62,587 nucleotides of DNA, taken from IMG/VR virus record IMGVR_UViG_3300025679_000008, positions 1-62,587 of that record; one strand, 5' to 3'. The notes under the pieces were generated by a model that saw only the letters and a list, made by a program, of their open reading frames with translations, had not been told where the DNA came from and made no database searches. The position numbers and the translations under genes were made by a program. The first letter of the stretch is position 1. Every line of letters begins with the position of its first letter. This document shows, piece after piece, positions 1 to 62,587 of this stretch. Source of the stretch: a virus (lineage: Duplodnaviria; Caudoviricetes).

Positions 1-300
1 TCGACGGTGCCGTACACGTCGACCGAGCCCACTTTGGCGGTGGCGTACACGTCGACCGAGCCCACTTTGGCGGTGGCGTACACGTCGACCGAGCCCTCGA
101 CGGTGCCGTACACGTAGACCGAGCCCTCGACGGTGCCGGACACGTAGACCGAGCCCTCGACGGTGCCGTACACGTCGACCGAGCCCTCGACGGTGCCGTA
201 CACGTCGACCGAGCCCTCGACGGTGCCGTACACGTCGACCGAGCCCTCGACGGTGCCGTACACGTAGACCGAGCCCTCGACGGTGCCGTACACGTCGACC
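1..300. repeat. Coding tandem repeat with 30-bp and 33-bp units
   Basis: Units CTCGACGGTGCCGTACACGT(C/A)GACCGAGCC and CACTTTGGCGGTGGCGTACACGTCGACCGAGCC abut with no spacers. Confidence 0.95.
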
Positions 301-431
301 CTCTTGAGCTTTGCTCCTTCGGGTATGACGACATTATTCCACTTGCCGCGGATGTCGATCTGTTCGGCCTTCGCGGCCAGAGCTGCATCGAGCTCCGCCT
401 GGTTCTTAACTTTGACGATGTCTGTATTCAT
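1..431 (-). CDS. N-terminal part of a repeat protein (10/11-aa VYGTVEGSVD / VYATAKVGSVD repeats); continues across the contig junction into 62587-62106
   Basis: ATG at 431 gives MNTDIVKVKNQAELDAALAAKAEQIDIRGKW...RVDVYGTVEGSVYVYGTVEGS, open to position 1. It is missing from the ORF track because there is no stop before the edge. Confidence 0.85.
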   Translation of the reverse strand, partial: MNTDIVKVKNQAELDAALAAKAEQIDIRGKWNNVVIPEGAKLKRVDVYGTVEGSVYVYGTVEGSVDVYGTVEGSVDVYGTVEGSVDVYGTVEGSVYVSGTVEGSVYVYGTVEGSVDVYATAKVGSVDVYATAKVGSVDVYGTV

Positions 432-442
432 GAAGATTTGTC

Positions 443-580
443 CTAGGGTTGGTTGCGGAGCCAGCGGATCACGGCGGCCCGCATGATGTCAAGCAATGAT
501 ATATTGACCGGCTTTGAAGGTGGCGGGAGTACCGCGGGGATCCTGGGCGACTCGATCGCCGCGAAGTCTGGGGACTTCAT
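443..580 (-). CDS. Small hypothetical early protein (MKSPDFAAIES...)
   Basis: ATGA overlap with the stop of the upstream gene at 577-580. Confidence 0.55.
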   Translation of the reverse strand: MKSPDFAAIESPRIPAVLPPPSKPVNISLLDIMRAAVIRWLRNQP

Positions 581-819
581 ACCAGGACGCCGGCGCGCCG
601 GCGGTTGAGCGCCACGGACAGCTCGAGGTACTCGAGCCGCGCCTGGCGGTAGTGGTCGAACCTCCACTGCTTCAGGGGCTCGCCCTGGATCCGCGGTATA
701 GCGGTGACGGTGTACGCATGGCCGGTGGCGGCCGTACCGTGGATGTGGAGATCGTAGCGCTCGACAAGATCCGGATCCTGCCAGGGCTCGAGGGTGTTGG
801 TGGTGATGTTTGATATCAT
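577..819 (-). CDS. Hypothetical early protein (MISNITTNT...)
   Basis: ATGA-coupled to both neighbours. Confidence 0.65.
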   Translation of the reverse strand: MISNITTNTLEPWQDPDLVERYDLHIHGTAATGHAYTVTAIPRIQGEPLKQWRFDHYRQARLEYLELSVALNRRRAGVLV

Positions 820-1271
820 AGCGTAATCCTTCCGTCGACTTTGTGTCCGTCCAGCCGCGCGCGGCGATTCCAATCTCCGACAGCCGCGCCGGCGGACAGT
901 CCGCGGCCCAGGACCGAGATAACCGATGCCGATATTTGCAGGCCCAGGGGTATCTTTGCTTTGGCGTAGAACTCGGTTTGTCCGGTCTCGACGCCGGCGT
1001 AGACCTGGGGGTGGCTCTCGACCTCGAGCAGTACCACCTGGGACGGCGGGTGCAGGTCGTAGAGCTTCGGACGGTGATTGCGCCAGCTCTCGAGGATCCT
1101 GTCGGCCTCGGCGCGCGTCTTGAACTTGCCGAAGTATTTTCGCTTTGTCCTGGTGAGACCTACGTTCTCGAGGATGGAGACGACGAACGGATAGTCTGTA
1201 GGGGTCGTGCCGTCGACCTTACAGGCTGCGGCGCGGTCGAGCGCGGCCGAGATGATGGTGTAGGAGCTCAC
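816..1271 (-). CDS. Hypothetical early protein
   Basis: GTG at 1271 overlaps the upstream stop; protein-like composition from VSSYTIISAAL onward. Confidence 0.65.
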   Translation of the reverse strand: MSSYTIISAALDRAAACKVDGTTPTDYPFVVSILENVGLTRTKRKYFGKFKTRAEADRILESWRNHRPKLYDLHPPSQVVLLEVESHPQVYAGVETGQTEFYAKAKIPLGLQISASVISVLGRGLSAGAAVGDWNRRARLDGHKVDGRITL

Positions 1272-1606
1272 TGCGGGCCTTTCACCTTCTTTAGCGCGGC
1301 GTGGACAAACGCGCTCTCGAGGGTAGTTAGGGTCCGTTGCTCGATGTCGGCCTGGGCGGCCATCTTCAGGGCCATCAGCATATCGGGACCCGCGGCCATC
1401 AGTCGGCCGTTCGCGAGTTGCTCCTGGAAGGATCTGGCTCCAAGGCTCATGTTGATCGCGCAAATGAGCGTTCCGTCCAGGTCCTTTAGGCTCTTGTGGT
1501 CTGATACGATGACGATCGGAAAGCGGCCATCCTCGGTGCAGCTCCAGTTGCCGGGCGTGTGAGGATCCGCCGGCGCCGACCGAGTGTCGGAAAGGGTGGG
1601 ACTCAT
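1268..1606 (-). CDS. Phage HTPGxW-type hypothetical protein
   Basis: HTPGNW...ANGRLMAAGPDMLMALK matches the common phage HTPGPW...ANARLIAAAPDLL pattern. Confidence 0.75.
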   Translation of the reverse strand: MSPTLSDTRSAPADPHTPGNWSCTEDGRFPIVIVSDHKSLKDLDGTLICAINMSLGARSFQEQLANGRLMAAGPDMLMALKMAAQADIEQRTLTTLESAFVHAALKKVKGPQ

Positions 1607-1749
1607 GTCGCCCTCCCTTCCATCCTCTGCATCCGGAGCCACTGCGCCACCAGGCGCCTCCAGGCTCGGTATGTCCGCCGGCGATCGCCGGGCTTGTCGT
1701 TGGTAGTGGCGCGTAGGAACGCGCGCTCTGTCAGTGCGGGGGTAGTCAT
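1603..1749 (-). CDS. 48-aa basic hypothetical protein (MTTPALTERAFLRA...)
   Basis: Fills the operon gap, ATGA overlap at 1603-1606; below the ORF-track cutoff. Confidence 0.55.
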   Translation of the reverse strand: MTTPALTERAFLRATTNDKPGDRRRTYRAWRRLVAQWLRMQRMEGRAT

Positions 1750-1750
1750 A

Positions 1751-2167
1751 TTATACGAATTTGGCGATCGCTGCGTTGGCTACGTCCAGCGTTCCCTGGA
1801 CCGAGGAGATCCCGTGCGAGCGCTGAACTCGCTCTATCGTTGCGATGGACACGCTGAGGGCATCCACAAGTTTCTTCACGTCCTCCGGCGCCGGCATGCC
1901 GTCTGTGTAGACGTGGGCATAGCTCCCGTCCGGAAGTTGTCCGGTGACATAATTCCTATTCCACGGATTTCCGTCGACCGGTGAGCCGTATAGGTTCAGG
2001 TCCTCGAGAGTGAATCCCTGGACAAGGCATCGGACCGCCTCGCGGTGCGCCTTGTCGTCGGACAGGTCCGGATAGCTGATCGTTATTGAGCCTCGAGCGC
2101 AGGTGGCCTTTATCCTGGTTCCGCGCGTGTTTGCGGTGGGTAGCACCTTTGTCTGTATCGCTTGCAT
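1751..2167 (-). CDS. Conserved phage early protein (MQAIQTK...TRGTRIKA type)
   Basis: The N-terminus MQAIQTKVLPTANTRGTRIKA is a pattern I recall from phage early regions. Confidence 0.75.
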   Translation of the reverse strand: MQAIQTKVLPTANTRGTRIKATCARGSITISYPDLSDDKAHREAVRCLVQGFTLEDLNLYGSPVDGNPWNRNYVTGQLPDGSYAHVYTDGMPAPEDVKKLVDALSVSIATIERVQRSHGISSVQGTLDVANAAIAKFV

Positions 2168-2171
2168 GTTT

Positions 2172-2498
2172 TTAGTAGTTTGCTGCGTTGCTGATCTTCT
2201 TGTCCGCTCGGGCGATCGCCCGGCGTTCCCTGGCGGCCGCCTTGGCCGCTTTCTTTGTCCTGGCGTGCTCGAGGAGCTCGCGATTAACCCGGCACCTGAT
2301 TGCGAACCGGTAAACGTCCTGGAGCGCCACCAGCTCCGGGCGCCGGGTCCCGTGGGGCCGCAGCTCGAGGAGATCGTGGACGTCTACCCCGTTGCCAGGG
2401 ATGAACGCGCACACCAGGGGGCGCTTGTGATCCGGGCCGAAGGAGTGACCGAGGGGTTTCCTGGTGACCCGGGCGACCTTCTTTTTGAGGATCGTCAT
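2172..2498 (-). CDS. Hypothetical basic protein
   Basis: Operon-coupled ORF. Confidence 0.7.
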   Translation of the reverse strand: MTILKKKVARVTRKPLGHSFGPDHKRPLVCAFIPGNGVDVHDLLELRPHGTRRPELVALQDVYRFAIRCRVNRELLEHARTKKAAKAAARERRAIARADKKISNAANY

Positions 2499-2725
2499 GA
2501 TGCGACCTTTCCGGTCCTGCGGATCTCTGCCGCGGCCGCGTCCGCCAGGTTAAATGCCGTCCAGTGGATCTGGAGCGGAAGCGCCGCGCGCCTGAGCCTC
2601 ACCAGGGGAGACCATCCGGGCACCTTGACCAGGACGTCACGCTTGCCGGCGAGGGCGTACTCGGCGCCACCGAGGACAGCGACGATGTTTGGGAAATCTA
2701 TGCGGGTTGCGTTCTTCACCTGCAC
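2495..2725 (-). CDS. Hypothetical protein
   Basis: Operon-coupled ORF. Confidence 0.6.
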   Translation of the reverse strand: MQVKNATRIDFPNIVAVLGGAEYALAGKRDVLVKVPGWSPLVRLRRAALPLQIHWTAFNLADAAAAEIRRTGKVAS

Positions 2726-2982
2726 CCCCGTTTGATGAAGGCCTCAAGGTTGCCCTCGTTCGTGAAGAGGAACGCCCGGGCGCCGCGGGTGACCGCGAAC
2801 TCGTTCATTCCGCCGATGTCGATCTGGAGGAGGGTGGAGCTGGGACCGCCCCCGACGGCGCGCTTCCAGATCGTTAGGCTTGGTACCTGGACGAATGGAT
2901 CACTGCGGCCCTCGAGATCAGACCGGATCTCGTCGCTAGGCGGCCGGTCAAAGACCAGGGCGAGGATTAACTTTTGCTTCAT
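2716..2982 (-). CDS. Hypothetical protein
   Basis: Operon-coupled ORF. Confidence 0.65.
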   Translation of the reverse strand: MKQKLILALVFDRPPSDEIRSDLEGRSDPFVQVPSLTIWKRAVGGGPSSTLLQIDIGGMNEFAVTRGARAFLFTNEGNLEAFIKRGCR

Positions 2983-3001
2983 GGGTTCTTTCGTGGAGCG
3001 G

Positions 3002-3292
3002 TTACCAAAGGTTCCGCTGCTGGTTTCTGTACAACTGCTGCCGGATGTCGTCGGCTCGATTGGACGCCGCTTGCGCGGTCGTGAAAGTCTCGGCGAAGAG
3101 CACCTCTCCGCCTTTGTCCTGAACGCTCACCTGGTAAACCTCGCGGTTGTTGCCAAGCCTCCCGCGGTCCTCCTCGCCAACGTGGTCACGGATCGTGACC
3201 TGGTCGACGAACACGTAAGCCGCTTTCTCCGGGTCCAGGTGCGGCGGGTATGTCGGCGCTGCGCTGGCAAACATGTCGAGCTGGGCGGTCAT
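3002..3292 (-). CDS. Hypothetical protein (MTAQLDMF...)
   Basis: ATGA overlap at 3289-3292; N-terminal QLDMF resembles a beta-clamp-binding motif. Confidence 0.65.
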   Translation of the reverse strand: MTAQLDMFASAAPTYPPHLDPEKAAYVFVDQVTIRDHVGEEDRGRLGNNREVYQVSVQDKGGEVLFAETFTTAQAASNRADDIRQQLYRNQQRNLW

Positions 3293-3543
3293 GAGTACTC
3301 CTCCACGGCCGCGGCAATCTTGCCGTTCGGGACAAACTCCTCGCCGCGGTAGGCGCCGTCCTCGTAAGACCAGACCGCGGCCAAACAACGGTCCTCGCGG
3401 CCCTCGAGCTCGTATACCGGCCCGCTCATGGTGCAAATGCCCTCGATGGGGTCATTGACCACGAAACGAAACGTGTTCGGCCGGCCGCTGGCGATCACTA
3501 CCCGTTTGGCGCATTGCAGCGCGTGGGAATATCGGGCGCTCAT
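3289..3543 (-). CDS. Hypothetical protein
   Basis: ATGA-coupled to radC. Confidence 0.65.
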   Translation of the reverse strand: MSARYSHALQCAKRVVIASGRPNTFRFVVNDPIEGICTMSGPVYELEGREDRCLAAVWSYEDGAYRGEEFVPNGKIAAAVEEYS

Positions 3544-4082
3544 AGGAGACCCGCCTCCCTGAAGGAATAGTAGCCGCGGCCAAGGGGATCCGCCGTCTGC
3601 CGGCCAACGATTACGTGGTCGAGAATCGGAATCTCGAGCGTTACGCCCGCTTCCCGCATCTGCCGGGTCAGCTGGACATCCGCGGCGCTCGGGCTCGGAT
3701 CGCCGGACGGGTGATTGTGGGCGAGGATCACCGCTGACCCGGCCGCGATGATCGCCGCGCGGTATACTTCCCGGGGATGGGCGAGTGAAGCGGTGGCCGT
3801 TCCCAGGCTCACCATGTTGAAAGCTATCAGCCGATTTCGGCGGTTCAGGATGAACACCACGACCGCCTCCTTGTCCGGGTCAAACCAGCTCGAGGTCTCG
3901 ACGTTCTCACGCCAGAAAGCCGCGATCTTATCGGCCCGGTTTAGAACGTCGTCTGGGGAGTCCTCGCGGACCACCAGAGCCCGCACGATCTTAATCTCAT
4001 AGGCGCCGGCCTGGGCTTTGCGCTGCTCGAGCTCGGCCTCCTCGCGGCTCGCGATGCCCGGCATGATGTCCTGGGCGATCAT
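3540..4082 (-). CDS. radC: RadC-like JAB/MPN domain protein
   Basis: KEAVVVFILN...HPREVYRAAI...AHNHPSGDPSPSAAD...ILDHVIVG; intact JAMM motif. Confidence 0.93.
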   Translation of the reverse strand: MIAQDIMPGIASREEAELEQRKAQAGAYEIKIVRALVVREDSPDDVLNRADKIAAFWRENVETSSWFDPDKEAVVVFILNRRNRLIAFNMVSLGTATASLAHPREVYRAAIIAAGSAVILAHNHPSGDPSPSAADVQLTRQMREAGVTLEIPILDHVIVGRQTADPLGRGYYSFREAGLL

Positions 4083-4237
4083 GCCGCCCTCCTGGTCATC
4101 TGCTCCACGCGCTGACGGATCATGCTCGCCGCATCAAGGAGCCGCACCTGCCGCTCCGTACCACGGGCGCTCTGCGCTGCCCGTACCAGAAGCGCCCGGT
4201 TCACCAGGAGCCTCTCAACTGTCGTCATTATCTTCAT
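4079..4237 (-). CDS. 52-aa first gene of the early operon (MKIMTTVERLLVN...)
   Basis: ATGA-coupled to radC; lies downstream of the promoter-like TTGACC at 4310-4305. Confidence 0.55.
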   Translation of the reverse strand: MKIMTTVERLLVNRALLVRAAQSARGTERQVRLLDAASMIRQRVEQMTRRAA

Positions 4238-4259
4238 CTCTAGTCCTTTGTTTTATCGG

Positions 4260-4430
4260 GTGGAACTCACCCGACACCGGCAAGTTGAGGGATCACTGCT
4301 CACGGGTCAAGCATGTAGAGCATAATAATATCAACTCTTCTGCACGCCGGATAGGCATCAACACTTTACGGCATGTTTATTTTTCGCCTTCATCTCTCAA
4401 TGTTACGGTAAAATGAATCAATAGTTGCGG
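4260..4430. promoter_or_regulatory. AT-rich divergent control region with leftward early promoter and IHF-like site
   Basis: Minus-strand TTGACC at 4310-4305; CATCAACACTTTA near 4356 fits ATCAAnnnnTTR; GC content drops sharply. Confidence 0.55.
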
Positions 4431-4533
4431 ATCATTGCTCCACAGGCCTCAATCCAATAAAGGAAGAGGAGAGACCAGCAGTACGCACCGCGGAGGGGTT
4501 GACGCCGCCCGGGGAAAGGGCAAATTTCGCGCG

Positions 4534-5016
4534 GTGCGCACGATTCACCTAGCCGAAACACCGATGCCTTCGGTCCTGCTCGAGAACCTGGACTCGAAGA
4601 GCGGTCGCAAGCGCGCGGAGGAGGGGCTCGAGCGCTTTCGTGATCTCTGCGCCGGCACCGATGACCTGGAAGTCATCCATCGCGAGCTCTTCGCCGCGCT
4701 GACCGGCGCCGTTACATCAACCCGGGTTCCGGACAAGGAGGCGCGCAACGGTTGGAGCTACGCTCTGCTGCCCGATGCCACTACCAGGATCACGGCCGCG
4801 CGGCTCTTGCTGTCGTACCTGGCGGGCCTGCCGCCGTCCCAGGCAGACATCCGGGTGCTTCCGTTGAGCGGAGGCGGGCAGCGGGACCGCGCTGCCATCG
4901 ACCAGCTCCGGGAGCTCGAGGCGATGGGGATCACGGCCGGCGAGATCCTCGAGGATCTCACGCGCCAGCGGCCGGCAATGCGTCTTGCGACTCGAGTTGA
5001 GACTGACGCGCCGTAG
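4534..5016 (+). CDS. Putative terminase small subunit-like protein
   Basis: Helical protein with PDATTRITAARLLLSYLAGLP motif; in-frame GTG 35 nt after TTGACG; followed by a structured non-coding region. Confidence 0.45.
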   Translation: MRTIHLAETPMPSVLLENLDSKSGRKRAEEGLERFRDLCAGTDDLEVIHRELFAALTGAVTSTRVPDKEARNGWSYALLPDATTRITAARLLLSYLAGLPPSQADIRVLPLSGGGQRDRAAIDQLRELEAMGITAGEILEDLTRQRPAMRLATRVETDAP

Positions 5017-5670
5017 CTGCGCAAGTTGTTGATCCATCGCATTGAGACTGAACGCAGTGAGACTGCGTTGCGCAAGTCGTTGCGCTACAAGATACATTAC
5101 ATAATGGTTATTGTCGTGCGCGCGCGGCTCGAGGTAGTACCGCAGCGGCCATTCCTTTTGTCCAGGTGGGGTTGAGGGGGTGCAGGGTGCCGGGTGAGGG
5201 TAGATCGCCTCACCTGGACAGGCTGCGCGGCCGGCGCGGCGTGGTGGAGCGGCCGGCGCCATGCTCACCAGGACCTACCCCTGGGGTCGACCCCACCCTC
5301 CAAGAACACCCCCATTCCTATTCCCGCGAGCGCCCAGCACCCGCCCCCTCCTTTCTCCTTCCTGACCTATTCGGAGTGTTGTGACTACCCTCCCCTGGTG
5401 ATGGCTGGACCCGCCAGAAACAGAGGCTTGTCAGGGACTCCGGCTGGTGGTGTGGGAAAGTGGTCCGGTATTCGAGGGTACAGAACCAGACCGCGTCCGA
5501 AAATAAGCGTGGTACTGAAAAGGGGGAATAATTCCATTATCCCCCTTTTCAGACCACCTTACGGACCGGTGGTCTGTATTCGTATTCCGGACCGATTACG
5601 GACCAATACGGACCGGTCATGAAAAGCGGATAGGAATTGACGTGGGATCGGGCCGGTGATTCGGTAGATC
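5017..5670. other. Structured non-coding region (candidate pac/terminus and/or replication origin)
   Basis: No convincing ORF; GAGACTG repeats, G-tracts 5168-5200, palindrome 5283-5294, inverted repeat 5509-5557, four CGGACC iterations 5561-5617. Confidence 0.55.
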
Positions 5671-6180
5671 ATGGATCCCGAAAAACTGGCGATCAGCGAA
5701 ACCACGGATGGCAAGCCCGCGAGGCCCGGGTTTGAAGACAAGGCGGCCCCGGCGCCGATCGACTCCCGGACCGGCATGCACGAGGCCTACTGGGTCCTGA
5801 GTGAGGTGGAGCGAGCGAAGGGTTTCGTCCGCCCGGTCCGCCGGAGCTACCGCCATGTCGGGGTTGCGAAGCCAAAGAATCCGGTGCGGGACCTGACGTC
5901 GACGGAGCTCGAGCGCCACGGGAATTATGGGTACGTGAAGTACGAGGAATACCCGCAGGAGGGTGACTCGCTGGTGTGCGGCCGCTTCTGGACCCAGAAG
6001 GACCTGGACGGCCGCGGCTGCGGGACCACGACGACGATGGGCCTGGCCCTGGCTGAGACCTACGCCAGGGACCCGAGCTACTACGGGTCGACCTTTTGCT
6101 GCGGCTGCGGCACGCACCTGCCCGTCGGCGTCGGCGGGGAGTTTGTCTGGGAGGGAACCCAGGAGCGCGTCGGCTCGTGA
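5671..6180 (+). CDS. Conserved phage Zn-binding protein of unknown function
   Basis: YWVLSEVERAKGFVRPVRRSYRH...CGTTTTMGLALAETYARDPSYYGSTFCCGCGTH. Confidence 0.8.
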   Translation: MDPEKLAISETTDGKPARPGFEDKAAPAPIDSRTGMHEAYWVLSEVERAKGFVRPVRRSYRHVGVAKPKNPVRDLTSTELERHGNYGYVKYEEYPQEGDSLVCGRFWTQKDLDGRGCGTTTTMGLALAETYARDPSYYGSTFCCGCGTHLPVGVGGEFVWEGTQERVGS

Positions 6181-6521
6181 AGGGCTACGCGGATCTGGCG
6201 GAGCTGCCGGAGGACACCCGGATCCGCATCATAGGAGAGACGATGGCGACGAACCGCCACCAGACGGACTTCACGGTCGGCGTTGCGATCGACGACGAGA
6301 AGGAGAAGTACGATCGCTACATCAAAAAGATCCTCACGCGCTTCCCGGACGTCGTCGTCATCTCAAAGAAACCCCTATTCAAGGGAATCGTCCTAGTGAA
6401 GCTGGGCCACAAGCCGGTACCAGGAGATCCAGCGTGCCGTGGCGATACGTCCACCCCTGCTCCAGAGGGGACCGGACTAAATGGATCCGCCGGGCCGCAA
6501 ACTAGTCCACCTACGCCTTAG
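6177..6521 (+). CDS. Hypothetical protein
   Basis: GTGA overlap with the upstream stop. Confidence 0.65.
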   Translation: MKGYADLAELPEDTRIRIIGETMATNRHQTDFTVGVAIDDEKEKYDRYIKKILTRFPDVVVISKKPLFKGIVLVKLGHKPVPGDPACRGDTSTPAPEGTGLNGSAGPQTSPPTP

Positions 6522-8115
6522 CCAGGTGGTACTTCGGCGCGGACCCCTGCGGGGCGATCTTGATGACCTGGCCGGCCTGGACCGCGGAGTCGAGCATGAG
6601 GAAGAAAGCCCCCTTGCCGATGTCCCCGATCTCCTGGCACCGGCGAAACAGGGCGTTCGTGCGCTCCGCCTTGTCTGGGGCGAGTTGGAACGCGGTGCGG
6701 AAGGTGGCGAAGTCGTGGAGCCGCGGCCGACCGGGCCCGTCCTTCTTCTTCGTCTCCTCCGGATCCGGGGTGCGCGTGAGCCAGAAGGTGATCTTGAGCC
6801 GCTTCTTGCGGCCGGCTACCTCGAGCAGCTCGTCGCTCCAGCGCAGCGCGATCGTTGTGACGACCTCCTCCCTGAACCCGGCGCCCTGAGGGACCTGCTT
6901 CGTGACGTCGGCCTCGGTCCCGCGCTTCGACAGGACCAGGTTGAATTGCCCGCGGTCGGCCGTGGCCTTCAGGTTCATGATCGCCCGGGCCCAGTTGATG
7001 AGCTCGGCGCCGCCGGCGATCTGGTACATCTCCTCGCTCCAGGAGATCCCGACCTTGTTCGGGCCGGTCGGTGGCTTCGGGGTGTGGTGGACCAGGATGT
7101 AGGCGAAGCCCGAGTCCTCGTTCACGCCGTCGAGATCACGCCGCAGGAAGTTGCCCAGGTCCCGGCTATCCTTGATGTCGCCGTCCATGAAGGCCTGTAG
7201 GGGATTCACCCAGACCAGATCCGGCTTGTGCTTCGCCACCAGGCGCCGCAGCTCGTCGAGGAACGTCTGCCCGCGCATGCCCTTCTTGCTGACGATGAGG
7301 ACGCGCTCCTCGACCTGCTTTATCTCCTCAGGCGTCAGCTTCATCGAGTGGTAGATCGAGCGCCGGACCTTGCCGATATCCCCGCGGCTGTCCTCGGCCT
7401 GGAGCATGAGCGACGTCAGCGGCCCGTTCGGTTTTAGCCCATAGAAGTCCCTGCCCAGGGCGTAGCACACGGCTTTCTGGATCGCCATCGAGCTCTTGCC
7501 CATGCCGGAGGTTGACGAGAAGATCATGCCGTCGCCGCGGCAAAGGTACGAGTCGCCCAGGAGAATCGAGCGGTCCCCGTCCGGGACGATGTCGTAGGCG
7601 CCCAGACTCTCGGCCTGCGCCTGGCGGTGGGCCCCTTTTCCTATTCGCTCAAGCTGGCGCATCCACTCGAGGGGATCGTCGCCCTTGGAGTTCGCCATCA
7701 TCGCGCCGATCCTATGGATCTCTCGGCAGCGGTGCTGGGCCTCGACCTCCTCGAGGAATTGCGGGAAGCCGAGCCGCAGGCCTGCCATGTGGGAGATCTC
7801 GAAGATCCGGTCGACGGCCACTCCGGAGGCCTTCGCCAGCTGGAACACATCGTCCGGCATCTGCAGGCCCCCGAGTAAACACCCCCAGAGGGCGGCGCAT
7901 TCCTTGCTGGTGAAGGCGCTGGTCGGTAGGTGCCGGGCCTGGGGAAAGAGCAGGTACTCGCCGTCGCCCAGGATGCACGCGAGGAGGAGCAGCTCGGGAT
8001 CCGCGGAGCTTACAACCGCCGGCTTGACCTCGTGGATCTGCGGCGCGGCAGGCCTAGGCCGCGGAGTGGGTTTGGGCTCTGGCGCGGGTGCCGCGCCTAC
8101 ATTGAGCCGTCTCAT
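6511..8115 (-). CDS. Replicative helicase-like protein (DnaB-N-like domain + AAA_25/RepA ATPase)
   Basis: Walker A STSGMGKS, LQAEDS, DLVWVNPL, ILVHHTPK, GGAELINWAR; N-terminal ELLLLACIL segment; ATG at 8115. Confidence 0.85.
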   Translation of the reverse strand: MRRLNVGAAPAPEPKPTPRPRPAAPQIHEVKPAVVSSADPELLLLACILGDGEYLLFPQARHLPTSAFTSKECAALWGCLLGGLQMPDDVFQLAKASGVAVDRIFEISHMAGLRLGFPQFLEEVEAQHRCREIHRIGAMMANSKGDDPLEWMRQLERIGKGAHRQAQAESLGAYDIVPDGDRSILLGDSYLCRGDGMIFSSTSGMGKSSMAIQKAVCYALGRDFYGLKPNGPLTSLMLQAEDSRGDIGKVRRSIYHSMKLTPEEIKQVEERVLIVSKKGMRGQTFLDELRRLVAKHKPDLVWVNPLQAFMDGDIKDSRDLGNFLRRDLDGVNEDSGFAYILVHHTPKPPTGPNKVGISWSEEMYQIAGGAELINWARAIMNLKATADRGQFNLVLSKRGTEADVTKQVPQGAGFREEVVTTIALRWSDELLEVAGRKKRLKITFWLTRTPDPEETKKKDGPGRPRLHDFATFRTAFQLAPDKAERTNALFRRCQEIGDIGKGAFFLMLDSAVQAGQVIKIAPQGSAPKYHLAKA

Positions 8116-8126
8116 GCTGTAAAGGA

Positions 8127-8318
8127 TTCCCGTCCCCGCGCAGGCCCCCAAGAGTTTTGCAGCTCTGGCGCGGCTACCCCTAGACGCGCTGATTGCCCCG
8201 CGGAGACGGGAAAGTGTTGGGAAATGGGATTCAAGACGGGAGTGCCTGGAGGAGAGAGCTGCAAGAAATCTCCGCCGGCCGAGTGCGCAGCAAATGGGGT
8301 GTATACCCCACTTGTCAA
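8127..8318 (-). promoter_or_regulatory. Promoter and structured 5' leader of the helicase gene
   Basis: TTGACA at 8318-8313; palindrome 8295-8310; two interleaved inverted repeats, one covering the presumed RBS region. Confidence 0.6.
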
Positions 8319-8322
8319 TATA

Positions 8323-8529
8323 TCAAAGGCCTGGGCGCTTCAGCACGGCTGTATGTTTGTTGTGGAGATCCACCAGGGCCCGCACGTCCTCCTGGTGCTC
8401 GCGATCGGCCCGGCCGCGGGCGATCGCCAGTCGGCGCGCAAGCCCGTCCTGCCGGCGATGCAAGATCCGCTCGAGCGCGACCGGTGTGAACGGCGACAGC
8501 TTCAGGCCCTTGCTCGAGATCCCGCTCAC
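8323..8529 (-). CDS. Small hypothetical protein
   Basis: GTGA overlap with the GT9 stop. Confidence 0.5.
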   Translation of the reverse strand: MSGISSKGLKLSPFTPVALERILHRRQDGLARRLAIARGRADREHQEDVRALVDLHNKHTAVLKRPGL

Positions 8530-9674
8530 GGCAGGATGAGCTGCTGGATCTTCCGGCCGATCGCCTCGAGTTTGATGGAGTCGATCGCGTGGCAGTGGCC
8601 GGTCAAGGCACAGGGCCCGTTCTTCGGGAAGTGGATCCCGCCTCGAGGATGGAACCCGCAGGGAGCGATCGGGCAGCCGCCGGCCTCCAGGCTCCCGCTG
8701 TTCCCATGAAGCGCGAAGACCGAAAGATAGTAGGCAGTCCGGATCTTGTAGTCGATCGGCCCGAAGAGCGCCACGCACGGCACGTTTAGCGCGCCGGCGA
8801 TGTGCATCATCGAGGAGTCCGGGGCGACGATCACATCGCAGGTCTCGGCCACGGCCGCGCTCTGGCGGAATGTGAGCTCGGCCTGGGCGCAATCATGCAG
8901 GCGCTCCCGGACCTTGACCATGACCGGCTCCGGCACGCCCTTGAAAAGGGCGCCGGTGGATCCCTCGCTTCCGAAGATCATGATCTCCCAGTCCTCCATG
9001 TAGAGCGAGTGGATGAGGCTGCTCATCTTCTGGGCGCTCATCGTCCGGTTGAAGGCGGAGGCGGCGAGCTGGATCCCGATCCTCTTCCTCGGGACGGTCT
9101 CGATCCGGCCCTCATAGCTTTGCCTGGGGTACCGCGCGGCCGCGTCGGCTCGTTCCTGGTCGGTGACCTTGTACTCGACCTTGGTGTCGCCCTTGAGATC
9201 CACGCCGAGGATCTCGGCCCGCAGGTAGATGCCGTGGGCGGTGCGGCCGCGCTCGCCCTCGTTCATGTTCTCGGTGAGGATGATCCTCGAGTACCGGCCG
9301 AAGAGTCCGTCCATGTTGAGTGGGTAGTCGACGAAGGCGTCGGGATAGTCCAGGTGCTCGTAGACGATGCGGTGGCGCCGGCGGCAGCAGACGTGAATCG
9401 TGATTCCTGGGTAGTAGCGCTTGTGCGCCCGCAGCGCGGGCCCGAGCATCATCTGATCTCCGAGGCCGCCGGGATGGATGACTAGGATGGCGTTGGCCGC
9501 GGGATCCTGGAGCTGCCGGCGGTTGATGTCGGCGAAGTAGCGGACCACCGCGGTCCCGCGATCAGCCTCGACCATGATCTCGGCCGCGTTCAAGTCGTCG
9601 ACCAGGTAGGATCCGGCCTCGAGCTTAGTACCGTCGGCGCGGTCCAGGGCGGTGCTTAGAGTTACGATGTGCAT
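8526..9674 (-). CDS. Glycosyltransferase family 9 (heptosyltransferase-like)
   Basis: GGLGDQMMLGPALRAHK...IGIQLAAS...CDVIVAPDSSMMHIAGALNVPCVALFGP. Confidence 0.9.
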   Translation of the reverse strand: MHIVTLSTALDRADGTKLEAGSYLVDDLNAAEIMVEADRGTAVVRYFADINRRQLQDPAANAILVIHPGGLGDQMMLGPALRAHKRYYPGITIHVCCRRRHRIVYEHLDYPDAFVDYPLNMDGLFGRYSRIILTENMNEGERGRTAHGIYLRAEILGVDLKGDTKVEYKVTDQERADAAARYPRQSYEGRIETVPRKRIGIQLAASAFNRTMSAQKMSSLIHSLYMEDWEIMIFGSEGSTGALFKGVPEPVMVKVRERLHDCAQAELTFRQSAAVAETCDVIVAPDSSMMHIAGALNVPCVALFGPIDYKIRTAYYLSVFALHGNSGSLEAGGCPIAPCGFHPRGGIHFPKNGPCALTGHCHAIDSIKLEAIGRKIQQLILP

Positions 9675-9904
9675 TAGCGGTTCTCGTTGGTTGGTCGGCC
9701 GCGGCCGGTGAGCTCCCTGGACTTGTAGCCGCCGGCGGCGCGCGATCGCTCCCGGTTCTTCTTCAGGTGGACAGGGCAGAAAACCTTGCTGTATCTAGCC
9801 CTGGGCATGCCGCAAACGCGGCACAGGCCGTCCCGTAGACGCCGCTTCTGGTGCCGAAGCGCGCGGTCCTCGATATGGGTAAACTCGTCCAGGATCTTCT
9901 TCAC
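9674..9904 (-). CDS. Small Zn-finger protein
   Basis: GLCRVCG...FCPVH, basic. Confidence 0.7.
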   Translation of the reverse strand: MKKILDEFTHIEDRALRHQKRRLRDGLCRVCGMPRARYSKVFCPVHLKKNRERSRAAGGYKSRELTGRGRPTNENR

Positions 9905-9993
9905 TACCTCGTGTAAGCATAATTATATCGAGCGTGGCGAGAGAAATATACAGACTTGCATTAGCGGGTTCGATTTGCTCTTAGGATGTATCC

Positions 9994-11151
9994 ATGCCTC
10001 CCGTAGAACCTGCGCAGGCCCCGGCCGCGCGATCTGAAGTCACACCTGATACACTCGCGGCCGACGCCGCCGGCTCCGCCCCCAAGGACCTGAATGCCCT
10101 CCTCGCCCACGATCCCAGGGGCAAGAAACTAACGGACCGAGGCGTCCTGGTCCCCGCTGTCCAGCCCGTACCGGGCGCGCCGGCGGCGCCCGCAGTGGCC
10201 CCCGTTGCCCCGGTTGTTCCGGCAGCCGTGGCGCCCGTCGTGCCGCCCCCCGCGGCCGTAGTCCCGCCTGCCGTTGCCCCGGTTGTTCCGCCGGTCGAAG
10301 GCGAAGGGGATTTGACGTTTACGAAAAACTGGCGGTTAGAGGCCAGTGACGCGAAGGACGCGCTATTTCTCTTGCTCAAGAAACAGGGCAAGACCACACA
10401 GGAGGCATACGCTGAGGTTTACGGCACGGCCAGTGCGCCTGCCGCGGCCCCAGCCGCAGAGCCGGTAAGAGGCGAGGCACCGCCCGCCCCGAATACGGCA
10501 GACATCGACGCCAAGATAACCGCGGCCGAGACAGCGCTCACAACGCTGGCCGGTCAGATTACCACGGCGCTCGACAAGGAGGCAGACACAAAGACCGCGT
10601 TCAACCTGAAGGACCAGCAGCTCGAGAAACGTCTCGAGCTCGAGAAGTTGAGGGGCGAGCGCGCGGCCATAGTCTCGCAGGCTGAAGCAGCAGTCGTCGA
10701 TGCGAGGGTGGCGAAATACCAGACAGCCAGGATTGCGAATACCACGAGAGCGTCAGAGGCCTTCCCGGCCCTGGCGGTCCAGACCAGTCCTGAAAGGGCG
10801 TTGTTCAACCAACGTGTCGAGCAGTTGAGGGGGGATGCGGAGAGATCCGCGATCTTCAACTCACCTGATTGGCCGTGGGCGATCGCGGCCCAGCTGGCTG
10901 TAGAGCATGGGTGGACCAAGGCAGCTCCGGGCGCACGCCCGCCGGCGGCCGCGGCTCCCCCGGCTGCACCCGCACCTCCAGCGCCAGCTCCCGCCCGGGC
11001 AACCGCGGCAGAGCTGATTACGCCAGGGGCCGCAGGCGCTCCATCCTTTGTGCCTACTTTGGATTCGCTCAGGGCCGATGCAGATTTGGCGGACCCCAAG
11101 GTCCTCAACAAGCTGCTCGCCGGGCCGACTCCGAGGATAGCGCGAAGGTAA
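9994..11151 (+). CDS. Capsid scaffolding protein
   Basis: Pro/Ala-rich plus coiled-coil, directly upstream of the major capsid gene. Confidence 0.7.
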   Translation: MPPVEPAQAPAARSEVTPDTLAADAAGSAPKDLNALLAHDPRGKKLTDRGVLVPAVQPVPGAPAAPAVAPVAPVVPAAVAPVVPPPAAVVPPAVAPVVPPVEGEGDLTFTKNWRLEASDAKDALFLLLKKQGKTTQEAYAEVYGTASAPAAAPAAEPVRGEAPPAPNTADIDAKITAAETALTTLAGQITTALDKEADTKTAFNLKDQQLEKRLELEKLRGERAAIVSQAEAAVVDARVAKYQTARIANTTRASEAFPALAVQTSPERALFNQRVEQLRGDAERSAIFNSPDWPWAIAAQLAVEHGWTKAAPGARPPAAAAPPAAPAPPAPAPARATAAELITPGAAGAPSFVPTLDSLRADADLADPKVLNKLLAGPTPRIARR

Positions 11152-11193
11152 CCGCAACCCTCCAGTTCCAGGGGCCGTAAGGCCCTACCTTCG

Positions 11194-12675
11194 ATGTCAA
11201 CCAATAGCTCCCTCCTGAGCAATGCCGTCCTCTACGCCACGCTCGTTGCCAACAACAGCGACATGCGCGCAGTGGTCTGGAACGCCCAGGTTATCCAAAC
11301 GCAGCGCCTCAAGTCCAAGTGGCGCCACTTCGCCGGCGGTGAAATGTCCGGCATGCCCATCACCAAGAAGTCCGACCTGTCGGCCGGTATGGCGCAAGAC
11401 GTCGTCTTCACCACGATCGCCCCGATGCTCGGCCAGGGTGTGCTCGGTGAAACCCTCCTGCGGACGGCCACGCAGCAACTCAACTTCAACACGTTCCGGG
11501 TCCGCGTCGACGTGCTGCGCCAGGCCTTCGCCTACACGCAGCTCCTCCCGCTGCTCCGGCTCTCCGGCAAGACGATCGACCAGGTCGGCGCCGATCTGAC
11601 GTCCGACTGGTGGAACAACAAGTACGACGACGATATCACGATGACGTTGCGGGAATACTGCCGGCTGACGGCGCCCACGACGAACCTCTACCGTATCGGC
11701 GGCGCGACCACCACGAACGGCCTCCTCTCGGCGAACACCTGCACGCCGGGTATCATCGAGCAGTCCAAGGCGCTCCTGCAGGCCCTCGGTGCGCAGCCGA
11801 TGGCCGAGGACGTTGCGGAGAGCTCGGGCGCCACGACGGCCCGGTACCTGTTCAACACGACCGATACGTTCATCCGTCCCCTCCGGACGAATGCCACGTA
11901 CCTGGCGTCCCTCCAGCAGGGCGACATCCGGGGCAAGGACAACGCGCTCTTCACCGGCCAGTACAAGATGTGGGACGACAATGTCATCTATCCCGACATC
12001 ATCCGGACCAACGACGGAGACGGCCGCCAGGGCAGCCCTCTCATGCCGATCGCCTACCTGGGCACGGCCATCACCGACCAGACCACGACGCTGATCACCG
12101 GCGGCGGCCTTGCCTACCCGGCGGGCGGAGGGGATTACTTCGCGTACTTCCCCGGCTTCCAGTGGTTCGTGACCACGGCGCAGGCGCTCCCGGCCGACGC
12201 GGGCACCTACTACGCCATGATCTACAACGTCAGCGGCCCGGACGCCGGCAAGTACGAGATCGTGTCGTATGTCCAGGGCGGCATGGTGGCCGCGGGCAAC
12301 CAGCTCACGGTGACCCGCACGGGCACGAGCGACGGCGCGGGCAACGCGGCGGCACTCACCGCCGGCCGCTACTCGGGGAATCACCCCTCGGGTTCGGTCA
12401 TCGTTCCCTGCACCAACTGGGGCGTTCCCTACGGATGGTCCCTGCACATGGGCGCGGAGGCGTTGTTCTACGCCACCGGTTCGCTCGATGCGCAGCCGAT
12501 CTTCCAGGGGGACGACTTCCACGACTCGGCCGGCAACTACATGTTCGAGGGCCGGGGCATCATGGGCATCCGCGGGATGTCCGTGTTCGTGGACAAGCGC
12601 AACATCGGCAAGAACGTGACGATGGTGGAAGGTGCGCTCTCGCCGCATCCGCTCGTCTCGCCGCTGCCGCACTAA
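11194..12675 (+). CDS. Major capsid protein, N4 gp56-like
   Basis: PITKKSDLSAGMAQDVVF...GQGVLGE...FRVRVDVLRQA and LQQGDIRGKDNALFTG resemble N4-gp56/DUF4043 capsids; strongest codon bias in the window. Confidence 0.82.
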   Translation: MSTNSSLLSNAVLYATLVANNSDMRAVVWNAQVIQTQRLKSKWRHFAGGEMSGMPITKKSDLSAGMAQDVVFTTIAPMLGQGVLGETLLRTATQQLNFNTFRVRVDVLRQAFAYTQLLPLLRLSGKTIDQVGADLTSDWWNNKYDDDITMTLREYCRLTAPTTNLYRIGGATTTNGLLSANTCTPGIIEQSKALLQALGAQPMAEDVAESSGATTARYLFNTTDTFIRPLRTNATYLASLQQGDIRGKDNALFTGQYKMWDDNVIYPDIIRTNDGDGRQGSPLMPIAYLGTAITDQTTTLITGGGLAYPAGGGDYFAYFPGFQWFVTTAQALPADAGTYYAMIYNVSGPDAGKYEIVSYVQGGMVAAGNQLTVTRTGTSDGAGNAAALTAGRYSGNHPSGSVIVPCTNWGVPYGWSLHMGAEALFYATGSLDAQPIFQGDDFHDSAGNYMFEGRGIMGIRGMSVFVDKRNIGKNVTMVEGALSPHPLVSPLPH

Positions 12676-12702
12676 GCGCCGGCGCGAAATAGGTTAGACT
12701 CC

Positions 12703-12742
12703 GGGCGGGCAAGTGGTACAGATCACTTGCCCGCCCCTTTTT
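12703..12742 (+). terminator. Intrinsic terminator-like hairpin after the capsid gene
   Basis: GGGCGGGCAAGTG-N8-CACTTGCCCGCCC followed by CTTTTT. Confidence 0.75.
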
Positions 12743-13462
12743 ATGGCCATCCTAATCAAGATCCTGAATGAGTCCCGCGAGGGCATGTCCCACAGGGACA
12801 TGGGAGGTATCTCCGGTATCAACTACCGATTCGACTGGAGCACGGCGCACGGGTCCTGGGTGTACGAGGCGAAGACCCAGGTTGAGATCGACGACATCAT
12901 CCAGGTCAACTTCCTGCCGAAGTTCCCCTGGCGGTTCTCCTTCATCATGCCGGACGGTGCGGCTCCTGGCGCCCCGAGCTCGAGCGAGCCTGGCGCGGAG
13001 GCCTACCGGCCGCTGCCGAACATCGCGCCCTGGGTGGCGCCGTCCAGGTACGCCAGCTATCCGGCGATCGACCTCCTCGACCTGGCCCGCAACTGCGGCT
13101 TCACGCCCCAGGGCAGTCACACGGACACCCTCAATCTCCGGATGCAGCTCGACGCCTACATGGTCGGCCGGGCCTTCGCGCTCGAGGAGAGCAAGCGCCT
13201 GAGGCGCGAGAACGAGGATCTGGTCAAGCGCTTCGAGGGGAAGCCGGAGATCGCGCCGGCGCCGGCCCTGGTGGTCACCGGATCATCGGTCACCGCGGAC
13301 ATCGTCTCGATCAGTGAGAACCTGAATGAGGTTCGCGGCGGAGATCCGGATGTGCGCACCGAAACGCCGCTCCCCGCGGCGCCGCGGGCCAAGTCCGGGC
13401 GTAAGCCCAAGGCCGCGCCGTCCCCGCAGGTCAGGAAACCGCGGAGGCTGCAACTCGCCTAG
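12743..13462 (+). CDS. Hypothetical head-associated protein
   Basis: ATG directly after the hairpin; position after the capsid gene. Confidence 0.65.
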   Translation: MAILIKILNESREGMSHRDMGGISGINYRFDWSTAHGSWVYEAKTQVEIDDIIQVNFLPKFPWRFSFIMPDGAAPGAPSSSEPGAEAYRPLPNIAPWVAPSRYASYPAIDLLDLARNCGFTPQGSHTDTLNLRMQLDAYMVGRAFALEESKRLRRENEDLVKRFEGKPEIAPAPALVVTGSSVTADIVSISENLNEVRGGDPDVRTETPLPAAPRAKSGRKPKAAPSPQVRKPRRLQLA

Positions 13463-13465
13463 CGT

Positions 13466-14476
13466 ATGGCGAACGGCGACTTCGGTTGGCTCCAGCTGCA
13501 GCTCGCCTTCATGGCGGGGCGCAACGCCGTTGCGGAGCTGGACAATAATCCGAACGTCCCGAGCGACTCGCTCCTCGCCGCGCAGTGCGTGAACGAGGCG
13601 TACCTCGACTGCTACTTCCCTCAGCCTTGGTCGGGCAACCCGGACCCGAAGCGGCCGGCCTGGGCGCTCCGGACCTTTTCGATAGTCCTTCAGGCTCCGG
13701 TCACGATCGCCGGCGTCGGCGTAACCCAGGGATCCAACCTGGTGACCGGCGGCTTCACCGATGCGCAGATCGGTAGCATGGTCTCGCTCGGCTCGAGCTG
13801 GTACACCTATGCCGGCGCCGACACCACGGGCGCCAAGCGCTTCGTGGAGAACGTCGTCGAGTCGACGGGATCCTACGCTGTCACGCTCTACAACAACGCC
13901 ACGCCGATATCCCAGGCGATCGGTGAAGTCCAGGCGGCGCCTACCCTTCTCGGCTTCGGGGAGTTGATGCCCATGAACGGGCGGGCCGAGGAGATGCGCT
14001 GGAAGTCGATTCTCTACGGGGACTTCGCACCGGCCGCCGGCGGTGGCTCGATGGCCGGCGGATCCGTGTGGCCCGGCGGAATCAACTATCCGGTCGGGAC
14101 CCCTGAGTTCTACCGCATCGAGAACGCGCCTTTCATCCCGCAGCCCAACCCGTTGGGCCCCACGCCGACGCCGGCGCTCCGGTCCCTCTTTATCGTCGAG
14201 CCGATGCCGGACCGGGTCTACAATGTCCAGGTCTCGGGCTACGTGATCCCGGTCGAGCTGTCGCTATCCGCCGACCGGCCGATCCTGCCCGGAGATCTCT
14301 GCACTCGAGTCCTTCTTCCGCTCTGCCGGGAGAAGTGGGCGACGATCTACAAGAAGTACACCGGCACGAACCTTCAGGGCCTCATCCATAGCGCCGACGG
14401 CGCGCGCTCCATCCTCGAGCGACTGGGCTCGGGCCAGCGCGACCAGCCGGTGCGCATGACAAACCGGCGGTGCTAG
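13466..14476 (+). CDS. Putative head-tail adaptor
   Basis: CVNEAYLD at the N-terminus; GTPEFY...VEPMPDRVYNVQV...LSADRPILP pattern typical of podoviral adaptors. Confidence 0.6.
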   Translation: MANGDFGWLQLQLAFMAGRNAVAELDNNPNVPSDSLLAAQCVNEAYLDCYFPQPWSGNPDPKRPAWALRTFSIVLQAPVTIAGVGVTQGSNLVTGGFTDAQIGSMVSLGSSWYTYAGADTTGAKRFVENVVESTGSYAVTLYNNATPISQAIGEVQAAPTLLGFGELMPMNGRAEEMRWKSILYGDFAPAAGGGSMAGGSVWPGGINYPVGTPEFYRIENAPFIPQPNPLGPTPTPALRSLFIVEPMPDRVYNVQVSGYVIPVELSLSADRPILPGDLCTRVLLPLCREKWATIYKKYTGTNLQGLIHSADGARSILERLGSGQRDQPVRMTNRRC

Positions 14477-14480
14477 TCCC

Positions 14481-17138
14481 ATGCCGGCGATAACCGTATA
14501 CACGGATCCGACAAAGCCTGGTATCTGCAAGGTGCCGGTCTTCAGTGTTGGCGATAGCCAGGCCTGGACGTTCCAATTCAACAACGGGAGCGCGCTCTAC
14601 GATCCGAACGCCGGCAGCGCCGGCGCCGTGTCGGTGGTGCTCGGGTACAAGAACGGCCTGGAGAATATCAACTACCCTTCGGCGTTCCAGTGGGTCGACC
14701 GGTTCAACAACCGGCACATCGGATCCTTTGCCCTGGCCGCTGGGGTCCCTGGATCCCTGGCCTTCGATGAACCTCCCCTGGGCGGGATCTTGGGCAGCAA
14801 CGGCGCCTGGATGTTGGGCGGCGAGGCACCATCCATAGACCAGCGGCTGTCTTCGTATCGCAAGATCTACGCGGATATCGGTGGCGCTGGATATCAATCC
14901 CCACCGGCAATCGGATTCGCTGGATCAGGGACCCTTGCGGCCGCCACGGCAGTTCTCACCGGTCGGGACGGTGGAGTCCAGGCGGTGAATGTCACAACTC
15001 CGGGCACTGGCTATACCAGCGCACCGGCGGTAGGGTTCTCGGGCGGCGGTGGATCCGGAGCTGCAGGTACGGCCATCATCGCCGAGGGCGGCGTGGTCTT
15101 CGTTGTGATCACGAACCCGGGATCAGGCTACACCAGCGCGCCTGCGGTGGCGTTCACCGGCGGCGGCGGGTCTTCGGCCGCGGGAAGTTCCGCGTTGTTC
15201 ACCAATCAGATCATGGGCGCGGCCCTGAGTAACTTTGGCTCGGGATACACTTCAACGCCCGTCGTCAGCCTTTCCGGCGGCGGTGGATCTGGCGGCGTGG
15301 TGGAGGCGCAGATTCAAAACGGATCCGTGGTCGGCGTCGTCGTTGTAAACCCTGGCACCGGGTACAATGCCGGCGCCACCTATCAGCTGGCTTTCAGCGG
15401 CGGTGGTGGATCCGGAGCCGATGCCACGGTCCTGGCGCACATCACAACGGATACGAATCCGGGCACCTTGGGTGCCGTCACCCTGATAAGTGGCGGAGCT
15501 GGGTACACGTCGGCGCCTACGGTGACCGTGGTAGCGGTCGGTGGATCCGGAGCGGCCGCGTCCCTGATCATCTCCGGCGGAGCCATCGTCGGCGCCACCG
15601 TCACGAATCCCGGCAGCGGGTACACGAACCCCCCGCTCACCGTGGTCACCGGCGGCGGCGGATCCGGCGGCGCAATTCACGCGGTAGTGTCCGGAGGCGT
15701 AGTTGCAGCCATCATCGTCGACGTTCCCGGCAGCGGGTACGGAGCTCCGACTGTCGCCTTCACCAATTCGTTGGGCACGGGAGGCACCCTCGCTGCCGTG
15801 ATGCCTTACGCCGGCGTCGGCGGGATCAATTCGATAACCAAGGTCAGCGGCGGGGCTGGGTACACCGCGCCTCCGACGGTTACCTTGGTCGGTGGAGATG
15901 GTACCGGGGCAACCGCCGTGGCCACCTGGGTAGCCGTCGGAAGCACGCCGGTAGTCTCTTTCGTCGTCACGAACCCGGGCACTGGGTACACGATTCCTCC
16001 GGCCGTGGTGATCTCAGGGGCCTCCGGATCCGGGGCGGCGGGGACCGCCATCGTGACCTCGGCAGGGATTCAATCCCTCGTGGTTGTCGCCGGCGGATCC
16101 GGGTACGAGGTCAACGCGCTGCTCCCCCTGGTCTTCAGCGGATCTAATCTTTCGCCTGCCACCGGCTACGCCACAACCGATAGCACGGGCCGCGTCATCT
16201 CGGCTACACTGACCGGGCCCGGGATCTACGGCGGCCCGGGCCTTCCCACGATAACCGTGTCCACAGGTAGCGGCACGGGCGCCTCGGTGGTGGCTTCGTG
16301 GATGCCTGGGCTTGGAGTCTCCTTGTCGATCTCAGCGCTTACTCTGGTGAGTGGAGGCTCTGGATATCCGGCAGGAGTGTCTGGATTCCCGATCAACTTT
16401 GTCGGGCCCTCCATCACCCCGGCCCAGGCCACGATCGACACCAATGGAAGCGGTGTGATCACGTCGGTATCCCTGACGGTTCCCGGGCTATACACGCAAC
16501 TACCGACGATATTCATCCCCTACTTTGGCTCGGGCGCTGTGATTCAGATCCAAGGACCGCAGCCGATTACGCCTTTGGGATCAGTATCATCCCTGACCGT
16601 GATAAATCCCGGCACAGGATATACCTCCGCTCCTTCGCTCACGTTCACTAGAGGAGGAGGCGCCAACGCTGCGGGTTCGGTATCAGCCACGTCCACGACG
16701 ATCTCTTCAGTAACCATCCAATCGGCTGGCGATTCATATCAGGCGGCCATCGATATATCTCTCACCCCGAATTATAATTCCGTCCTCAGCCCAGCCGGCA
16801 TGCTCACGTATGACGTGCCGTTCCTGAAGAACCCGATCACCCTCGAGGTCCTGAAGTCGGTGACGGCAACGCCGGCGACGAATGAGAGGACGATCTTTGG
16901 GGGCACGTCGTCGATATACGACAACTCGCTTTTGATAATCCGGCCGAAGGTCCTGGTTCAACCGTCCCTCACCCTGCAGCCCGACAATGTCACCTATGCG
17001 GCAACCTTCAACCCGGTCACGCCTTTCGTCCTGGCATGCCTCAGGTTCCGTAGGAGTATGACGATGGATCTCCTGATCTACGGAGGAGGGAGGCTCCTCT
17101 TCAGCGGCTCGCTCACGGTCTACAACATCATCCAGTAA
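14481..17138 (+). CDS. Virion fibre/baseplate-like protein with (N/T)PG(S/T)GYTSAP repeats
   Basis: More than 12 repeats of VxxxGSGYTxxPxV...GGGGSGA. Confidence 0.8.
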   Translation: MPAITVYTDPTKPGICKVPVFSVGDSQAWTFQFNNGSALYDPNAGSAGAVSVVLGYKNGLENINYPSAFQWVDRFNNRHIGSFALAAGVPGSLAFDEPPLGGILGSNGAWMLGGEAPSIDQRLSSYRKIYADIGGAGYQSPPAIGFAGSGTLAAATAVLTGRDGGVQAVNVTTPGTGYTSAPAVGFSGGGGSGAAGTAIIAEGGVVFVVITNPGSGYTSAPAVAFTGGGGSSAAGSSALFTNQIMGAALSNFGSGYTSTPVVSLSGGGGSGGVVEAQIQNGSVVGVVVVNPGTGYNAGATYQLAFSGGGGSGADATVLAHITTDTNPGTLGAVTLISGGAGYTSAPTVTVVAVGGSGAAASLIISGGAIVGATVTNPGSGYTNPPLTVVTGGGGSGGAIHAVVSGGVVAAIIVDVPGSGYGAPTVAFTNSLGTGGTLAAVMPYAGVGGINSITKVSGGAGYTAPPTVTLVGGDGTGATAVATWVAVGSTPVVSFVVTNPGTGYTIPPAVVISGASGSGAAGTAIVTSAGIQSLVVVAGGSGYEVNALLPLVFSGSNLSPATGYATTDSTGRVISATLTGPGIYGGPGLPTITVSTGSGTGASVVASWMPGLGVSLSISALTLVSGGSGYPAGVSGFPINFVGPSITPAQATIDTNGSGVITSVSLTVPGLYTQLPTIFIPYFGSGAVIQIQGPQPITPLGSVSSLTVINPGTGYTSAPSLTFTRGGGANAAGSVSATSTTISSVTIQSAGDSYQAAIDISLTPNYNSVLSPAGMLTYDVPFLKNPITLEVLKSVTATPATNERTIFGGTSSIYDNSLLIIRPKVLVQPSLTLQPDNVTYAATFNPVTPFVLACLRFRRSMTMDLLIYGGGRLLFSGSLTVYNIIQ

Positions 17139-17800
17139 TGTCCTTCGTGCTAACCGACCTCGAGGAGATCGGCAGCGCCGAGGCCGGCCTCGGCGTGCGG
17201 CCTGCCATCCAGACCGCCGGAGGCGCCACCAACCTGGTCTTCAAGCGCCGCTTCAGGGTCAACGCCAACACCTACCAGAATTATCTCTTCCCGGTCCTGA
17301 ACCTGCCGAACGCCGCGGCGTACATCCAGGACAAGAAGTATAACGCTCTCGCGGGCCTGACGCCGGCGTACCTGGTGGGCCAGGATGTCGAACCGTTCAA
17401 CGAGGTCGACGTCGCCCTGGTGTGCGAGTTCGCGATGGTTCCGTCCTCCTGGAACGAGTACAACAACATGACGGTCAGCTTCCCTGGCGTGGCCCAGAGC
17501 AGCCTGTATGCCCCCGACGAGGCCCTCTTCCGCAGCTCGAATCTAACCGAGCGAACGCAGATCAGGATCTACCATCAATACTTCCTGGGCCAGCCGACCG
17601 GGATCCCGACCTACGATCTCTTCAACCCTGTCGATCAGTTCGGGAACCGGACCAACGTGATCGACGACAATTCGGATCCCAGCGCGGACGAGTACATTTC
17701 GATGATCAACGGCCGCCAGGAGATCGTTAAGGACTCCCCGGTCATCCCGTGGAAGGGCGATATCTGGGAGGTGCGAACGGTGTTCGCGCTGGCACAATGA
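17138..17800 (+). CDS. Hypothetical virion protein
   Basis: TAATG-coupled in the structural operon. Confidence 0.75.
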   Translation: MSFVLTDLEEIGSAEAGLGVRPAIQTAGGATNLVFKRRFRVNANTYQNYLFPVLNLPNAAAYIQDKKYNALAGLTPAYLVGQDVEPFNEVDVALVCEFAMVPSSWNEYNNMTVSFPGVAQSSLYAPDEALFRSSNLTERTQIRIYHQYFLGQPTGIPTYDLFNPVDQFGNRTNVIDDNSDPSADEYISMINGRQEIVKDSPVIPWKGDIWEVRTVFALAQ

Positions 17801-18000
17801 GCGACGACGACGCCAATAGGATCAAGGCCCTCGAGGACCGCCTGGCCAAGGCGGAGAAGAAGCTCGAGGAGCACGCGGCCAAGATCCTGCCCTGGAGCCA
17901 TGTCCAATTCTCTGCCGAATCCGGGGGAGGAGACGTGCAAATGGGCGTGGACAACGTGATCCTTAGGCCCTTCAGCTCCACCCCGGCGGGAAGCCGATAG
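17797..18000 (+). CDS. Small coiled-coil protein
   Basis: ATGA overlap; RIKALEDRLAKAEKKLEE. Confidence 0.65.
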   Translation: MSDDDANRIKALEDRLAKAEKKLEEHAAKILPWSHVQFSAESGGGDVQMGVDNVILRPFSSTPAGSR

Positions 18001-18001
18001 C

Positions 18002-18664
18002 ATGCCACGCAAGAAATCACCACTCGAGTCCTTCCACATCCGACGCTTCACCGGCATCGAGACGAAGGTGGGCGCCATCGAGCAGCAGCTCGGGACGCTG
18101 CGCCGGGCGGACGCCACGAACGCCGTGCCGCTGGGCGAGATCTCCTTCGGCCCCAACTGGCAGTCGGCCTTCGGCCTCTCCAACCTGGCTACCCAGATCA
18201 CGGCCGCGCTGTCCGGGGCCGACGTAACCAAGGTTCACTTCGTCACCGTCGCCGGCGGCGGGTCGACCTTCCTGGTAGCCTGGGACCTGGCCAACGCCCG
18301 GCCGCAGGGGATCTGGAATGTCACCGGCAACGGCAGCCCATTCGCCGTGGCTCCTACGGTAAGCACGGTCGCGCCTCAATCCTCCAACCACACGGAGAAG
18401 ATCACCTTCACCGGCGGAGCAGTACCCAGGTCGGTGACGATCATCGACCTGGCGCGAAGCACCGGCGATCGCTGCGTCATCGACTGCATCCTGCCGGCGG
18501 TGGCGGGGATCGCGATCAGCTTCTTCGATAACGCGGCCTACACGGCCGCCGGCGCCGCGCTCGCTGTCTTCACCACGGATGGGAGCGCACTGTCCGCAAC
18601 GCTCGAGTTCGTCTTCAACAGCGCCGGAGCCTGGGAATACCTCGAGGCGCAGGCGCCCTCCTAA
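18002..18664 (+). CDS. Virion protein: nozzle-like N-terminus fused to a domain paralogous to the next gene
   Basis: IRRFTGIET N-terminus; C-terminal half aligns with 18667-19023. Confidence 0.7.
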   Translation: MPRKKSPLESFHIRRFTGIETKVGAIEQQLGTLRRADATNAVPLGEISFGPNWQSAFGLSNLATQITAALSGADVTKVHFVTVAGGGSTFLVAWDLANARPQGIWNVTGNGSPFAVAPTVSTVAPQSSNHTEKITFTGGAVPRSVTIIDLARSTGDRCVIDCILPAVAGIAISFFDNAAYTAAGAALAVFTTDGSALSATLEFVFNSAGAWEYLEAQAPS

Positions 18665-18666
18665 CC

Positions 18667-19023
18667 ATGCCCCTTCCTTCAAATAGCTACCACAGCTCCA
18701 CGTTCTCGGCCGCCGGCACCCTGACCGTGACGCCCCCGGGCGAGAACCACGTCGAGCGCATCTCCTTCGCCGGCGCGGCCGCGGGCGCCTACAACATCGC
18801 CCTGGCGATCGACGGCCTGCACTTCCCTGGTGACCGCATTGTCCTGGCTATGACCTGGCCGATCATGACCGCGGGCATCGCAATCAGCATCTACTCGGGC
18901 ACAGTGACGGGATCTCCGATCGCCACGTTCACCCCGGACGGCGTCAACCTCACCGGCGCCTTCGAGTTCGTCTACAACAGCTCCTTCGCCTGGGAGTACC
19001 AGCGCTCCAAGGTTCCCGCCTAA
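18667..19023 (+). CDS. Small beta-rich virion protein
   Basis: NHVERISF...GDRIV...AGIAISIY...FTPDG...FEFVYNS..AWEY. Confidence 0.75.
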   Translation: MPLPSNSYHSSTFSAAGTLTVTPPGENHVERISFAGAAAGAYNIALAIDGLHFPGDRIVLAMTWPIMTAGIAISIYSGTVTGSPIATFTPDGVNLTGAFEFVYNSSFAWEYQRSKVPA

Positions 19024-20528
19024 TGCCGGCGAATAGCTACAACAGTCAGACTAACGCTCAGTCGGCGGTACCCGTTATCACGGCGAGCGCGTCGGCGCCG
19101 TGGCGCGGCTACACCGCGGGCCTGCCCTGGTACGGATCCCAGATCGAGGGCGAGATCTGGCTGGGCAACGGTACGGATACCAACCTGGTCTGGAAGCTCA
19201 ACAACACGCTCGCCGTCCTGGGCCCGGTCTCGACGCCGTCCGATCCCTACGATCCCTCCCAGTTTCAATTCCCGCCCCTCCTTGCCTGGGGCCAGGCGAT
19301 CGACGGCATCGTCTACGGCGTGGGGAACATCACCTTTCCGTTGAGGATCTGGGCCACGGAGCCGCCGAACATAAACTTCCCGGTCAACCAGGGAATTAAA
19401 ACGACCGCGTATTCCTGGAAGGACCTGCAGGTCCCGCCCGAAAGCACGGCGATCTCGGCCCTCAGCATCATCGGCGAGCGGATCGTGGCGCATCTCAATA
19501 TCGGATCCCCGATGGCACTCGCCCGGGTGAATGCCTCCTCCGGCGGCTGGAAGCTGGACCAGGTGCCGCTCGAGGCCAACGCCTCGGCGCTCACGCCGAA
19601 TTGCGTTCGGGATACCAAGTTCGCGCCGTTCTACCTGGGGACGGACCTCGAGATCTACAGCCCGAAGATGCAGCGGTCCTACAATAAGTCCGGGACCCGG
19701 GACGTCGACATCGTCACCGACAAGAGCAGCGGCGCCTGGAACCGCCAGGCCACGAAGCCGGCCGCCGGCACGGACTACTTCATCGTCTACGATGAGAAGA
19801 ACGGGCGCTTCTGGGTTTGGATGCAGATGGCGGCCACTGGGCGAAACATCCTCTACTGCTACGATCAGCGGGCCCACGCGATCAACGGGCCCTGGCACTA
19901 CCCTGACTTCCTCGCCGTCTGCCAGCTGAAGGACTCCCAGAAGGGGTGCATCGTCGCCGGCATCACAAGGGACGGGGCCTTCCTATGGGCCGACCTGGGC
20001 TCCGTCGGCAAGATGCCGGACGAGACGTACAGCGATCCCTTGGGCGTCAACTACGGGATCTTCGGATCCGCCCCCACGATCACGCCCGGGATACCATACG
20101 TCGGCGTCAGCGCGGACGGCACGCAGTTCATGGAGGTCCTGAACGGCGTTGCGATCAACATCTCGAATCCCTTTGGCGACTGGGCCTTGGGCCCGATCGT
20201 GGCGTCCATGTTCTTCATGAATGCGAAGGTCTCGATCATCGAGCTATCGGAGGCCGACTTCGGGCAGCCGGATCTCATGAAGGAGTTCGTCAACTGCCGC
20301 TCCCTCTGGAAGAAGAGCAGCCGCGTCTACGCCGGCTACTACGTGAACGCCAACGGCTACAACTACGGGGGGTTCCGCGGTCTGCAGTTCCCGAATGACA
20401 ACTGGGAGAATGCGATCGGCGGGATGGGGTCGACGGCGAAGCTGCGGGTGATAGCTATCACCTTCAACGACCAGCCGGCGCGGCTCTTAGCCCTGAGTCC
20501 TGAGTTCTTGGTAGCAGTTGAATCGTGA
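19023..20528 (+). CDS. Putative tail nozzle/stabilisation protein (beta-propeller-like), lacking the usual N-terminus
   Basis: YDEKNGRFWVW...NILYCYD...W and C-terminal DFGQPDLMKEF resemble P22 gp10-type proteins. Confidence 0.6.
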   Translation: MPANSYNSQTNAQSAVPVITASASAPWRGYTAGLPWYGSQIEGEIWLGNGTDTNLVWKLNNTLAVLGPVSTPSDPYDPSQFQFPPLLAWGQAIDGIVYGVGNITFPLRIWATEPPNINFPVNQGIKTTAYSWKDLQVPPESTAISALSIIGERIVAHLNIGSPMALARVNASSGGWKLDQVPLEANASALTPNCVRDTKFAPFYLGTDLEIYSPKMQRSYNKSGTRDVDIVTDKSSGAWNRQATKPAAGTDYFIVYDEKNGRFWVWMQMAATGRNILYCYDQRAHAINGPWHYPDFLAVCQLKDSQKGCIVAGITRDGAFLWADLGSVGKMPDETYSDPLGVNYGIFGSAPTITPGIPYVGVSADGTQFMEVLNGVAINISNPFGDWALGPIVASMFFMNAKVSIIELSEADFGQPDLMKEFVNCRSLWKKSSRVYAGYYVNANGYNYGGFRGLQFPNDNWENAIGGMGSTAKLRVIAITFNDQPARLLALSPEFLVAVES

Positions 20529-20621
20529 TTGACGCCAGCCTGCGCGGTTCCATCACCCTTCCGTCCGAGAACCAGGAGGAATTAGCTTGCGGACTATATC
20601 GGGCGTATATTGGTTGCCCGA

Positions 20622-20840
20622 ATGGCTACCATCGTACGCAAGGCCCTGTTCGTCCAGATCCCCGAGAAGGAGCACAAGAAGGTAACTGACGAGTGCAAGC
20701 GCCTGGAGATCCCGCAGTGGCAGTTTATCGCGCACGCCATCCGCCATGCACCGAAGCTCACCAGGGGAAAGGGTGACGCGGCCCACGTCATCGTGTCGGG
20801 TCTCGAGCCGCGGAATCGCAAGAGCATCGGGCGTGGCTAA
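20622..20840 (+). CDS. Small ribbon-helix-helix-like regulator
   Basis: KALFVQIPEKEHKKV..ECKRLEI....FIAHAI; first gene of the transferase cassette. Confidence 0.5.
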   Translation: MATIVRKALFVQIPEKEHKKVTDECKRLEIPQWQFIAHAIRHAPKLTRGKGDAAHVIVSGLEPRNRKSIGRG

Positions 20841-22359
20841 GTTTCTGGTCAGCGTGCTTTCCCTCAACCGGGTTGAGGGAGTCAAGAAGTGTCTATCCGC
20901 GGTCCTCGCCGGCGGTGGCGACTTCATCCTGCGCCTGGTGGACAACGCCTCGAGTGACGGCACCGGCCGATACTTTGAGCAGCTGTCGGCGTCGGATCCC
21001 AGGGTGATATCGCCGACGATCGAGAAGGAAAACCAGGGGTTCCAGATCCCGAATGAGGAGTCATTGCGGCATGCCATTGCCCGCGAGATCCCCTACCTGG
21101 TCCTCCTGAATGACGACACGCGGCCGCCGGCGGGGTGGCTGGACCGCATGGCGGCCGTCTTCGATCGGGATCCTGGAGTTGCGGCCGTCGGCGCACTGGG
21201 CGGATGCAACGAGATCACACCGGCGTTTCACGGCACAGGCGGGGTTCGCCTCGAGTACATCGAGGGGTCCTGCCTCATGATCGACATCAAGAAGCTGCTG
21301 CGGGTTCGCTCAACACTCTTCGATCCGAACCTGACCTTCATGTACGGGGAGGACGCGGACCTTAGCCTCGAGCTGCGCCGGGCCGGTTGGCGGATCGCCC
21401 AGGTGAACATGAATATCGAGCACCTGGGGGCCGCGAGCCGCCTCGCCAATCCTGAGCTCAAGGCCCGGTGCGAGGCGGCCGAAGCCAAGAACCACAAGTA
21501 CCTTCTAAGGAAGTGGGCGCACTACCTGAAGGTCCGGCGCTTTGACCACAGGATCGTGGTGCGCCGGCGGCACGCCTCGGGGGACGTCGTCCTGATCACC
21601 CCTTTCCTGCGGGCCCTGGCGAAGCAGAACCCGCTCTCGCCGCTCTTCGTCGAGACGATGTTCCCGGATCTCTTCTACGGAAACCCGCACGTCTCGTATG
21701 CCGCCCAGAAGGTTCACCCGCTGGCCGATGATCTTACGATCGACCTGGACATGGTCAGCGAGAACGGCCCGATGCGGCACTTTGTCTCGAGCTACTTCAG
21801 CGCCGGACCAATCGACCTGCCCCGGCCCAAGAAGTATGTGACCGAGATGCACTTTGACCAGGCCTGGCAGAAGCCGGCGCCCGGGCGCTGGTGCGCCATG
21901 CACGTCGGGCCGACTACCTGGAAGGCTAAGAATTGGCCGTACGATCGCTTCAACGCGGTGGCCGAGCTGCTCTCCGTGAAGGGATGGAAGATCGTCCTGG
22001 TGGGCAACGGATCCGACGGCGACGTCGTCCGCCACCAGGACTACCGCAACCAGACCACCACCCGCCAGCTGGCCGCGATCCTAGCCGGCTGCGATCTCTT
22101 CGTCGGCGTCGATAGCTTCCCGATGCACGTCGCCCAGGCCGTCGGTACGCCGACCGTGGGGATCTTCGGCGTCACTGAGGGCAAGTACATCATGACCGAT
22201 GGATCCCCGCACGTCTCATGTGACGCGGATCCCATGCACCCGCGCGCCGGCGAGCGCCACCGAGTAGCCGGGGTTTGTTATATTGACGAACCCGGGGACG
22301 TGATCAGGACTGTCTCGGTTACCCAGGTACTCAAAGCCATCGACTCCCTAACCAAATGA
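20833..22359 (+). CDS. Fused GT2 + GT9 glycosyltransferase
   Basis: LVDNASSDGT, LLNDDT, GSCLMI, YGEDADLS (GT2); GDVVLITPFLRAL...CDLFVGVDSFPMHVAQAVGTPTVGIFG (GT9). Confidence 0.9.
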   Translation: MAKFLVSVLSLNRVEGVKKCLSAVLAGGGDFILRLVDNASSDGTGRYFEQLSASDPRVISPTIEKENQGFQIPNEESLRHAIAREIPYLVLLNDDTRPPAGWLDRMAAVFDRDPGVAAVGALGGCNEITPAFHGTGGVRLEYIEGSCLMIDIKKLLRVRSTLFDPNLTFMYGEDADLSLELRRAGWRIAQVNMNIEHLGAASRLANPELKARCEAAEAKNHKYLLRKWAHYLKVRRFDHRIVVRRRHASGDVVLITPFLRALAKQNPLSPLFVETMFPDLFYGNPHVSYAAQKVHPLADDLTIDLDMVSENGPMRHFVSSYFSAGPIDLPRPKKYVTEMHFDQAWQKPAPGRWCAMHVGPTTWKAKNWPYDRFNAVAELLSVKGWKIVLVGNGSDGDVVRHQDYRNQTTTRQLAAILAGCDLFVGVDSFPMHVAQAVGTPTVGIFGVTEGKYIMTDGSPHVSCDADPMHPRAGERHRVAGVCYIDEPGDVIRTVSVTQVLKAIDSLTK

Positions 22360-22592
22360 GCATGTTCACAAAGACAGACCGCGCCGCCACGAGACCCCCA
22401 GGGAGCGGAGACAGGTACCCGCTCTGGCTCAACCTGAAGAGCGGCAACCGTGTTCGCGGCTGGTACGAACCCAAGTCCGGCCGCTACATGAAGTTCCCGG
22501 CCCCTGGTACCGATGGCCCCTCGGTGGATGTCCACGATGACGTCGATACCTGGGAGGTCGCCCGGGATCTCAGCTCCAGGACCGGGCAATGA
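22356..22592 (+). CDS. Small hypothetical protein
   Basis: ATGA-coupled on both sides. Confidence 0.65.
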   Translation: MSMFTKTDRAATRPPGSGDRYPLWLNLKSGNRVRGWYEPKSGRYMKFPAPGTDGPSVDVHDDVDTWEVARDLSSRTGQ

Positions 22593-23365
22593 GTGTTCCC
22601 CGCCAGCGCGGCTTGACCGGCATTGTCCCTGTACGCAACGGGGACGAGCTCGACTATTGCTGGCGCCTGGCTGTGGCGAGCCTCCTGCCGGTGTGCGACG
22701 AAGTCATTATCAGCGACGGCGAGTCCACCGACGGCACGTTCGAGGCGGCGGAGGCCCTGGCGGCCGCCAATCCCAAAATCAAGGTGGTGCGCTGGGAGTG
22801 GCCGGATCCCAAGGGCGATCACTGGTTCCTGACCAAGTGGCTCAACTGGACCCAGCAGCTCGCCGGCTACGACATGATCGTCCACCTGGACGCCGACGAG
22901 GCGATCGACCCCTGCAGCTACCCGCGCATGCGCGAGGCGGTCCAGCACCGGGAGGCGCTCTGGTTCCACCGGATCAACCTCTGGCTGGATCCCCAGCACG
23001 AGGCGCCGCACGGCACGGTTTGCGCTCACCGCGTCGTCTACATGGGCCCGGGCGAGTACAAGGCGATCTCCGACAATATCTACGTGGAGGGCGAACCGGA
23101 CATCAAGCAGGTCGCCAAGAGCGACGACTCGCTCCGGATCTGGCACCTGGGGTTTCTCCGGGACAAGGTGAAGTTCATTAAGAAGTGGAGGACCGAGGCT
23201 ACCTATCTCGTGAACACCGTGGATCCTCGCTGCGTGCAGTGCGAGCAGACGGGCGAGGACTGGGTCGCGCTGACCATGTGGAAGGATCGGGAGCTGATCG
23301 TCCACGGCCTCGAGATCCCGGAGTTCCTAAAGCCCTGGTTGAAGGAGAGAGGACACAGACCATGA
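22589..23365 (+). CDS. GT2 glycosyltransferase
   Basis: PVRNG...SLLPVCDEVIISDGESTDGT...HLDADE...WHLGF. Confidence 0.88.
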   Translation: MSVPRQRGLTGIVPVRNGDELDYCWRLAVASLLPVCDEVIISDGESTDGTFEAAEALAAANPKIKVVRWEWPDPKGDHWFLTKWLNWTQQLAGYDMIVHLDADEAIDPCSYPRMREAVQHREALWFHRINLWLDPQHEAPHGTVCAHRVVYMGPGEYKAISDNIYVEGEPDIKQVAKSDDSLRIWHLGFLRDKVKFIKKWRTEATYLVNTVDPRCVQCEQTGEDWVALTMWKDRELIVHGLEIPEFLKPWLKERGHRP

Positions 23366-23655
23366 ATATAAACTGGAAGGTGATAACAAAAGAGTCGACG
23401 TGCTGGCAATACGAGGTCGATGGGCTCGTGTGCCGGATCGAATACTGCGGCGCTTTCAATCCTAGCATAGAGCTCGCTAATGTCGGCTTCCATGCGCGGA
23501 CCGGTATGGGGCTATTCGATCATTCCTGGTATTCCTTCAGGATGTCCATGACAGGGTTCCGCACGCTCGAGTCCGCCCAGAAGTGGGTGGAGGCAAATAT
23601 ACAGTTCGCTATCATCAATATCGCCCCGTTAAAGAAGGCGATCGAAGCGCGATGA
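23362..23655 (+). CDS. Hypothetical protein (lower GC)
   Basis: ATGA-coupled on both sides. Confidence 0.6.
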   Translation: MNINWKVITKESTCWQYEVDGLVCRIEYCGAFNPSIELANVGFHARTGMGLFDHSWYSFRMSMTGFRTLESAQKWVEANIQFAIINIAPLKKAIEAR

Positions 23656-24074
23656 ACGAGAAGGAATTTGAAGTCTCGACCGATGACGCGCTGCTCGACC
23701 TGGACTGGGTTGTGCCGACCATCAAGGCCTCCTACTTCGGGGGCTGGCGTAGCGAGGACCTCATCCGGAAGTCCATCAAGGGATCGCTCAACTTCGGACT
23801 CTACTGGCGGCCGGCGGACCAGCCGCGGGTGTGCCACCAGGTCGGCTTCGCTCGAGTCATTACCGATGCCTGCACGTTCAACTACGTGTGCGACGTGATC
23901 ATCGACCAGGACCGCCGGCGTGACGGCCTCGGGCAATTCCTCATGCGGCACATCATAGCTCATCCGGATCTCGCCAGCGGCGTCAGCGTGCTAGGTACCA
24001 GGGATGCGCACGGGTTCTATTCCAAGTTCGGGTACAACCGCGTCGAGATGATGAAGAGGATCCCGCCGAAATGA
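23652..24074 (+). CDS. GNAT family N-acetyltransferase
   Basis: QVGFARVITD...YVCDVII...RRDGLG...LGTRDAHGFYSKFGY. Confidence 0.92.
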   Translation: MNEKEFEVSTDDALLDLDWVVPTIKASYFGGWRSEDLIRKSIKGSLNFGLYWRPADQPRVCHQVGFARVITDACTFNYVCDVIIDQDRRRDGLGQFLMRHIIAHPDLASGVSVLGTRDAHGFYSKFGYNRVEMMKRIPPK

Positions 24075-24526
24075 AAAATAAAAAAAAGCTGTTGAGGCGT
24101 GGGTATCATGCACTTGGTCAGGGTGCGTTAGGAGCCAAGCCGCTCCGCCGTGGGATCCAGGTAATCGACACGGCTACGATAAAAGCATTAGGCGCCGACA
24201 AGGGAGGTTCCGTTCGTAAGAACAAACCCGCCGTAAGGGTAAAGCTACCTGGCCCGTGGAACACCCGGAGCAAGACGTTTAATCGTACTTTCTCTTGGTT
24301 TAACGCAAAGCGCATTGAAGAGACTATAGAAGCTGAGCTTAGGGCTGCCCTTGACCTCACTCACGATGCAACCCCATTCGACATAATCGAGAAGGTGCTG
24401 GCGCTGCGTGGCTTTAGTGACGCTCAAAAATTCACGTTCTATACCCGCAAGATGATGCCCCATGAAATAAATAAATTTCTGGGTGCTCCCAAAGGTCCGT
24501 ACGCATCATTCAAGGTAGGCAAATGA
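24071..24526 (+). CDS. Hypothetical basic protein, AT-richer insertion
   Basis: ATGA-coupled; atypical codon usage. Confidence 0.55.
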   Translation: MKNKKKLLRRGYHALGQGALGAKPLRRGIQVIDTATIKALGADKGGSVRKNKPAVRVKLPGPWNTRSKTFNRTFSWFNAKRIEETIEAELRAALDLTHDATPFDIIEKVLALRGFSDAQKFTFYTRKMMPHEINKFLGAPKGPYASFKVGK

Positions 24527-25167
24527 CCCCGACGCCCTACTACCTGGACAGCCTCTACCGCTGCACCAAGGCGGACCTGGATGCCTATCGGCGGTGGACG
24601 GACTTCCTTCCGCGGCGCGCGGAAGGGGAGCCGTACCACTCGGGTCCTCATAGCCTGCAGCGGTTCCGCCTGGTCTGGGAGCTCGTGAGGCCCACGGCAG
24701 TCCTTGAGATCGGATTCAACCTTGGCCACTCGGCTGTTATGTGGCTCGAGCTGGGCGCGAAGCAGGTTGTGAGTATGCAGCCGTGGCCCAACAAGGGCAC
24801 TCTGGAAGCCAAGGCTGCGATAGAAGGTAGGTATGGGAATCGGCACCGACTACTCCAAGGGGATTCGGAATTGGCGGCCGAAGATTTAATGCTCCGGAAT
24901 TACATCGGGGGCGGATTCGATCTGATCTTCATCGACGGATCCCATGAGCGCGCCTGGGCGGAGCTCGATATCGCCCTGGGTAAGGAGCTCGAGGCCCCCT
25001 ACTTCCTCATGGATGACTACGACACCCACCACGGGCCCGGAGTCGTCGACGCGGTCCAGGCGGCCGGCCTGATTCCTCTGGCGATCTTCGGCACGATGGC
25101 CCTGTGCGCTCCTCCAACGCGCTACACCCAACGCGCCGATCCGCTCGGCACCAACTACTATGAGTGA
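24523..25167 (+). CDS. Class I SAM methyltransferase (Methyltransf_24-like)
   Basis: VLEIGFNLGHSA...GDS...FDLIFIDGSH...MDDY. Confidence 0.88.
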   Translation: MTPTPYYLDSLYRCTKADLDAYRRWTDFLPRRAEGEPYHSGPHSLQRFRLVWELVRPTAVLEIGFNLGHSAVMWLELGAKQVVSMQPWPNKGTLEAKAAIEGRYGNRHRLLQGDSELAAEDLMLRNYIGGGFDLIFIDGSHERAWAELDIALGKELEAPYFLMDDYDTHHGPGVVDAVQAAGLIPLAIFGTMALCAPPTRYTQRADPLGTNYYE

Positions 25168-25711
25168 ATCCGCGAAGTACCTCCACCTGACCCGGCCGTA
25201 TCTCCAGGGTAACGGCATCGACTGCGGCAGCGGCAGCTGGCCGGTGATCCCGTCCGCCATCCAGGTCGAGCTCCCGCGCGATCGCTTCAAGGCCTACACG
25301 AGCCGGGATCTCCCTGATCACGTCGAGTGGCCGGGCGACATCATGGATCTCCCGTTCAAGGACAACGTCCTGGATTACGTCTACAGCTCCCATCTCATCG
25401 AGGACTTCAGCCGAGAGCCGCTTCCGGACAGGCCGCACATGCCGACCTGGCCCAAGCTCTTCAAGGAATGGAAGAGGGTGCTGAAGCCCGATGGCTACAT
25501 GGTAATCATCGTTCCGGAAGTCGCCAGGTGGAAGCGCACGATCGAGCTCGGCCAGGCGCCCAACTGTGCGCACTGGGCCCCCGAGCCCAGCCTGGGCGAC
25601 TGCACGAGGATCGCCACCGAGGCCGGCTTCCTGGTCCTGTTTGAACGCTTGACTGATCTCGATCCGAGGGACTACTCGATCCTGATGGTCGCGATCAAAC
25701 CCAGGGAATAG
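25160..25711 (+). CDS. Class I SAM methyltransferase (Methyltransf_11-like)
   Basis: GIDCGSG...GDIMDLPFKDNVLDYVYSSHLIED...EWKRVLKPDG. Confidence 0.88.
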   Translation: MSESAKYLHLTRPYLQGNGIDCGSGSWPVIPSAIQVELPRDRFKAYTSRDLPDHVEWPGDIMDLPFKDNVLDYVYSSHLIEDFSREPLPDRPHMPTWPKLFKEWKRVLKPDGYMVIIVPEVARWKRTIELGQAPNCAHWAPEPSLGDCTRIATEAGFLVLFERLTDLDPRDYSILMVAIKPRE

Positions 25712-25712
25712 C

Positions 25713-27500
25713 TTGCCCGAGCTGACCGAAGCGCAGCTGCAGGATAAGAAGGACCAGCTCACCCAGGCTGCGATCACGAGCTATTACAAGGACCACGTCG
25801 GCGCCTGGTTTCAGCGCTACGGGGTACTGAAGAATCCCGAGGGTATCGTCACCAGGTACCCGAACCTAAAGCCCCGGGTAGTCCAGAAGCGGATGTTTGC
25901 CGAGGCCGAGAAATGCCTCCTCGCCGGCAAGCCCTGTATGATGATGGTCCTGAAGCCCCGTAAGGACGGCGCGTCTACCGGCGCCCAGGCGATCATCTAT
26001 CACTGGCTCCGGCGCTGGCACGGCCGCAACGCGGCGATCATGGGAGACATCATCGGAACGTCCGACACCGTCTTCGAGCTCTTCAGGCACTTTGCCCAGA
26101 ACGATACCTTCGACTGGAAGGACGCCTTCGGGGGCCTGAGCCTCGATAACGATCAGACGGATGATATCACCCTAGGCAACAAGTCGACCTACAAGAAGGT
26201 CACGGCCGGATCCAACAACGCCGGCCGCTCCGGCACGATCCAGGTGGCGAACCTAACGGAGGTCGCCTACTACCCCGACGCCGGCGAGCGGGATCCCGCG
26301 CTGGGCTTCCTGGGATCCTGGCATGCCGACGGCGCCTCGAGTCTCGGCATCATGGACTCCACGGCGAACGGGCCCTACGGGACGTTCTATGACTACTGGA
26401 TGGCCGACAACTCCTGGACGAAGATCTTCGTCGCCTGGTTCGAGGAGCCTGAGCACGCGATCGCTTTCGAGGACGAGGAGATGCGCCGGGAGTTCCAGCG
26501 CTCAATGGGACCCGAGGAGCTCGAGGAGCAGGCCAAGTACAACGTCACGCTCGAGCAGCTGCGCTGGCGCCGCAAGATGATCGCCGACAAGTGCGGGGGT
26601 GACGACGACAAGTTCCGCCAGGAGTACCCGTCCGACGCGATCGAGGCCTTCCTGCGCAAGAGTCGCACCAGGTTTAAGGCGGAGACCTTGGCGTCAATGG
26701 AGCGCGCGGCCGCGGCGCTGCCGCCCAAGATCGTCAACCTATCGAAGCAGGATGACGGCACCGTGTCCCCGTACCCGGATCCCCTGGGCAGCGTTCACAT
26801 CTGGGAGATGCCGAAGATCGGCTGCAAGTACATCATGGCCGTCGACTCATGCACCGGCCGGGACCAGCAGTCCCAGGCCCGCGGTCAAAAGCCGGACTGG
26901 CATTCGGTCGGAGTTTGGCGCGACGAGTACCTGGACCTGGCCAACCATCGGCACTATCCGCCGATGCTGGTCGCTCACCACTGGAGCCAGCTCGAGGTCG
27001 ACGTCATGGTCGAGATCGCGGCCGCCATGTCGATCTTCTACGGCCTGTGCATGGCCATCCCGGAGGTCAACGGGTGTGGCCTCTATCCGGTCAAGAAGCT
27101 CCAGGAGCTCGAGATCCCGGTGTGGGAGAGAAAGCGGGACAACGCCCAGACCAACACCGTCGACGTGAGCGGGGGATGGATGACGACTGAGGGGGTAAGG
27201 AAGACGATCATCGACAATCTCGCCGGCCTGATCGCCAGGTGGAAGGTCGAGGATCCCACGTTCGAGTGCTTCAGTATGCACATGATAAACCAGCTCAAGA
27301 AGTTCATCCTGGACAAGACCGGCCACGCGGCCGCCATGCCAGGAGAGAACGACGACGACGTCCTGCAGGGGGCGATCGGCCTCTACAACCTGGGATCCGC
27401 TACCGAGATGAAGGAGCACAAGCGCCCGCGGGTGAACGTCGTGGACATGCTCCGCAAGCAGCACTGGGCCCTTGGTAGCAGTGGCAGCCGGCGGAATTGA
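25713..27500 (+). CDS. terL: Terminase large subunit
   Basis: LKPRKDGAST, GRSGTIQ..LTEVAYY, DSTANG, FRQEYP..EAF, nuclease AVD...EVNG...NDDDVL. Confidence 0.93.
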   Translation: MPELTEAQLQDKKDQLTQAAITSYYKDHVGAWFQRYGVLKNPEGIVTRYPNLKPRVVQKRMFAEAEKCLLAGKPCMMMVLKPRKDGASTGAQAIIYHWLRRWHGRNAAIMGDIIGTSDTVFELFRHFAQNDTFDWKDAFGGLSLDNDQTDDITLGNKSTYKKVTAGSNNAGRSGTIQVANLTEVAYYPDAGERDPALGFLGSWHADGASSLGIMDSTANGPYGTFYDYWMADNSWTKIFVAWFEEPEHAIAFEDEEMRREFQRSMGPEELEEQAKYNVTLEQLRWRRKMIADKCGGDDDKFRQEYPSDAIEAFLRKSRTRFKAETLASMERAAAALPPKIVNLSKQDDGTVSPYPDPLGSVHIWEMPKIGCKYIMAVDSCTGRDQQSQARGQKPDWHSVGVWRDEYLDLANHRHYPPMLVAHHWSQLEVDVMVEIAAAMSIFYGLCMAIPEVNGCGLYPVKKLQELEIPVWERKRDNAQTNTVDVSGGWMTTEGVRKTIIDNLAGLIARWKVEDPTFECFSMHMINQLKKFILDKTGHAAAMPGENDDDVLQGAIGLYNLGSATEMKEHKRPRVNVVDMLRKQHWALGSSGSRRN

Positions 27501-27536
27501 TTGACCGTCCAGGGGATTGGTGTTTAACCGGGGATC

Positions 27537-28268
27537 ATGCCGCCCGCCGCCCGGGACTATCTCGACCCCGACGTACCCGTGGGAATGCTGCGCCGGTCCG
27601 ACTCCGAGCTCAACAGCTCCTACGACATGGGGACCGATCCGTACACCGGCAAGATCATCAACAGCTCGATCGCCACCGGCCGCAGCAACGCTCGGATGAT
27701 GGAGGGTCTGATCCCCAGCTACGCGGTCGGAGGTTTCGGATCGGTAAGGCCCCAGGACCAGGGGCGCGCGGTCGCCCTCAGGAACGGATCCGGATCCCCC
27801 TACGATGATCCGATCGCCGGCGGGGCTCACTACCAGGTCCCGCGGTCACTGTCGGGCGACGTCTTCGGCGGCCGGATCTCGGCTCCGGACATGAAGAAGT
27901 TCCTTGCCCCGAAGCGCGAGGCTCACCGGGACGAGCTGCTCGGCGCCGCCCACGATGCGGAGATGTCCTCGAGGAAGCAGCTCGGCACCTACCAGAGCAT
28001 GAGCGAGCAGGCCGGCCCGGAGCTCACCCAGTTCTTCAATACCCTGCCGTCGAACCAGCAGGCGGATCTTCTAACGAAGCCTTCAGCCGACATCGTTGCG
28101 GCGCTGCGCAACCATCCTCTCAGGAAGAAGCCTGCGGCCCCGGCCGCGCCCGCGGCGCCGGCTCCGACCATGTTTCCCACGATCACGCCCCAAGGTACCG
28201 GCGGTGAGCGCCCGCAGGCGGATCTCGACACCAGCGACTACTTCGAGCTCGCTGGATCCGAATCATGA
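27537..28268 (+). CDS. Putative internal virion/ejection protein
   Basis: Low-complexity helical protein heading a block of large genes. Confidence 0.55.
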   Translation: MPPAARDYLDPDVPVGMLRRSDSELNSSYDMGTDPYTGKIINSSIATGRSNARMMEGLIPSYAVGGFGSVRPQDQGRAVALRNGSGSPYDDPIAGGAHYQVPRSLSGDVFGGRISAPDMKKFLAPKREAHRDELLGAAHDAEMSSRKQLGTYQSMSEQAGPELTQFFNTLPSNQQADLLTKPSADIVAALRNHPLRKKPAAPAAPAAPAPTMFPTITPQGTGGERPQADLDTSDYFELAGSES

Positions 28269-28651
28269 GACAGACCTACGACTACTTCCAGCAGGCCGGC
28301 ATGACCGGGGGAAGCGGCGCGCCCCAGAGTTCAAACGATTGGGCGAGCAGCTACCAGACCGGGCTGCAGGAGCTCGGCCGCCAGGAGAAGCTCGATGAGA
28401 CGGATATCAACAACCAGTTCCCCATCGGCGGCGTCGGTACGGACATCAACGATCTCAGCTCACAGATGAATCGCCGGCAGACGGCCCTCGTCTCACGCCA
28501 GGCCCGCCTCGCCAGGCAGACCTCGGACTTCAAGGACTCGATGGGGAAATCATTCGGCAGCTGGAGGAAGCCGGCCGATCCGTGGGCCGGAGCGTCGGCG
28601 GCATTCGTCGCGAACAACAAGGCGCCCGGCATCGCGGGCTACACGTTCTAG
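28265..28651 (+). CDS. Putative internal virion protein
   Basis: Gln/Gly/Ser-rich, ATGA-coupled. Confidence 0.55.
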   Translation: MRQTYDYFQQAGMTGGSGAPQSSNDWASSYQTGLQELGRQEKLDETDINNQFPIGGVGTDINDLSSQMNRRQTALVSRQARLARQTSDFKDSMGKSFGSWRKPADPWAGASAAFVANNKAPGIAGYTF

Positions 28652-28664
28652 GGCCCCCAACCTT

Positions 28665-30557
28665 GTGGCCGACCCCGACTACTTCGGTGACACCTACTCG
28701 GATCCATCCCTGCGGCGCCGCGGGGGTGCTGCGGTCGATGACGTAGAGGAAGCGCGGCATATCGGCCGCTCGAGGGCGTACATAAGCCAAGGCTTCCTGC
28801 CTCCAGCTCGAGACAGCCTGGGCGCCGGCGCCGACTATTTCAACGCGCCGACTGCTCCCAGGACCCGGCGGCCCGCTCCTGCAGGGCCCCTGGATAATCC
28901 AGTCTACAAGGATCTCCACGCCAAGCGCGAGGTCCTCACGCAGACCGAGGCGCTGTACCACAAGCAGCTCGAGGACTTCGACAAGGGTGAGGGCGCTGTG
29001 CTCCGCCCCGAGAGGGATCCCGCTACCGGCCGAGAGCTACGCCAGGGCGCCGCCCAGGCTCATGTCCAGTCCCTTGTGGACAAGTCCCAGGGTGATGCGA
29101 CGACGGGCATGGTCCCCAAGGAGGTCCGTGACGCCGAGAAGAACCTGCGCCTCCTGCAGGAGAAACGTCAGCGCATAGCCGACGAAGCGTCTCGGGTGTC
29201 CCAGGCGCGCCAGTCCTTCGACCAGGACGTCTACATGCCGGCCCGCAGTGCCATGCTAGGAGGCGACGGATCCGCGGCGCCGGCGGCAGCTGCAGTTCCG
29301 ACGCCGGCCTCGCCCGTCCAGGACTTCATGCAGCGCGACGGCGGGCCCGCCATCCGGATCCCTCAGGGCAGCATCTATGATCCGGCCGCGCCGCCGGGCC
29401 CTAAGAGCGGCGCCGGTGAGCCGACACCGACGCCGGCGGCCCCGAAGGTTGAGGCAGCTCCGAAGGCCCCGGCGCCACAGGATTCAGGATCAGACAGCCT
29501 GGAGCGGATCAAACAGCGCCACGATGAGTACCAGGCCACGCTCGATGCCGGCGGCGACAATCTCCGCCAGGATGTGCGCGATCGCCTCAAGGCCCAGGTC
29601 TCGATCCTCAACTCCAAGTTCCAGCAGGGAACGATGGAGCAGGCTGATCAAATCAATAGCCTGTTCGCCGGTCACATAACTGGTAAGGGCGCGGTCGGAG
29701 CGCCGGTGGATCCCAAGGCAGCTCAGGCCTACTTCGACAAGTACGCGGCGCTGGGAGATATCTATGCCCGCCACCAGGGCGCGGTGATCGACGCAGCCAA
29801 CAAGCCGGCACTCCAGATCCCGCACCTGAAGGATAACGCTTCGGATTCGGAGCTCATGGCCGCCACGAAAGGCGCGGTCGACGGTCTGTCCGACGTCGCC
29901 AGCGGCCTAACCTCGCCGTCCAATGCGGTGCTGATCGGATCCCTGGGCGTGCTCGGACGGGCCGCGAAAATAGGCTACGCTCCGGCGCGCGCGATCCTGA
30001 TCGCCGCCCAGGCTGAGTTCACGAAACAGATGGCCGAAGGCACCTACGAGGGAGGCAAGCAGTTCATCCAGGATATCCACGATCCCAACGTCTCGCTGCG
30101 GAAGGCGGCTGGCGATGCCACGAAGACCATCGCCAGCGCGGTCTTCACGGCCGGAACGGCTCATGGGATGGTAGGCGAGATCCGGGGCCCTGCAGGAGAT
30201 CCCGCGGTTGGCGATCAGCCCTCACGCCCGGGCGGTGGTGCGAAGCCTCCGGGAGATATAGGCACACCAACGCCTCCGCCGGCGCCGCGGCCGCCTACGG
30301 ATACGTCCGTGCCTCTGGACGATGAGCTCGGCTCGAGGATCTCGGCCCTGCGCAAGAAGGCCACAGATGCCGAGGCTCCGCCTCCTCCAGAGCCTCCTGG
30401 GACCCTGGATCACCGCGCGGCCGGCTACGATACCCGCGAGTCCTTCGACCAGGACTACCACGCCAAAGGCCAGCACGACGTCTTCGAGACGGCCGACGAG
30501 TTCCTGCGCCGGGTCTACTGCTCCAAGCTCGGCCGCGGCAACTTCTCAATCGCATGA
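28665..30557 (+). CDS. Putative ejection protein
   Basis: Coiled coils, Pro linkers, amphipathic Gly/Ala segments. Confidence 0.6.
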   Translation: MADPDYFGDTYSDPSLRRRGGAAVDDVEEARHIGRSRAYISQGFLPPARDSLGAGADYFNAPTAPRTRRPAPAGPLDNPVYKDLHAKREVLTQTEALYHKQLEDFDKGEGAVLRPERDPATGRELRQGAAQAHVQSLVDKSQGDATTGMVPKEVRDAEKNLRLLQEKRQRIADEASRVSQARQSFDQDVYMPARSAMLGGDGSAAPAAAAVPTPASPVQDFMQRDGGPAIRIPQGSIYDPAAPPGPKSGAGEPTPTPAAPKVEAAPKAPAPQDSGSDSLERIKQRHDEYQATLDAGGDNLRQDVRDRLKAQVSILNSKFQQGTMEQADQINSLFAGHITGKGAVGAPVDPKAAQAYFDKYAALGDIYARHQGAVIDAANKPALQIPHLKDNASDSELMAATKGAVDGLSDVASGLTSPSNAVLIGSLGVLGRAAKIGYAPARAILIAAQAEFTKQMAEGTYEGGKQFIQDIHDPNVSLRKAAGDATKTIASAVFTAGTAHGMVGEIRGPAGDPAVGDQPSRPGGGAKPPGDIGTPTPPPAPRPPTDTSVPLDDELGSRISALRKKATDAEAPPPPEPPGTLDHRAAGYDTRESFDQDYHAKGQHDVFETADEFLRRVYCSKLGRGNFSIA

Positions 30558-30955
30558 AAGACAAATACGGATCCGAACATATAGCCTTCGACTGGGGTGG
30601 TGTCCTAAGTGATCGCCCGCTCATGTGGTTCCTGGCGGACAACCTCAGCTTTTGCGGCATCAAGGTTTCCATCATTTCGTGGTGTGGTCCCAATGATGCC
30701 GTCCGTTCTCAGGAGGGAAAGGATCGCCTGGCGGAAAGCGGGATCCCCTGGTCTAACATCATCGGCTTCGATCAATACGGTAGTGAGGACGGCATCATCG
30801 TCCCCGCCGACGCTCCCCGCTTCGACTACATGGTCGGTATCGGCAAGGTCCGGAAGATGCGGGAGATCGGGGCGACGGCGATCTTCGACGACAACCCCTG
30901 GGTCGTTCGTGCCGTCCAGGACTCCGGCCTCCAGGCGCTACAGGTCATTCGATGA
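30554..30955 (+). CDS. HAD-superfamily-like small protein
   Basis: IAFDWGGVL (second Asp absent), K..., AIFDDN. Confidence 0.65.
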   Translation: MKDKYGSEHIAFDWGGVLSDRPLMWFLADNLSFCGIKVSIISWCGPNDAVRSQEGKDRLAESGIPWSNIIGFDQYGSEDGIIVPADAPRFDYMVGIGKVRKMREIGATAIFDDNPWVVRAVQDSGLQALQVIR

Positions 30956-32220
30956 AGGATGTCCAACAAGTCGTCTGCATGGTCATTGACGGGGGCCTGC
31001 ACCCCGACTTCGCCGTGCGCCTAGCGCGAGACTTTGCGAAGGTGTATTACTACACGCCTCCGAGCGGCGGCGCATTTCAGACGATAAACGCCGCCACGAT
31101 CGGAAAGGGGCTCGAGGGAATCGAAGTGGTGGACACGCCCTTCATCGAGGAGTTTAACCAGATCGACCTGTTCGTCGTCACTGACATTCACTTTGGGCCG
31201 CTTCAGGTCCATCTCGAGAGCCTGGGCAAGAAGGTCTGGGGGTCAAGGATGGGTGAGGAGCTCGAGCTCGAGCGTGCCGGCACGAAGAAGGCCATGCAGC
31301 GCGTGGGCCTTCCCGTGAACAAGTACAAGGTGGTGCGCGGCCTGGATGAGCTCCGGGCGTACCTGAAGGACAAGAAGGACGTCCACGTCAAGGTGAGCCG
31401 GTACCGCGGGACGTTCGAGTCCTTCATGGTTACCAACTTCAAGAACGTGGAGCCGCTCCTGGACAGCGTCGAGATGGACATCGGCCCCCTGAAGAACGAG
31501 ATCGACTTCATCGTCGAGGATGATCTCCCAGACCGGATCGAGATCGGCATCGACGCCTGGACGGTCGACGGCGCCTGGCCGGAGAAGGTGCTCCTGGGTA
31601 TCGAGGTCAAGGACGCCGGCTACGTCGGGGTGTTCAAGCCCTGGGCCGAGATCCCTGAGCCGGTCCGCCGGTGGAACGAAAAGATGAGTCCGATCCTGGC
31701 GAAGTACGGATACAAGGGATCCATCTCCACAGAGAACCGGATCGGGAAGGACCTGGTGCCGCACATGATCGACGCCACCTGCAGGTTGCCGTCTCCTCCC
31801 AGCGAGCTCTTCGCGGAGTTCTACCTCAACATGCCGGAGATCGTTTGGAAGGCGGCCAACGGGATCATGGTGCTGGCGCGGCCGGCGGCCAAGTTCGGCG
31901 TCGAGGCGATCATCAAGTCCAGCTGGGCTGTCGACAAAAACTGGCAGCCGATCGACTTCCCGTCCCAGCACCGCAAGCGGATCAAGCTGCACTGCGGGTG
32001 CAAGATCGACGGCCGCTACTACATCGTCCCCCAGACCTACCAGCTCGAGGAGATCGGCGCCGTCGTGGGCTGGGGTGACACGATCGAGGACGCGATCGCC
32101 GACGTGAAGAAGATCGCCGACACGATCGAGGGCTACGGCATCAAGGTTCGCACGGACGCCTTTGCCGACGCTCAAGGGGAGATGGACAAAACGAATGAGA
32201 TAGGGCTAAAGATTTTCTAA
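30952..32220 (+). CDS. PurD-like ATP-grasp ligase
   Basis: VWGS...ELELER...K...VGLP, HVK, FIVE...IEIG, IDATCRLPSP; C-terminal GDTIEDAIADV. Confidence 0.78.
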   Translation: MKDVQQVVCMVIDGGLHPDFAVRLARDFAKVYYYTPPSGGAFQTINAATIGKGLEGIEVVDTPFIEEFNQIDLFVVTDIHFGPLQVHLESLGKKVWGSRMGEELELERAGTKKAMQRVGLPVNKYKVVRGLDELRAYLKDKKDVHVKVSRYRGTFESFMVTNFKNVEPLLDSVEMDIGPLKNEIDFIVEDDLPDRIEIGIDAWTVDGAWPEKVLLGIEVKDAGYVGVFKPWAEIPEPVRRWNEKMSPILAKYGYKGSISTENRIGKDLVPHMIDATCRLPSPPSELFAEFYLNMPEIVWKAANGIMVLARPAAKFGVEAIIKSSWAVDKNWQPIDFPSQHRKRIKLHCGCKIDGRYYIVPQTYQLEEIGAVVGWGDTIEDAIADVKKIADTIEGYGIKVRTDAFADAQGEMDKTNEIGLKIF

Positions 32221-32345
32221 TGCCCGAGCTTTTCCTACCTGAAGTAGAGGTATCCCTGGATCCCAGCGAGACAGGGCTGCACGGCTGCCTAGAGCCTTTG
32301 CTCGACGATCCACCTGAAGGAGAGGAAGACGATGGCGAAGATTGA
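32220..32345 (+). CDS. 41-aa acidic peptide MPELFLPEVEVSLDPSETGLHGCLEPLLDDPPEGEEDDGED
   Basis: TAATG-coupled to the ATP-grasp stop; fills the gap and overlaps the next start; below the ORF cutoff. Confidence 0.55.
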   Translation: MPELFLPEVEVSLDPSETGLHGCLEPLLDDPPEGEEDDGED

Positions 32346-35300
32346 TTGCCCGAATATCAGCCTGCCGGCCTGGAAGGGCCTGGTCGACCAGTTGGGCCCC
32401 GAGAAGGCCTATGCCGCCTATTTCCGTAACGGCAACGAGATCCCGGACCTGAGCAAAGCCCATAATGACCTGAGCAGCCGGCCCGGATCATACAACGGGC
32501 CGGCGGACGCGCGGCCGGTTGAGGAGCAGTACAAGGGCCTGCCCGCGTCTAAGGGAGGGAAATATATCTCAACCGACGTGGCCCGCAGGATCATCCCTGG
32601 CTATGATCCGATGAACCCCACGGCCACCAACGGTGTAGCCTCGGAGATCACCGAGAAGGCTTACACCCAAGCCCTGTCAGACCAGACCACCAAACAGGTT
32701 GAGATGTTTGCCGGAGGATCCGGATCGGGTAAGTCAGGAATGCTCGCGAAGATAACCGCGCCCAACACCCTCATCTACGACGGCCTGTTCTCGAGCAAAG
32801 ATTCCCTCGACCGTCTCGATCGTACGGTGGCCACGGGAAAGCCGGTAGCGCTCACTTATATCCACCGTCCCATCGAGGATGCGATCGGCGGTATGTTTCG
32901 GCGCGCGCGCAAGGATGGGGCCACTCAGCCGATCGTACCGGCCGACGTCGTCGCCAAGGGGCATTTCAACTCGGCCGATAACTTCCTTCAGGCTTACGAT
33001 AAATATAAGGACAACCCCAACGTGAGCTTCCGGGCGTTTGACAATGGCCGCGGAGAGGGTAAGGCTGACTTTGCCGATAGCCCGATCGACTTCGTAAGGA
33101 AGCTGGTGGCTGACCGGCCATCCCGAGAAGAGTATTATGAACGTGCCCGATCCCATCCTGAAGTCCCAGGCCTCTCCGACGCCGACCGAGCAACATACCT
33201 CGGAGCTAGACCCGTTCGGGAAGCTGCTCCTGGACAGCCTGAACAAGGCAACGCTGGAGGATCCGTCCCCGACGTACCCGGAGCGCCAGGTGATCGTCCC
33301 GCCGGCGACGTAGCGCCTGGCGTTGACACGCCCGCGCCAGCGGACCAGCCTCCGGCAAATGCACCACAAGCACCCACTCAAGGCGGCGGTGAAGCATCAC
33401 ACGATGGCGGCCGCGCCGGTGGATCGGCACGCGGTCAACCCGACAGCGAAGGGAACGCCGGCGTTCCAGGCGGCCCACACGGGGAGACCCCAGGGGTACT
33501 TCAACCAGGGCCAGCAGCCGGGCCGGGCAGCCTCGACGCTTCAGAACGATCCGACGTCCGATCCGGCGCAGTAAGCGGGGCTCCTGGGATATCACCAAGG
33601 AGCGTAGCCGGCGGGGTTCCAGTCGTCGAGTTCCCTGTCGAGAAACTCAAACTCTCGAAGGACGTACCCCAATTCAAGGCGAACGCCAATGAGCGGGGAG
33701 TTGTTGAGCCGCTGGCAGGATCCTACGATCGCCGCGGCGGTGGGGCCCTGCAGGTATGGCAGCGATTGAACGGGGATTACGAGGTCATCTCCGGAAGGCA
33801 CCGTTTTGACCTGGGGCTGCGGACAGGGGAGAAGACCCTGCCGGTCCAGATATATAGGGAGTCCGAGGGGTTTGACAAGATGTCGGCCGCGCGATTGGAT
33901 GCGGAGCTAAATATACGGGACGGAAATGGATCAATCGCCGACTACTCCAGCTACTTCAGGCACTCCGGCATCACCGACGCGGATGCCCAAGCCCGCGGAC
34001 TTCTGGCGCGAACAAAGGGCAAGACCGGATTTCAAATTGCGCGAGACTCGAGCGAGGACACTTTTGCTCTCCATCAGGCCGAGCGCCTCTCAGACGACGC
34101 AGCCAGCTCCATCTCCCGCGCCGCGCCCGGTGACGCAGGCCTCCAGGGCGTAGGCGCCAGGGCGGTCCTCGAGGGCAAGTCGGCCGCCTTCGCTGAGAAC
34201 CTGGTCCAGGCGGCCCGGCTGCGCTCCGGTGGATCCTCGGGAGCTGAGAGCGGCGATCTCTTCGCCTTCGATGATTCGGCGATGAAGGAGATGGAGGCCC
34301 AGGCCAAGCGCGCCCAGCAGGCCCAGCAGGCCATACGGGAGCAGATCTCGGCCGCCCAGGGCGCCGCCAGGAATCCCGTCATGGCGAAGAAGCTCGGGGT
34401 CGACGTGAAGGATCCGGCGGCCGTGCAGGGCAGGATCAACAAGCTGAAGGCCGACCTCGAGCGCTGGCTGCATTGGCCGACCCAGGAGGACCTGGTAGCC
34501 AAGACCCGGGATCCGATGTTCGACCCCAGGAGCGAGACGGCCGCCTTCCCAGGCCTGGTCTCTGGCCGGGCCGCGGAGGCCTGGGCTGACGACGTCATCA
34601 AGTCAAAGGCCGGTCAGGTGTCCGGCGGCATTGATCCCGAGTACATCGCGGCGTTCGCTATCAAGGGTGCGGCGATCATCGAGCGCGGGATCCGTGACTT
34701 CGCCTCCTGGTCCGCGGAGATGGTGAAGGAGTTTCCGACGCTCACGGCCGATGCCCTGCAGAAGATCTGGGCCCAGGTGAAGGCCAACGGCGCTGAGGTA
34801 CCGGACAATCCCAAGCCGCGGCCGACTGCAGAAGATGGGACTCGCTTCCGCAGCACACCGGACACCGAGCGCGAAGGGCAGCGCGCCGCCGGCGTGGATC
34901 CCACGGTCGATCGGCAGACCTACCAGGTGCGCGCAAAGAGCGAGGCTCGAGCGGCCGCGCGGGTCCTGATCGACCTCAGTGGCGCGGAGAAGGCCCGGGA
35001 GATGTCCAGGGATCCGGACTCGCAGCTGCCTCAGGATATCCGCGGTGGTATCTTCATTGAGCTCGCGGCCGATGCCGACAAGCGGATCCGGGAGGCCAAG
35101 AAACCCGAGGAGCGCGCGGCCGCGATCCGCGACCGCCAGGCCTTGAGCTCGAGCGAGGCTGTCGAGAATACTGGCCTCGGCCAGAGGATCTCCATGCTGG
35201 GGGAGCTCAACAAGAACACCCGCGCCGGCGTCACCCAGGAGTACCTGGACCAGACCGATCGACGCCAGCAAGGGGAGTTCGGCCAAGACGGTCAGAAGGC

Positions 35301-38049
35301 CGCCGGCGACTTCGCGAAGGCCACGAACGATATCAACGCCGGCGCCGTGGACCCGGCGATCGCCGCGGTGAAGCCCAGGATCGCAAAGGTGAAACTCAGC
35401 GGGCCGATCTGGGACAAGTACCGGGAGGATGCCGCCACGCGCCTTGCGGATCTCGTGGAGTCCAAGGCCGAGCCCCCGAAGGATAAGGCTCCCCTGCAGG
35501 AGTTCACCCAGCGCATCGTTGAGGAGATCCGCGGCCGCATCAAAGGCCTGCTCCCGAACAAGGAGCCGGTTGAGTCCGCCTCGCCGCTCGCCATCCTGGC
35601 CGAAGCCATGCGCAACCCGGAGAAGTACAAGCAGGTGGTGGACTCGGTGCGCAAGGAGTTCGTCGATCGCTTCGGTGAAGGCAGCCCGCCGGTCGACCTG
35701 ATCGACACGGAGCTGGGCAACATGGATCTGAGGCCGTACTCCAATCGGATCCTCGACCAGGTCACACGCCAGGCCCACGAGGAAATGCAGACCTCGGTAG
35801 CGAAGATCGCCCGCACACACTGGACAAAGGCGGACCGAGTCAACCGGGATCTTGCGGAGGCTCTCGTGACCGGCCTGAGGCTGAAGCCGGAGGATGCTCA
35901 CATGCTGGCCGATGACCTGCAGAAGAGGATGGACGAGCTCACGCAGGCGGCCAGGTCCAAGGCGATCTGGCAGCTCATCGAGCGCGCCCAGACTCCGCGG
36001 GCTAAGAAGATCCTCTCCACGCTCGAGAAGACGGTGAATCTAAACAACCTGGGCGCGCTCACCGAGGCCACGGCCAGGGACGCCGTGGCGAAGCAGCTGG
36101 GCCTACCTCACGTGGACAGCGCGGATCTCGATCGCCTGGGGCAGCTGGCAGACAAGGTCGAGACCGCTCCGAATGTCGCGGCGAAGGCCCGGGCGACGAT
36201 CAACCTGGCCAAGGAGCTCCGAGACCTGCAGCGGCCGGGAAAGTGGAAGGATGCGATAGACACCGGGTTCTCGATGCTCTACGCGAATCTCCTCTTCTCG
36301 AAGACGATCGCCGTGAAGTCGATCGCCGACGTGACGAACACGATCTCGCGCGTCGGCTCGGCCGCCCTGGCGAATCCTCTGGACGCCGGCACTGTCGTAC
36401 ACGCCTGGCTGGACAGCATGGGCATGGGATGGGAGCAGGCGAAGTCCGTGATCCAGCGCGGCAAGGGCGGCGCCGGCTACTCTCCAGAGATGGGCGGGTA
36501 CCGATCGGCCGGCTCGGATCCCTGGCATCTCAGCGGCCTCGAGGGGAAGAATCTACCCCTGACCGGCGGCCGCGTTCCGCTCCCGCACAAGTACGTCCCC
36601 CGGATCTACAAGGCGATCGAGTCGATCTTCTACTACCCCGCGCGAGAGGCCTACGCTCGCCTGGTGGCCACGAAGCTCCTGCAGAAGGATGGGTACCGCG
36701 GAGCGGAGCTCCGGCGCAAGGTGCGCGATACGCTCGGGATCTCCCCGGACCAGTTCCAAAACTTCCGGCTGCAGGCGGAGCGCGAAGGCTTCACTGGCGA
36801 CGACGTGGGCCTGCGGGTCGGCAGCCTGGTTGAGCAGCACCGGGTCAAGAACGCGCCGGAGGCCTCGGATCAGAGTCAGAGGTTTGCCGAGGAGACGGTC
36901 TTCAAGCAGGAGCCGAAGGGCATCGAGGGTGTGATCTACCGCAGCGGCCGCGACCTGGCGTCAAAGGTCACGATCGCCGGCGTGCCGGTCCTCAAGCCAT
37001 TCATGCTCTTCATGAAGATCCCGACGAACGCCTTCTCGATGTCGGCGGAATACACTCCGATCGGGATCAAGCGGGCGCTCATGGGGACCAGGGATGCCGG
37101 CACCGGCGAGAGGATCCCGCCGACTACCCAGGAGAGAAACCAGATGCTCATCCGCGGCACCGCGGGATCCCTCATGATGGGGGCGCTGGTGGCGGCCGTG
37201 GTCAACAAGAGCAACGACGGGCACTTCGATGTCACCGGCCGCGGGCCCAGCCAGCCGAACAAGCGCAAGCAGCTGCAGCAGGCCGGCTGGATCCCGTATA
37301 GCTTCCGTGTCGCCGGCGGGCCCTATATCAGCTACGCGCATAGCCCGCTCATGATCCCGCTGTCGTTTGTCGGCAACGTGGCGGACATGTACCGCTATGA
37401 GAAGGAGACGCCGCAGTCGGACTACCTCATGGGCTCGAGGCTGGCTCAGGCCGGAATGCGATCTGGATTCTCGGTCCTGGATCTCCCGATGCTTCAGGGC
37501 ATGTCCCAGCTCCTCGACGGGATCCGCGGCCGCTCGAGCGTCGCAACCTTCAACCGTTTCCTCGCCGGCACGGCAACGTCGACGGTCCTGCCGAAAGGCC
37601 TCATGGAGATCGACCAGGCCTTCGACCCGAAGGAGTACGATCCCACGCCCGGGCGCCTGGGGCAGCTCGAAAGCCAGGTCCCGTTTGCCCGGCGCCTGGG
37701 CGAGCAGCAGCTCGGGCCCACAGGCGAGCCGCTGACCTATAGCCCTATCCAGAGATTCATGAGCCTCGAGGTACCGGGGATCGCAAAGACCCTGTCAGAC
37801 AAAGGGGTCTTCATCACGAACGAGCCGCGGCCGTCGATAGGTTCGGGCAACTCCAAACGCCCGGCCACCGCGGCCGAGTACCAGCGCTACCAGAAGGAGG
37901 CCGGCGCCGAGATCCTCGAGAAGATCCGCGGCGCCATGCCGGAGTTGAATGGCATGGACCAGAAGCGGGCACAGGAGCGCGTGGACCAGATCGTCCGAGA
38001 TGCCAGGTACGCCGCCCGGATCAACCTGGAGAACGCCGGCACCCCTTAG
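32332..38049 (+). CDS. Large polyvalent/ejection protein: zeta-toxin-like P-loop kinase + ParB-like domain + internal-virion-type C-terminus
   Basis: AGGSGSGKS...IYDG...YIHRP...RARK...VP...GH; QVW...VISGRHR; GRGP...QQAGWIPYSFRV...ISY. Confidence 0.82.
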   Translation: MAKIDCPNISLPAWKGLVDQLGPEKAYAAYFRNGNEIPDLSKAHNDLSSRPGSYNGPADARPVEEQYKGLPASKGGKYISTDVARRIIPGYDPMNPTATNGVASEITEKAYTQALSDQTTKQVEMFAGGSGSGKSGMLAKITAPNTLIYDGLFSSKDSLDRLDRTVATGKPVALTYIHRPIEDAIGGMFRRARKDGATQPIVPADVVAKGHFNSADNFLQAYDKYKDNPNVSFRAFDNGRGEGKADFADSPIDFVRKLVADRPSREEYYERARSHPEVPGLSDADRATYLGARPVREAAPGQPEQGNAGGSVPDVPGAPGDRPAGDVAPGVDTPAPADQPPANAPQAPTQGGGEASHDGGRAGGSARGQPDSEGNAGVPGGPHGETPGVLQPGPAAGPGSLDASERSDVRSGAVSGAPGISPRSVAGGVPVVEFPVEKLKLSKDVPQFKANANERGVVEPLAGSYDRRGGGALQVWQRLNGDYEVISGRHRFDLGLRTGEKTLPVQIYRESEGFDKMSAARLDAELNIRDGNGSIADYSSYFRHSGITDADAQARGLLARTKGKTGFQIARDSSEDTFALHQAERLSDDAASSISRAAPGDAGLQGVGARAVLEGKSAAFAENLVQAARLRSGGSSGAESGDLFAFDDSAMKEMEAQAKRAQQAQQAIREQISAAQGAARNPVMAKKLGVDVKDPAAVQGRINKLKADLERWLHWPTQEDLVAKTRDPMFDPRSETAAFPGLVSGRAAEAWADDVIKSKAGQVSGGIDPEYIAAFAIKGAAIIERGIRDFASWSAEMVKEFPTLTADALQKIWAQVKANGAEVPDNPKPRPTAEDGTRFRSTPDTEREGQRAAGVDPTVDRQTYQVRAKSEARAAARVLIDLSGAEKAREMSRDPDSQLPQDIRGGIFIELAADADKRIREAKKPEERAAAIRDRQALSSSEAVENTGLGQRISMLGELNKNTRAGVTQEYLDQTDRRQQGEFGQDGQKAAGDFAKATNDINAGAVDPAIAAVKPRIAKVKLSGPIWDKYREDAATRLADLVESKAEPPKDKAPLQEFTQRIVEEIRGRIKGLLPNKEPVESASPLAILAEAMRNPEKYKQVVDSVRKEFVDRFGEGSPPVDLIDTELGNMDLRPYSNRILDQVTRQAHEEMQTSVAKIARTHWTKADRVNRDLAEALVTGLRLKPEDAHMLADDLQKRMDELTQAARSKAIWQLIERAQTPRAKKILSTLEKTVNLNNLGALTEATARDAVAKQLGLPHVDSADLDRLGQLADKVETAPNVAAKARATINLAKELRDLQRPGKWKDAIDTGFSMLYANLLFSKTIAVKSIADVTNTISRVGSAALANPLDAGTVVHAWLDSMGMGWEQAKSVIQRGKGGAGYSPEMGGYRSAGSDPWHLSGLEGKNLPLTGGRVPLPHKYVPRIYKAIESIFYYPAREAYARLVATKLLQKDGYRGAELRRKVRDTLGISPDQFQNFRLQAEREGFTGDDVGLRVGSLVEQHRVKNAPEASDQSQRFAEETVFKQEPKGIEGVIYRSGRDLASKVTIAGVPVLKPFMLFMKIPTNAFSMSAEYTPIGIKRALMGTRDAGTGERIPPTTQERNQMLIRGTAGSLMMGALVAAVVNKSNDGHFDVTGRGPSQPNKRKQLQQAGWIPYSFRVAGGPYISYAHSPLMIPLSFVGNVADMYRYEKETPQSDYLMGSRLAQAGMRSGFSVLDLPMLQGMSQLLDGIRGRSSVATFNRFLAGTATSTVLPKGLMEIDQAFDPKEYDPTPGRLGQLESQVPFARRLGEQQLGPTGEPLTYSPIQRFMSLEVPGIAKTLSDKGVFITNEPRPSIGSGNSKRPATAAEYQRYQKEAGAEILEKIRGAMPELNGMDQKRAQERVDQIVRDARYAARINLENAGTP

Positions 38050-38086
38050 GCTTGAAATTGCTGGCCAATAGCGTAAGCCAAATCCG

Positions 38087-40150
38087 ATGCCCCGTACGAC
38101 AAACTTCGTCCTGAACCAGGAGCAGGAGAATCGGCTGACCCAGTTCATCGACAACAAGTACGAGGCGCTGAAGCAGGATAACCTCGAGCGCCTGGTCCTG
38201 GACGCCCAGGCCTGGAAGCGCTACAACCTCGAGGTCAAGGAGCGGGATTCGCTCAACCAGGAGATCTACAGCCTGTCGAATATCCCGGTGCCGGTGTACG
38301 CGATGATCATGGAGCATTTCGTTTCGCGCTCCGAGGACTCGACCACTGGCGACAAGCCCTACTTCCATTTCGACGCCGTCGGCGGATCCCAGGATCGGGC
38401 GATGGCCTATGACCGGTACTTCAACTGGAAGCTCGATGAGATGGGCCGGGTCCACGAGTCCCTCCAGGATGACCAGCTCCCCACCTTCATCCAGTGCGCG
38501 AGCTTCCTGAAGGCGGTATTCAAGCGGGAGACGATCGGATGGATCGACCACGACAAGCAGGTCCTCCACGATCGGAACACGAGGCAGCCGATCGAGATCC
38601 TGAATCACGGGCCGATAATCAAGGACGAGGACGGATTCACGCCGCAGCTGGATCCCGTTGGCGGCATCCGCGGCGCCTTCGGGGCGAAGCCTGAGGAGCG
38701 CCTCCATCTCAACGCGGATCCCACGTTCGTCATGGACGAGTCCAAGCACTACTGGGACAAGCCGCCGGCGGGGCTCAAGCGGACGGAGAACATCTACACC
38801 GGGGCGAAGAGCGAGAACATACCCTACGATCGGATGCTCGCCCCGATGGATGCCGAGTCCTTCGATGCGGCGGACACGGTGATCGAGATCCAGGACCGGG
38901 ACTTCAACTGGTTTCAAAATAACTGGATCGAGAGACCGTTCCTCAGGTGGGCGGATTTCGTAGGCAAGTTCAGCATCGGCGACACCACGTCGAAGGCAGC
39001 CAAGGACAGCCCGACCCAGAGCACTCAGACCGGCACCGTTACCCCGGTGGCCAACGACACGGTCAATCCCGTGCGCAAGGTCTATGAGTGCTGGATCCGC
39101 CGTGACGTAATGGGCAACGGGACACTGCCACCCCAGGACTTCGTTTGCTGGTACGACGTGGAGACCAAGGTGCTCGTGTACTACGAGTGGTTGGCGAAGG
39201 TCTGCCCGGACATGAAGCGGCCGTACACGGTCACGGCTATCCGCAAGATGCCGAAGCGCTGGTGGGGAAAGAGCATCTGGCAGGTGGGTAAGCCTATCTT
39301 CGAGTCGATCGACCGCCTGTTCAACGGCGAGTTCTTCCGCGCCATCCAGCAGGCCAACCCCCCGAAGGGCGGAGATCCGAACGCCGCGGTCGAGGAGCCG
39401 CGGGACATCGGCGCGGATCCCACGAAATACTGGGAGCTGAAGAAGGGCCGCAACATCAAGGAGCTCCTCGAGTACGCCACAGTCCCGGATACCAACGCCC
39501 GGAGCCAGATGATCCTCGAGTACCTGGTGTACTGGCTGCAGCTGTGGCTCGGGATCTCGAACCTGGCCCAGGGCGACTACCAGGCGGTCAACACGAACGC
39601 CACGAAGTACGGGATACAGAAGACGCTTGCGGAGAGCTCGATGCTCGGCCGGCGCTGGATCCGCCGGCTGATCTCATCCTGGGAAGAGCACATCACGAAG
39701 CTCGTCCTCATCACCGTTCAGACGCTCCCGCAGAACCAGAAGGAAACCTACGAGTACACCGAGGGTGACCAGCGCAAGAGCGCGCTGATCCAGGCGATCG
39801 ACATCAAGCAGCTGACGATTCACGTCTCGATAGTCATGGGCCAGAACCAGGAGGAGAAGGACATCGAGCGGGCCAAGACCGCCCTGGACGTCCAGGAGAA
39901 ATACTTTGGGCAGATCAACCCGCAGGTCCGGCTTGTCATGCGGCCGCTGCTCGTGGAGATCCTGGGCGACCTGGGGTACGACAATCCCGAGGACCTGCTA
40001 CCGATCACTGCGGCGCTGCCCGTGGATCCGGCGATGCTGGGCGGCGGCGAGGGTCAGCTGCACAAGGCCGTGGCTGTCGCCGCCGGCGCCGCGGATCCCA
40101 ACTCCGGGGTGCCGATCCCTCAACCCCCTGAAGCCGGAGGCAAGAAATGA
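38087..40150 (+). CDS. Portal protein
   Basis: RKVYECW, WWGKSI, LGISNLAQGD...NATKYGI; size and pattern of podoviral portals. Confidence 0.85.
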   Translation: MPRTTNFVLNQEQENRLTQFIDNKYEALKQDNLERLVLDAQAWKRYNLEVKERDSLNQEIYSLSNIPVPVYAMIMEHFVSRSEDSTTGDKPYFHFDAVGGSQDRAMAYDRYFNWKLDEMGRVHESLQDDQLPTFIQCASFLKAVFKRETIGWIDHDKQVLHDRNTRQPIEILNHGPIIKDEDGFTPQLDPVGGIRGAFGAKPEERLHLNADPTFVMDESKHYWDKPPAGLKRTENIYTGAKSENIPYDRMLAPMDAESFDAADTVIEIQDRDFNWFQNNWIERPFLRWADFVGKFSIGDTTSKAAKDSPTQSTQTGTVTPVANDTVNPVRKVYECWIRRDVMGNGTLPPQDFVCWYDVETKVLVYYEWLAKVCPDMKRPYTVTAIRKMPKRWWGKSIWQVGKPIFESIDRLFNGEFFRAIQQANPPKGGDPNAAVEEPRDIGADPTKYWELKKGRNIKELLEYATVPDTNARSQMILEYLVYWLQLWLGISNLAQGDYQAVNTNATKYGIQKTLAESSMLGRRWIRRLISSWEEHITKLVLITVQTLPQNQKETYEYTEGDQRKSALIQAIDIKQLTIHVSIVMGQNQEEKDIERAKTALDVQEKYFGQINPQVRLVMRPLLVEILGDLGYDNPEDLLPITAALPVDPAMLGGGEGQLHKAVAVAAGAADPNSGVPIPQPPEAGGKK

Positions 40151-40440
40151 GCACACCGAAGGAAGAGCGAGACTACGTGAAGGACATGGCCGAGCTGCAG
40201 AAGCTCAAGGATTCCGACGGCTGGAAGCTCGTGAGCGCCACCGCCCAGGCTGCGTTTGTTGATTTGACAGCGATCATCCTCGACCCTAAGACCCCGATCA
40301 GCGAAGTCGACGGACTGAGGCAGGCAAGGGGCCGCCTCGAGGAAGACTTCCTTCCAGAAAAGCTCCTAACCAATCTCCTAAAACGAACCAGGCCCGCAGC
40401 TGAGGCTCAAACCCAGCAGGCCTTAGGACGCAAATCGTGA
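40147..40440 (+). CDS. Small portal-associated protein
   Basis: ELQKLKDSDGWKLV pattern commonly found after portals. Confidence 0.65.
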   Translation: MSTPKEERDYVKDMAELQKLKDSDGWKLVSATAQAAFVDLTAIILDPKTPISEVDGLRQARGRLEEDFLPEKLLTNLLKRTRPAAEAQTQQALGRKS

Positions 40441-40868
40441 GCACCCCTCCGCAAAACCAGGTCAAGTCCTACATCGGGTTCACGCCGACGGGTGGCAACC
40501 CGAGCTATAGGACGCAGCGCTCCAGCGACCAGGGCCGACTCGGCGGCGCCCCGTTGAATATCGGCAACGACCAGGAGGAGATCTCGATCTACGCCTATCT
40601 CTTCCGGAACCTGAATGCCGCGGCCGTATACATCAACATCTTCGCGTTGCCGGCGGAGCAGGTTAAGGCCGGATCCATCCCGATCGGCCGTATAGAAATA
40701 CCTGGCACGTCGAATCCCCCGAACCAGCTGATCGGTCCGATGCTCTTCACGCCGTACTACTACGGCCAGGCGGGTATGTCCATGACCGCCTCCACTATCG
40801 ACGCGGACGGAAGCGCCGTCGGCAACGCCCCCGCATCTCCCGTCTACTTCGAGCTCGTCATCGCCTAA
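40437..40868 (+). CDS. Small beta-sandwich virion protein
   Basis: NLNAAAVYINIF...GMSMTAST pattern; no signal peptide. Confidence 0.65.
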   Translation: MSTPPQNQVKSYIGFTPTGGNPSYRTQRSSDQGRLGGAPLNIGNDQEEISIYAYLFRNLNAAAVYINIFALPAEQVKAGSIPIGRIEIPGTSNPPNQLIGPMLFTPYYYGQAGMSMTASTIDADGSAVGNAPASPVYFELVIA

Positions 40869-40881
40869 CCATCCTCCACCC

Positions 40882-41664
40882 ATGAAAAATCGCCTCCTGT
40901 CCTTCCTGCTTCTCTTCGTCGTCCTGCTCTGCGCCTGGGTCACGCCGGCGCGCGCGCAGCTCACCCCGGTCAACATAACAACCGGCGGCACGTACCCGCT
41001 GACCGCCGGCGAGTTCGCCGTGGTCACGCCGGCTTGCTCCGGCGCCGTCACCTTTATCCTGCCCCTGCAGCCGGTGGGAAGCTCCGCCGTCAAGGTCAAG
41101 AACCAGAGCCAGCAGCAGGATACGATCTCCGGCCCGATCTACTCGACCGGCGCGGTTACGTCGATGTTCCTCAACCCGGGACAGATGGCCACCTTCGACT
41201 CGGACGGCGTCTACGAGGACACCTATCTGCCGCAGAACCTCATCGACACCTACACGCAGCGCCTCGGGGGTTCGGCCTACAATCTCACCGTCACGAACGC
41301 CGCGATCGTCGGCGGCACCACAAGCCCGGTGATCCAGATCGGAAACACCGACGCCGGTTGGTACTGGGTCTTCGCCTCGGTGGTGACCTACAAGAATGCC
41401 GCCACCTATGCCGCGCAGCAGTTCGAGACCTTCCAGGTGTTCCGAACGAACAACACGATCGGCGCGATCGCTGGCACCGGCGTCTCCAATCCTATCGGTC
41501 CGATCACGACGATCACCGACTCGGCCGGGGCGATCACGCTGCCGCCGGTCCTCGTCTACCTGAACGGCTTGGACATCCTCACTATCTACGGCCAGGTGAG
41601 CGCAACGCCGGCGGGCAACATCCAGGTCACGGCAGCGAATATCCTGGCGGTTAGGTGGCAGTAA
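40882..41664 (+). CDS. Signal-peptide-bearing fibre/spike-like protein
   Basis: MKNRLLSFLLLFVVLLCAWVTPARA|Q, then a beta-rich body. Confidence 0.8.
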   Translation: MKNRLLSFLLLFVVLLCAWVTPARAQLTPVNITTGGTYPLTAGEFAVVTPACSGAVTFILPLQPVGSSAVKVKNQSQQQDTISGPIYSTGAVTSMFLNPGQMATFDSDGVYEDTYLPQNLIDTYTQRLGGSAYNLTVTNAAIVGGTTSPVIQIGNTDAGWYWVFASVVTYKNAATYAAQQFETFQVFRTNNTIGAIAGTGVSNPIGPITTITDSAGAITLPPVLVYLNGLDILTIYGQVSATPAGNIQVTAANILAVRWQ

Positions 41665-44408
41665 TGCGCTGGCTGCGGATAGCAGCGGCCGCGCTCCTGG
41701 GCGCCTGCGTGGCGCGGGCCCAGGTTGTAGTCCCGATCACCGTCACCAAGGCCTCGGGTACGAACGTACTCAACGGGCCGATCGTCATCCAGCCCAGCGG
41801 CACGGGCCTGCAGGCTGGCGTCGGGGCCACGGTTGATTTCACAGGCGCCACACTGTTGGGATTTCCAGGGGGCGGTACCGTGAACACCTTCTCGGCCGGG
41901 ACACTGTCTCCGCTCTTCACTACTAGCGTAGCGAATCCCACGACGGCGCCGGCACTGACATTCAACGCTTCCACCGCTGCTCAAAATGCCGTCCTGGTAG
42001 GCCCTGTCAGCGGCGGCACAGGAGCATACAGCTTCCGGCTTCTACAAGCTGCGGACATCCCGTCGCTATCCTACCAGCCCCTCGCCACGAACCTGACCAG
42101 CCTCGCCGGCCTGTCCTACGCCTCCCTGTCCTTCGTGAAGATGAGCGCGGCCGGCACGTTCTCCCTGGATACAAACACCTACCTGACCTCCAGCACGGGC
42201 GTCTCGTCGATCGCCGGGACGGCAAATCAGATTACCGCCTCTGGTTCCACCGGCTCGGTCACGCTCGCGCTCGCGTCGCCACTCCTCGCTCCCGGACTGA
42301 TAGAGCACACCAACGGCGGCAGCACGACGCCTTCCAGTGTATTTGCCGGAGCTACGACGACCGGCCTTTATTGGGCCAACCCCGGCATAGGGTTCACAGT
42401 GGCCGCAACGAGCATCGGCACTATGACGTCGACCGGCTTGAACGGCATGGCTGTAGGAGCGACGACGGCGAGCACGGGAGCGTTCACGAGCCTGTCAGCG
42501 TCGAGCGGGCTCACCGTGTCGTCGGGGAATGTCGGCATCACGTCCGGCAATGAGACGATCACCGCCGGGAACCTGACTATTTCGGCAGGCACGATCTCCG
42601 CAACTGACGTCTTGACGGTAACCAGTGGCACGACCAACGAGCTTTCAGCAACTATTAACAATTCTTCCACTGTTTCTAGTTTCACCGGGAGCATTAATGC
42701 GGGTTTATTCACGGCGGCTCCTGCGTCTACGAACACCCAGAATTGGACAGCTGGAGCCTTTAATTCCTCTAGTTTGGGAATGGCCGCGGTTGTAGCCAGG
42801 GTGGGATCAAATAGCGCGGCAAGCGGCACCGTCACGATGGCAGCGGCCTCAGTCGCCGTATTTGCGTTTGGTAGCAGTTTAACGACCACAAATTTAATTG
42901 GGTTCTTCAATCCGAGCGGGGCATTAACAAGTACCTTTGGTTCAATTTACGGCGCCTATATCGGCGCGCAGACGGGGACGATTACGAACGCCGTCGGCAT
43001 CGCTGTCGCCACGCAAACCGGAGGGGGCACCGGCAACGCTGACATCATCTTCGGCACCGCAGTCACGCCGTCACTCCCCAGCGGCAACGTCGGCCTCTAC
43101 CAGCAGGATGCCTACGCGAACACCCTTGCAGGTATCACGAATTTCACGAGCGGCACCGCCTCAACGACGACCGGCACAGGCTCAGTCGTTGTCACGGGGG
43201 GCGTCGGCATCAGCGGCGCAGTCAACATCGGGACGACGCTGACTGCGACCGGCGGCGCGTCCTCGCTCGCCAACACGTCCATCGCGGGTGCCGCGGCCAC
43301 GACCGCGTTAACGATCACCCAGACGGCCCGCACGTCCGGTGTGCTCCCTTACGTCAAATATACCATCCCGACCGACACCGCCCAGACCGCCTCCACGGAG
43401 TCGCCTGGGATTCAGGGCGTCACCGGGACGCGGACTTGGGCCACCACGGGCACAGTTGCCCTCCAGCGCGAAATCTACTGGCCCGGCCCGACCTACGCCA
43501 GCGCCTCAGCCTCTCAGACCTTCACCGATGTTTTCAACACCTATTGGGACAAGCCGATTCAGGGGTCGAATGCGGTATTTACTCGGTCTCACACGCTGGG
43601 AGTTGTCGATTCTACGTCGGCGGCTTCGTCGATCACGGGCGCCGTCGTAATCGCTACCACGCTCGGCACGACGGCCACGAGCGTCGGAATTGGCGGGGGC
43701 AACATCAACGCAGGAGGCGGGATTACGGGGGCAACGGTAACATCGACTGGAGCGTTGACTGCAGGGGCGACGGCGATCACAGGAGCAGCAGCAACTACGG
43801 CCCTGACGATAACCCAGACCGCCCGGACCTCCGGCGTCCTTCCCTACATCAAATGGACGATCCCGACCGACACGGCCCAGACGGCTTCGACGGAATCTCC
43901 AGGCTTGCAGGTCGTGACCGGCACGAGGACCTGGGCGACGACAGGCACCGTTGCCCTCCAGCGCGAGAACTTCTTTGCGGGCCCCACCTACGCCAGCGCC
44001 TCAGCCTCTCAGACCTTCACCGATACCTTCACGCTCTATGCCACGCCGCCCGTCGCAGGAGCCAACGCCATCTTCACGCGCGGGCACACGCTCGGCATCG
44101 TGGACCCGACCAGCGCCGCAAGCGCGATCACCGGAGGCCTGGTGGTGGCAACGACGCTCGGCACGGCGGCAACGTCGGTCGGTATCGGCGGCGGCAATGT
44201 GAATGCCGGCGGAACGATCACTAGCGGTACCACGATTACCGCAGGATCTACGATCACCACGGCCGCCGGCGTGACTAACGCTGCCGGCGTCTGGAACCTT
44301 GGAGCCCTTCGCTCGAGCACCGCCCTCGTGACGTCCACAACCCAAGTCATTCAGATTGCCGTGGGCGGCACCCTCTTCTCGCTCATGACCTGCACAACCA
44401 ATCCTTGA
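41664..44408 (+). CDS. Signal-peptide-bearing tail-fibre-like protein (914 aa) with an internal 165-aa duplication
   Basis: MRWLRIAAAALLGACVARA|Q; fibre motifs SFRLLQAADIP, GVSSIAGTANQIT, GATTASTGAFTSL, GSVVVTGGVGISG. Confidence 0.85.
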   Translation: MRWLRIAAAALLGACVARAQVVVPITVTKASGTNVLNGPIVIQPSGTGLQAGVGATVDFTGATLLGFPGGGTVNTFSAGTLSPLFTTSVANPTTAPALTFNASTAAQNAVLVGPVSGGTGAYSFRLLQAADIPSLSYQPLATNLTSLAGLSYASLSFVKMSAAGTFSLDTNTYLTSSTGVSSIAGTANQITASGSTGSVTLALASPLLAPGLIEHTNGGSTTPSSVFAGATTTGLYWANPGIGFTVAATSIGTMTSTGLNGMAVGATTASTGAFTSLSASSGLTVSSGNVGITSGNETITAGNLTISAGTISATDVLTVTSGTTNELSATINNSSTVSSFTGSINAGLFTAAPASTNTQNWTAGAFNSSSLGMAAVVARVGSNSAASGTVTMAAASVAVFAFGSSLTTTNLIGFFNPSGALTSTFGSIYGAYIGAQTGTITNAVGIAVATQTGGGTGNADIIFGTAVTPSLPSGNVGLYQQDAYANTLAGITNFTSGTASTTTGTGSVVVTGGVGISGAVNIGTTLTATGGASSLANTSIAGAAATTALTITQTARTSGVLPYVKYTIPTDTAQTASTESPGIQGVTGTRTWATTGTVALQREIYWPGPTYASASASQTFTDVFNTYWDKPIQGSNAVFTRSHTLGVVDSTSAASSITGAVVIATTLGTTATSVGIGGGNINAGGGITGATVTSTGALTAGATAITGAAATTALTITQTARTSGVLPYIKWTIPTDTAQTASTESPGLQVVTGTRTWATTGTVALQRENFFAGPTYASASASQTFTDTFTLYATPPVAGANAIFTRGHTLGIVDPTSAASAITGGLVVATTLGTAATSVGIGGGNVNAGGTITSGTTITAGSTITTAAGVTNAAGVWNLGALRSSTALVTSTTQVIQIAVGGTLFSLMTCTTNP
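43280..44230 (+). repeat. Tandem intragenic duplication, 495-bp period
   Basis: 43311 aligns to 43806; 43491-43529 is identical to 43986-44024. Confidence 0.92.
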
Positions 44409-44412
44409 TGCC

Positions 44413-44793
44413 ATGAAAATCATCGCCCTCCTAGTGGCGCTTCTCGCCACCACGCTGGCCTCGGCCGGCCAAACGACTGTCACCAACCCCACCGCGCCGC
44501 AAGCTGCCACGCAGTCCGCAGCCTACCCGTTCCAGATCGTATTCAACATCAATACAACCAACGGCGCGATCACCGCCCTCACGGCGACGGAGTACTTCCG
44601 TACCGATGTTACAGTCGGCGGAGTGGTCACGGCGCAGCCCCCGGCGCCCTTGGCGTTGAACCTCGACTTCCTAGGCACCGGCTCCAAGACGATCACCGTC
44701 CTCGGTCAGACGTTCACCTACGCCCAAGTGTGGACCGCTCTCAATGCCGTGCTCAATCAGGAGCGCACCGCGCAGGTTGCCGCAGGGCCTTAA
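44413..44793 (+). CDS. Signal-peptide-bearing fibre-associated protein
   Basis: MKIIALLVALLATTLASA|G. Confidence 0.8.
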   Translation: MKIIALLVALLATTLASAGQTTVTNPTAPQAATQSAAYPFQIVFNINTTNGAITALTATEYFRTDVTVGGVVTAQPPAPLALNLDFLGTGSKTITVLGQTFTYAQVWTALNAVLNQERTAQVAAGP

Positions 44794-44835
44794 TAGGTGT
44801 TGACGCATATATCGGCCTCCATATAGATCGCGGGA

Positions 44836-45276
44836 ATGATCCGATATATTGCTACCCTCGCGCTGGCCCTAACCCTGTCCTTCACCGCCCGCGCTGCCGA
44901 TACGGTCAAGCTGCGGGCCCTCGAGCTGAAGGATCTCTCGGTATCCTTCACGGATCCGACCACCGGACACCAGGTCTCGATCCCCGTTCACTACGCCGAC
45001 CTGGTGCGCCAGGTGCTGCTCACGGCGCCGGCCAACGGCCGCGGCACCGACGACGTGGTCCGCTCCGTCGAGGTCTGGGAGCCGATTAAGAAGATCATCG
45101 ACCAGAAGGGCACCCGGGTCCTGCTCTCGGATTCCGACTACCAGTTTCTCCTCCAGCACATCAACGGCTTCAACTGGGGCGGAGCGCCCGACATCCAGGA
45201 GACGATCGCCGACTTCATCAAGTACGTGCGCGGCCTGAAAGAGGCTGAGTTTCCCGTGTCTGATCCCAAGACCTGA
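44836..45276 (+). CDS. Signal-peptide-bearing fibre-chaperone-like protein
   Basis: MIRYIATLALALTLSFTARA|A; body YADLV...VLLSDSDYQFL...FNW...IADF resembles small genes that follow phage fibres. Confidence 0.72.
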   Translation: MIRYIATLALALTLSFTARAADTVKLRALELKDLSVSFTDPTTGHQVSIPVHYADLVRQVLLTAPANGRGTDDVVRSVEVWEPIKKIIDQKGTRVLLSDSDYQFLLQHINGFNWGGAPDIQETIADFIKYVRGLKEAEFPVSDPKT

Positions 45277-45279
45277 GCC

Positions 45280-45480
45280 ATGAACTCCAACCAGCTCCGC
45301 ATCGCCGCAATGGCCGTCTACTTCGTGATTGGTGTCCTCGTTGCGTTGAACGTGCTCACCGAGAAGCAGGGCTTCGAGATCCTGGCGGCCGCGGTCGGCG
45401 CCAAGGAGTTTGGCCAGCAATACCTCACGCCGGCCACCAACCAGCGCACGCCGGACGTTGTACCGCCTAAGGCGCCCTGA
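45280..45480 (+). CDS. Holin-like small membrane protein
   Basis: 66 aa, one or two hydrophobic helices. Confidence 0.5.
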   Translation: MNSNQLRIAAMAVYFVIGVLVALNVLTEKQGFEILAAAVGAKEFGQQYLTPATNQRTPDVVPPKAP

Positions 45481-45489
45481 TCCCTTCCT

Positions 45490-45904
45490 CATGAAAATCA
45501 AAACCATGCTAGTCCTCGCCGGGAGCCTCGTGCTCGTCGGCTGCGCCGGTATCGCCGCCGCCGAGTCCATCAAGGCCGTCTCCGAGATTGCCGCCACCAA
45601 TGCCGTCCAGAACGGCGACCTGACCGCGGCCCAGCTCTCGACGCTGGCCACGGATCTCGCCGCCCTCCCCCAGACGCCGCTCCCCACCGCGGACAACAAG
45701 CTGATCGCCGGCATCATCACGCAGGCCACGAAGCACAAGGCGGCCACGCCGACCGATGCGTCGGTGGTTGACGCGCTCAACGGTGTGCTCGGGGATATCC
45801 AGGGCAGCCGGCCGCCGACTCCCGCCGACGGCATCGCCTGGGCGAACCTTCAAGACGCCGTGCTAGGCTTCAAGAAGGCCGGTACGTTGCTCGCCACGCC
45901 GTAA
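45490..45904 (+). CDS. Lipoprotein
   Basis: MKIKTMLVLAGSLVLVG|C lipobox. Confidence 0.75.
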
Positions 45905-45905
45905 G

Positions 45906-46685
45906 GTGCCGGCATCGCCGCTCACGCTTCTTTGCGCCCGGCTCCAGGCGAAAGCCTACGATCCGGGCTTTTTAGCGACTGGTATACAGGATCTCAGCGA
46001 GTTTGGGCTGACCAAGACCCACACTATTTGGGCAGACGATCCGAGGGTTGGAAAGGTCCGCCACGGGCATATCAGCATGGCCGCGTTTGGCGTCACCGGC
46101 ATCCGCGTCTTCTGGACCTTTGACGGCACCCTGGTCCCCAAGGGATCCTTCGTGGAGTGGTTAGATGACTTCGATGTGTTCCTGGTGGCGAGTCCCTGGA
46201 ACCCCGGAGACCGTGTCCACCGGGGCATGCTGCGGTTTTTCCAGAGCATGAGCGTGGTCGACGACGCCACGGGGGTTGAGCTCCCCATCCTGGACTTCAT
46301 TGCGGCCAATCCTGGGCTCGCCAAGGGGGCCATCTACACCGGCCATAGCCTTGGGACCTTCACGGCGACATGCGCCTGCCTGGAGGGTTCCGGGGGCGCC
46401 CTGATCCTCTTCGCGCCGCCCAGGCCTGGGGACAAGCCCTTCCGGGAGTCGGTGTTCAATGCTCTGCGGGACGCCGGCGGGATCCTCGAGAGCTACGCCA
46501 ACCCCAACGACGCGGTCCCCAGGGTGCCGATCACCCTCAACTACCCCTGGCACTTCTTCGACTTCTGGCCGGTCGTCGACTCGACCCATCTGCGGCCGGA
46601 TCTTGTGGATCCTCCCATCCCCTCGGACTGGGCCTCGAGCCATCACATGCCCAACTACCTGGCGCTCCTCGAGGCGATGCCCTGA
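45906..46685 (+). CDS. Class 3 lipase / alpha-beta hydrolase
   Basis: FDGT...EWLDD...VHRG...YTGHSLG...FAPPRPGD...NPNDAVPRVP...HHM..Y. Confidence 0.9.
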   Translation: MPASPLTLLCARLQAKAYDPGFLATGIQDLSEFGLTKTHTIWADDPRVGKVRHGHISMAAFGVTGIRVFWTFDGTLVPKGSFVEWLDDFDVFLVASPWNPGDRVHRGMLRFFQSMSVVDDATGVELPILDFIAANPGLAKGAIYTGHSLGTFTATCACLEGSGGALILFAPPRPGDKPFRESVFNALRDAGGILESYANPNDAVPRVPITLNYPWHFFDFWPVVDSTHLRPDLVDPPIPSDWASSHHMPNYLALLEAMP

Positions 46686-46687
46686 GA

Positions 46688-46705
46688 CTACGTCTTTTGA
46701 CGTAG
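46688..46705 (+). terminator. Hairpin after the lipase gene
   Basis: CTACGTC-TTTT-GACGTAG with a T-run shortly downstream. Confidence 0.45.
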
Positions 46706-46732
46706 CCGCCTAGTTTTTGCATCTTGCACGCC

Positions 46733-46760
46733 TGGGGTGAATACCCCATTGGTGGGGTAT
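46733..46760. promoter_or_regulatory. Overlapping palindromic operator-like sites
   Basis: TGGGGTGAATACCCCA and ATACCCCA-TTGG-TGGGGTAT. Confidence 0.55.
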
Positions 46761-46764
46761 CTAA

Positions 46765-47199
46765 ATGTCGCGCTCCCACGCACAATACCCCACGGAACGG
46801 GCGTACACGGAACGGGCGTACGAGGCCGGGGTCGTTCGTCGCATGATAGGATCGCGCGGATTCCTGTGGGTCCTGGGCGCCGTCGGAATGGTATTCCTGA
46901 CACTTCTCGCGCTCGGGGCCGAGGCTTGGGTCCAGAAGCAGGCGGCCCTCGCGCCGGAGATCGTCGCTGCCAAGGCCGACGTGGACACCCTGAAGGTGGC
47001 CGTGAACGTCCTCAAGAACCAGTCCGATGCCCACACCAGCCTTCTATCCCAGTCGGCCATCGAGCAGGCCCGGGCGGCCGCCCTACAGGAGAGGATCTTC
47101 ACCGCCATCAAGGGTGTCAGCGACGGCGTTCATGCCCTGGACGTGAAGATCGCCACGGTCGACCAGAAGGTCGATGACTTGAAGGACCAGCGGAAGTAG
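46765..47199 (+). CDS. Membrane-anchored coiled-coil protein (lysis-associated?)
   Basis: One TM helix then coiled coil; 15-bp tandem repeat at 46791-46821. Confidence 0.7.
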   Translation: MSRSHAQYPTERAYTERAYEAGVVRRMIGSRGFLWVLGAVGMVFLTLLALGAEAWVQKQAALAPEIVAAKADVDTLKVAVNVLKNQSDAHTSLLSQSAIEQARAAALQERIFTAIKGVSDGVHALDVKIATVDQKVDDLKDQRK

Positions 47200-47232
47200 G
47201 GAACCAGCGCCCGGCCGGGCGTACAAAGGGGG

Positions 47233-47454
47233 ATGCTCACCCTTGCCGATATCAGCGGCCGAGATGTCGGCTCGCTCCTCATCCAGCTCCTTATCGCCGG
47301 CGTGGTCTTCTACCTGGTGGTGTGGCTGATCGGCTGGATCGGGATCCCGGCGCCCGTCGACAAGGTCATCAAGGCGATCATCGGGATCGCTCTGGTCATC
47401 TACCTGGTGAACGTCCTGGCCGGCCTAGGCGGCCATGCCTTCATCCACTGGTAA
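47233..47454 (+). CDS. Two-TM small membrane protein (Thivi_2564-like)
   Basis: LLI.LLIAGVV.YLV.W...IP.PV..VI..IIG...VIYL. Confidence 0.72.
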   Translation: MLTLADISGRDVGSLLIQLLIAGVVFYLVVWLIGWIGIPAPVDKVIKAIIGIALVIYLVNVLAGLGGHAFIHW

Positions 47455-49243
47455 GCTCGCGGTCCCTGAGGTCAGCCAGGCGCAGCTCGGTAGCCATCGA
47501 GGCCTCCTCCCTGGTGAGGTCCCGGACGTCCTCCATCGCCACCCCCAGCTTCCGCAGGAAGTTGAGCTGCCGCGGTGACCCCAAGTTGTCGCCCAGGCGC
47601 TTCAGGATCTTGACCGTCCAGGCCCGGGCGTGACCCCGGTACTTGATCGCGGAGGTATCGACGCCCTGCTCATGCAGGAAGCGCAGCTGCCCCTCAGTCG
47701 CCGGCAGTTGGTCCCATTCCGTAGCAGGCTCCCACAGGGCCAATTCCGTGTCTCCCAGGCCCGTCGCCAGAGCGAGGGGATCAAAGACCTGGGCCATCTT
47801 GTTCTGGTGCTTCCTGGCGGCATTGGCGAGGCCTACCAGTAGGTCCCTGGTTGCCTCGACCTCGAGATCCAGGAGGTCGGTGGCCTTGGAGGTATCGGCC
47901 GCCTTCATGAGATCCCGGACCTCAGGCCTGCCGGTCACGAACTCCACGGGGCTTGCCAGGTCGGCACGGTGCCAGAGGAAGTCGAGGATCAGCATGTTCG
48001 GCTTGGCCGACGCGGCGATCGCCGCCACGCGCTCGGCGGCCGTCTGCAGCCCGTCGATGACACCAGGGAGCACTCGAGTCCCGCGGCCGTAGGCCTGCTT
48101 TATGAGGCTCAGGATCTTGGTCACCCGGAGCATGCAGCAGCAGTCGACGTCTGGGATGTCGACGCCCTCTGTCATGAGCATTGCGTTGCAGGCCACGGAT
48201 CCAGGGCCCGCGGCCCGGAACGCTGCCATCTTCTCCGCGCGGTCCTCGCAGTAGCCGGAGATGAAGGTAGCATTCATGCCCTCGCGCTGCAGTGCGGCCG
48301 CGAGCTGCTTGGCCGAGTCGACGGACGGAAGCCAGATGATCGTCTTCCGGTCCCTGGCCTCGATCGCAACCTGGCGCGCGATCTCGCCCAGGAGCGGATT
48401 CAGGCGCTCGGCAATCTGCTTCGCATCGAGATCCTTTCCGGACATCTCGACGGTGGACATGTCGATCTTGAGCGGGAGCGTCTTCACCAGCGGCCGCACC
48501 AGGTACCCGTCCAGGACCGCCTCCTTGAGGCCGTAGCTGAAGGCCCGGACCTGGAAGAACCGGCCCAGGCTGCGGCCGTCGCCGCGGTCCGGCGTGGCCG
48601 TCACGCCCAGGATCTTCGCCTTGTGCTTAAACGGGACGCCAGGCTCCGGCATCCGCCAGGACTCCTCGAGCGAACATTCCCCAAAGTGGAAGTAGCAACA
48701 GATCTTCTGGTATCCCGGCGCCATGATCCGGTGGGCCTCGTCCACGATGACCAGGGCGAAGTGATCGTCTGGAAACCCGAGTAGCCTGGCGTCCTTCTGC
48801 AAGGTCTGGATCGACGCCACCACAACCATAGCGTCCAGACTCGCGCGGTTCTCCGCCTTCTCGAGATCCGACTCGAGGCCTGTGAACTTCATGAGCTTCT
48901 CCTGGGCCTGGCCGAGCAGCTCGTCGTTGTGAGCCAGGATGAGGACACGGCCGCCGCGCTTGACGACGGCCGCGGTGACCAGGCTGAAGAGAGCGGTCTT
49001 GCCCGTGCCGGTGGCCGCCTCCCCGAGCTGCCGGCTGTAGTCCTTCCAGCCGGCCTCGACCTTGTTGAACTGCGTGACCTGGTAGTCGCGGATCTCGATG
49101 CCCTCGGGCATCGGAAGATCTATGCCGTCGAAGTCCTCGATCGCGGCCGCAGCCGGCTCGACGGCCGGTTCCAGGCCCATGAGGCGCTGCCCTGCAGGGG
49201 TAAGGCCCTGGACGCCCTGGGGCGGTAGATACAGCCGGATCAC
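47441..49243 (-). CDS. SF2 DEAD/DEAH helicase
   Basis: RDYQ, ATGTGKT, DEAH, GVTATPDRGD, MTEGVDIP, QAYGRGTR. Confidence 0.95.
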   Translation of the reverse strand: MIRLYLPPQGVQGLTPAGQRLMGLEPAVEPAAAAIEDFDGIDLPMPEGIEIRDYQVTQFNKVEAGWKDYSRQLGEAATGTGKTALFSLVTAAVVKRGGRVLILAHNDELLGQAQEKLMKFTGLESDLEKAENRASLDAMVVVASIQTLQKDARLLGFPDDHFALVIVDEAHRIMAPGYQKICCYFHFGECSLEESWRMPEPGVPFKHKAKILGVTATPDRGDGRSLGRFFQVRAFSYGLKEAVLDGYLVRPLVKTLPLKIDMSTVEMSGKDLDAKQIAERLNPLLGEIARQVAIEARDRKTIIWLPSVDSAKQLAAALQREGMNATFISGYCEDRAEKMAAFRAAGPGSVACNAMLMTEGVDIPDVDCCCMLRVTKILSLIKQAYGRGTRVLPGVIDGLQTAAERVAAIAASAKPNMLILDFLWHRADLASPVEFVTGRPEVRDLMKAADTSKATDLLDLEVEATRDLLVGLANAARKHQNKMAQVFDPLALATGLGDTELALWEPATEWDQLPATEGQLRFLHEQGVDTSAIKYRGHARAWTVKILKRLGDNLGSPRQLNFLRKLGVAMEDVRDLTREEASMATELRLADLRDRELTSG

Positions 49244-49774
49244 CTACTGGAAGAAGCCCGAGGCGATCGGGTCCAGGTATAGGTTCTCGGCGCGCTGCGC
49301 GTAGTCCCGATCGGCTTCCGTGATGCGGCCGCGCTTGAAGTTGCCGTAGCCCACCTTCCAGATCAGCGCGAAGATATAGGCGGTCCGCGGGGTCTCGAGC
49401 GTCTCCATGCGATCCATGATCCAGGAGGCGTGCTCCTGGAGCACACGCTGCGCCTCTGTCCAATTACGCCAGCTGCGCTCGGAGTACGGCATGTTCTCCT
49501 TGCTGTACTGGTGCCAGGTCGAGGCCTTCATCTGCCAGGGGCCGCGCTCGCCGTCACGGCCGACAGTGCGGCCGTCCCAATCCTCGACCTTGTCGATCGC
49601 CTTCAGGAGGTACTTGGTACTGAGCAGGCGGTAGGACGCCGGCGCCGGCCGCATGAGATCGAGATCTCGGGCGTACGCCGGCTTCGGGAGGAACGTGAGG
49701 ATGACGAATACGACAAGCGCGATCGTCATTACCTCGAGGATGTAACCTAGGTTTTCGGTGCTCATGGGTTTCAT
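49244..49774 (-). CDS. Lysozyme-like/lytic transglycosylase-like protein with N-terminal membrane segment
   Basis: KAIDKVE...GERGPWQM...W...ALIWKVG...DYAQR. Confidence 0.7.
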   Translation of the reverse strand: MKPMSTENLGYILEVMTIALVVFVILTFLPKPAYARDLDLMRPAPASYRLLSTKYLLKAIDKVEDWDGRTVGRDGERGPWQMKASTWHQYSKENMPYSERSWRNWTEAQRVLQEHASWIMDRMETLETPRTAYIFALIWKVGYGNFKRGRITEADRDYAQRAENLYLDPIASGFFQ

Positions 49775-50229
49775 GGGAGGATCTTCTGCCGTTGCCAGCC
49801 ACCAGCGGCCTTGTCCCACCAGACCAGGTAGAACATGCACCAGGTATGGATCCTGGCGGCAACCTTCAGGTTCTCGAATCCACCGCGGAAGGCGTGGGGG
49901 CCTTTGACCTCGTAAGCCAACGCGAACTTACGGTTGGTGCCGAGATGAATGATGGCATCCGGGATGAAGAAATCGGGCTTGTACCAATGGCCGCGGGCCA
50001 GCTCGAGGCGGAGAGCCTGGCTGTAAATGGTGAGATCCGCGTAGTCGACCTTCAGCTTCTCCAGGAAGCGCTCCTCGAGCTTATTGAGTACCGGCTTCTG
50101 GGACTGGCTCAGGCGCTTGTTCTCCAGGTAGGGCTGCACTTCAACTTTATCACGAGCCTTCTCGTGATTCAAGATCCTCGCCTGGACATGGAGAGGGAGG
50201 CTGGAAAGCGGTATGCCTGAGTGCTTCAA
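49771..50229 (-). CDS. PD-(D/E)XK endonuclease (DUF1064-like)
   Basis: NKLEERF...YKPDF...YEVKG...LKVAA; TTG start overlaps the upstream TGA. Confidence 0.8.
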   Translation of the reverse strand: MKHSGIPLSSLPLHVQARILNHEKARDKVEVQPYLENKRLSQSQKPVLNKLEERFLEKLKVDYADLTIYSQALRLELARGHWYKPDFFIPDAIIHLGTNRKFALAYEVKGPHAFRGGFENLKVAARIHTWCMFYLVWWDKAAGGWQRQKILP

Positions 50230-50585
50230 TTCCTGGTGGGGTCGAAGGGTTTGACCTGGCCGTCCTCGCCGACGATCCCCAGCGGGCCCTTCAGGATCCC
50301 GGACTGGTTGGGGTCGACCTCGAGCGGGTTCTTGACCAGGGTGGCCGACGTCGGGAAGAACGCGACCAGGTCCTCGATGATCGCGTTCATGATATTCTGC
50401 ACGGCGTCGTCGTTTGGCAGCGCCGTCGCGTGCTGGATCGTGTGGTAGCACACCCGGTAGCCGGCGAAGAACATCTGCCGCATGACGTTCATGTCGTCCT
50501 TGGTGATCGGGTGTGCGGGCCCGAACATCTGCACTACGTAGCTCTGGAATTGGTCCTCGATCGTTTTTCTTTTGGTGTCGCTCAT
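50226..50585 (-). CDS. Hypothetical protein
   Basis: MRQMFFAG motif; coupled. Confidence 0.7.
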   Translation of the reverse strand: MSDTKRKTIEDQFQSYVVQMFGPAHPITKDDMNVMRQMFFAGYRVCYHTIQHATALPNDDAVQNIMNAIIEDLVAFFPTSATLVKNPLEVDPNQSGILKGPLGIVGEDGQVKPFDPTRN

Positions 50586-51742
50586 TGGAATACAAGTTTG
50601 CTGCGGGTTCCCTGTTCAAGATACGGCCCGATGCGGGCGTCAAAGATCATCTCGGCCGTCTGCTCGCTCGAGCTGCCGGCCTTGGGCACGTCGAACTGTG
50701 CGGCGATCGCGTCCTCGATGCGGCCGCGGGAGAACTGCAGCGCCGGCGCCAGCCGGTCGACGTCGATCATGTCGAGCAGCTCCTCGAGGACCTTGACCGG
50801 ATCCAGGACCTTGTACTTGCCGCCCTCGAGCTTCTGGGAGATCCGGGTGCCGTCGCCGGCTACGATCGTACCAACGACACCCAGGCGCTCCTTGAGCAGC
50901 TCGCCGGCGTCCTTGATAGCCTTCTCCACCGTCTTGACCGAGATGATGATATCCCCGAGCAGCGCGTCGTCGGGCTCAGCGCGGATCCGGGCAAGGTTCT
51001 GGGGTGTAAGGAGGGTTCTCAAGTGGGTGAGCTCCGCTTGGATTGACGGGCACTGGATCCCGACCGGGCACCACTTGCATTGCTTGGGGCCGCTGTTGAG
51101 CGCGCCGGCGTCCTGGAGCGCTTCGCACACTCTCTCATCAAGCGATGACACCAGGCCCCGTAGAGCTCCACCTTCCCTTTCCAGCGTGGAGACCCTTTCA
51201 TATCCGTCCTCCTCGCTGACCAGCGGTTGAGCGATATCGAAGCGGCCGTACTCGATCCCATCGTTCATCACCTGCAGCACCAGGTATCCAAGGACCTGCT
51301 CGTTCCACTCCGCCGGCAGAACCGGATCGTTGCCCGTCTTCAGATCCTTGCCATGCCCGCGCTTGGAGTCGGCCGATGTCCCAATCACGTCCGGATGACC
51401 GTCCAAGATCCAATGTTTGAACTCCCACTCGAGCGTGGTCTCGACCTCGAGCGACCAGCTGACCGGGATGTCGAACTTCACCAGGTTGACGTACCAGTCG
51501 ACGATCCAGGCGGAGTTGCTCTTCAGCTTGTAGCCGGCCGCCGTGGGATCCACGAGGCCTCCTGGAGGCACCTGGGCGCCGAACTGCTCCACCAGGCGCT
51601 TCGCCGACAGGTAGTGCAGGACCTTGCCCTCGAGCGCCTCCTTGCCCGGCCGCGCCCGCACCCTGGGGATGAGGATCCTCGAGCCGTGGCAACTGAGGAG
51701 CTGGGGGAGTTGGCTGCATCGGATTCTAGGCTTTTGCCTCAC
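50582..51742 (-). CDS. Cas4-like/DUF2800 PD-(D/E)XK exonuclease
   Basis: CHGS...EGKVLH...GHPD...DLKTG...NEQVLGY...QCKWCP...CP. Confidence 0.85.
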   Translation of the reverse strand: MRQKPRIRCSQLPQLLSCHGSRILIPRVRARPGKEALEGKVLHYLSAKRLVEQFGAQVPPGGLVDPTAAGYKLKSNSAWIVDWYVNLVKFDIPVSWSLEVETTLEWEFKHWILDGHPDVIGTSADSKRGHGKDLKTGNDPVLPAEWNEQVLGYLVLQVMNDGIEYGRFDIAQPLVSEEDGYERVSTLEREGGALRGLVSSLDERVCEALQDAGALNSGPKQCKWCPVGIQCPSIQAELTHLRTLLTPQNLARIRAEPDDALLGDIIISVKTVEKAIKDAGELLKERLGVVGTIVAGDGTRISQKLEGGKYKVLDPVKVLEELLDMIDVDRLAPALQFSRGRIEDAIAAQFDVPKAGSSSEQTAEMIFDARIGPYLEQGTRSKLVFQ

Positions 51743-52047
51743 TTCCCCCCTCCTAACGCCTTCAAGACGGCGCGGGCTACCTCATAGCTGAGACGTAATT
51801 CTGTGACGCTGCCCTCTGGGCCGCATGACACGTTGTCCGTGATAACCTTTTGCAACCTCTCCACCAGCGCGGCCTGAGCGGGCGGTGACCACGGCAAAAC
51901 TAACACGGGAGAAGCCGACGTATCCCCCCGCTTCGTTTGGATGTGCTGGGTAACGATGCCCGTCTTTAGGTCGGTTATCGTGTGATTCGTGAGCCACATC
52001 TTGCAGCTCCTCCGCGCCCTCCTGCCCTTGGATGATGGGGGGTTCAT
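51739..52047 (-). CDS. Hypothetical protein (MNPPSSKG...)
   Basis: ATGA/GTGA coupling; island composition. Confidence 0.55.
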   Translation of the reverse strand: MNPPSSKGRRARRSCKMWLTNHTITDLKTGIVTQHIQTKRGDTSASPVLVLPWSPPAQAALVERLQKVITDNVSCGPEGSVTELRLSYEVARAVLKALGGGK

Positions 52048-52226
52048 GGGGTTTTGTCGATTAGACTGATGAATCCGAACAGGGTGCTTATCATCGCTAT
52101 AGACCCGCCAATGATGGCAACTCCGTCCCAACAGAACAGTCCCGCATGGTGCAGCAAAAACGCGATTACCATTGAGGAACCGACGACGAAGCCGGTGGCG
52201 AAAGGATGTTGTTTTATTTTGCTCAT
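52044..52226 (-). CDS. Two-TM small protein (MSKIKQHPF...)
   Basis: Hydrophobic helices; GAGGG upstream. Confidence 0.55.
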   Translation of the reverse strand: MSKIKQHPFATGFVVGSSMVIAFLLHHAGLFCWDGVAIIGGSIAMISTLFGFISLIDKTP

Positions 52227-52230
52227 ACCC

Positions 52231-52833
52231 TCATTCGGTTGCGCGATCAGGCGGGGTGGGTGGCTTCTTGAAGGTAATCGCCCACACCCACGGGTTGACG
52301 GACCATCCAAAGCCGCGCTTGGCGTTAAGGCTGTCCCAGAGGATTCGATATTCGCTTTTCCACATTTCGTCTGCGGTTTCGTCGAATATGGGCCCTGGCT
52401 TTACGCCCTCATTTTGGGCATCCCAACCGCTGATGGTTGCAACGCGCTCGACGCGAACGTCTGTGATTTCTAGGACGATGCGGCATTGAGCCTTGCGCAT
52501 GAAAATACTCGGCTTCCACATACCCGGGAAGGTGTCGTCGTCTGCCCTGTACCACGTAGAGGGCGATCCGTGAAAGTCTGTTTCGTGATAGAACGTCTCG
52601 CGCACCCAAAGGCGGTCGCCGACCTTTCCGTAGGGGCACTTGAAGTCCTGCCATTCACCGTGCGGGTTTCCGTCCAAGATTCCGAGCTGCACAGACCAGA
52701 ACTCATTGACGAGGTTTCGGACGCGCCCTCCTTCGCATGGCTGCGGTTTCACCACGCGCCGCGTCTGCGTTTTGGTGCCGTCAAGGATGGCGCGAACCAT
52801 TGCGCCGCTGAAAAGTATAGGTTTCTCGCTCAC
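52231..52833 (-). CDS. ASCH-like phage protein
   Basis: EKPILFSGAMVRAILDGTKTQTRR...GDRLWVRET...WKPSIFM...NPWVW. Confidence 0.88.
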   Translation of the reverse strand: MSEKPILFSGAMVRAILDGTKTQTRRVVKPQPCEGGRVRNLVNEFWSVQLGILDGNPHGEWQDFKCPYGKVGDRLWVRETFYHETDFHGSPSTWYRADDDTFPGMWKPSIFMRKAQCRIVLEITDVRVERVATISGWDAQNEGVKPGPIFDETADEMWKSEYRILWDSLNAKRGFGWSVNPWVWAITFKKPPTPPDRATE

Positions 52834-53135
52834 GTCTGTTCCCCCCCGCCGCTGGAGTCCGCGTTGTGAAGGGCGGCGTTGCGCTCGTCGCACCATTGGC
52901 ATTGCACCTGATGGCTCTCGCGCGTGTCGTTCTCTCCGTCCTCGCTGCATCCCCCGGTTTCCTCGACGGTGAATCCTTGCCCGTCGCAATCAGGGCACTT
53001 GGCTCTGGTTAGAAGCCCCACCAGCGCCGTTTCTCGGGCTCGCAGGAGGTCCACTTCGGCGCAGGCTGTTGCTAAAGGTCCAGTGGGCTCGAAGGTAAAC
53101 CCCCAATATTCCCCAAGGTCGTCCAGGTAGCTCAT
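52830..53135 (-). CDS. Zn-ribbon protein
   Basis: CPDCDGQG...CQWC. Confidence 0.65.
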   Translation of the reverse strand: MSYLDDLGEYWGFTFEPTGPLATACAEVDLLRARETALVGLLTRAKCPDCDGQGFTVEETGGCSEDGENDTRESHQVQCQWCDERNAALHNADSSGGGEQT

Positions 53136-53482
53136 GGCAACACCGCCCCCTTCTTCAACGCTTCCGTGGCGGCTGGGAGCGGGAGCCAACGCGCCGGGAC
53201 GCAGCTATCAAATGAGTGGTGCATTCGCCAATAGCGTTCAACTTGCCCGCTATACCAGAAACAAAGCCTGTACTGATCGTCGTCATTCAGCGTCAGTATC
53301 AGCGTCCCATCCCTCGGCGCCGTCTCCATCGGCCTCCACTCCGTCAGCAGCGCGACTTCTCGCTGCAAGGCGGCTAGGGCGGATTCGGCTTTAGCACCAC
53401 GCTCCAATAGTGGCTTCGCTTCCTCGATCCATGATTGGCACTTCGCGATAGTCTCGTAGGCTCTTATTTCATCGTGTGTCAT
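53132..53482 (-). CDS. DUF551-like protein
   Basis: WRPMETAPRDGTLIL...WLPLP. Confidence 0.8.
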   Translation of the reverse strand: MTHDEIRAYETIAKCQSWIEEAKPLLERGAKAESALAALQREVALLTEWRPMETAPRDGTLILTLNDDDQYRLCFWYSGQVERYWRMHHSFDSCVPARWLPLPAATEALKKGAVLP

Positions 53483-54000
53483 AGTGATTTGAACTCCCGC
53501 TCACTGAGCTTTTGCAACCTGCCCCACTCCGCCTTATCCACCACGATCTTGCCGTCGAGCGAGGAGGTGTGGGAGAGGGCGGCGTTCCTGAGTGCTTCGA
53601 CCGCGCCGCAAGCGACTGAGCCGTTGTCGCCCACCGGGGATATGTTGTCGCAGTCCCAATGCTCAACGACATTTTCAACAGCCTCCCGCAAGCTGACGAC
53701 CTGCGCGGCGAGGGCGTCATGGGCCTCGCGGGCGTGCTCAAGCTCTGCCACGTAGTACAACTCCATGTCTGTCAGTTTTTCCACCCGCTGCCTCAACGCT
53801 GCGGATTCGGATGTGGCGGCGGTGAGGCGTGGCCCGACTACCTCGCGGATCATCTGTTGAGCCTCGACCACCGTCAGCAGGTTGGTCCCCGAACGGTGCT
53901 TGTAGTCGCGCATCGTCGCGCAAAGGTCGGCGCAGACCGAATCCGGCAGCGGCCAGCGGCAAAACTCGTCGGCCATTTGGTTGATTAGTTCTTCGTTCAT
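53479..54000 (-). CDS. Hypothetical phage protein
   Basis: FCRWPLPDSV...GTNLLTVVEAQQM. Confidence 0.75.
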   Translation of the reverse strand: MNEELINQMADEFCRWPLPDSVCADLCATMRDYKHRSGTNLLTVVEAQQMIREVVGPRLTAATSESAALRQRVEKLTDMELYYVAELEHAREAHDALAAQVVSLREAVENVVEHWDCDNISPVGDNGSVACGAVEALRNAALSHTSSLDGKIVVDKAEWGRLQKLSEREFKSL

Positions 54001-54356
54001 AGAGCCTCCGGTGGATATTTGTCATAACCGAGTAGGCTGCATGTTCTGCATACCGCCACGGTGATCCCTATAGGGATGTTGTTTGCGATCGTCTGGACGT
54101 ACTTCTCGACCGGCAACAACTCGGCAAGCGCGTCAGCCTTCAACCGCGCAATCTCCGCGTCTTTCGCTGCGCAGGCTTGCGAGACGTGGGCGTCACGGTA
54201 CTTCCACACCATTTCCAATGCCTGCTTATGAGTGGCGAAATCCACGGTCGTGCCAAGAATTAGACCTATCAGGTCATTGGCGGTCATGTTGTGACTTGCT
54301 AAGCCTTCGTGGGCCTCGCTCGTCGGCGCAGGCGTTTGGGGGTCGGGGGTGGTCAT
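53997..54356 (-). CDS. Hypothetical protein
   Basis: ATGA-coupled. Confidence 0.65.
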   Translation of the reverse strand: MTTPDPQTPAPTSEAHEGLASHNMTANDLIGLILGTTVDFATHKQALEMVWKYRDAHVSQACAAKDAEIARLKADALAELLPVEKYVQTIANNIPIGITVAVCRTCSLLGYDKYPPEAL

Positions 54357-55240
54357 GTGCTGACCGATCGGGTGTTTTCGGTGAACCTAACGCCGGCGAG
54401 CTCCGGGAGCGGAGATCCCTTCACATGGCCCACGCAGAACTGCTCCCGGATCTTCTTCTCGTCGGCCTTCCGGATCACGAACGGCTCAGGGAGGACCGCC
54501 ACGTCCAGGACCTCGAAGTCGAGCGTCGTCACGAACTTGACGCCGACCGGCATGGCAGCGGCCGCCGGCGCCGGCGCGTGCTGCAGGCGCTCGATCGCCA
54601 CCTGGGTCTCGGTCTTAGGTGGGGCCGGAGGCGGAGCGCCCAGGACGATCAGTCTCCGGACTGCAGGGGCGAGCGGCGCAGGGGCCGGCGCGTCCACCAC
54701 GAGGATCCGGCGCACCACTGGCGAGGCCGGCTGGGCCGGTGCGGGGGACATAGGGGCCGCCGCGGCCGTTTCCCTGGCCCTGGTGGCGTCCAGCACCCTC
54801 TGGGCCGTAGCGGCCGCCTGGCGGGTCTCCTCCTCAGCCTTGACCCGGAGACGCTGCAGCTCGGCCAGGCGATCGCGCTCGATCTGGGCCTGGCGCTCCT
54901 TCTCCTTGTTGGCCCAGCCCGCCAGCTTCGCCGACAGCCTGGCCTTGGCCGTCTCGATGCGGCCCAGGACAGGCTTTGCGGCCGCATTGATCTTCCGCTG
55001 GAACGCAACCAGGGGCGCCACAAGGCCCTCGCGGTCCGCCTCGAGCGCAATCCCGTCGTCCGTTATGAGCCTCTGCAGGTCCGCGGCCGCCTGGGCGCCG
55101 GCGGCGTCCGTGATCTCGAGCTCGAGGATCTTCCTCTCGCGCGCGGCCAACGTGGACATGAAGCCCTGGTTGGCCAGCATGTAGGGCGCCGGCGGCAGCT
55201 CGCCGGCGACCACCAGGTCAGCTGTGGGGGTGTCAGCCAT
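54353..55240 (-). CDS. Coiled-coil protein of phage recombination modules
   Basis: LEITDAAGAQAA...P....RKIN; C-terminal FEVLD...P.....DEKKIR...GVRF. Confidence 0.75.
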   Translation of the reverse strand: MADTPTADLVVAGELPPAPYMLANQGFMSTLAARERKILELEITDAAGAQAAADLQRLITDDGIALEADREGLVAPLVAFQRKINAAAKPVLGRIETAKARLSAKLAGWANKEKERQAQIERDRLAELQRLRVKAEEETRQAAATAQRVLDATRARETAAAAPMSPAPAQPASPVVRRILVVDAPAPAPLAPAVRRLIVLGAPPPAPPKTETQVAIERLQHAPAPAAAAMPVGVKFVTTLDFEVLDVAVLPEPFVIRKADEKKIREQFCVGHVKGSPLPELAGVRFTENTRSVST

Positions 55241-56580
55241 TACAGAGTCCGGATCTTGCGGCCGATCGTCGCGGCCTTGTCGACAATGATCTCCTGGACG
55301 AACGGCATTACAGCGCCGTCGCTGACCTTCAAGCCCTTCAGCGTGACGTTGACCGGGCCTTCGGACTTCCAGGAGGGAGCCGCCTCGAGCTTGGGGTGCG
55401 CGGGATCCTTCATGTCGATCACGGTGGCTCCGCCGATGTGGTAGACCGTTCCCTCGAACGGTCCGCTGATCTTGGCGATGACACTCGGTTGGCCGGTCTG
55501 GTCGTTTGCGTCCATCGCGATCAGGTCGACCTCGACCTTCTCGACGGTGCAGCCCTTGAACAAGATCTCCTCGCCGTCCTTCAGCGACTTGATGACAGAA
55601 GGCGCCGCGGCCGCGGGGGGCGTTGCCAGGGTGATCTTCGTCTTGGGATCCTCGGCCGTAGGGGTCTCGGGATCCTTCTGCCCGTCGAGATCCGGGTGCT
55701 CGCCGGGTGTGGATCCATTGGACTTCTCGAGCGCGGCGCCGGCAGCTTGAGCTCCGGAGGGCCGGCGCTCGCGCTTGGGCCTGCCAGCGCCTTCTGCGGC
55801 CGCCTGCTCGCCGTCCTGGAGCGGGAAGGCCTCGTCGATCGTGGCCTCGCCGTCGTTGATGGCGGTCCGGATCCCGAGGAGCTCCGACAGCTCGCCGTCG
55901 CCCAGGTCGGCCGCACCCTTGATACCCAGGGCACCCCAGACCCTCTTCTCGTCCACGCCCAGGGACTTGATCCAGTCCTGGGCGGCCGTGCGGCGCTGCT
56001 CTATCGTGCGGCCGCCGGCCTCAACCTTGTAGGCCTCCTTCATGAGCGGCTTGCACAGGGCCCGCGGGATCACCGAGAAGGTGGCGTCACGCTGGGACTT
56101 CTTCAGGGCGGCCTTCGCCGTCACGATCCGCTGGCGCGCGCCGTACGGATTGCCGTGCTTGTCCAGGGTGGACTCGATGACCTCGGAGGCGATGAGGACG
56201 TTAGACTCGAGATCGTGGGCTACGGACCGGCACTTCACGAACTGCGGCGTCTGCTCGACGACCATCGACATGATCCGGATGTTTCCGTAGCAGGCGGCGA
56301 CGATCTCGGCCATCCGGATCGACATGCCCTCGGCGACCTTGCCGCCACCGACCGGGCGCCGGTAGATGCAGCTGGCGGCCGTCTCCTGGTCCAGGGCGAC
56401 CATGTCCAGGGCCCGCTTCTTGAAGGTCTCCATCGAGCGCGGGTACTTCTTGGCGGTGGATATCTGCACGTCGAAGGAGGCGCGCTCGAGCGCCTCGATT
56501 GCTGAAGGAGTCGTCCCCTCGAGGACGAGCTCTAATTCCTGGGTATCGCCGGGGGCCGGCGTTTCATTGGTGGTTTTCAT
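55240..56580 (-). CDS. Putative single-strand annealing/recombination protein
   Basis: DVQISTAKKYPRS...ETAASCIY...EGMSIRMAEI...YGNI; in the same operon as the exonuclease. Confidence 0.6.
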   Translation of the reverse strand: MKTTNETPAPGDTQELELVLEGTTPSAIEALERASFDVQISTAKKYPRSMETFKKRALDMVALDQETAASCIYRRPVGGGKVAEGMSIRMAEIVAACYGNIRIMSMVVEQTPQFVKCRSVAHDLESNVLIASEVIESTLDKHGNPYGARQRIVTAKAALKKSQRDATFSVIPRALCKPLMKEAYKVEAGGRTIEQRRTAAQDWIKSLGVDEKRVWGALGIKGAADLGDGELSELLGIRTAINDGEATIDEAFPLQDGEQAAAEGAGRPKRERRPSGAQAAGAALEKSNGSTPGEHPDLDGQKDPETPTAEDPKTKITLATPPAAAAPSVIKSLKDGEEILFKGCTVEKVEVDLIAMDANDQTGQPSVIAKISGPFEGTVYHIGGATVIDMKDPAHPKLEAAPSWKSEGPVNVTLKGLKVSDGAVMPFVQEIIVDKAATIGRKIRTL

Positions 56581-56667
56581 ATTCGGAAATTGTCGATTAG
56601 AGTCGCCTGCAGGTGCTCCGTGAGGAGCTAACGATTTCAGCTTCTTGCCTGGACGTGCTCTAATCGT

Positions 56668-56868
56668 TTAGCGCCGGATGCGATGGCCGTTAGGCGTATA
56701 CACCGGCGCTAAAGGTTTTGGTTTGGGAGAGGCGCGGACGATGTGGGCCTCTTTGAGAATGTGGACGATGTACGCCGACCGTGACCGCGTGGTCTCCTGA
56801 GCCTTCTTCTCGATGATTTCTGCCAACCAGTCGGGACAAGTTACGGTGATTTGCATGACGGCGGACAT
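56668..56868 (-). CDS. Arc/ribbon-helix-helix DNA-binding protein
   Basis: QITVTCPDWLAEIIEKKAQETTRSRSAYIVHILKE. Confidence 0.75.
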   Translation of the reverse strand: MSAVMQITVTCPDWLAEIIEKKAQETTRSRSAYIVHILKEAHIVRASPKPKPLAPVYTPNGHRIRR

Positions 56869-56908
56869 GGGTTTTGGATGATCTTGGGTGACCTGGTCAA
56901 TATATATT

Positions 56909-57124
56909 TCAGCGTTCGCCCAACAATTTTCCCATCACCCTCTGGAAGCACTCGACGCAAGCGCCGTGGCTCACTGGAAGGGGATGCGCCCATCTCTCAG
57001 CGGCCGCCTTCTGGGGGCAATAGCTACAGATCCGGACGCCGATACCAGGGTGCATAGCCTTGTAGCCGAGGACCGCCGGCGGGAAGCCTGGCTGCTGGGG
57101 TGAGACCTCTAGGGTGCGAACCAC
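56909..57124 (-). CDS. Small Zn-binding protein (start uncertain)
   Basis: ICSYC...VSHGACVEC. Confidence 0.6.
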   Translation of the reverse strand: MVRTLEVSPQQPGFPPAVLGYKAMHPGIGVRICSYCPQKAAAERWAHPLPVSHGACVECFQRVMGKLLGER

Positions 57125-57348
57125 AGGTAGGATTCTTCGTCCACCACGTAGACCCGGAGGCCATGGTACTCGAGGCGGTTGCCGCCGGCGCTCTCGCGGG
57201 TGAACTTCGTCCCGGTCCGGATCCTGGCCTTCTCGAAGAGCAGCTCGGCCTCTTGGCGGCCGACCAGGATCTTCTTTGGCGGGATCCCCTGCAGGGGCTC
57301 ATGGTTGTAGGCGTGGAGCGTTTGCTCGATGCGGAGCTCGATGGTCAT
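57109..57348 (-). CDS. Hypothetical protein
   Basis: ATG at 57348 after a structured leader. Confidence 0.6.
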   Translation of the reverse strand: MTIELRIEQTLHAYNHEPLQGIPPKKILVGRQEAELLFEKARIRTGTKFTRESAGGNRLEYHGLRVYVVDEESYLWFAP

Positions 57349-57354
57349 AAAAAG

Positions 57355-57453
57355 TGGCTGGAGGACGGTTGCAGGGGCGCCCAGCCGCACCCCAGGAGGA
57401 CTCTCCCGGAGACTTTCCCTTCTCCGGACTCAGGAGATCCCGACCGTCCCAGC
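57355..57453 (-). ncRNA. Candidate structured RNA (three-stem, ends ...CCAGCCA)
   Basis: Closing stem 57357-57370/57442-57453; hairpins 57374-57393 and 57406-57427. Confidence 0.35.
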
Positions 57454-57501
57454 GGTGGCTTCTCGAAAGACATGTAGGGTCGCATGGTAGGTTTTAGCTG
57501 C

Positions 57502-58152
57502 CTATGCGTTATCGCCGGATGCTTTCGCGGCCGGGAAAGGGATTACTTCTCTGCCAAAGGGCTTGATCATCTTCTCGGGATTGAAGTCGGCAAAGGTCCT
57601 GGCGTCGAGCAGCGCCGCGCGGACGTTGCCCTCGGCCGACAGAGCAATGTCCTCGGCCTCCTCGAGCGGGATCCCGAGATCCAGGAGCATCGCCGACATA
57701 GCCAGGTGCGGGACCTTCTCAAACGGGATCTGCTGGAACCTGGTCTGGAAGCGCTCCTGGAGGTTCTCGAGCTCCAGGTTGCTCGTCACGATCGCGAAGG
57801 CCTCGACCGGCAGGATGTCCAACCAGGACAGCATGAGATCCTGCGCGTCCCTGCTCGCCCGGTCGACCTCGTCGATGATCCAGACGATGTTGCCACCGTG
57901 GAGCGGCCGGCTCTGGGTCTGGTCGATCCACTGGCGCACCTGGGCGACGGTGACCTCCTTGCCGTTGTAGGTAAGCGTGGACCACTTGTGCGGATCCACG
58001 GCCGCGGCGATCTCCAGGGCGAGTGTTGACTTGCCTGTGCCGGCCGGGCCGTAAAAGAGGTACTTGTAGGGGCCGCGGGCGCGGTAGGCGGGATCCTGGA
58101 GGAGCGCCCGGAACTTGGCCTGCAGCTGGCCGGCTTTGCCGATTAGGTTCAT
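57502..58152 (-). CDS. AAA+ ATPase, clamp-loader/RFC-like
   Basis: LFYGPAGTGKS, IIDEVD, TSN...RFQTR, GNVRAAL. Confidence 0.88.
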   Translation of the reverse strand: MNLIGKAGQLQAKFRALLQDPAYRARGPYKYLFYGPAGTGKSTLALEIAAAVDPHKWSTLTYNGKEVTVAQVRQWIDQTQSRPLHGGNIVWIIDEVDRASRDAQDLMLSWLDILPVEAFAIVTSNLELENLQERFQTRFQQIPFEKVPHLAMSAMLLDLGIPLEEAEDIALSAEGNVRAALLDARTFADFNPEKMIKPFGREVIPFPAAKASGDNA

Positions 58153-58592
58153 TTGTGGCCCCTCAATATTGCCTGGCGGCGCTGTTGTTTGTCGGCGAGC
58201 TGCGCGGGATCATCCATCCGGCGAGCGAACACCCACACGCCATTGAACTTGAACCGGACACTGCATTCGTGGCGCCGGGCATAGTCGACGGCCGCAATGC
58301 AAGCCTGCTCGATCTCGGATACGGCCGGCGCCGTCATCGTCATAGATTTTACCGGAAAGGGCGTCGCTGGGCCCTGCGCAGACTCCTTCTCCATGAGCTC
58401 GAGCATCTTCTTCAGTTTCTTGATGCTCTCCTCGATTGCCTCGCCGGGATAGAATCCGAATCCGTAGCCGTGAGGATTCCCAAAAGCATCCTCGAATTGA
58501 AACGTGACGCAGGTGTTGACCGCGCCAGGCGGAGAGTTGTGGCATAGCTCCACACCCTTGAATGTTACAAACCAAGACATGCTTTTACTCAC
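58149..58592 (-). CDS. Hypothetical protein
   Basis: C-terminal IEQAC..A...A.....V.F.FNGV. Confidence 0.65.
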   Translation of the reverse strand: MSKSMSWFVTFKGVELCHNSPPGAVNTCVTFQFEDAFGNPHGYGFGFYPGEAIEESIKKLKKMLELMEKESAQGPATPFPVKSMTMTAPAVSEIEQACIAAVDYARRHECSVRFKFNGVWVFARRMDDPAQLADKQQRRQAILRGHK

Positions 58593-58777
58593 GTCCGATC
58601 CCTCCTGCCGGAGCTGGCGGCCTTCTTGAGCTCCGCCAGCTCTTCCCGGGACTCGAACAGCGACCGGTTACACTTCGCGTTGATCTCGGAGAGCTTCCGA
58701 TTCTCCTGGGCGAGCGCGAGGTTTTGCCAGATGGACTCGGTCAGCTTGTCCTCGGTGGTCTTCTTGGTGTCGCTCAT
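58589..58777 (-). CDS. Small coiled-coil protein
   Basis: Coupled ORF. Confidence 0.6.
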   Translation of the reverse strand: MSDTKKTTEDKLTESIWQNLALAQENRKLSEINAKCNRSLFESREELAELKKAASSGRRDRT

Positions 58778-59097
58778 TTCAGTAGGCTCCCGTATTTGGT
58801 CTTGAACTCGTTGAAGGCCTCCGAATGCCGGCGATACGCCACCGCCATTTGGTCCCGCAGGCGCTCGCGTACCAGGCAGGAGGGAGCCTGCTTGTATATC
58901 TCGTGCAGCCTCTCTGTCTCGGCCTTCCAGAACTTAACCTCGAGGCTGTCACGCTCGAGCTGCTCCATACGGGCCTTGTGCTTGCGGGTGTGGACCACGC
59001 AGGCCTTAAAGCATTCATAGATGACGTATCCAACCGCGCAGAGCGGGATCGCTAGTAGGACCAGGCCTACGACTGCTTCCAATGCGCGAGGGCTCAT
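58774..59097 (-). CDS. Membrane-anchored hypothetical protein
   Basis: N-terminal TM helix. Confidence 0.65.
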   Translation of the reverse strand: MSPRALEAVVGLVLLAIPLCAVGYVIYECFKACVVHTRKHKARMEQLERDSLEVKFWKAETERLHEIYKQAPSCLVRERLRDQMAVAYRRHSEAFNEFKTKYGSLLK

Positions 59098-59444
59098 CCC
59101 GTGAGCCTCCTCCAGAACCCCTTTGGAGCCTCCTCCTCAATGATCCCTGGCACGTCGACCAGCTGCAGCGGCGCCGGCCTCAGGTTCACGATCGCGTCCA
59201 CGTCCAGCTCGACGCCGGCGAGCGCCTGGCGAATCAGGGCCGGCAGCTGCTTCCGGAGCTCCGGATCCATGTCCGAGAAGTTGACGCAGTGAAGGAGCCG
59301 GAGCCTGGCCATCGCATCACGATCGGGAATGGCCCGGGTGGCTGCGAGGATCTCGTCGATCGTGCAGATCGAGAACCAGCCCTTGCGAACCATGTTCGCG
59401 AGCGCGGCCTTGACCATGAGGGATGTGGTGGGATCGACGGTCAT
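59094..59444 (-). CDS. Conserved phage hypothetical protein
   Basis: FSICTID...LRLLHCVNFSDM. Confidence 0.75.
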   Translation of the reverse strand: MTVDPTTSLMVKAALANMVRKGWFSICTIDEILAATRAIPDRDAMARLRLLHCVNFSDMDPELRKQLPALIRQALAGVELDVDAIVNLRPAPLQLVDVPGIIEEEAPKGFWRRLTG

Positions 59445-59887
59445 ACCTTCTTCGGCTTGTCCGTCTCGGGCCCGCTGTTCTTCAGCATCTCGGCCATGTC
59501 CATCTTGACCAGCTCGAGCGTGCCGATCGTCTCAACGAAGGTCGCCTTCGGGAAGCGCGCGAGGACCGCGTGGATCTGATCTCTCATAGCCTCGGGATCC
59601 TCGGGCAGGTGCTCGACCTCGGGGTTAGGGAGGGCGGTGAGGGTAGGCACCGTCGGCTTCTTGAGCAACAGGTGGGCGTAAGTCTCCGGCTCGTCGAGCC
59701 GGTAGGATTTCCTCTCAAGGCTATCTCCCGGCCACGAGATGAAGACCGTACTAATGTGGTGAAATGGTTCTTCGGGACGACGTGGTGGTGCCACGGATGA
59801 TTGCCAGCGGTCGACCTTGCCCACGGCGCCGGTCGGCAAATAGACCCGGGCGAGGACCTTCAGGGATCTCAGTTGGTCGGGCGTCAT
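59441..59887 (-). CDS. Hypothetical protein
   Basis: Coupled ORF. Confidence 0.65.
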   Translation of the reverse strand: MTPDQLRSLKVLARVYLPTGAVGKVDRWQSSVAPPRRPEEPFHHISTVFISWPGDSLERKSYRLDEPETYAHLLLKKPTVPTLTALPNPEVEHLPEDPEAMRDQIHAVLARFPKATFVETIGTLELVKMDMAEMLKNSGPETDKPKKV

Positions 59888-60138
59888 ACTCGGGAGAGGA
59901 CCGCGGTGTAGATCTCGCGCTTTGCCGGCGCGCTGACAGATCCCTTCTCGGCCAGGTGGACGTTGATATTCACTCCGCGCGGAAGCGTCCCGAAATATTC
60001 GATGGCGGCACAGAACGCGGCGACCGCGCCGCTATTCGTCGAGCTGGCGATCTTGGCATCCTTGCCGGATCCGGCGCGCGCAATGTTGGTGGCGGCGCCC
60101 AGCTTGACCTTGATAGTGACCGTGTTGGCTTTCTTCAT
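59884..60138 (-). CDS. Hypothetical protein (MKKANTVTIK...)
   Basis: ATGA overlap at 60135-60138. Confidence 0.6.
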   Translation of the reverse strand: MKKANTVTIKVKLGAATNIARAGSGKDAKIASSTNSGAVAAFCAAIEYFGTLPRGVNINVHLAEKGSVSAPAKREIYTAVLSRV

Positions 60139-60428
60139 GATTCGTCCACCAGGCGGTACCTCTCCCTGGTCTCGGCGTCGATCGGCGCGAAGCCCGTGAA
60201 GGCCTTGCCATCGTGCTTCATCTCGTCCCAATGGCCTTCCGAGTCCCGGTAGATGATCCGGCGGTAGTAGCCGTAGGCCCAGAGCAGGAACGGCACGATC
60301 CGCTCGGCGTCGTTGGTCACGCTTACGCTGCCCGTGTCGAGATCCGTGACCAGGCAGGCACCGTCGGCAAATTGTATCCCGTAGGCGCAGCGCAGCGGCT
60401 CGAGCTTGGGTTCGATGCGGGACTTCAT
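60135..60428 (-). CDS. Conserved phage hypothetical protein
   Basis: SVTNDAE...RRIIYRDSEGHWDE...FTGFAPI. Confidence 0.78.
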   Translation of the reverse strand: MKSRIEPKLEPLRCAYGIQFADGACLVTDLDTGSVSVTNDAERIVPFLLWAYGYYRRIIYRDSEGHWDEMKHDGKAFTGFAPIDAETRERYRLVDES

Positions 60429-60814
60429 TCCTTCTCCTCCAGGGCCGCCGGCAGCTCCACGCCGTCCTCACCAAAGCACGCCGAGCACTTGTCCTCGCCG
60501 ACCCAGTGACACGGGGCGCCGGTCTTGGCTACGCACTGGCTGCAGTCGTCCTGGGTGCATCCGCACTTCCTGCAGGTCCGGACGGCGGGAGGAGCTTCTG
60601 AAACCTCGCCGGTCTTTTTGTCGATCAGGATCCTCCTGGTCTTGAACCTGGGCACATCGAATCCGAGCTTGAGCAGCTCCACGCCCAGGATCCGGCCCTC
60701 CTTAGCCCGCTCCTGGTCCATCCTGGCAACCGCCCGGGATCCAACGCCAGGCTCACGCTTCCCCTGGGCGAAGCCGCCGGCTACGTGGGGATGCGCTCCG
60801 ATCATCTTGCTCAT
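60425..60814 (-). CDS. Cys-rich domain protein
   Basis: CRKCGCT..DC..C......CHWV..DKCSAC. Confidence 0.75.
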   Translation of the reverse strand: MSKMIGAHPHVAGGFAQGKREPGVGSRAVARMDQERAKEGRILGVELLKLGFDVPRFKTRRILIDKKTGEVSEAPPAVRTCRKCGCTQDDCSQCVAKTGAPCHWVGEDKCSACFGEDGVELPAALEEKE

Positions 60815-61191
60815 GCAACCTCCAGGTAGATCGGCCGGCCGCAGATGCCCTTCAAATGATCCGCGCGGCGGTATATCCGTCTCTTGTTCGGCTCATACTG
60901 GTAGGACGCTGGATATATCTCCATGCCCAGCTGGTGCTGTCCGGGTTTGCAGGGCAGCTGGATTTCCGGCGGAAACTCCAGCGCTGCGGCCATCGGCATG
61001 TAGCCCTCGAGGCCGTCGGCCGCCACAAATAGAGCTACGCCGTAGCCGGCAGGCAGGCGCCTCTGATTCTCCAGGATCTCGGCTTCGCGCTCGAGGACGA
61101 TCGCGTCTCCGGCTTTGGCTCGCTCGATGATCTTGTCGTAGTCCAGCCGGGTAAGGTGGATCTCGATGTCGTGGTCTCCGTAGTGGCTCAT
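60811..61191 (-). CDS. Hypothetical protein
   Basis: Coupled ORF. Confidence 0.65.
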   Translation of the reverse strand: MSHYGDHDIEIHLTRLDYDKIIERAKAGDAIVLEREAEILENQRRLPAGYGVALFVAADGLEGYMPMAAALEFPPEIQLPCKPGQHQLGMEIYPASYQYEPNKRRIYRRADHLKGICGRPIYLEVA

Positions 61192-61403
61192 TTGTCGAAG
61201 AACCTCCGGCGCCTCTCTTCGTCCTCTCGGGCGTCATCATGCTCCTCGAGGCTGTCCTCCAGGTCCCGCTCCACTTCCTTCAGGAGCTCCTTGCAGCCGC
61301 CAGGATAGAACTCGTTCACGATCATCCCGGCCACCAGGCACAGGGCCACGATCGCAGCGATGAACCAGCCGAAGGCCCGGAGGAGTGAGAAGAGGAGGGT
61401 CAA
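61188..61403 (-). CDS. Small membrane protein
   Basis: TM helix plus charged tail. Confidence 0.6.
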   Translation of the reverse strand: MTLLFSLLRAFGWFIAAIVALCLVAGMIVNEFYPGGCKELLKEVERDLEDSLEEHDDAREDEERRRRFFDK

Positions 61404-61768
61404 GGTGTGCCTTTACGGCCGGCGTCGTAGGCGGTAGCGGCCTTTTTCATGGACTCGAGCGCAACCAGGAGATGCTGTTCGGCTTCCTGGAAATGCCGGC
61501 TGTACGTGCGCCTCGCCCGGGCCTCGTCGCAGAAGTGGGTAACGATCTCGACCAATATCGGCATACCAAGATCCACGTTGCCGGACATCACCTGCAGATC
61601 CCTTAGCCGTTGCGCCAGGGATCCCGTGCCGCGGGCTGTCAGGATGATCCCCACCTGCCGCGGGATGTACTTCGCGCGCAGGCCCAGGATCTCATGCCAA
61701 TCGCTCCCGACCAGGGTTATGCTGCGGAACGTCTCCGGCGGCCGCTCGTTGATCTTGTCGGCGCTCAA
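61400..61768 (-). CDS. Hypothetical protein
   Basis: Coupled ORF. Confidence 0.6.
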   Translation of the reverse strand: MSADKINERPPETFRSITLVGSDWHEILGLRAKYIPRQVGIILTARGTGSLAQRLRDLQVMSGNVDLGMPILVEIVTHFCDEARARRTYSRHFQEAEQHLLVALESMKKAATAYDAGRKGTP

Positions 61769-62109
61769 GGTGTAGGAGTCGGCGTCGGGGCCCTGGTCGG
61801 CGCGGCCGTGGGATACGGCGGCGGTGTCGGGGTCGGCGTGGGACTAAGCGGCGGAGCGGCCGTCGGGTACGGTGGCGCCGTGGGCGTGGGCGTGGGGCTT
61901 ATGGGCGGTGCCACAGTGGGATATGGCGGAGCCGTGGGGGTCGGTGTCGGCGAAGGGAACGTAGCAAAGAGCGGCGTCGGCGTCACGAACGGGAGAAAGA
62001 AAGGCGTCGGCCGCGGCAGGAATGCCCGGAGCGGCGCCGGCGGCGGCGTTGGCCGCACGTACGCCAGGGCGGCCGCGGGGACCAGGAGGATCAGCAGTGC
62101 CCGCCTCAT
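61765..62109 (-). CDS. Secreted Pro/Thr-rich repeat protein
   Basis: MRRALLILLVPAAALA|Y then three PTPTPT(A/P)PPYPTxAP repeats; ATGA-coupled. Confidence 0.7.
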   Translation of the reverse strand: MRRALLILLVPAAALAYVRPTPPPAPLRAFLPRPTPFFLPFVTPTPLFATFPSPTPTPTAPPYPTVAPPISPTPTPTAPPYPTAAPPLSPTPTPTPPPYPTAAPTRAPTPTPTP

Positions 62110-62587
62110 GACTTCAAGCCCGACAGGTACTCGTCTATCCACGCCACGGCCTGCTTCGCGTAGGTGTTGTTCTCCGGGGTATGCCCCTTCGAGATCGGCA
62201 TGTACCACTTCTCGGAAAGCCGGCTCTGATCGTGCGGCATGGTCTTATCCTTGCGCCCCTTCTCGAGCGTTCCCACCAGGCATGCGCACTCGCCTTCGTA
62301 CATGTGGCCGTCGATCTTTCCGGCAACCAAGGCCTTCCTCAGCTCCTGGATCTCATCGACCGTAGCCATAGCCAGGATCGCAGCATGATCGGCCTTGGTG
62401 GCCTCGAGCGGATTGCTTGAATAGATCTTGCCGGACACGTAGACCGAGCCCTCGACGGTGCCGTACACGTCGACCGAGCCCACTTTGGCGGTGGCGTACA
62501 CGTCGACCGAGCCCACTTTGGCGGTGGCGTACACGTCGACCGAGCCCTCGACGGTGCCGTACACGTAGACCGAGCCCACTTTGGCGG
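62106..62587 (-). CDS. C-terminal part of the junction-spanning repeat protein
   Basis: Repeats followed by LRKALVAGKIDGHMYEGECACLVGTL...SRLSEKWY...GHTPENN...WIDE. Confidence 0.85.
   Translation of the reverse strand, partial: AKVGSVYVYGTVEGSVDVYATAKVGSVDVYATAKVGSVDVYGTVEGSVYVSGKIYSSNPLEATKADHAAILAMATVDEIQELRKALVAGKIDGHMYEGECACLVGTLEKGRKDKTMPHDQSRLSEKWYMPISKGHTPENNTYAKQAVAWIDEYLSGLKS
62452..62577. repeat. 126-bp exact copy of positions 1-126
   Basis: Direct comparison of the two ends. Confidence 0.92.

Follow-up and report, generated by a model that had tools for sequence, protein, structure and literature searches.

Sec-type signal peptides on a tail-fibre gene module of a metagenomic tailed virus, with candidate fibre maturation outside the cytoplasm

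Analysis of a 62,587-nucleotide tailed-virus sequence (IMG/VR record IMGVR_UViG_3300025679_000008; this whole stretch is referred to as the window) revealed that four consecutive genes located downstream of the portal gene (positions 40882-45276) begin with signal peptides of the Sec/signal-peptidase-I type. Two of the four encoded proteins, of 260 and 914 amino acids (aa), are receptor-binding proteins. Because such signal peptides occur on the fibres of this and many other phages, maturation of these fibres outside the cytoplasm is suggested. We estimate at roughly 55% the probability that the module comprises exported, processed virion fibres that join the particles at or after lysis, which was also the first inference of an earlier sequence-only reading of this DNA.

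Signal peptides and start codons of the module

The module, the genes flanking it and the 885-aa fibre gene are located on the + strand. The N-termini of the module proteins are MKNRLLSFLLLFVVLLCAWVTPARA before QLTP in the 260-aa ORF (40882-41664; signal peptide residues 1-25, nt 40882-40956), MRWLRIAAAALLGACVARA before QVVV in the 914-aa ORF (41664-44408; residues 1-19, nt 41664-41720), MKIIALLVALLATTLASA before GQTT in the 126-aa ORF (44413-44793; residues 1-18) and MIRYIATLALALTLSFTARA before ADTV in the 146-aa ORF (44836-45276; residues 1-20). In each, a basic n-region precedes a hydrophobic core that is free of charge and 12-16 residues long, and positions -3 and -1 are occupied by small residues; a twin-arginine motif was found in none of the four. 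An alternative GTG start at 41655 would extend the 914-aa protein by three residues, and its LLGAC motif is a possible alternative lipobox.

Signal peptides were scored by a crude custom rule, not by SignalP, applied to a GC3-weighted set of 76 ORFs of the window. Four of these were flagged, i.e. three module genes and a 71-aa membrane protein (61188-61403). The 146-aa gene is missing from the set, in which a spurious antisense ORF took its place; it meets the rule by eye, as do its homologues. By our own arithmetic, a run of four among five flagged in 76 ORFs has a chance of about 3 in 10,000, and canonical n/h/c signal peptides are almost absent elsewhere in the window. No flag with a positive n-region was obtained for the capsid (11194), the portal (38087), the 249- and 336-aa genes that follow the capsid, or the 885-aa fibre (14481). 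The sequence-only reading had described both the four successive signal-peptide genes, with the same ORFs and n/h/c features, and the lack of a signal peptide on the capsid, portal and first fibre; the former is confirmed and the latter is borne out by the crude rule.

The start codons of the module are credible because the signal peptides are conserved in homologues: they are kept in all five members of the 146-aa family (the window's own included) and in all three full-length homologues of the 260-aa protein (P0126-P0128). The absence of a visible Shine-Dalgarno motif upstream of the starts, together with the metagenomic origin of the contig and its CheckV completeness of 52%, might point to wrong start codons or to a chimeric contig carrying host surface genes. 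We regard such an artefact as highly improbable, since the genes are tightly packed (gaps of 4-42 nt, or overlaps), GC3 is uniformly high, the signal peptides are conserved, three related phage genomes show the same layout and no bacterial family was matched. Homologues are essentially limited to phage contigs. As 185,579 species genomes contained the 914-aa domain on no more than three MAG contigs, all of them short, and an NCBIfam search of the module proteins gave no family match, the best homologues are not ordinary host surface proteins, an outcome that the earlier reading had considered.

Module proteins, their relatives and neighbouring genes

The AF2 model of the 260-aa protein (pLDDT 88) comprises an N-terminal beta-sandwich (residues 29-105) and a TNF/C1q-like jelly-roll head (residues 123-259). 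Foldseek matches in the PDB were BxpB/ExsF/BclA, the lectin BC2L-C and 4-1BBL, and also included tail proteins of cyanophages A-1(L) and A4, while BFVD matches were phage proteins with C1q domains and pectate lyases, and R9ZYK6 of Cellulophaga phage phi10:1. Trimer modelling, suggested earlier as a check, was performed for this protein and gave a homotrimer with an ipSAE of 0.85 (best control, 0.00), a mark that 20 of 30 proteins with a solved pair structure attain, as does 1 of 23 with a solved single-chain structure. The runs share 87% or more of their contacts, with a partner pLDDT of 88 or higher. Since TNF-like trimers have already been solved, this result may reflect likeness to known structures. 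The protein models as a short receptor-binding homotrimer with a TNF/C1q-like head. Its C-terminal domain gave 512 phmmer hits; by the crude rule, 67 of 150 homologues have a signal peptide. Among the homologues of this and the 914-aa protein taken together, fusions to pectate-lyase, GDSL, collagen, K1-lyase_C and Peptidase_S74 modules are found.

The 914-aa protein was assigned as a long fibre on the basis of the domain coverage and architecture of its homologues and of its N-terminal identity to the fibre of a complete relative. It contains two tandem conserved domains of ~160 aa (residues ~545-715 and ~720-880; nt ~43296-43808 and ~43821-44303). There are 137 homologues at E<=0.001, some with K1-lyase_C, Peptidase_S74 or pectate-lyase domains, and a signal peptide was scored by the same rule in 66 of 120. 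The fibre-associated motifs previously noticed in the 914-aa protein correspond to no fibre-family sequence match in Pfam or PHROGs, and it is the homologue architecture and fold that uphold the fibre assignment.

In G004 and G005, two relatives rated complete by CheckV, the capsid gene is followed in turn by an SU10-type adaptor (PF24175), a gene of 294/392 aa, a small gene and a signal-peptide fibre, the last being the only gene of these genomes homologous to this fibre family. The mature N-terminus of the 914-aa protein shares 42.6% identity over 188 aa (E 7e-37) with the signal-peptide fibre of G005. In a further relative (G262:C35) the signal-peptide fibre lies between portal and lysis-type genes, in the same order as in the window, and a 102-aa gene occupies the post-portal position of the window's 97-aa gene.

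The two small proteins of the module are putatively exported. The 126-aa protein has one homologue (57% identity), and in the Atlas it resembles viral clusters of 106-138 aa, which align weakly (TM 0.5-0.6) to residues 23/28-126. For the 146-aa protein, a member of a five-member family, the structural look-alikes in the Atlas are viral clusters of 113-117 aa aligned to residues 23-143, i.e. to the mature part only. On metagenome contig L061 a homologue of this protein is encoded downstream of another signal-peptide gene and a fibre-like C-terminus. Its earlier description as chaperone-like was not supported, as Pfam, PHROG and NCBIfam gave no match and only unnamed viral look-alike clusters were found. 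With this label removed, the reading of the locus as a fibre/receptor-binding module with canonical Sec signal peptides, kept in homologues, stands.

Upstream of the module, the portal (38087-40150; PF23899 SU10_portal, E 4.7e-11; phrog_1216 portal), a 97-aa helical protein (40147-40440) and a 143-aa protein (40437-40868) have no signal peptide, and the last two genes had no family match in Pfam, PHROGs or NCBIfam. Downstream there is a 66-aa single-pass membrane protein (45280-45480), holin- or antiholin-like by position, followed by the lipoprotein already recognized in the sequence-only reading (45491-45904; ATG at 45491, N-terminus MKIKTMLVLAGSLVLVGC, lipobox LVGC), which is real, o-spanin-like by position and without a family match in the NCBIfam search. 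The lysis-type cassette also contains a class 3 lipase/esterase without a signal peptide (45906-46685; PF01764, E 1.5e-5; phrog_21992 esterase/lipase, E 5.8e-8). A 144-aa protein (46765-47199; weak phrog_2658 match) is putatively i-spanin-like, with an N-terminal membrane segment and a coiled-coil-like remainder, and a 73-aa multi-pass membrane protein (47233-47454) appears holin-like, its match to NF041949 (Thivi_2564 family membrane protein) reaching 24.5 bits, below the cut-off of 33. The 885-aa fibre without a signal peptide (14481-17138), supported by PHROG hits via repeated domains and by synteny with G004/G005, is encoded downstream of the capsid and the 249-/336-aa genes. Because the window also has this fibre, the signal-peptide module could be accessory here.

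Export and attachment of the fibres

Among homologues with a signal peptide, the residues next to the h-region are [A/G/S/C]-Gln in 40 of 62 cases for the 914-aa protein and in 39 of 66 for the 260-aa protein; in homologues without a signal peptide the figures are 5/57 and 11/84, respectively, and the background is 0.023 per position. This bias (~60% of signal-peptide homologues) matches the Q-rule that applies to substrates of signal peptidase I in Bacteroidetes (PMC5837995), a rule in which glutaminyl cyclase is implicated alongside that peptidase (PMC5837995, PMC10653852). It is expected only with genuinely cleaved peptides and argues for real cleavage.

The same N-termini could instead belong to cytoplasmic proteins that are not exported during infection and enter ordinary tail assembly, the uncleaved segment serving as an anchor or membrane-insertion element. 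This is consistent with textbook cytoplasmic assembly and with the joint conservation of the signal peptide and the first ~20 residues between phages phi10:1 and phi13:2; moreover, late infection may impair Sec. We consider it unlikely, given the complete n/h/c layout with small residues at -3/-1, the frequent Gln after the core, a placement that follows the rule involving signal peptidase I and glutaminyl cyclase, the freedom of signal-peptide sequences to vary among homologues with the pattern retained, and the positive n-region, which predicts most of the protein outside.

We infer that the module encodes a receptor-binding apparatus composed of the 914-aa long fibre, the 260-aa TNF/C1q-headed trimer and two small accessory proteins. 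All four would be synthesised as preproteins, routed via SecYEG and cleaved by signal peptidase I (ARA-Q, ARA-Q, ASA-G and ARA-A), and would reach the periplasm of a diderm host, where folding and trimerisation would take place. The capsid, portal, adaptor and nozzle would be assembled in the cytoplasm into particles without these fibres. The particles would encounter the mature fibres only once the inner membrane has been opened by the neighbouring lysis cassette, and the fibres may dock via their processed N-terminal regions. Late attachment is physically feasible, given that tailspikes of P22 and fibres of T4 can be added to completed particles in vitro; we know of no documented tailed phage that adds periplasmic proteins at lysis. 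Export is not readily explained by a need for disulfides, because the mature module proteins are not cysteine-rich. Co-occurrence of signal peptides in neighbouring genes across loci, a check proposed earlier, is only suggestive (14/69 neighbours versus 7/80, Fisher p 0.058).

The export and late-attachment reading is helped by Cellulophaga phage phi10:1 (NC_021802), in which gp091-gp095 all start with signal peptides and gp091-gp094 are recorded as structural protein, tail fibre or pectate lyase on the basis of "experimental MS/MS proteomics"; the GenBank note from which this evidence comes is silent on N-terminal processing, and abundant exported proteins may have co-purified. Phage phi13:2 (NC_021803), of another family, has the signal peptide and the first ~20 mature residues in common with phi10:1 and is divergent beyond them, which is the usual pattern for a fibre anchor module.

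A less probable alternative is that the proteins are exported without being virion parts and act in the infected-cell envelope, where they would mask or destroy the phage's own receptor, resulting in superinfection exclusion or keeping progeny off debris, or would loosen surface polysaccharide ahead of release. Signal peptides and a lectin-like head fit such proteins, as do the lyase or esterase domains of some homologues, the location next to lysis genes, the separate fibre that fills the slot after the capsid and 249/336-aa genes, and the Q-rule signal-peptide genes of Porphyromonas gingivalis phages, read in one study as possible modifiers of the host's outer membrane (PMC10367356). Against it stand the G004/G005 fibre, the sole member of its family and encoded downstream of capsid and adaptor, the structural annotation of the phi10:1 proteins, and the common N-terminal stubs with divergent C-termini, a signature of virion-anchored fibres.

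Comparison with known systems

The uniqueness of the module had been overstated, as the same arrangement is found in cultured Cellulophaga phages, and signal peptides of flavophage lyase proteins have been remarked in passing (PMC8776804). Like the window, phi10:1 (gp091-gp095) and phi13:2 (gp084, gp086 and gp087) contain consecutive distal-tail, fibre or pectate-lyase genes with Sec-type signal peptides, which end in Ala or Gly before Gln, and membrane and lysis genes directly downstream; phi10:1 gp094 (R9ZYK6) is a structural match to the 260-aa model. No sequence similarity of the window's proteins to those of these two phages was detectable, as tblastn of both domains gave no hit in 50,697 phage records. 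They are of siphovirus type or Pachyviridae with low-GC Bacteroidota hosts, whereas the window is an SU10-portal podovirus-like genome of 63% GC with a possible Verrucomicrobiota host. Signal peptides on tail-fibre proteins are widespread among phages, visible in public data and little noticed, and no published explanation or mechanism for them was found in the literature.

Ordinary tail fibres and tailspikes (P22 gp9, T4 gp34-37, SU10) are modular trimers in which an anchor at the N-terminus is combined with variable binding or lyase domains at the C-terminus; their genes lie late in the structural module and the proteins attach last to finished particles. Unlike the window's module, they are not known to have a signal peptide and are assembled in the cytoplasm. 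The coat proteins g3p and g8p of filamentous phages are, like the module, virion proteins with cleavable signal peptides and envelope assembly, but these phages are extruded without lysis, have no capsid, portal or tail, and their proteins are unrelated. Spanins, SAR endolysins, T4 RI and T5 Llp are signal-sequence-bearing envelope proteins that are phage-encoded, Sec-dependent and late or lysis-associated, but they act as small factors in lysis or exclusion and not as receptor-binding fibres.

T4 RI is covered in PMC8385771, and in another paper the absence of signal peptides is used to support a phage origin of DGR target proteins (PMC6199706). Porphyromonas gingivalis phages have genes whose signal peptidase I signals leave Gln at the exposed N-terminus, read as adaptation to the host secretion system; in the portion of that report considered here they are given no function, outer-membrane modification is suggested and no link to fibres is drawn (PMC10367356). 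Pantoea stewartii WceF is reported to have a tailspike-like fold and to act on glycans outside the cytoplasm (PMC7949094), but it is a bacterial chromosomal enzyme encoded outside any phage structural module.

Signal peptides of four consecutive late proteins

The sequence-only reading had described four consecutive late genes whose products begin with Sec signal peptides, and inspection of the sequence bears out both the ORFs and their N-termini. The genes lie on the plus strand and encode proteins of 260 aa (40882-41664; N-terminus ...TPARA|QLTP), 914 aa (41664-44408; ...CVARA|QVVV), 126 aa (44413-44793; ...LASA|GQTT) and 146 aa (44836-45276; ...TARA|ADTV). According to inspection and a rule of our own, all four N-termini show the layout of Sec/signal peptidase I substrates, i.e. 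a basic n-region, an uncharged hydrophobic h-region and small residues at positions -3 and -1. Tat signal peptides were ruled out, as a twin-arginine (RR) motif is present in none of the four.

Signal-peptide calls were made with this crude rule, not with SignalP. Applied to a GC3-weighted set of 76 ORFs, it flagged only three genes of the module and one small membrane protein; the 146-aa gene had been displaced from this set by a spurious antisense ORF. The capsid, the portal and the 885-aa fibre (14481-17138) were not flagged, in agreement with the earlier statement that they lack signal peptides. By our arithmetic, a run of four consecutive genes would arise by chance with a probability of ~3 in 10,000 if five of 76 are flagged. 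That the pattern is an artefact seems to us hardly credible.

The 914-aa protein carries a lipobox-like motif, LLGAC, at residues 11-15 (41694-41708), preceded by only seven hydrophobic residues and followed by ARA|Q. If this motif is taken for a lipobox, the fibre would be a lipoprotein and not a substrate of signal peptidase I; the Cys at this position is missing in most homologues.

Homologues, folds and predicted processing of the module proteins

None of the four proteins has a match in Pfam, PHROGs or NCBIfam. For the 260-aa protein, phmmer returned 512 matches at E ≤ 0.001, nearly all of them to the last ~135 residues. This domain is C-terminal in proteins of 150-1232 aa, and a pectate-lyase-like, GDSL or collagen domain lies upstream of it in five of the ten longer matches scanned. 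The AF2 model of the 260-aa protein, built from 78 sequences (pLDDT 88), comprises a signal helix, an N-terminal beta-sandwich and a C-terminal jelly roll. In Foldseek searches the jelly roll resembled TNF/C1q-like trimers, including BxpB/ExsF/BclA, the lectin BC2L-C and 4-1BBL, and also the tail proteins of cyanophages A-1(L) and A4 and the receptor-binding protein of phage 1358. The BFVD matches of the model were proteins of uncultured phages with C1q and pectate-lyase domains, and a "structural protein" of Cellulophaga phage phi10:1.

A trimer model of the mature 260-aa chain had an ipSAE of 0.85, versus 0.00 for the best of three controls (of the proteins solved as pairs, 20 of 30 attain the ipSAE mark applied, and of those solved as single chains, 1 of 23). 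Across the trimer runs, contact agreement was at least 87% and partner pLDDT at least 88. Since TNF-like trimers have already been solved, this pass may stem from likeness to them. As modelled, the protein is a homotrimer with a C-terminal head of a phage-fibre fold, and is thus a predicted fibre or receptor-binding protein.

For the 914-aa protein, 137 homologues were obtained at E ≤ 0.001; almost all of them match a tandem pair of domains, each of ~160 aa, close to the C-terminus. A named domain (K1-lyase_C, Peptidase_S74, pectate-lyase-like or DUF5907) was found in four of the seven homologues scanned. Across the homologues of the two proteins, modules of the fibre or spike type are thus present (K1-lyase_C, Peptidase_S74, pectate lyase, GDSL and collagen), which supports a fibre or receptor-binding role for the proteins of the window. 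The AF2 monomer of the C-terminal repeats of the 914-aa protein reached a pLDDT of only 50, and a profile search of PDB sequences with one of our alignments (A3) gave chance matches only. No match was obtained among 50,697 phage records by blastn with the region or by tblastn with both conserved domains.

For the 126- and 146-aa proteins, few relatives were found by sequence. A search of IMG/VR with the 146-aa family gave no relative, and in JGI metagenomes one 1.5-kb contig encodes a homologue with a signal peptide, located after another signal-peptide gene and a fibre-like C-terminus. Atlas structural look-alikes of the 146-aa protein are viral clusters of 113-117 aa aligned to its mature part only, and those of the 126-aa protein are three viral clusters (106, 111 and 138 aa) aligned to residues 23/28-126. 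The label "chaperone-like", previously given to the last gene of the module, found no backing: similarity of the Tfa/gp38/gp57A type was absent for both small proteins in Pfam, PHROG and NCBIfam, and the Atlas clusters are viral but unnamed.

It had also been noted earlier that homologues among ordinary host surface proteins would change the interpretation. The domain of the 914-aa protein occurs on only 3 short MAG contigs among 185,579 species genomes, which argues that these are not ordinary host surface proteins. Two further candidates were rejected. A bacterial surface adhesin (autotransporter or T9SS cargo) was discarded because Pfam and NCBIfam revealed no C-terminal beta-barrel or T9SS domain, and the only homologues among the 185,579 species genomes are those on the 3 short MAG contigs. 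A moron or lysogenic-conversion adhesin was discarded because no integrase was seen among the large ORFs in a non-exhaustive scan, and the module is embedded in late genes.

Signal peptides are a trait of these families and not a quirk of this genome. With the crude rule, they were found in 66 of the 120 listed homologues of the 914-aa protein (and in 3 more after an over-long start), in 67 of the 150 listed homologues of the 260-aa protein, including all three full-length ones, and in all five members of the 146-aa family, that of the window included. Fibres without a signal peptide begin instead with recurring cytoplasmic-type N-terminal motifs. On a FastTree phylogeny of the conserved domain of the 914-aa protein, covering 104 of the 120 proteins (domain matches shorter than 100 aa were left out), signal-peptide state changed 25 times, versus 32.9 ± 2.4 after shuffling, and 1 of 500 shuffles gave 25 changes or fewer. 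Clustering of the trait is therefore only weak, and the domain passes between fibres that have a signal peptide and fibres that lack one.

The surroundings of the fibre genes were compared at 22 IMG/VR loci. Two of them (L009 and L023) were dropped because no ORF covered the match, short ORFs were badly called at two others (L015 and L017), and the fibre of L003 was scored as lacking a signal peptide although its protein (P0011) was flagged by the rule. Signal peptides were predicted for 14 of 69 neighbouring ORFs around nine signal-peptide fibres and for 7 of 80 around eleven fibres without one (p 0.058), which is no more than suggestive of co-occurrence. Runs of three to five signal-peptide genes surround signal-peptide fibres, some of 500-1700 aa, at loci L002 (12109-15436), L014 (3155-15015) and L012 (4400-11365) of IMG/VR.

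Immediately behind the hydrophobic core, 40 of 62 signal-peptide homologues of the 914-aa protein and 39 of 66 of the 260-aa protein have a small residue and then Gln. In N-termini without a signal peptide the same pattern occurs in 5 of 57 and 11 of 84, and the background in mature regions is 0.023 per position. Within the window, Gln occupies position +1 at two of the four sites, and it does so in the fibre of the closest relative. For signal peptidase I substrates of Bacteroidetes, a "Q-rule" is stated in a published survey (mean Q-value 71%, above 48% in 332 of 334 species; PMC5837995), and another report describes the subsequent conversion of this Gln to pyroglutamate by glutaminyl cyclase (PMC10653852). 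The Gln bias of the homologues, read from their N-termini, is the pattern of this rule. Such a bias would make sense only if the cleavage site is used, and so points to real processing. The same bias speaks against the possibility that the N-terminus stays uncleaved on a fibre assembled in the cytoplasm, which we consider quite improbable.

Genome context, relatives and host

The window, a whole IMG/VR record, is linear (62,587 bp, GC ~63%), with a CheckV completeness of 52%. Terminase-like, portal, capsid, fibre, lysis and replication genes are all present, and it may be near-complete despite the CheckV value, as relatives of 62,608 bp (G005) and 66,097 bp (G004) are both rated 100% complete. 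The helicase and ATPase genes are located on the minus strand, and no tRNA genes were found in the window. It encodes an HK97-type capsid protein (11194-12675; phrog_334, PF13252) and an SU10-type portal (38087-40150; PF23899); together with the adaptor of G004 (PF24175), this portal identifies a structural module of the SU10-like (Kuravirus) type. Tail tube, sheath and tape-measure genes were not recognised in the window, which fits a podovirus-like particle.

Directly upstream of the portal lies a gene for a 1905-aa protein (32332-38049) with a P-loop motif, hydrophobic segments near the C-terminus and no Pfam match. Its homologous counterpart in the related phage contig G262:C35 has 4908 aa, and a homologous fragment is present at the start of G005. 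G004 has a 2805-aa ORF in the same pre-portal position, in which no similarity to the 1905-aa protein was found. These are probably ejected internal virion proteins.

Two glycosyltransferases of the GT9 (heptosyltransferase) family were distinguished, one on the minus strand (8526-9674), with homologues adjoining the portal in G004 and G005, and one on the plus strand fused to a GT2 domain (20746-22359). The fibres are rich in Ser and Thr; given these two enzymes, we mention as a speculation that the phage might direct glycosylation of its exported fibres.

Among the genes that G004 and G005 have in common with the window, at 21-51% identity, are those for capsid and portal, a terminase-like gene and a helicase gene. 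Their gene order is capsid, adaptor, a 294/392-aa gene, a small gene, a signal-peptide fibre and further signal-peptide or lipoprotein genes; the 294/392-aa gene is homologous to the 336-aa gene of the window. The fibre of G005 shares 42.6% identity with the 914-aa protein over 188 residues from the mature N-terminus (E 7e-37), so the signal-peptide fibre of the window is the counterpart of the one found downstream of the capsid and adaptor in G005. In both relatives the fibre thus has the position expected in the structural module, close to adaptor and nozzle; in the window it is the 885-aa fibre, which lacks a signal peptide, that occupies the slot after the capsid, and the signal-peptide module follows the portal instead. 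The 885-aa fibre has no similarity to the G004 or G005 fibres in the same slot and matches many PHROGs (virion structural, Hc2, baseplate wedge) via repeated short domains only, probably Ig-like repeats. The 249-aa gene, which like the 336-aa gene sits between the capsid and this fibre, has no Pfam match.

The closest relative found is G262:C35, a contig of 58,257 bp on which all genes are phage genes (capsid ~46-47%, portal 37% and terminase-like 49% identity). Here the order is giant protein, portal, a 102-aa gene and a 1038-aa fibre with the internal start MKRIATLVLLFIAALTPCFGQ, followed by a signal-peptide membrane protein, a lipoprotein and a membrane/coiled-coil protein. A more distant relative, on another contig (G347), encodes large fibres without signal peptides. 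No relative was confirmed in IMG/VR with the portal alone as the query.

In the window, five genes that look like a lysis-type cassette follow the module. The first encodes a 66-aa membrane protein, directly after the four module genes, and the second is the lipoprotein that the sequence-only reading had placed here (start at 45491, ...LVLVGC). Next come a class 3 lipase/esterase without a signal peptide (45906-46685), a membrane-anchored protein with a coiled-coil-like remainder and a 73-aa multi-pass membrane protein. No endolysin was recognised in the cassette, and the lipase may be a putative lysis enzyme directed at envelope lipids.

The genome that contains G262:C35 (L039-L041) is 6.3 Mb in size and belongs to the same phylum as an Opitutia MAG. 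Of 401 genomes of that phylum, 2 have a capsid homologue, one of them on this contig, versus 0 of 401 for the phylum to which a Planctomycetia MAG belongs. Within ~277 kb scanned of the genome carrying the 58-kb contig, Gln just after the h-region was found in 8 of 29 signal-peptide-like N-termini. The host is uncertain, and the link to the Opitutia phylum is a weak lead, the binning of a lone phage contig being weak evidence. No Shine-Dalgarno-like motif precedes the starts at 40868-40882, 44408-44413, 44793-44836 and 45480-45491, most of which are ATG AAA or ATG plus a basic codon; this absence hints at a host that initiates without Shine-Dalgarno pairing. The Verrucophage P8625 has no signal-peptide proteins (PMC4642752).

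Proposed export and late attachment of fibres, and the Cellulophaga precedent

Textbook morphogenesis of tailed phages is wholly cytoplasmic. In the best available reading of the module, which is also the main inference of the sequence-only reading, unproven and with a probability that we put at roughly 55%, the fibres and their two small partners would be exported by Sec, and signal peptidase I would cut the exported preproteins. The fibres would fold as trimers in the periplasm and would be attached to the cytoplasm-built particles once the inner membrane is breached through the action of the adjacent lysis genes. In vitro, P22 spikes and T4 fibres are known to be added late, to particles that are already finished.

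A generalisation that we rate at a little under even odds is that virion assembly has a second branch, outside the cytoplasm, in many tailed phages whose hosts are Bacteroidota and possibly also Verrucomicrobiota. Their receptor-binding proteins would be exported by Sec, processed by signal peptidase I (in many cases with pyroglutamate as the new N-terminus), folded in the periplasm with co-exported helpers and fitted only at lysis, so that the virion is completed outside the cytoplasm. If so, lysis timing would be coupled to virion completion, recombinant fibres and depolymerases would be best expressed as mature periplasmic forms, and annotation pipelines and host-range predictors would mis-sort the exported fibres of many environmental and gut-relevant phages. 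The lack of a signal peptide sometimes serves as a criterion for separating phage proteins from surface proteins of the host; one study takes it as support for the phage origin of DGR targets (PMC6199706).

To call the module unique would be an overstatement, as the same design exists in cultured flavobacterial phages. In Cellulophaga phage phi10:1 (NC_021802), five consecutive distal-tail genes (gp091-gp095) all encode signal peptides, ending A/G|Q or S|Q, and are followed by membrane proteins. Four of them, gp091-gp094, are named structural protein, virion structural protein, pectate lyase and tail fibre protein in the record, which gives these names as "based on experimental MS/MS proteomics analysis". 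By analogy with this annotation, the signal-peptide proteins of the window may also be present in the virion. The annotation, and the single fibre of the relatives, count against the idea that the proteins are exported but act on the receptor in the envelope of the infected cell and are not bound to virions. The second fibre of the window, which has no signal peptide, favours that idea, which we regard as unlikely. Late attachment of exported fibres is a testable question, since Cellulophaga phages of this layout are in culture and virion mass spectrometry for them already exists.

A full-text literature search yielded no description or explanation of signal peptides on tail fibres. One paper remarks in passing, of the proteins with lyase domains in Cellulophaga phages Ingeline and Nekkels, that they "also carry signaling peptides" (PMC8776804). 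Another reports five Q-rule signal-peptide genes without assigned function in Porphyromonas gingivalis phages and proposes host outer membrane modification (PMC10367356). Nothing relevant was found in PMC12210884, PMC5723332, PMC5026251, PMC3338817 and a B. uniformis preprint.

The 24 records with relatives of gp094 are all Cellulophaga phages. For phi13:2, Nekkels and phi18:3 the similarity is limited to the first 42-56 residues (65-93% identity). In phi13:2 (NC_021803), which belongs to another family, gp086 and gp087 retain the same signal peptides together with the ~20 residues that open the mature chain, and differ beyond that point; a few genes further on lies an endolysin gene. This is the usual pattern of a conserved fibre anchor and variable tips, with the difference that here the anchor starts at the cleavage site.
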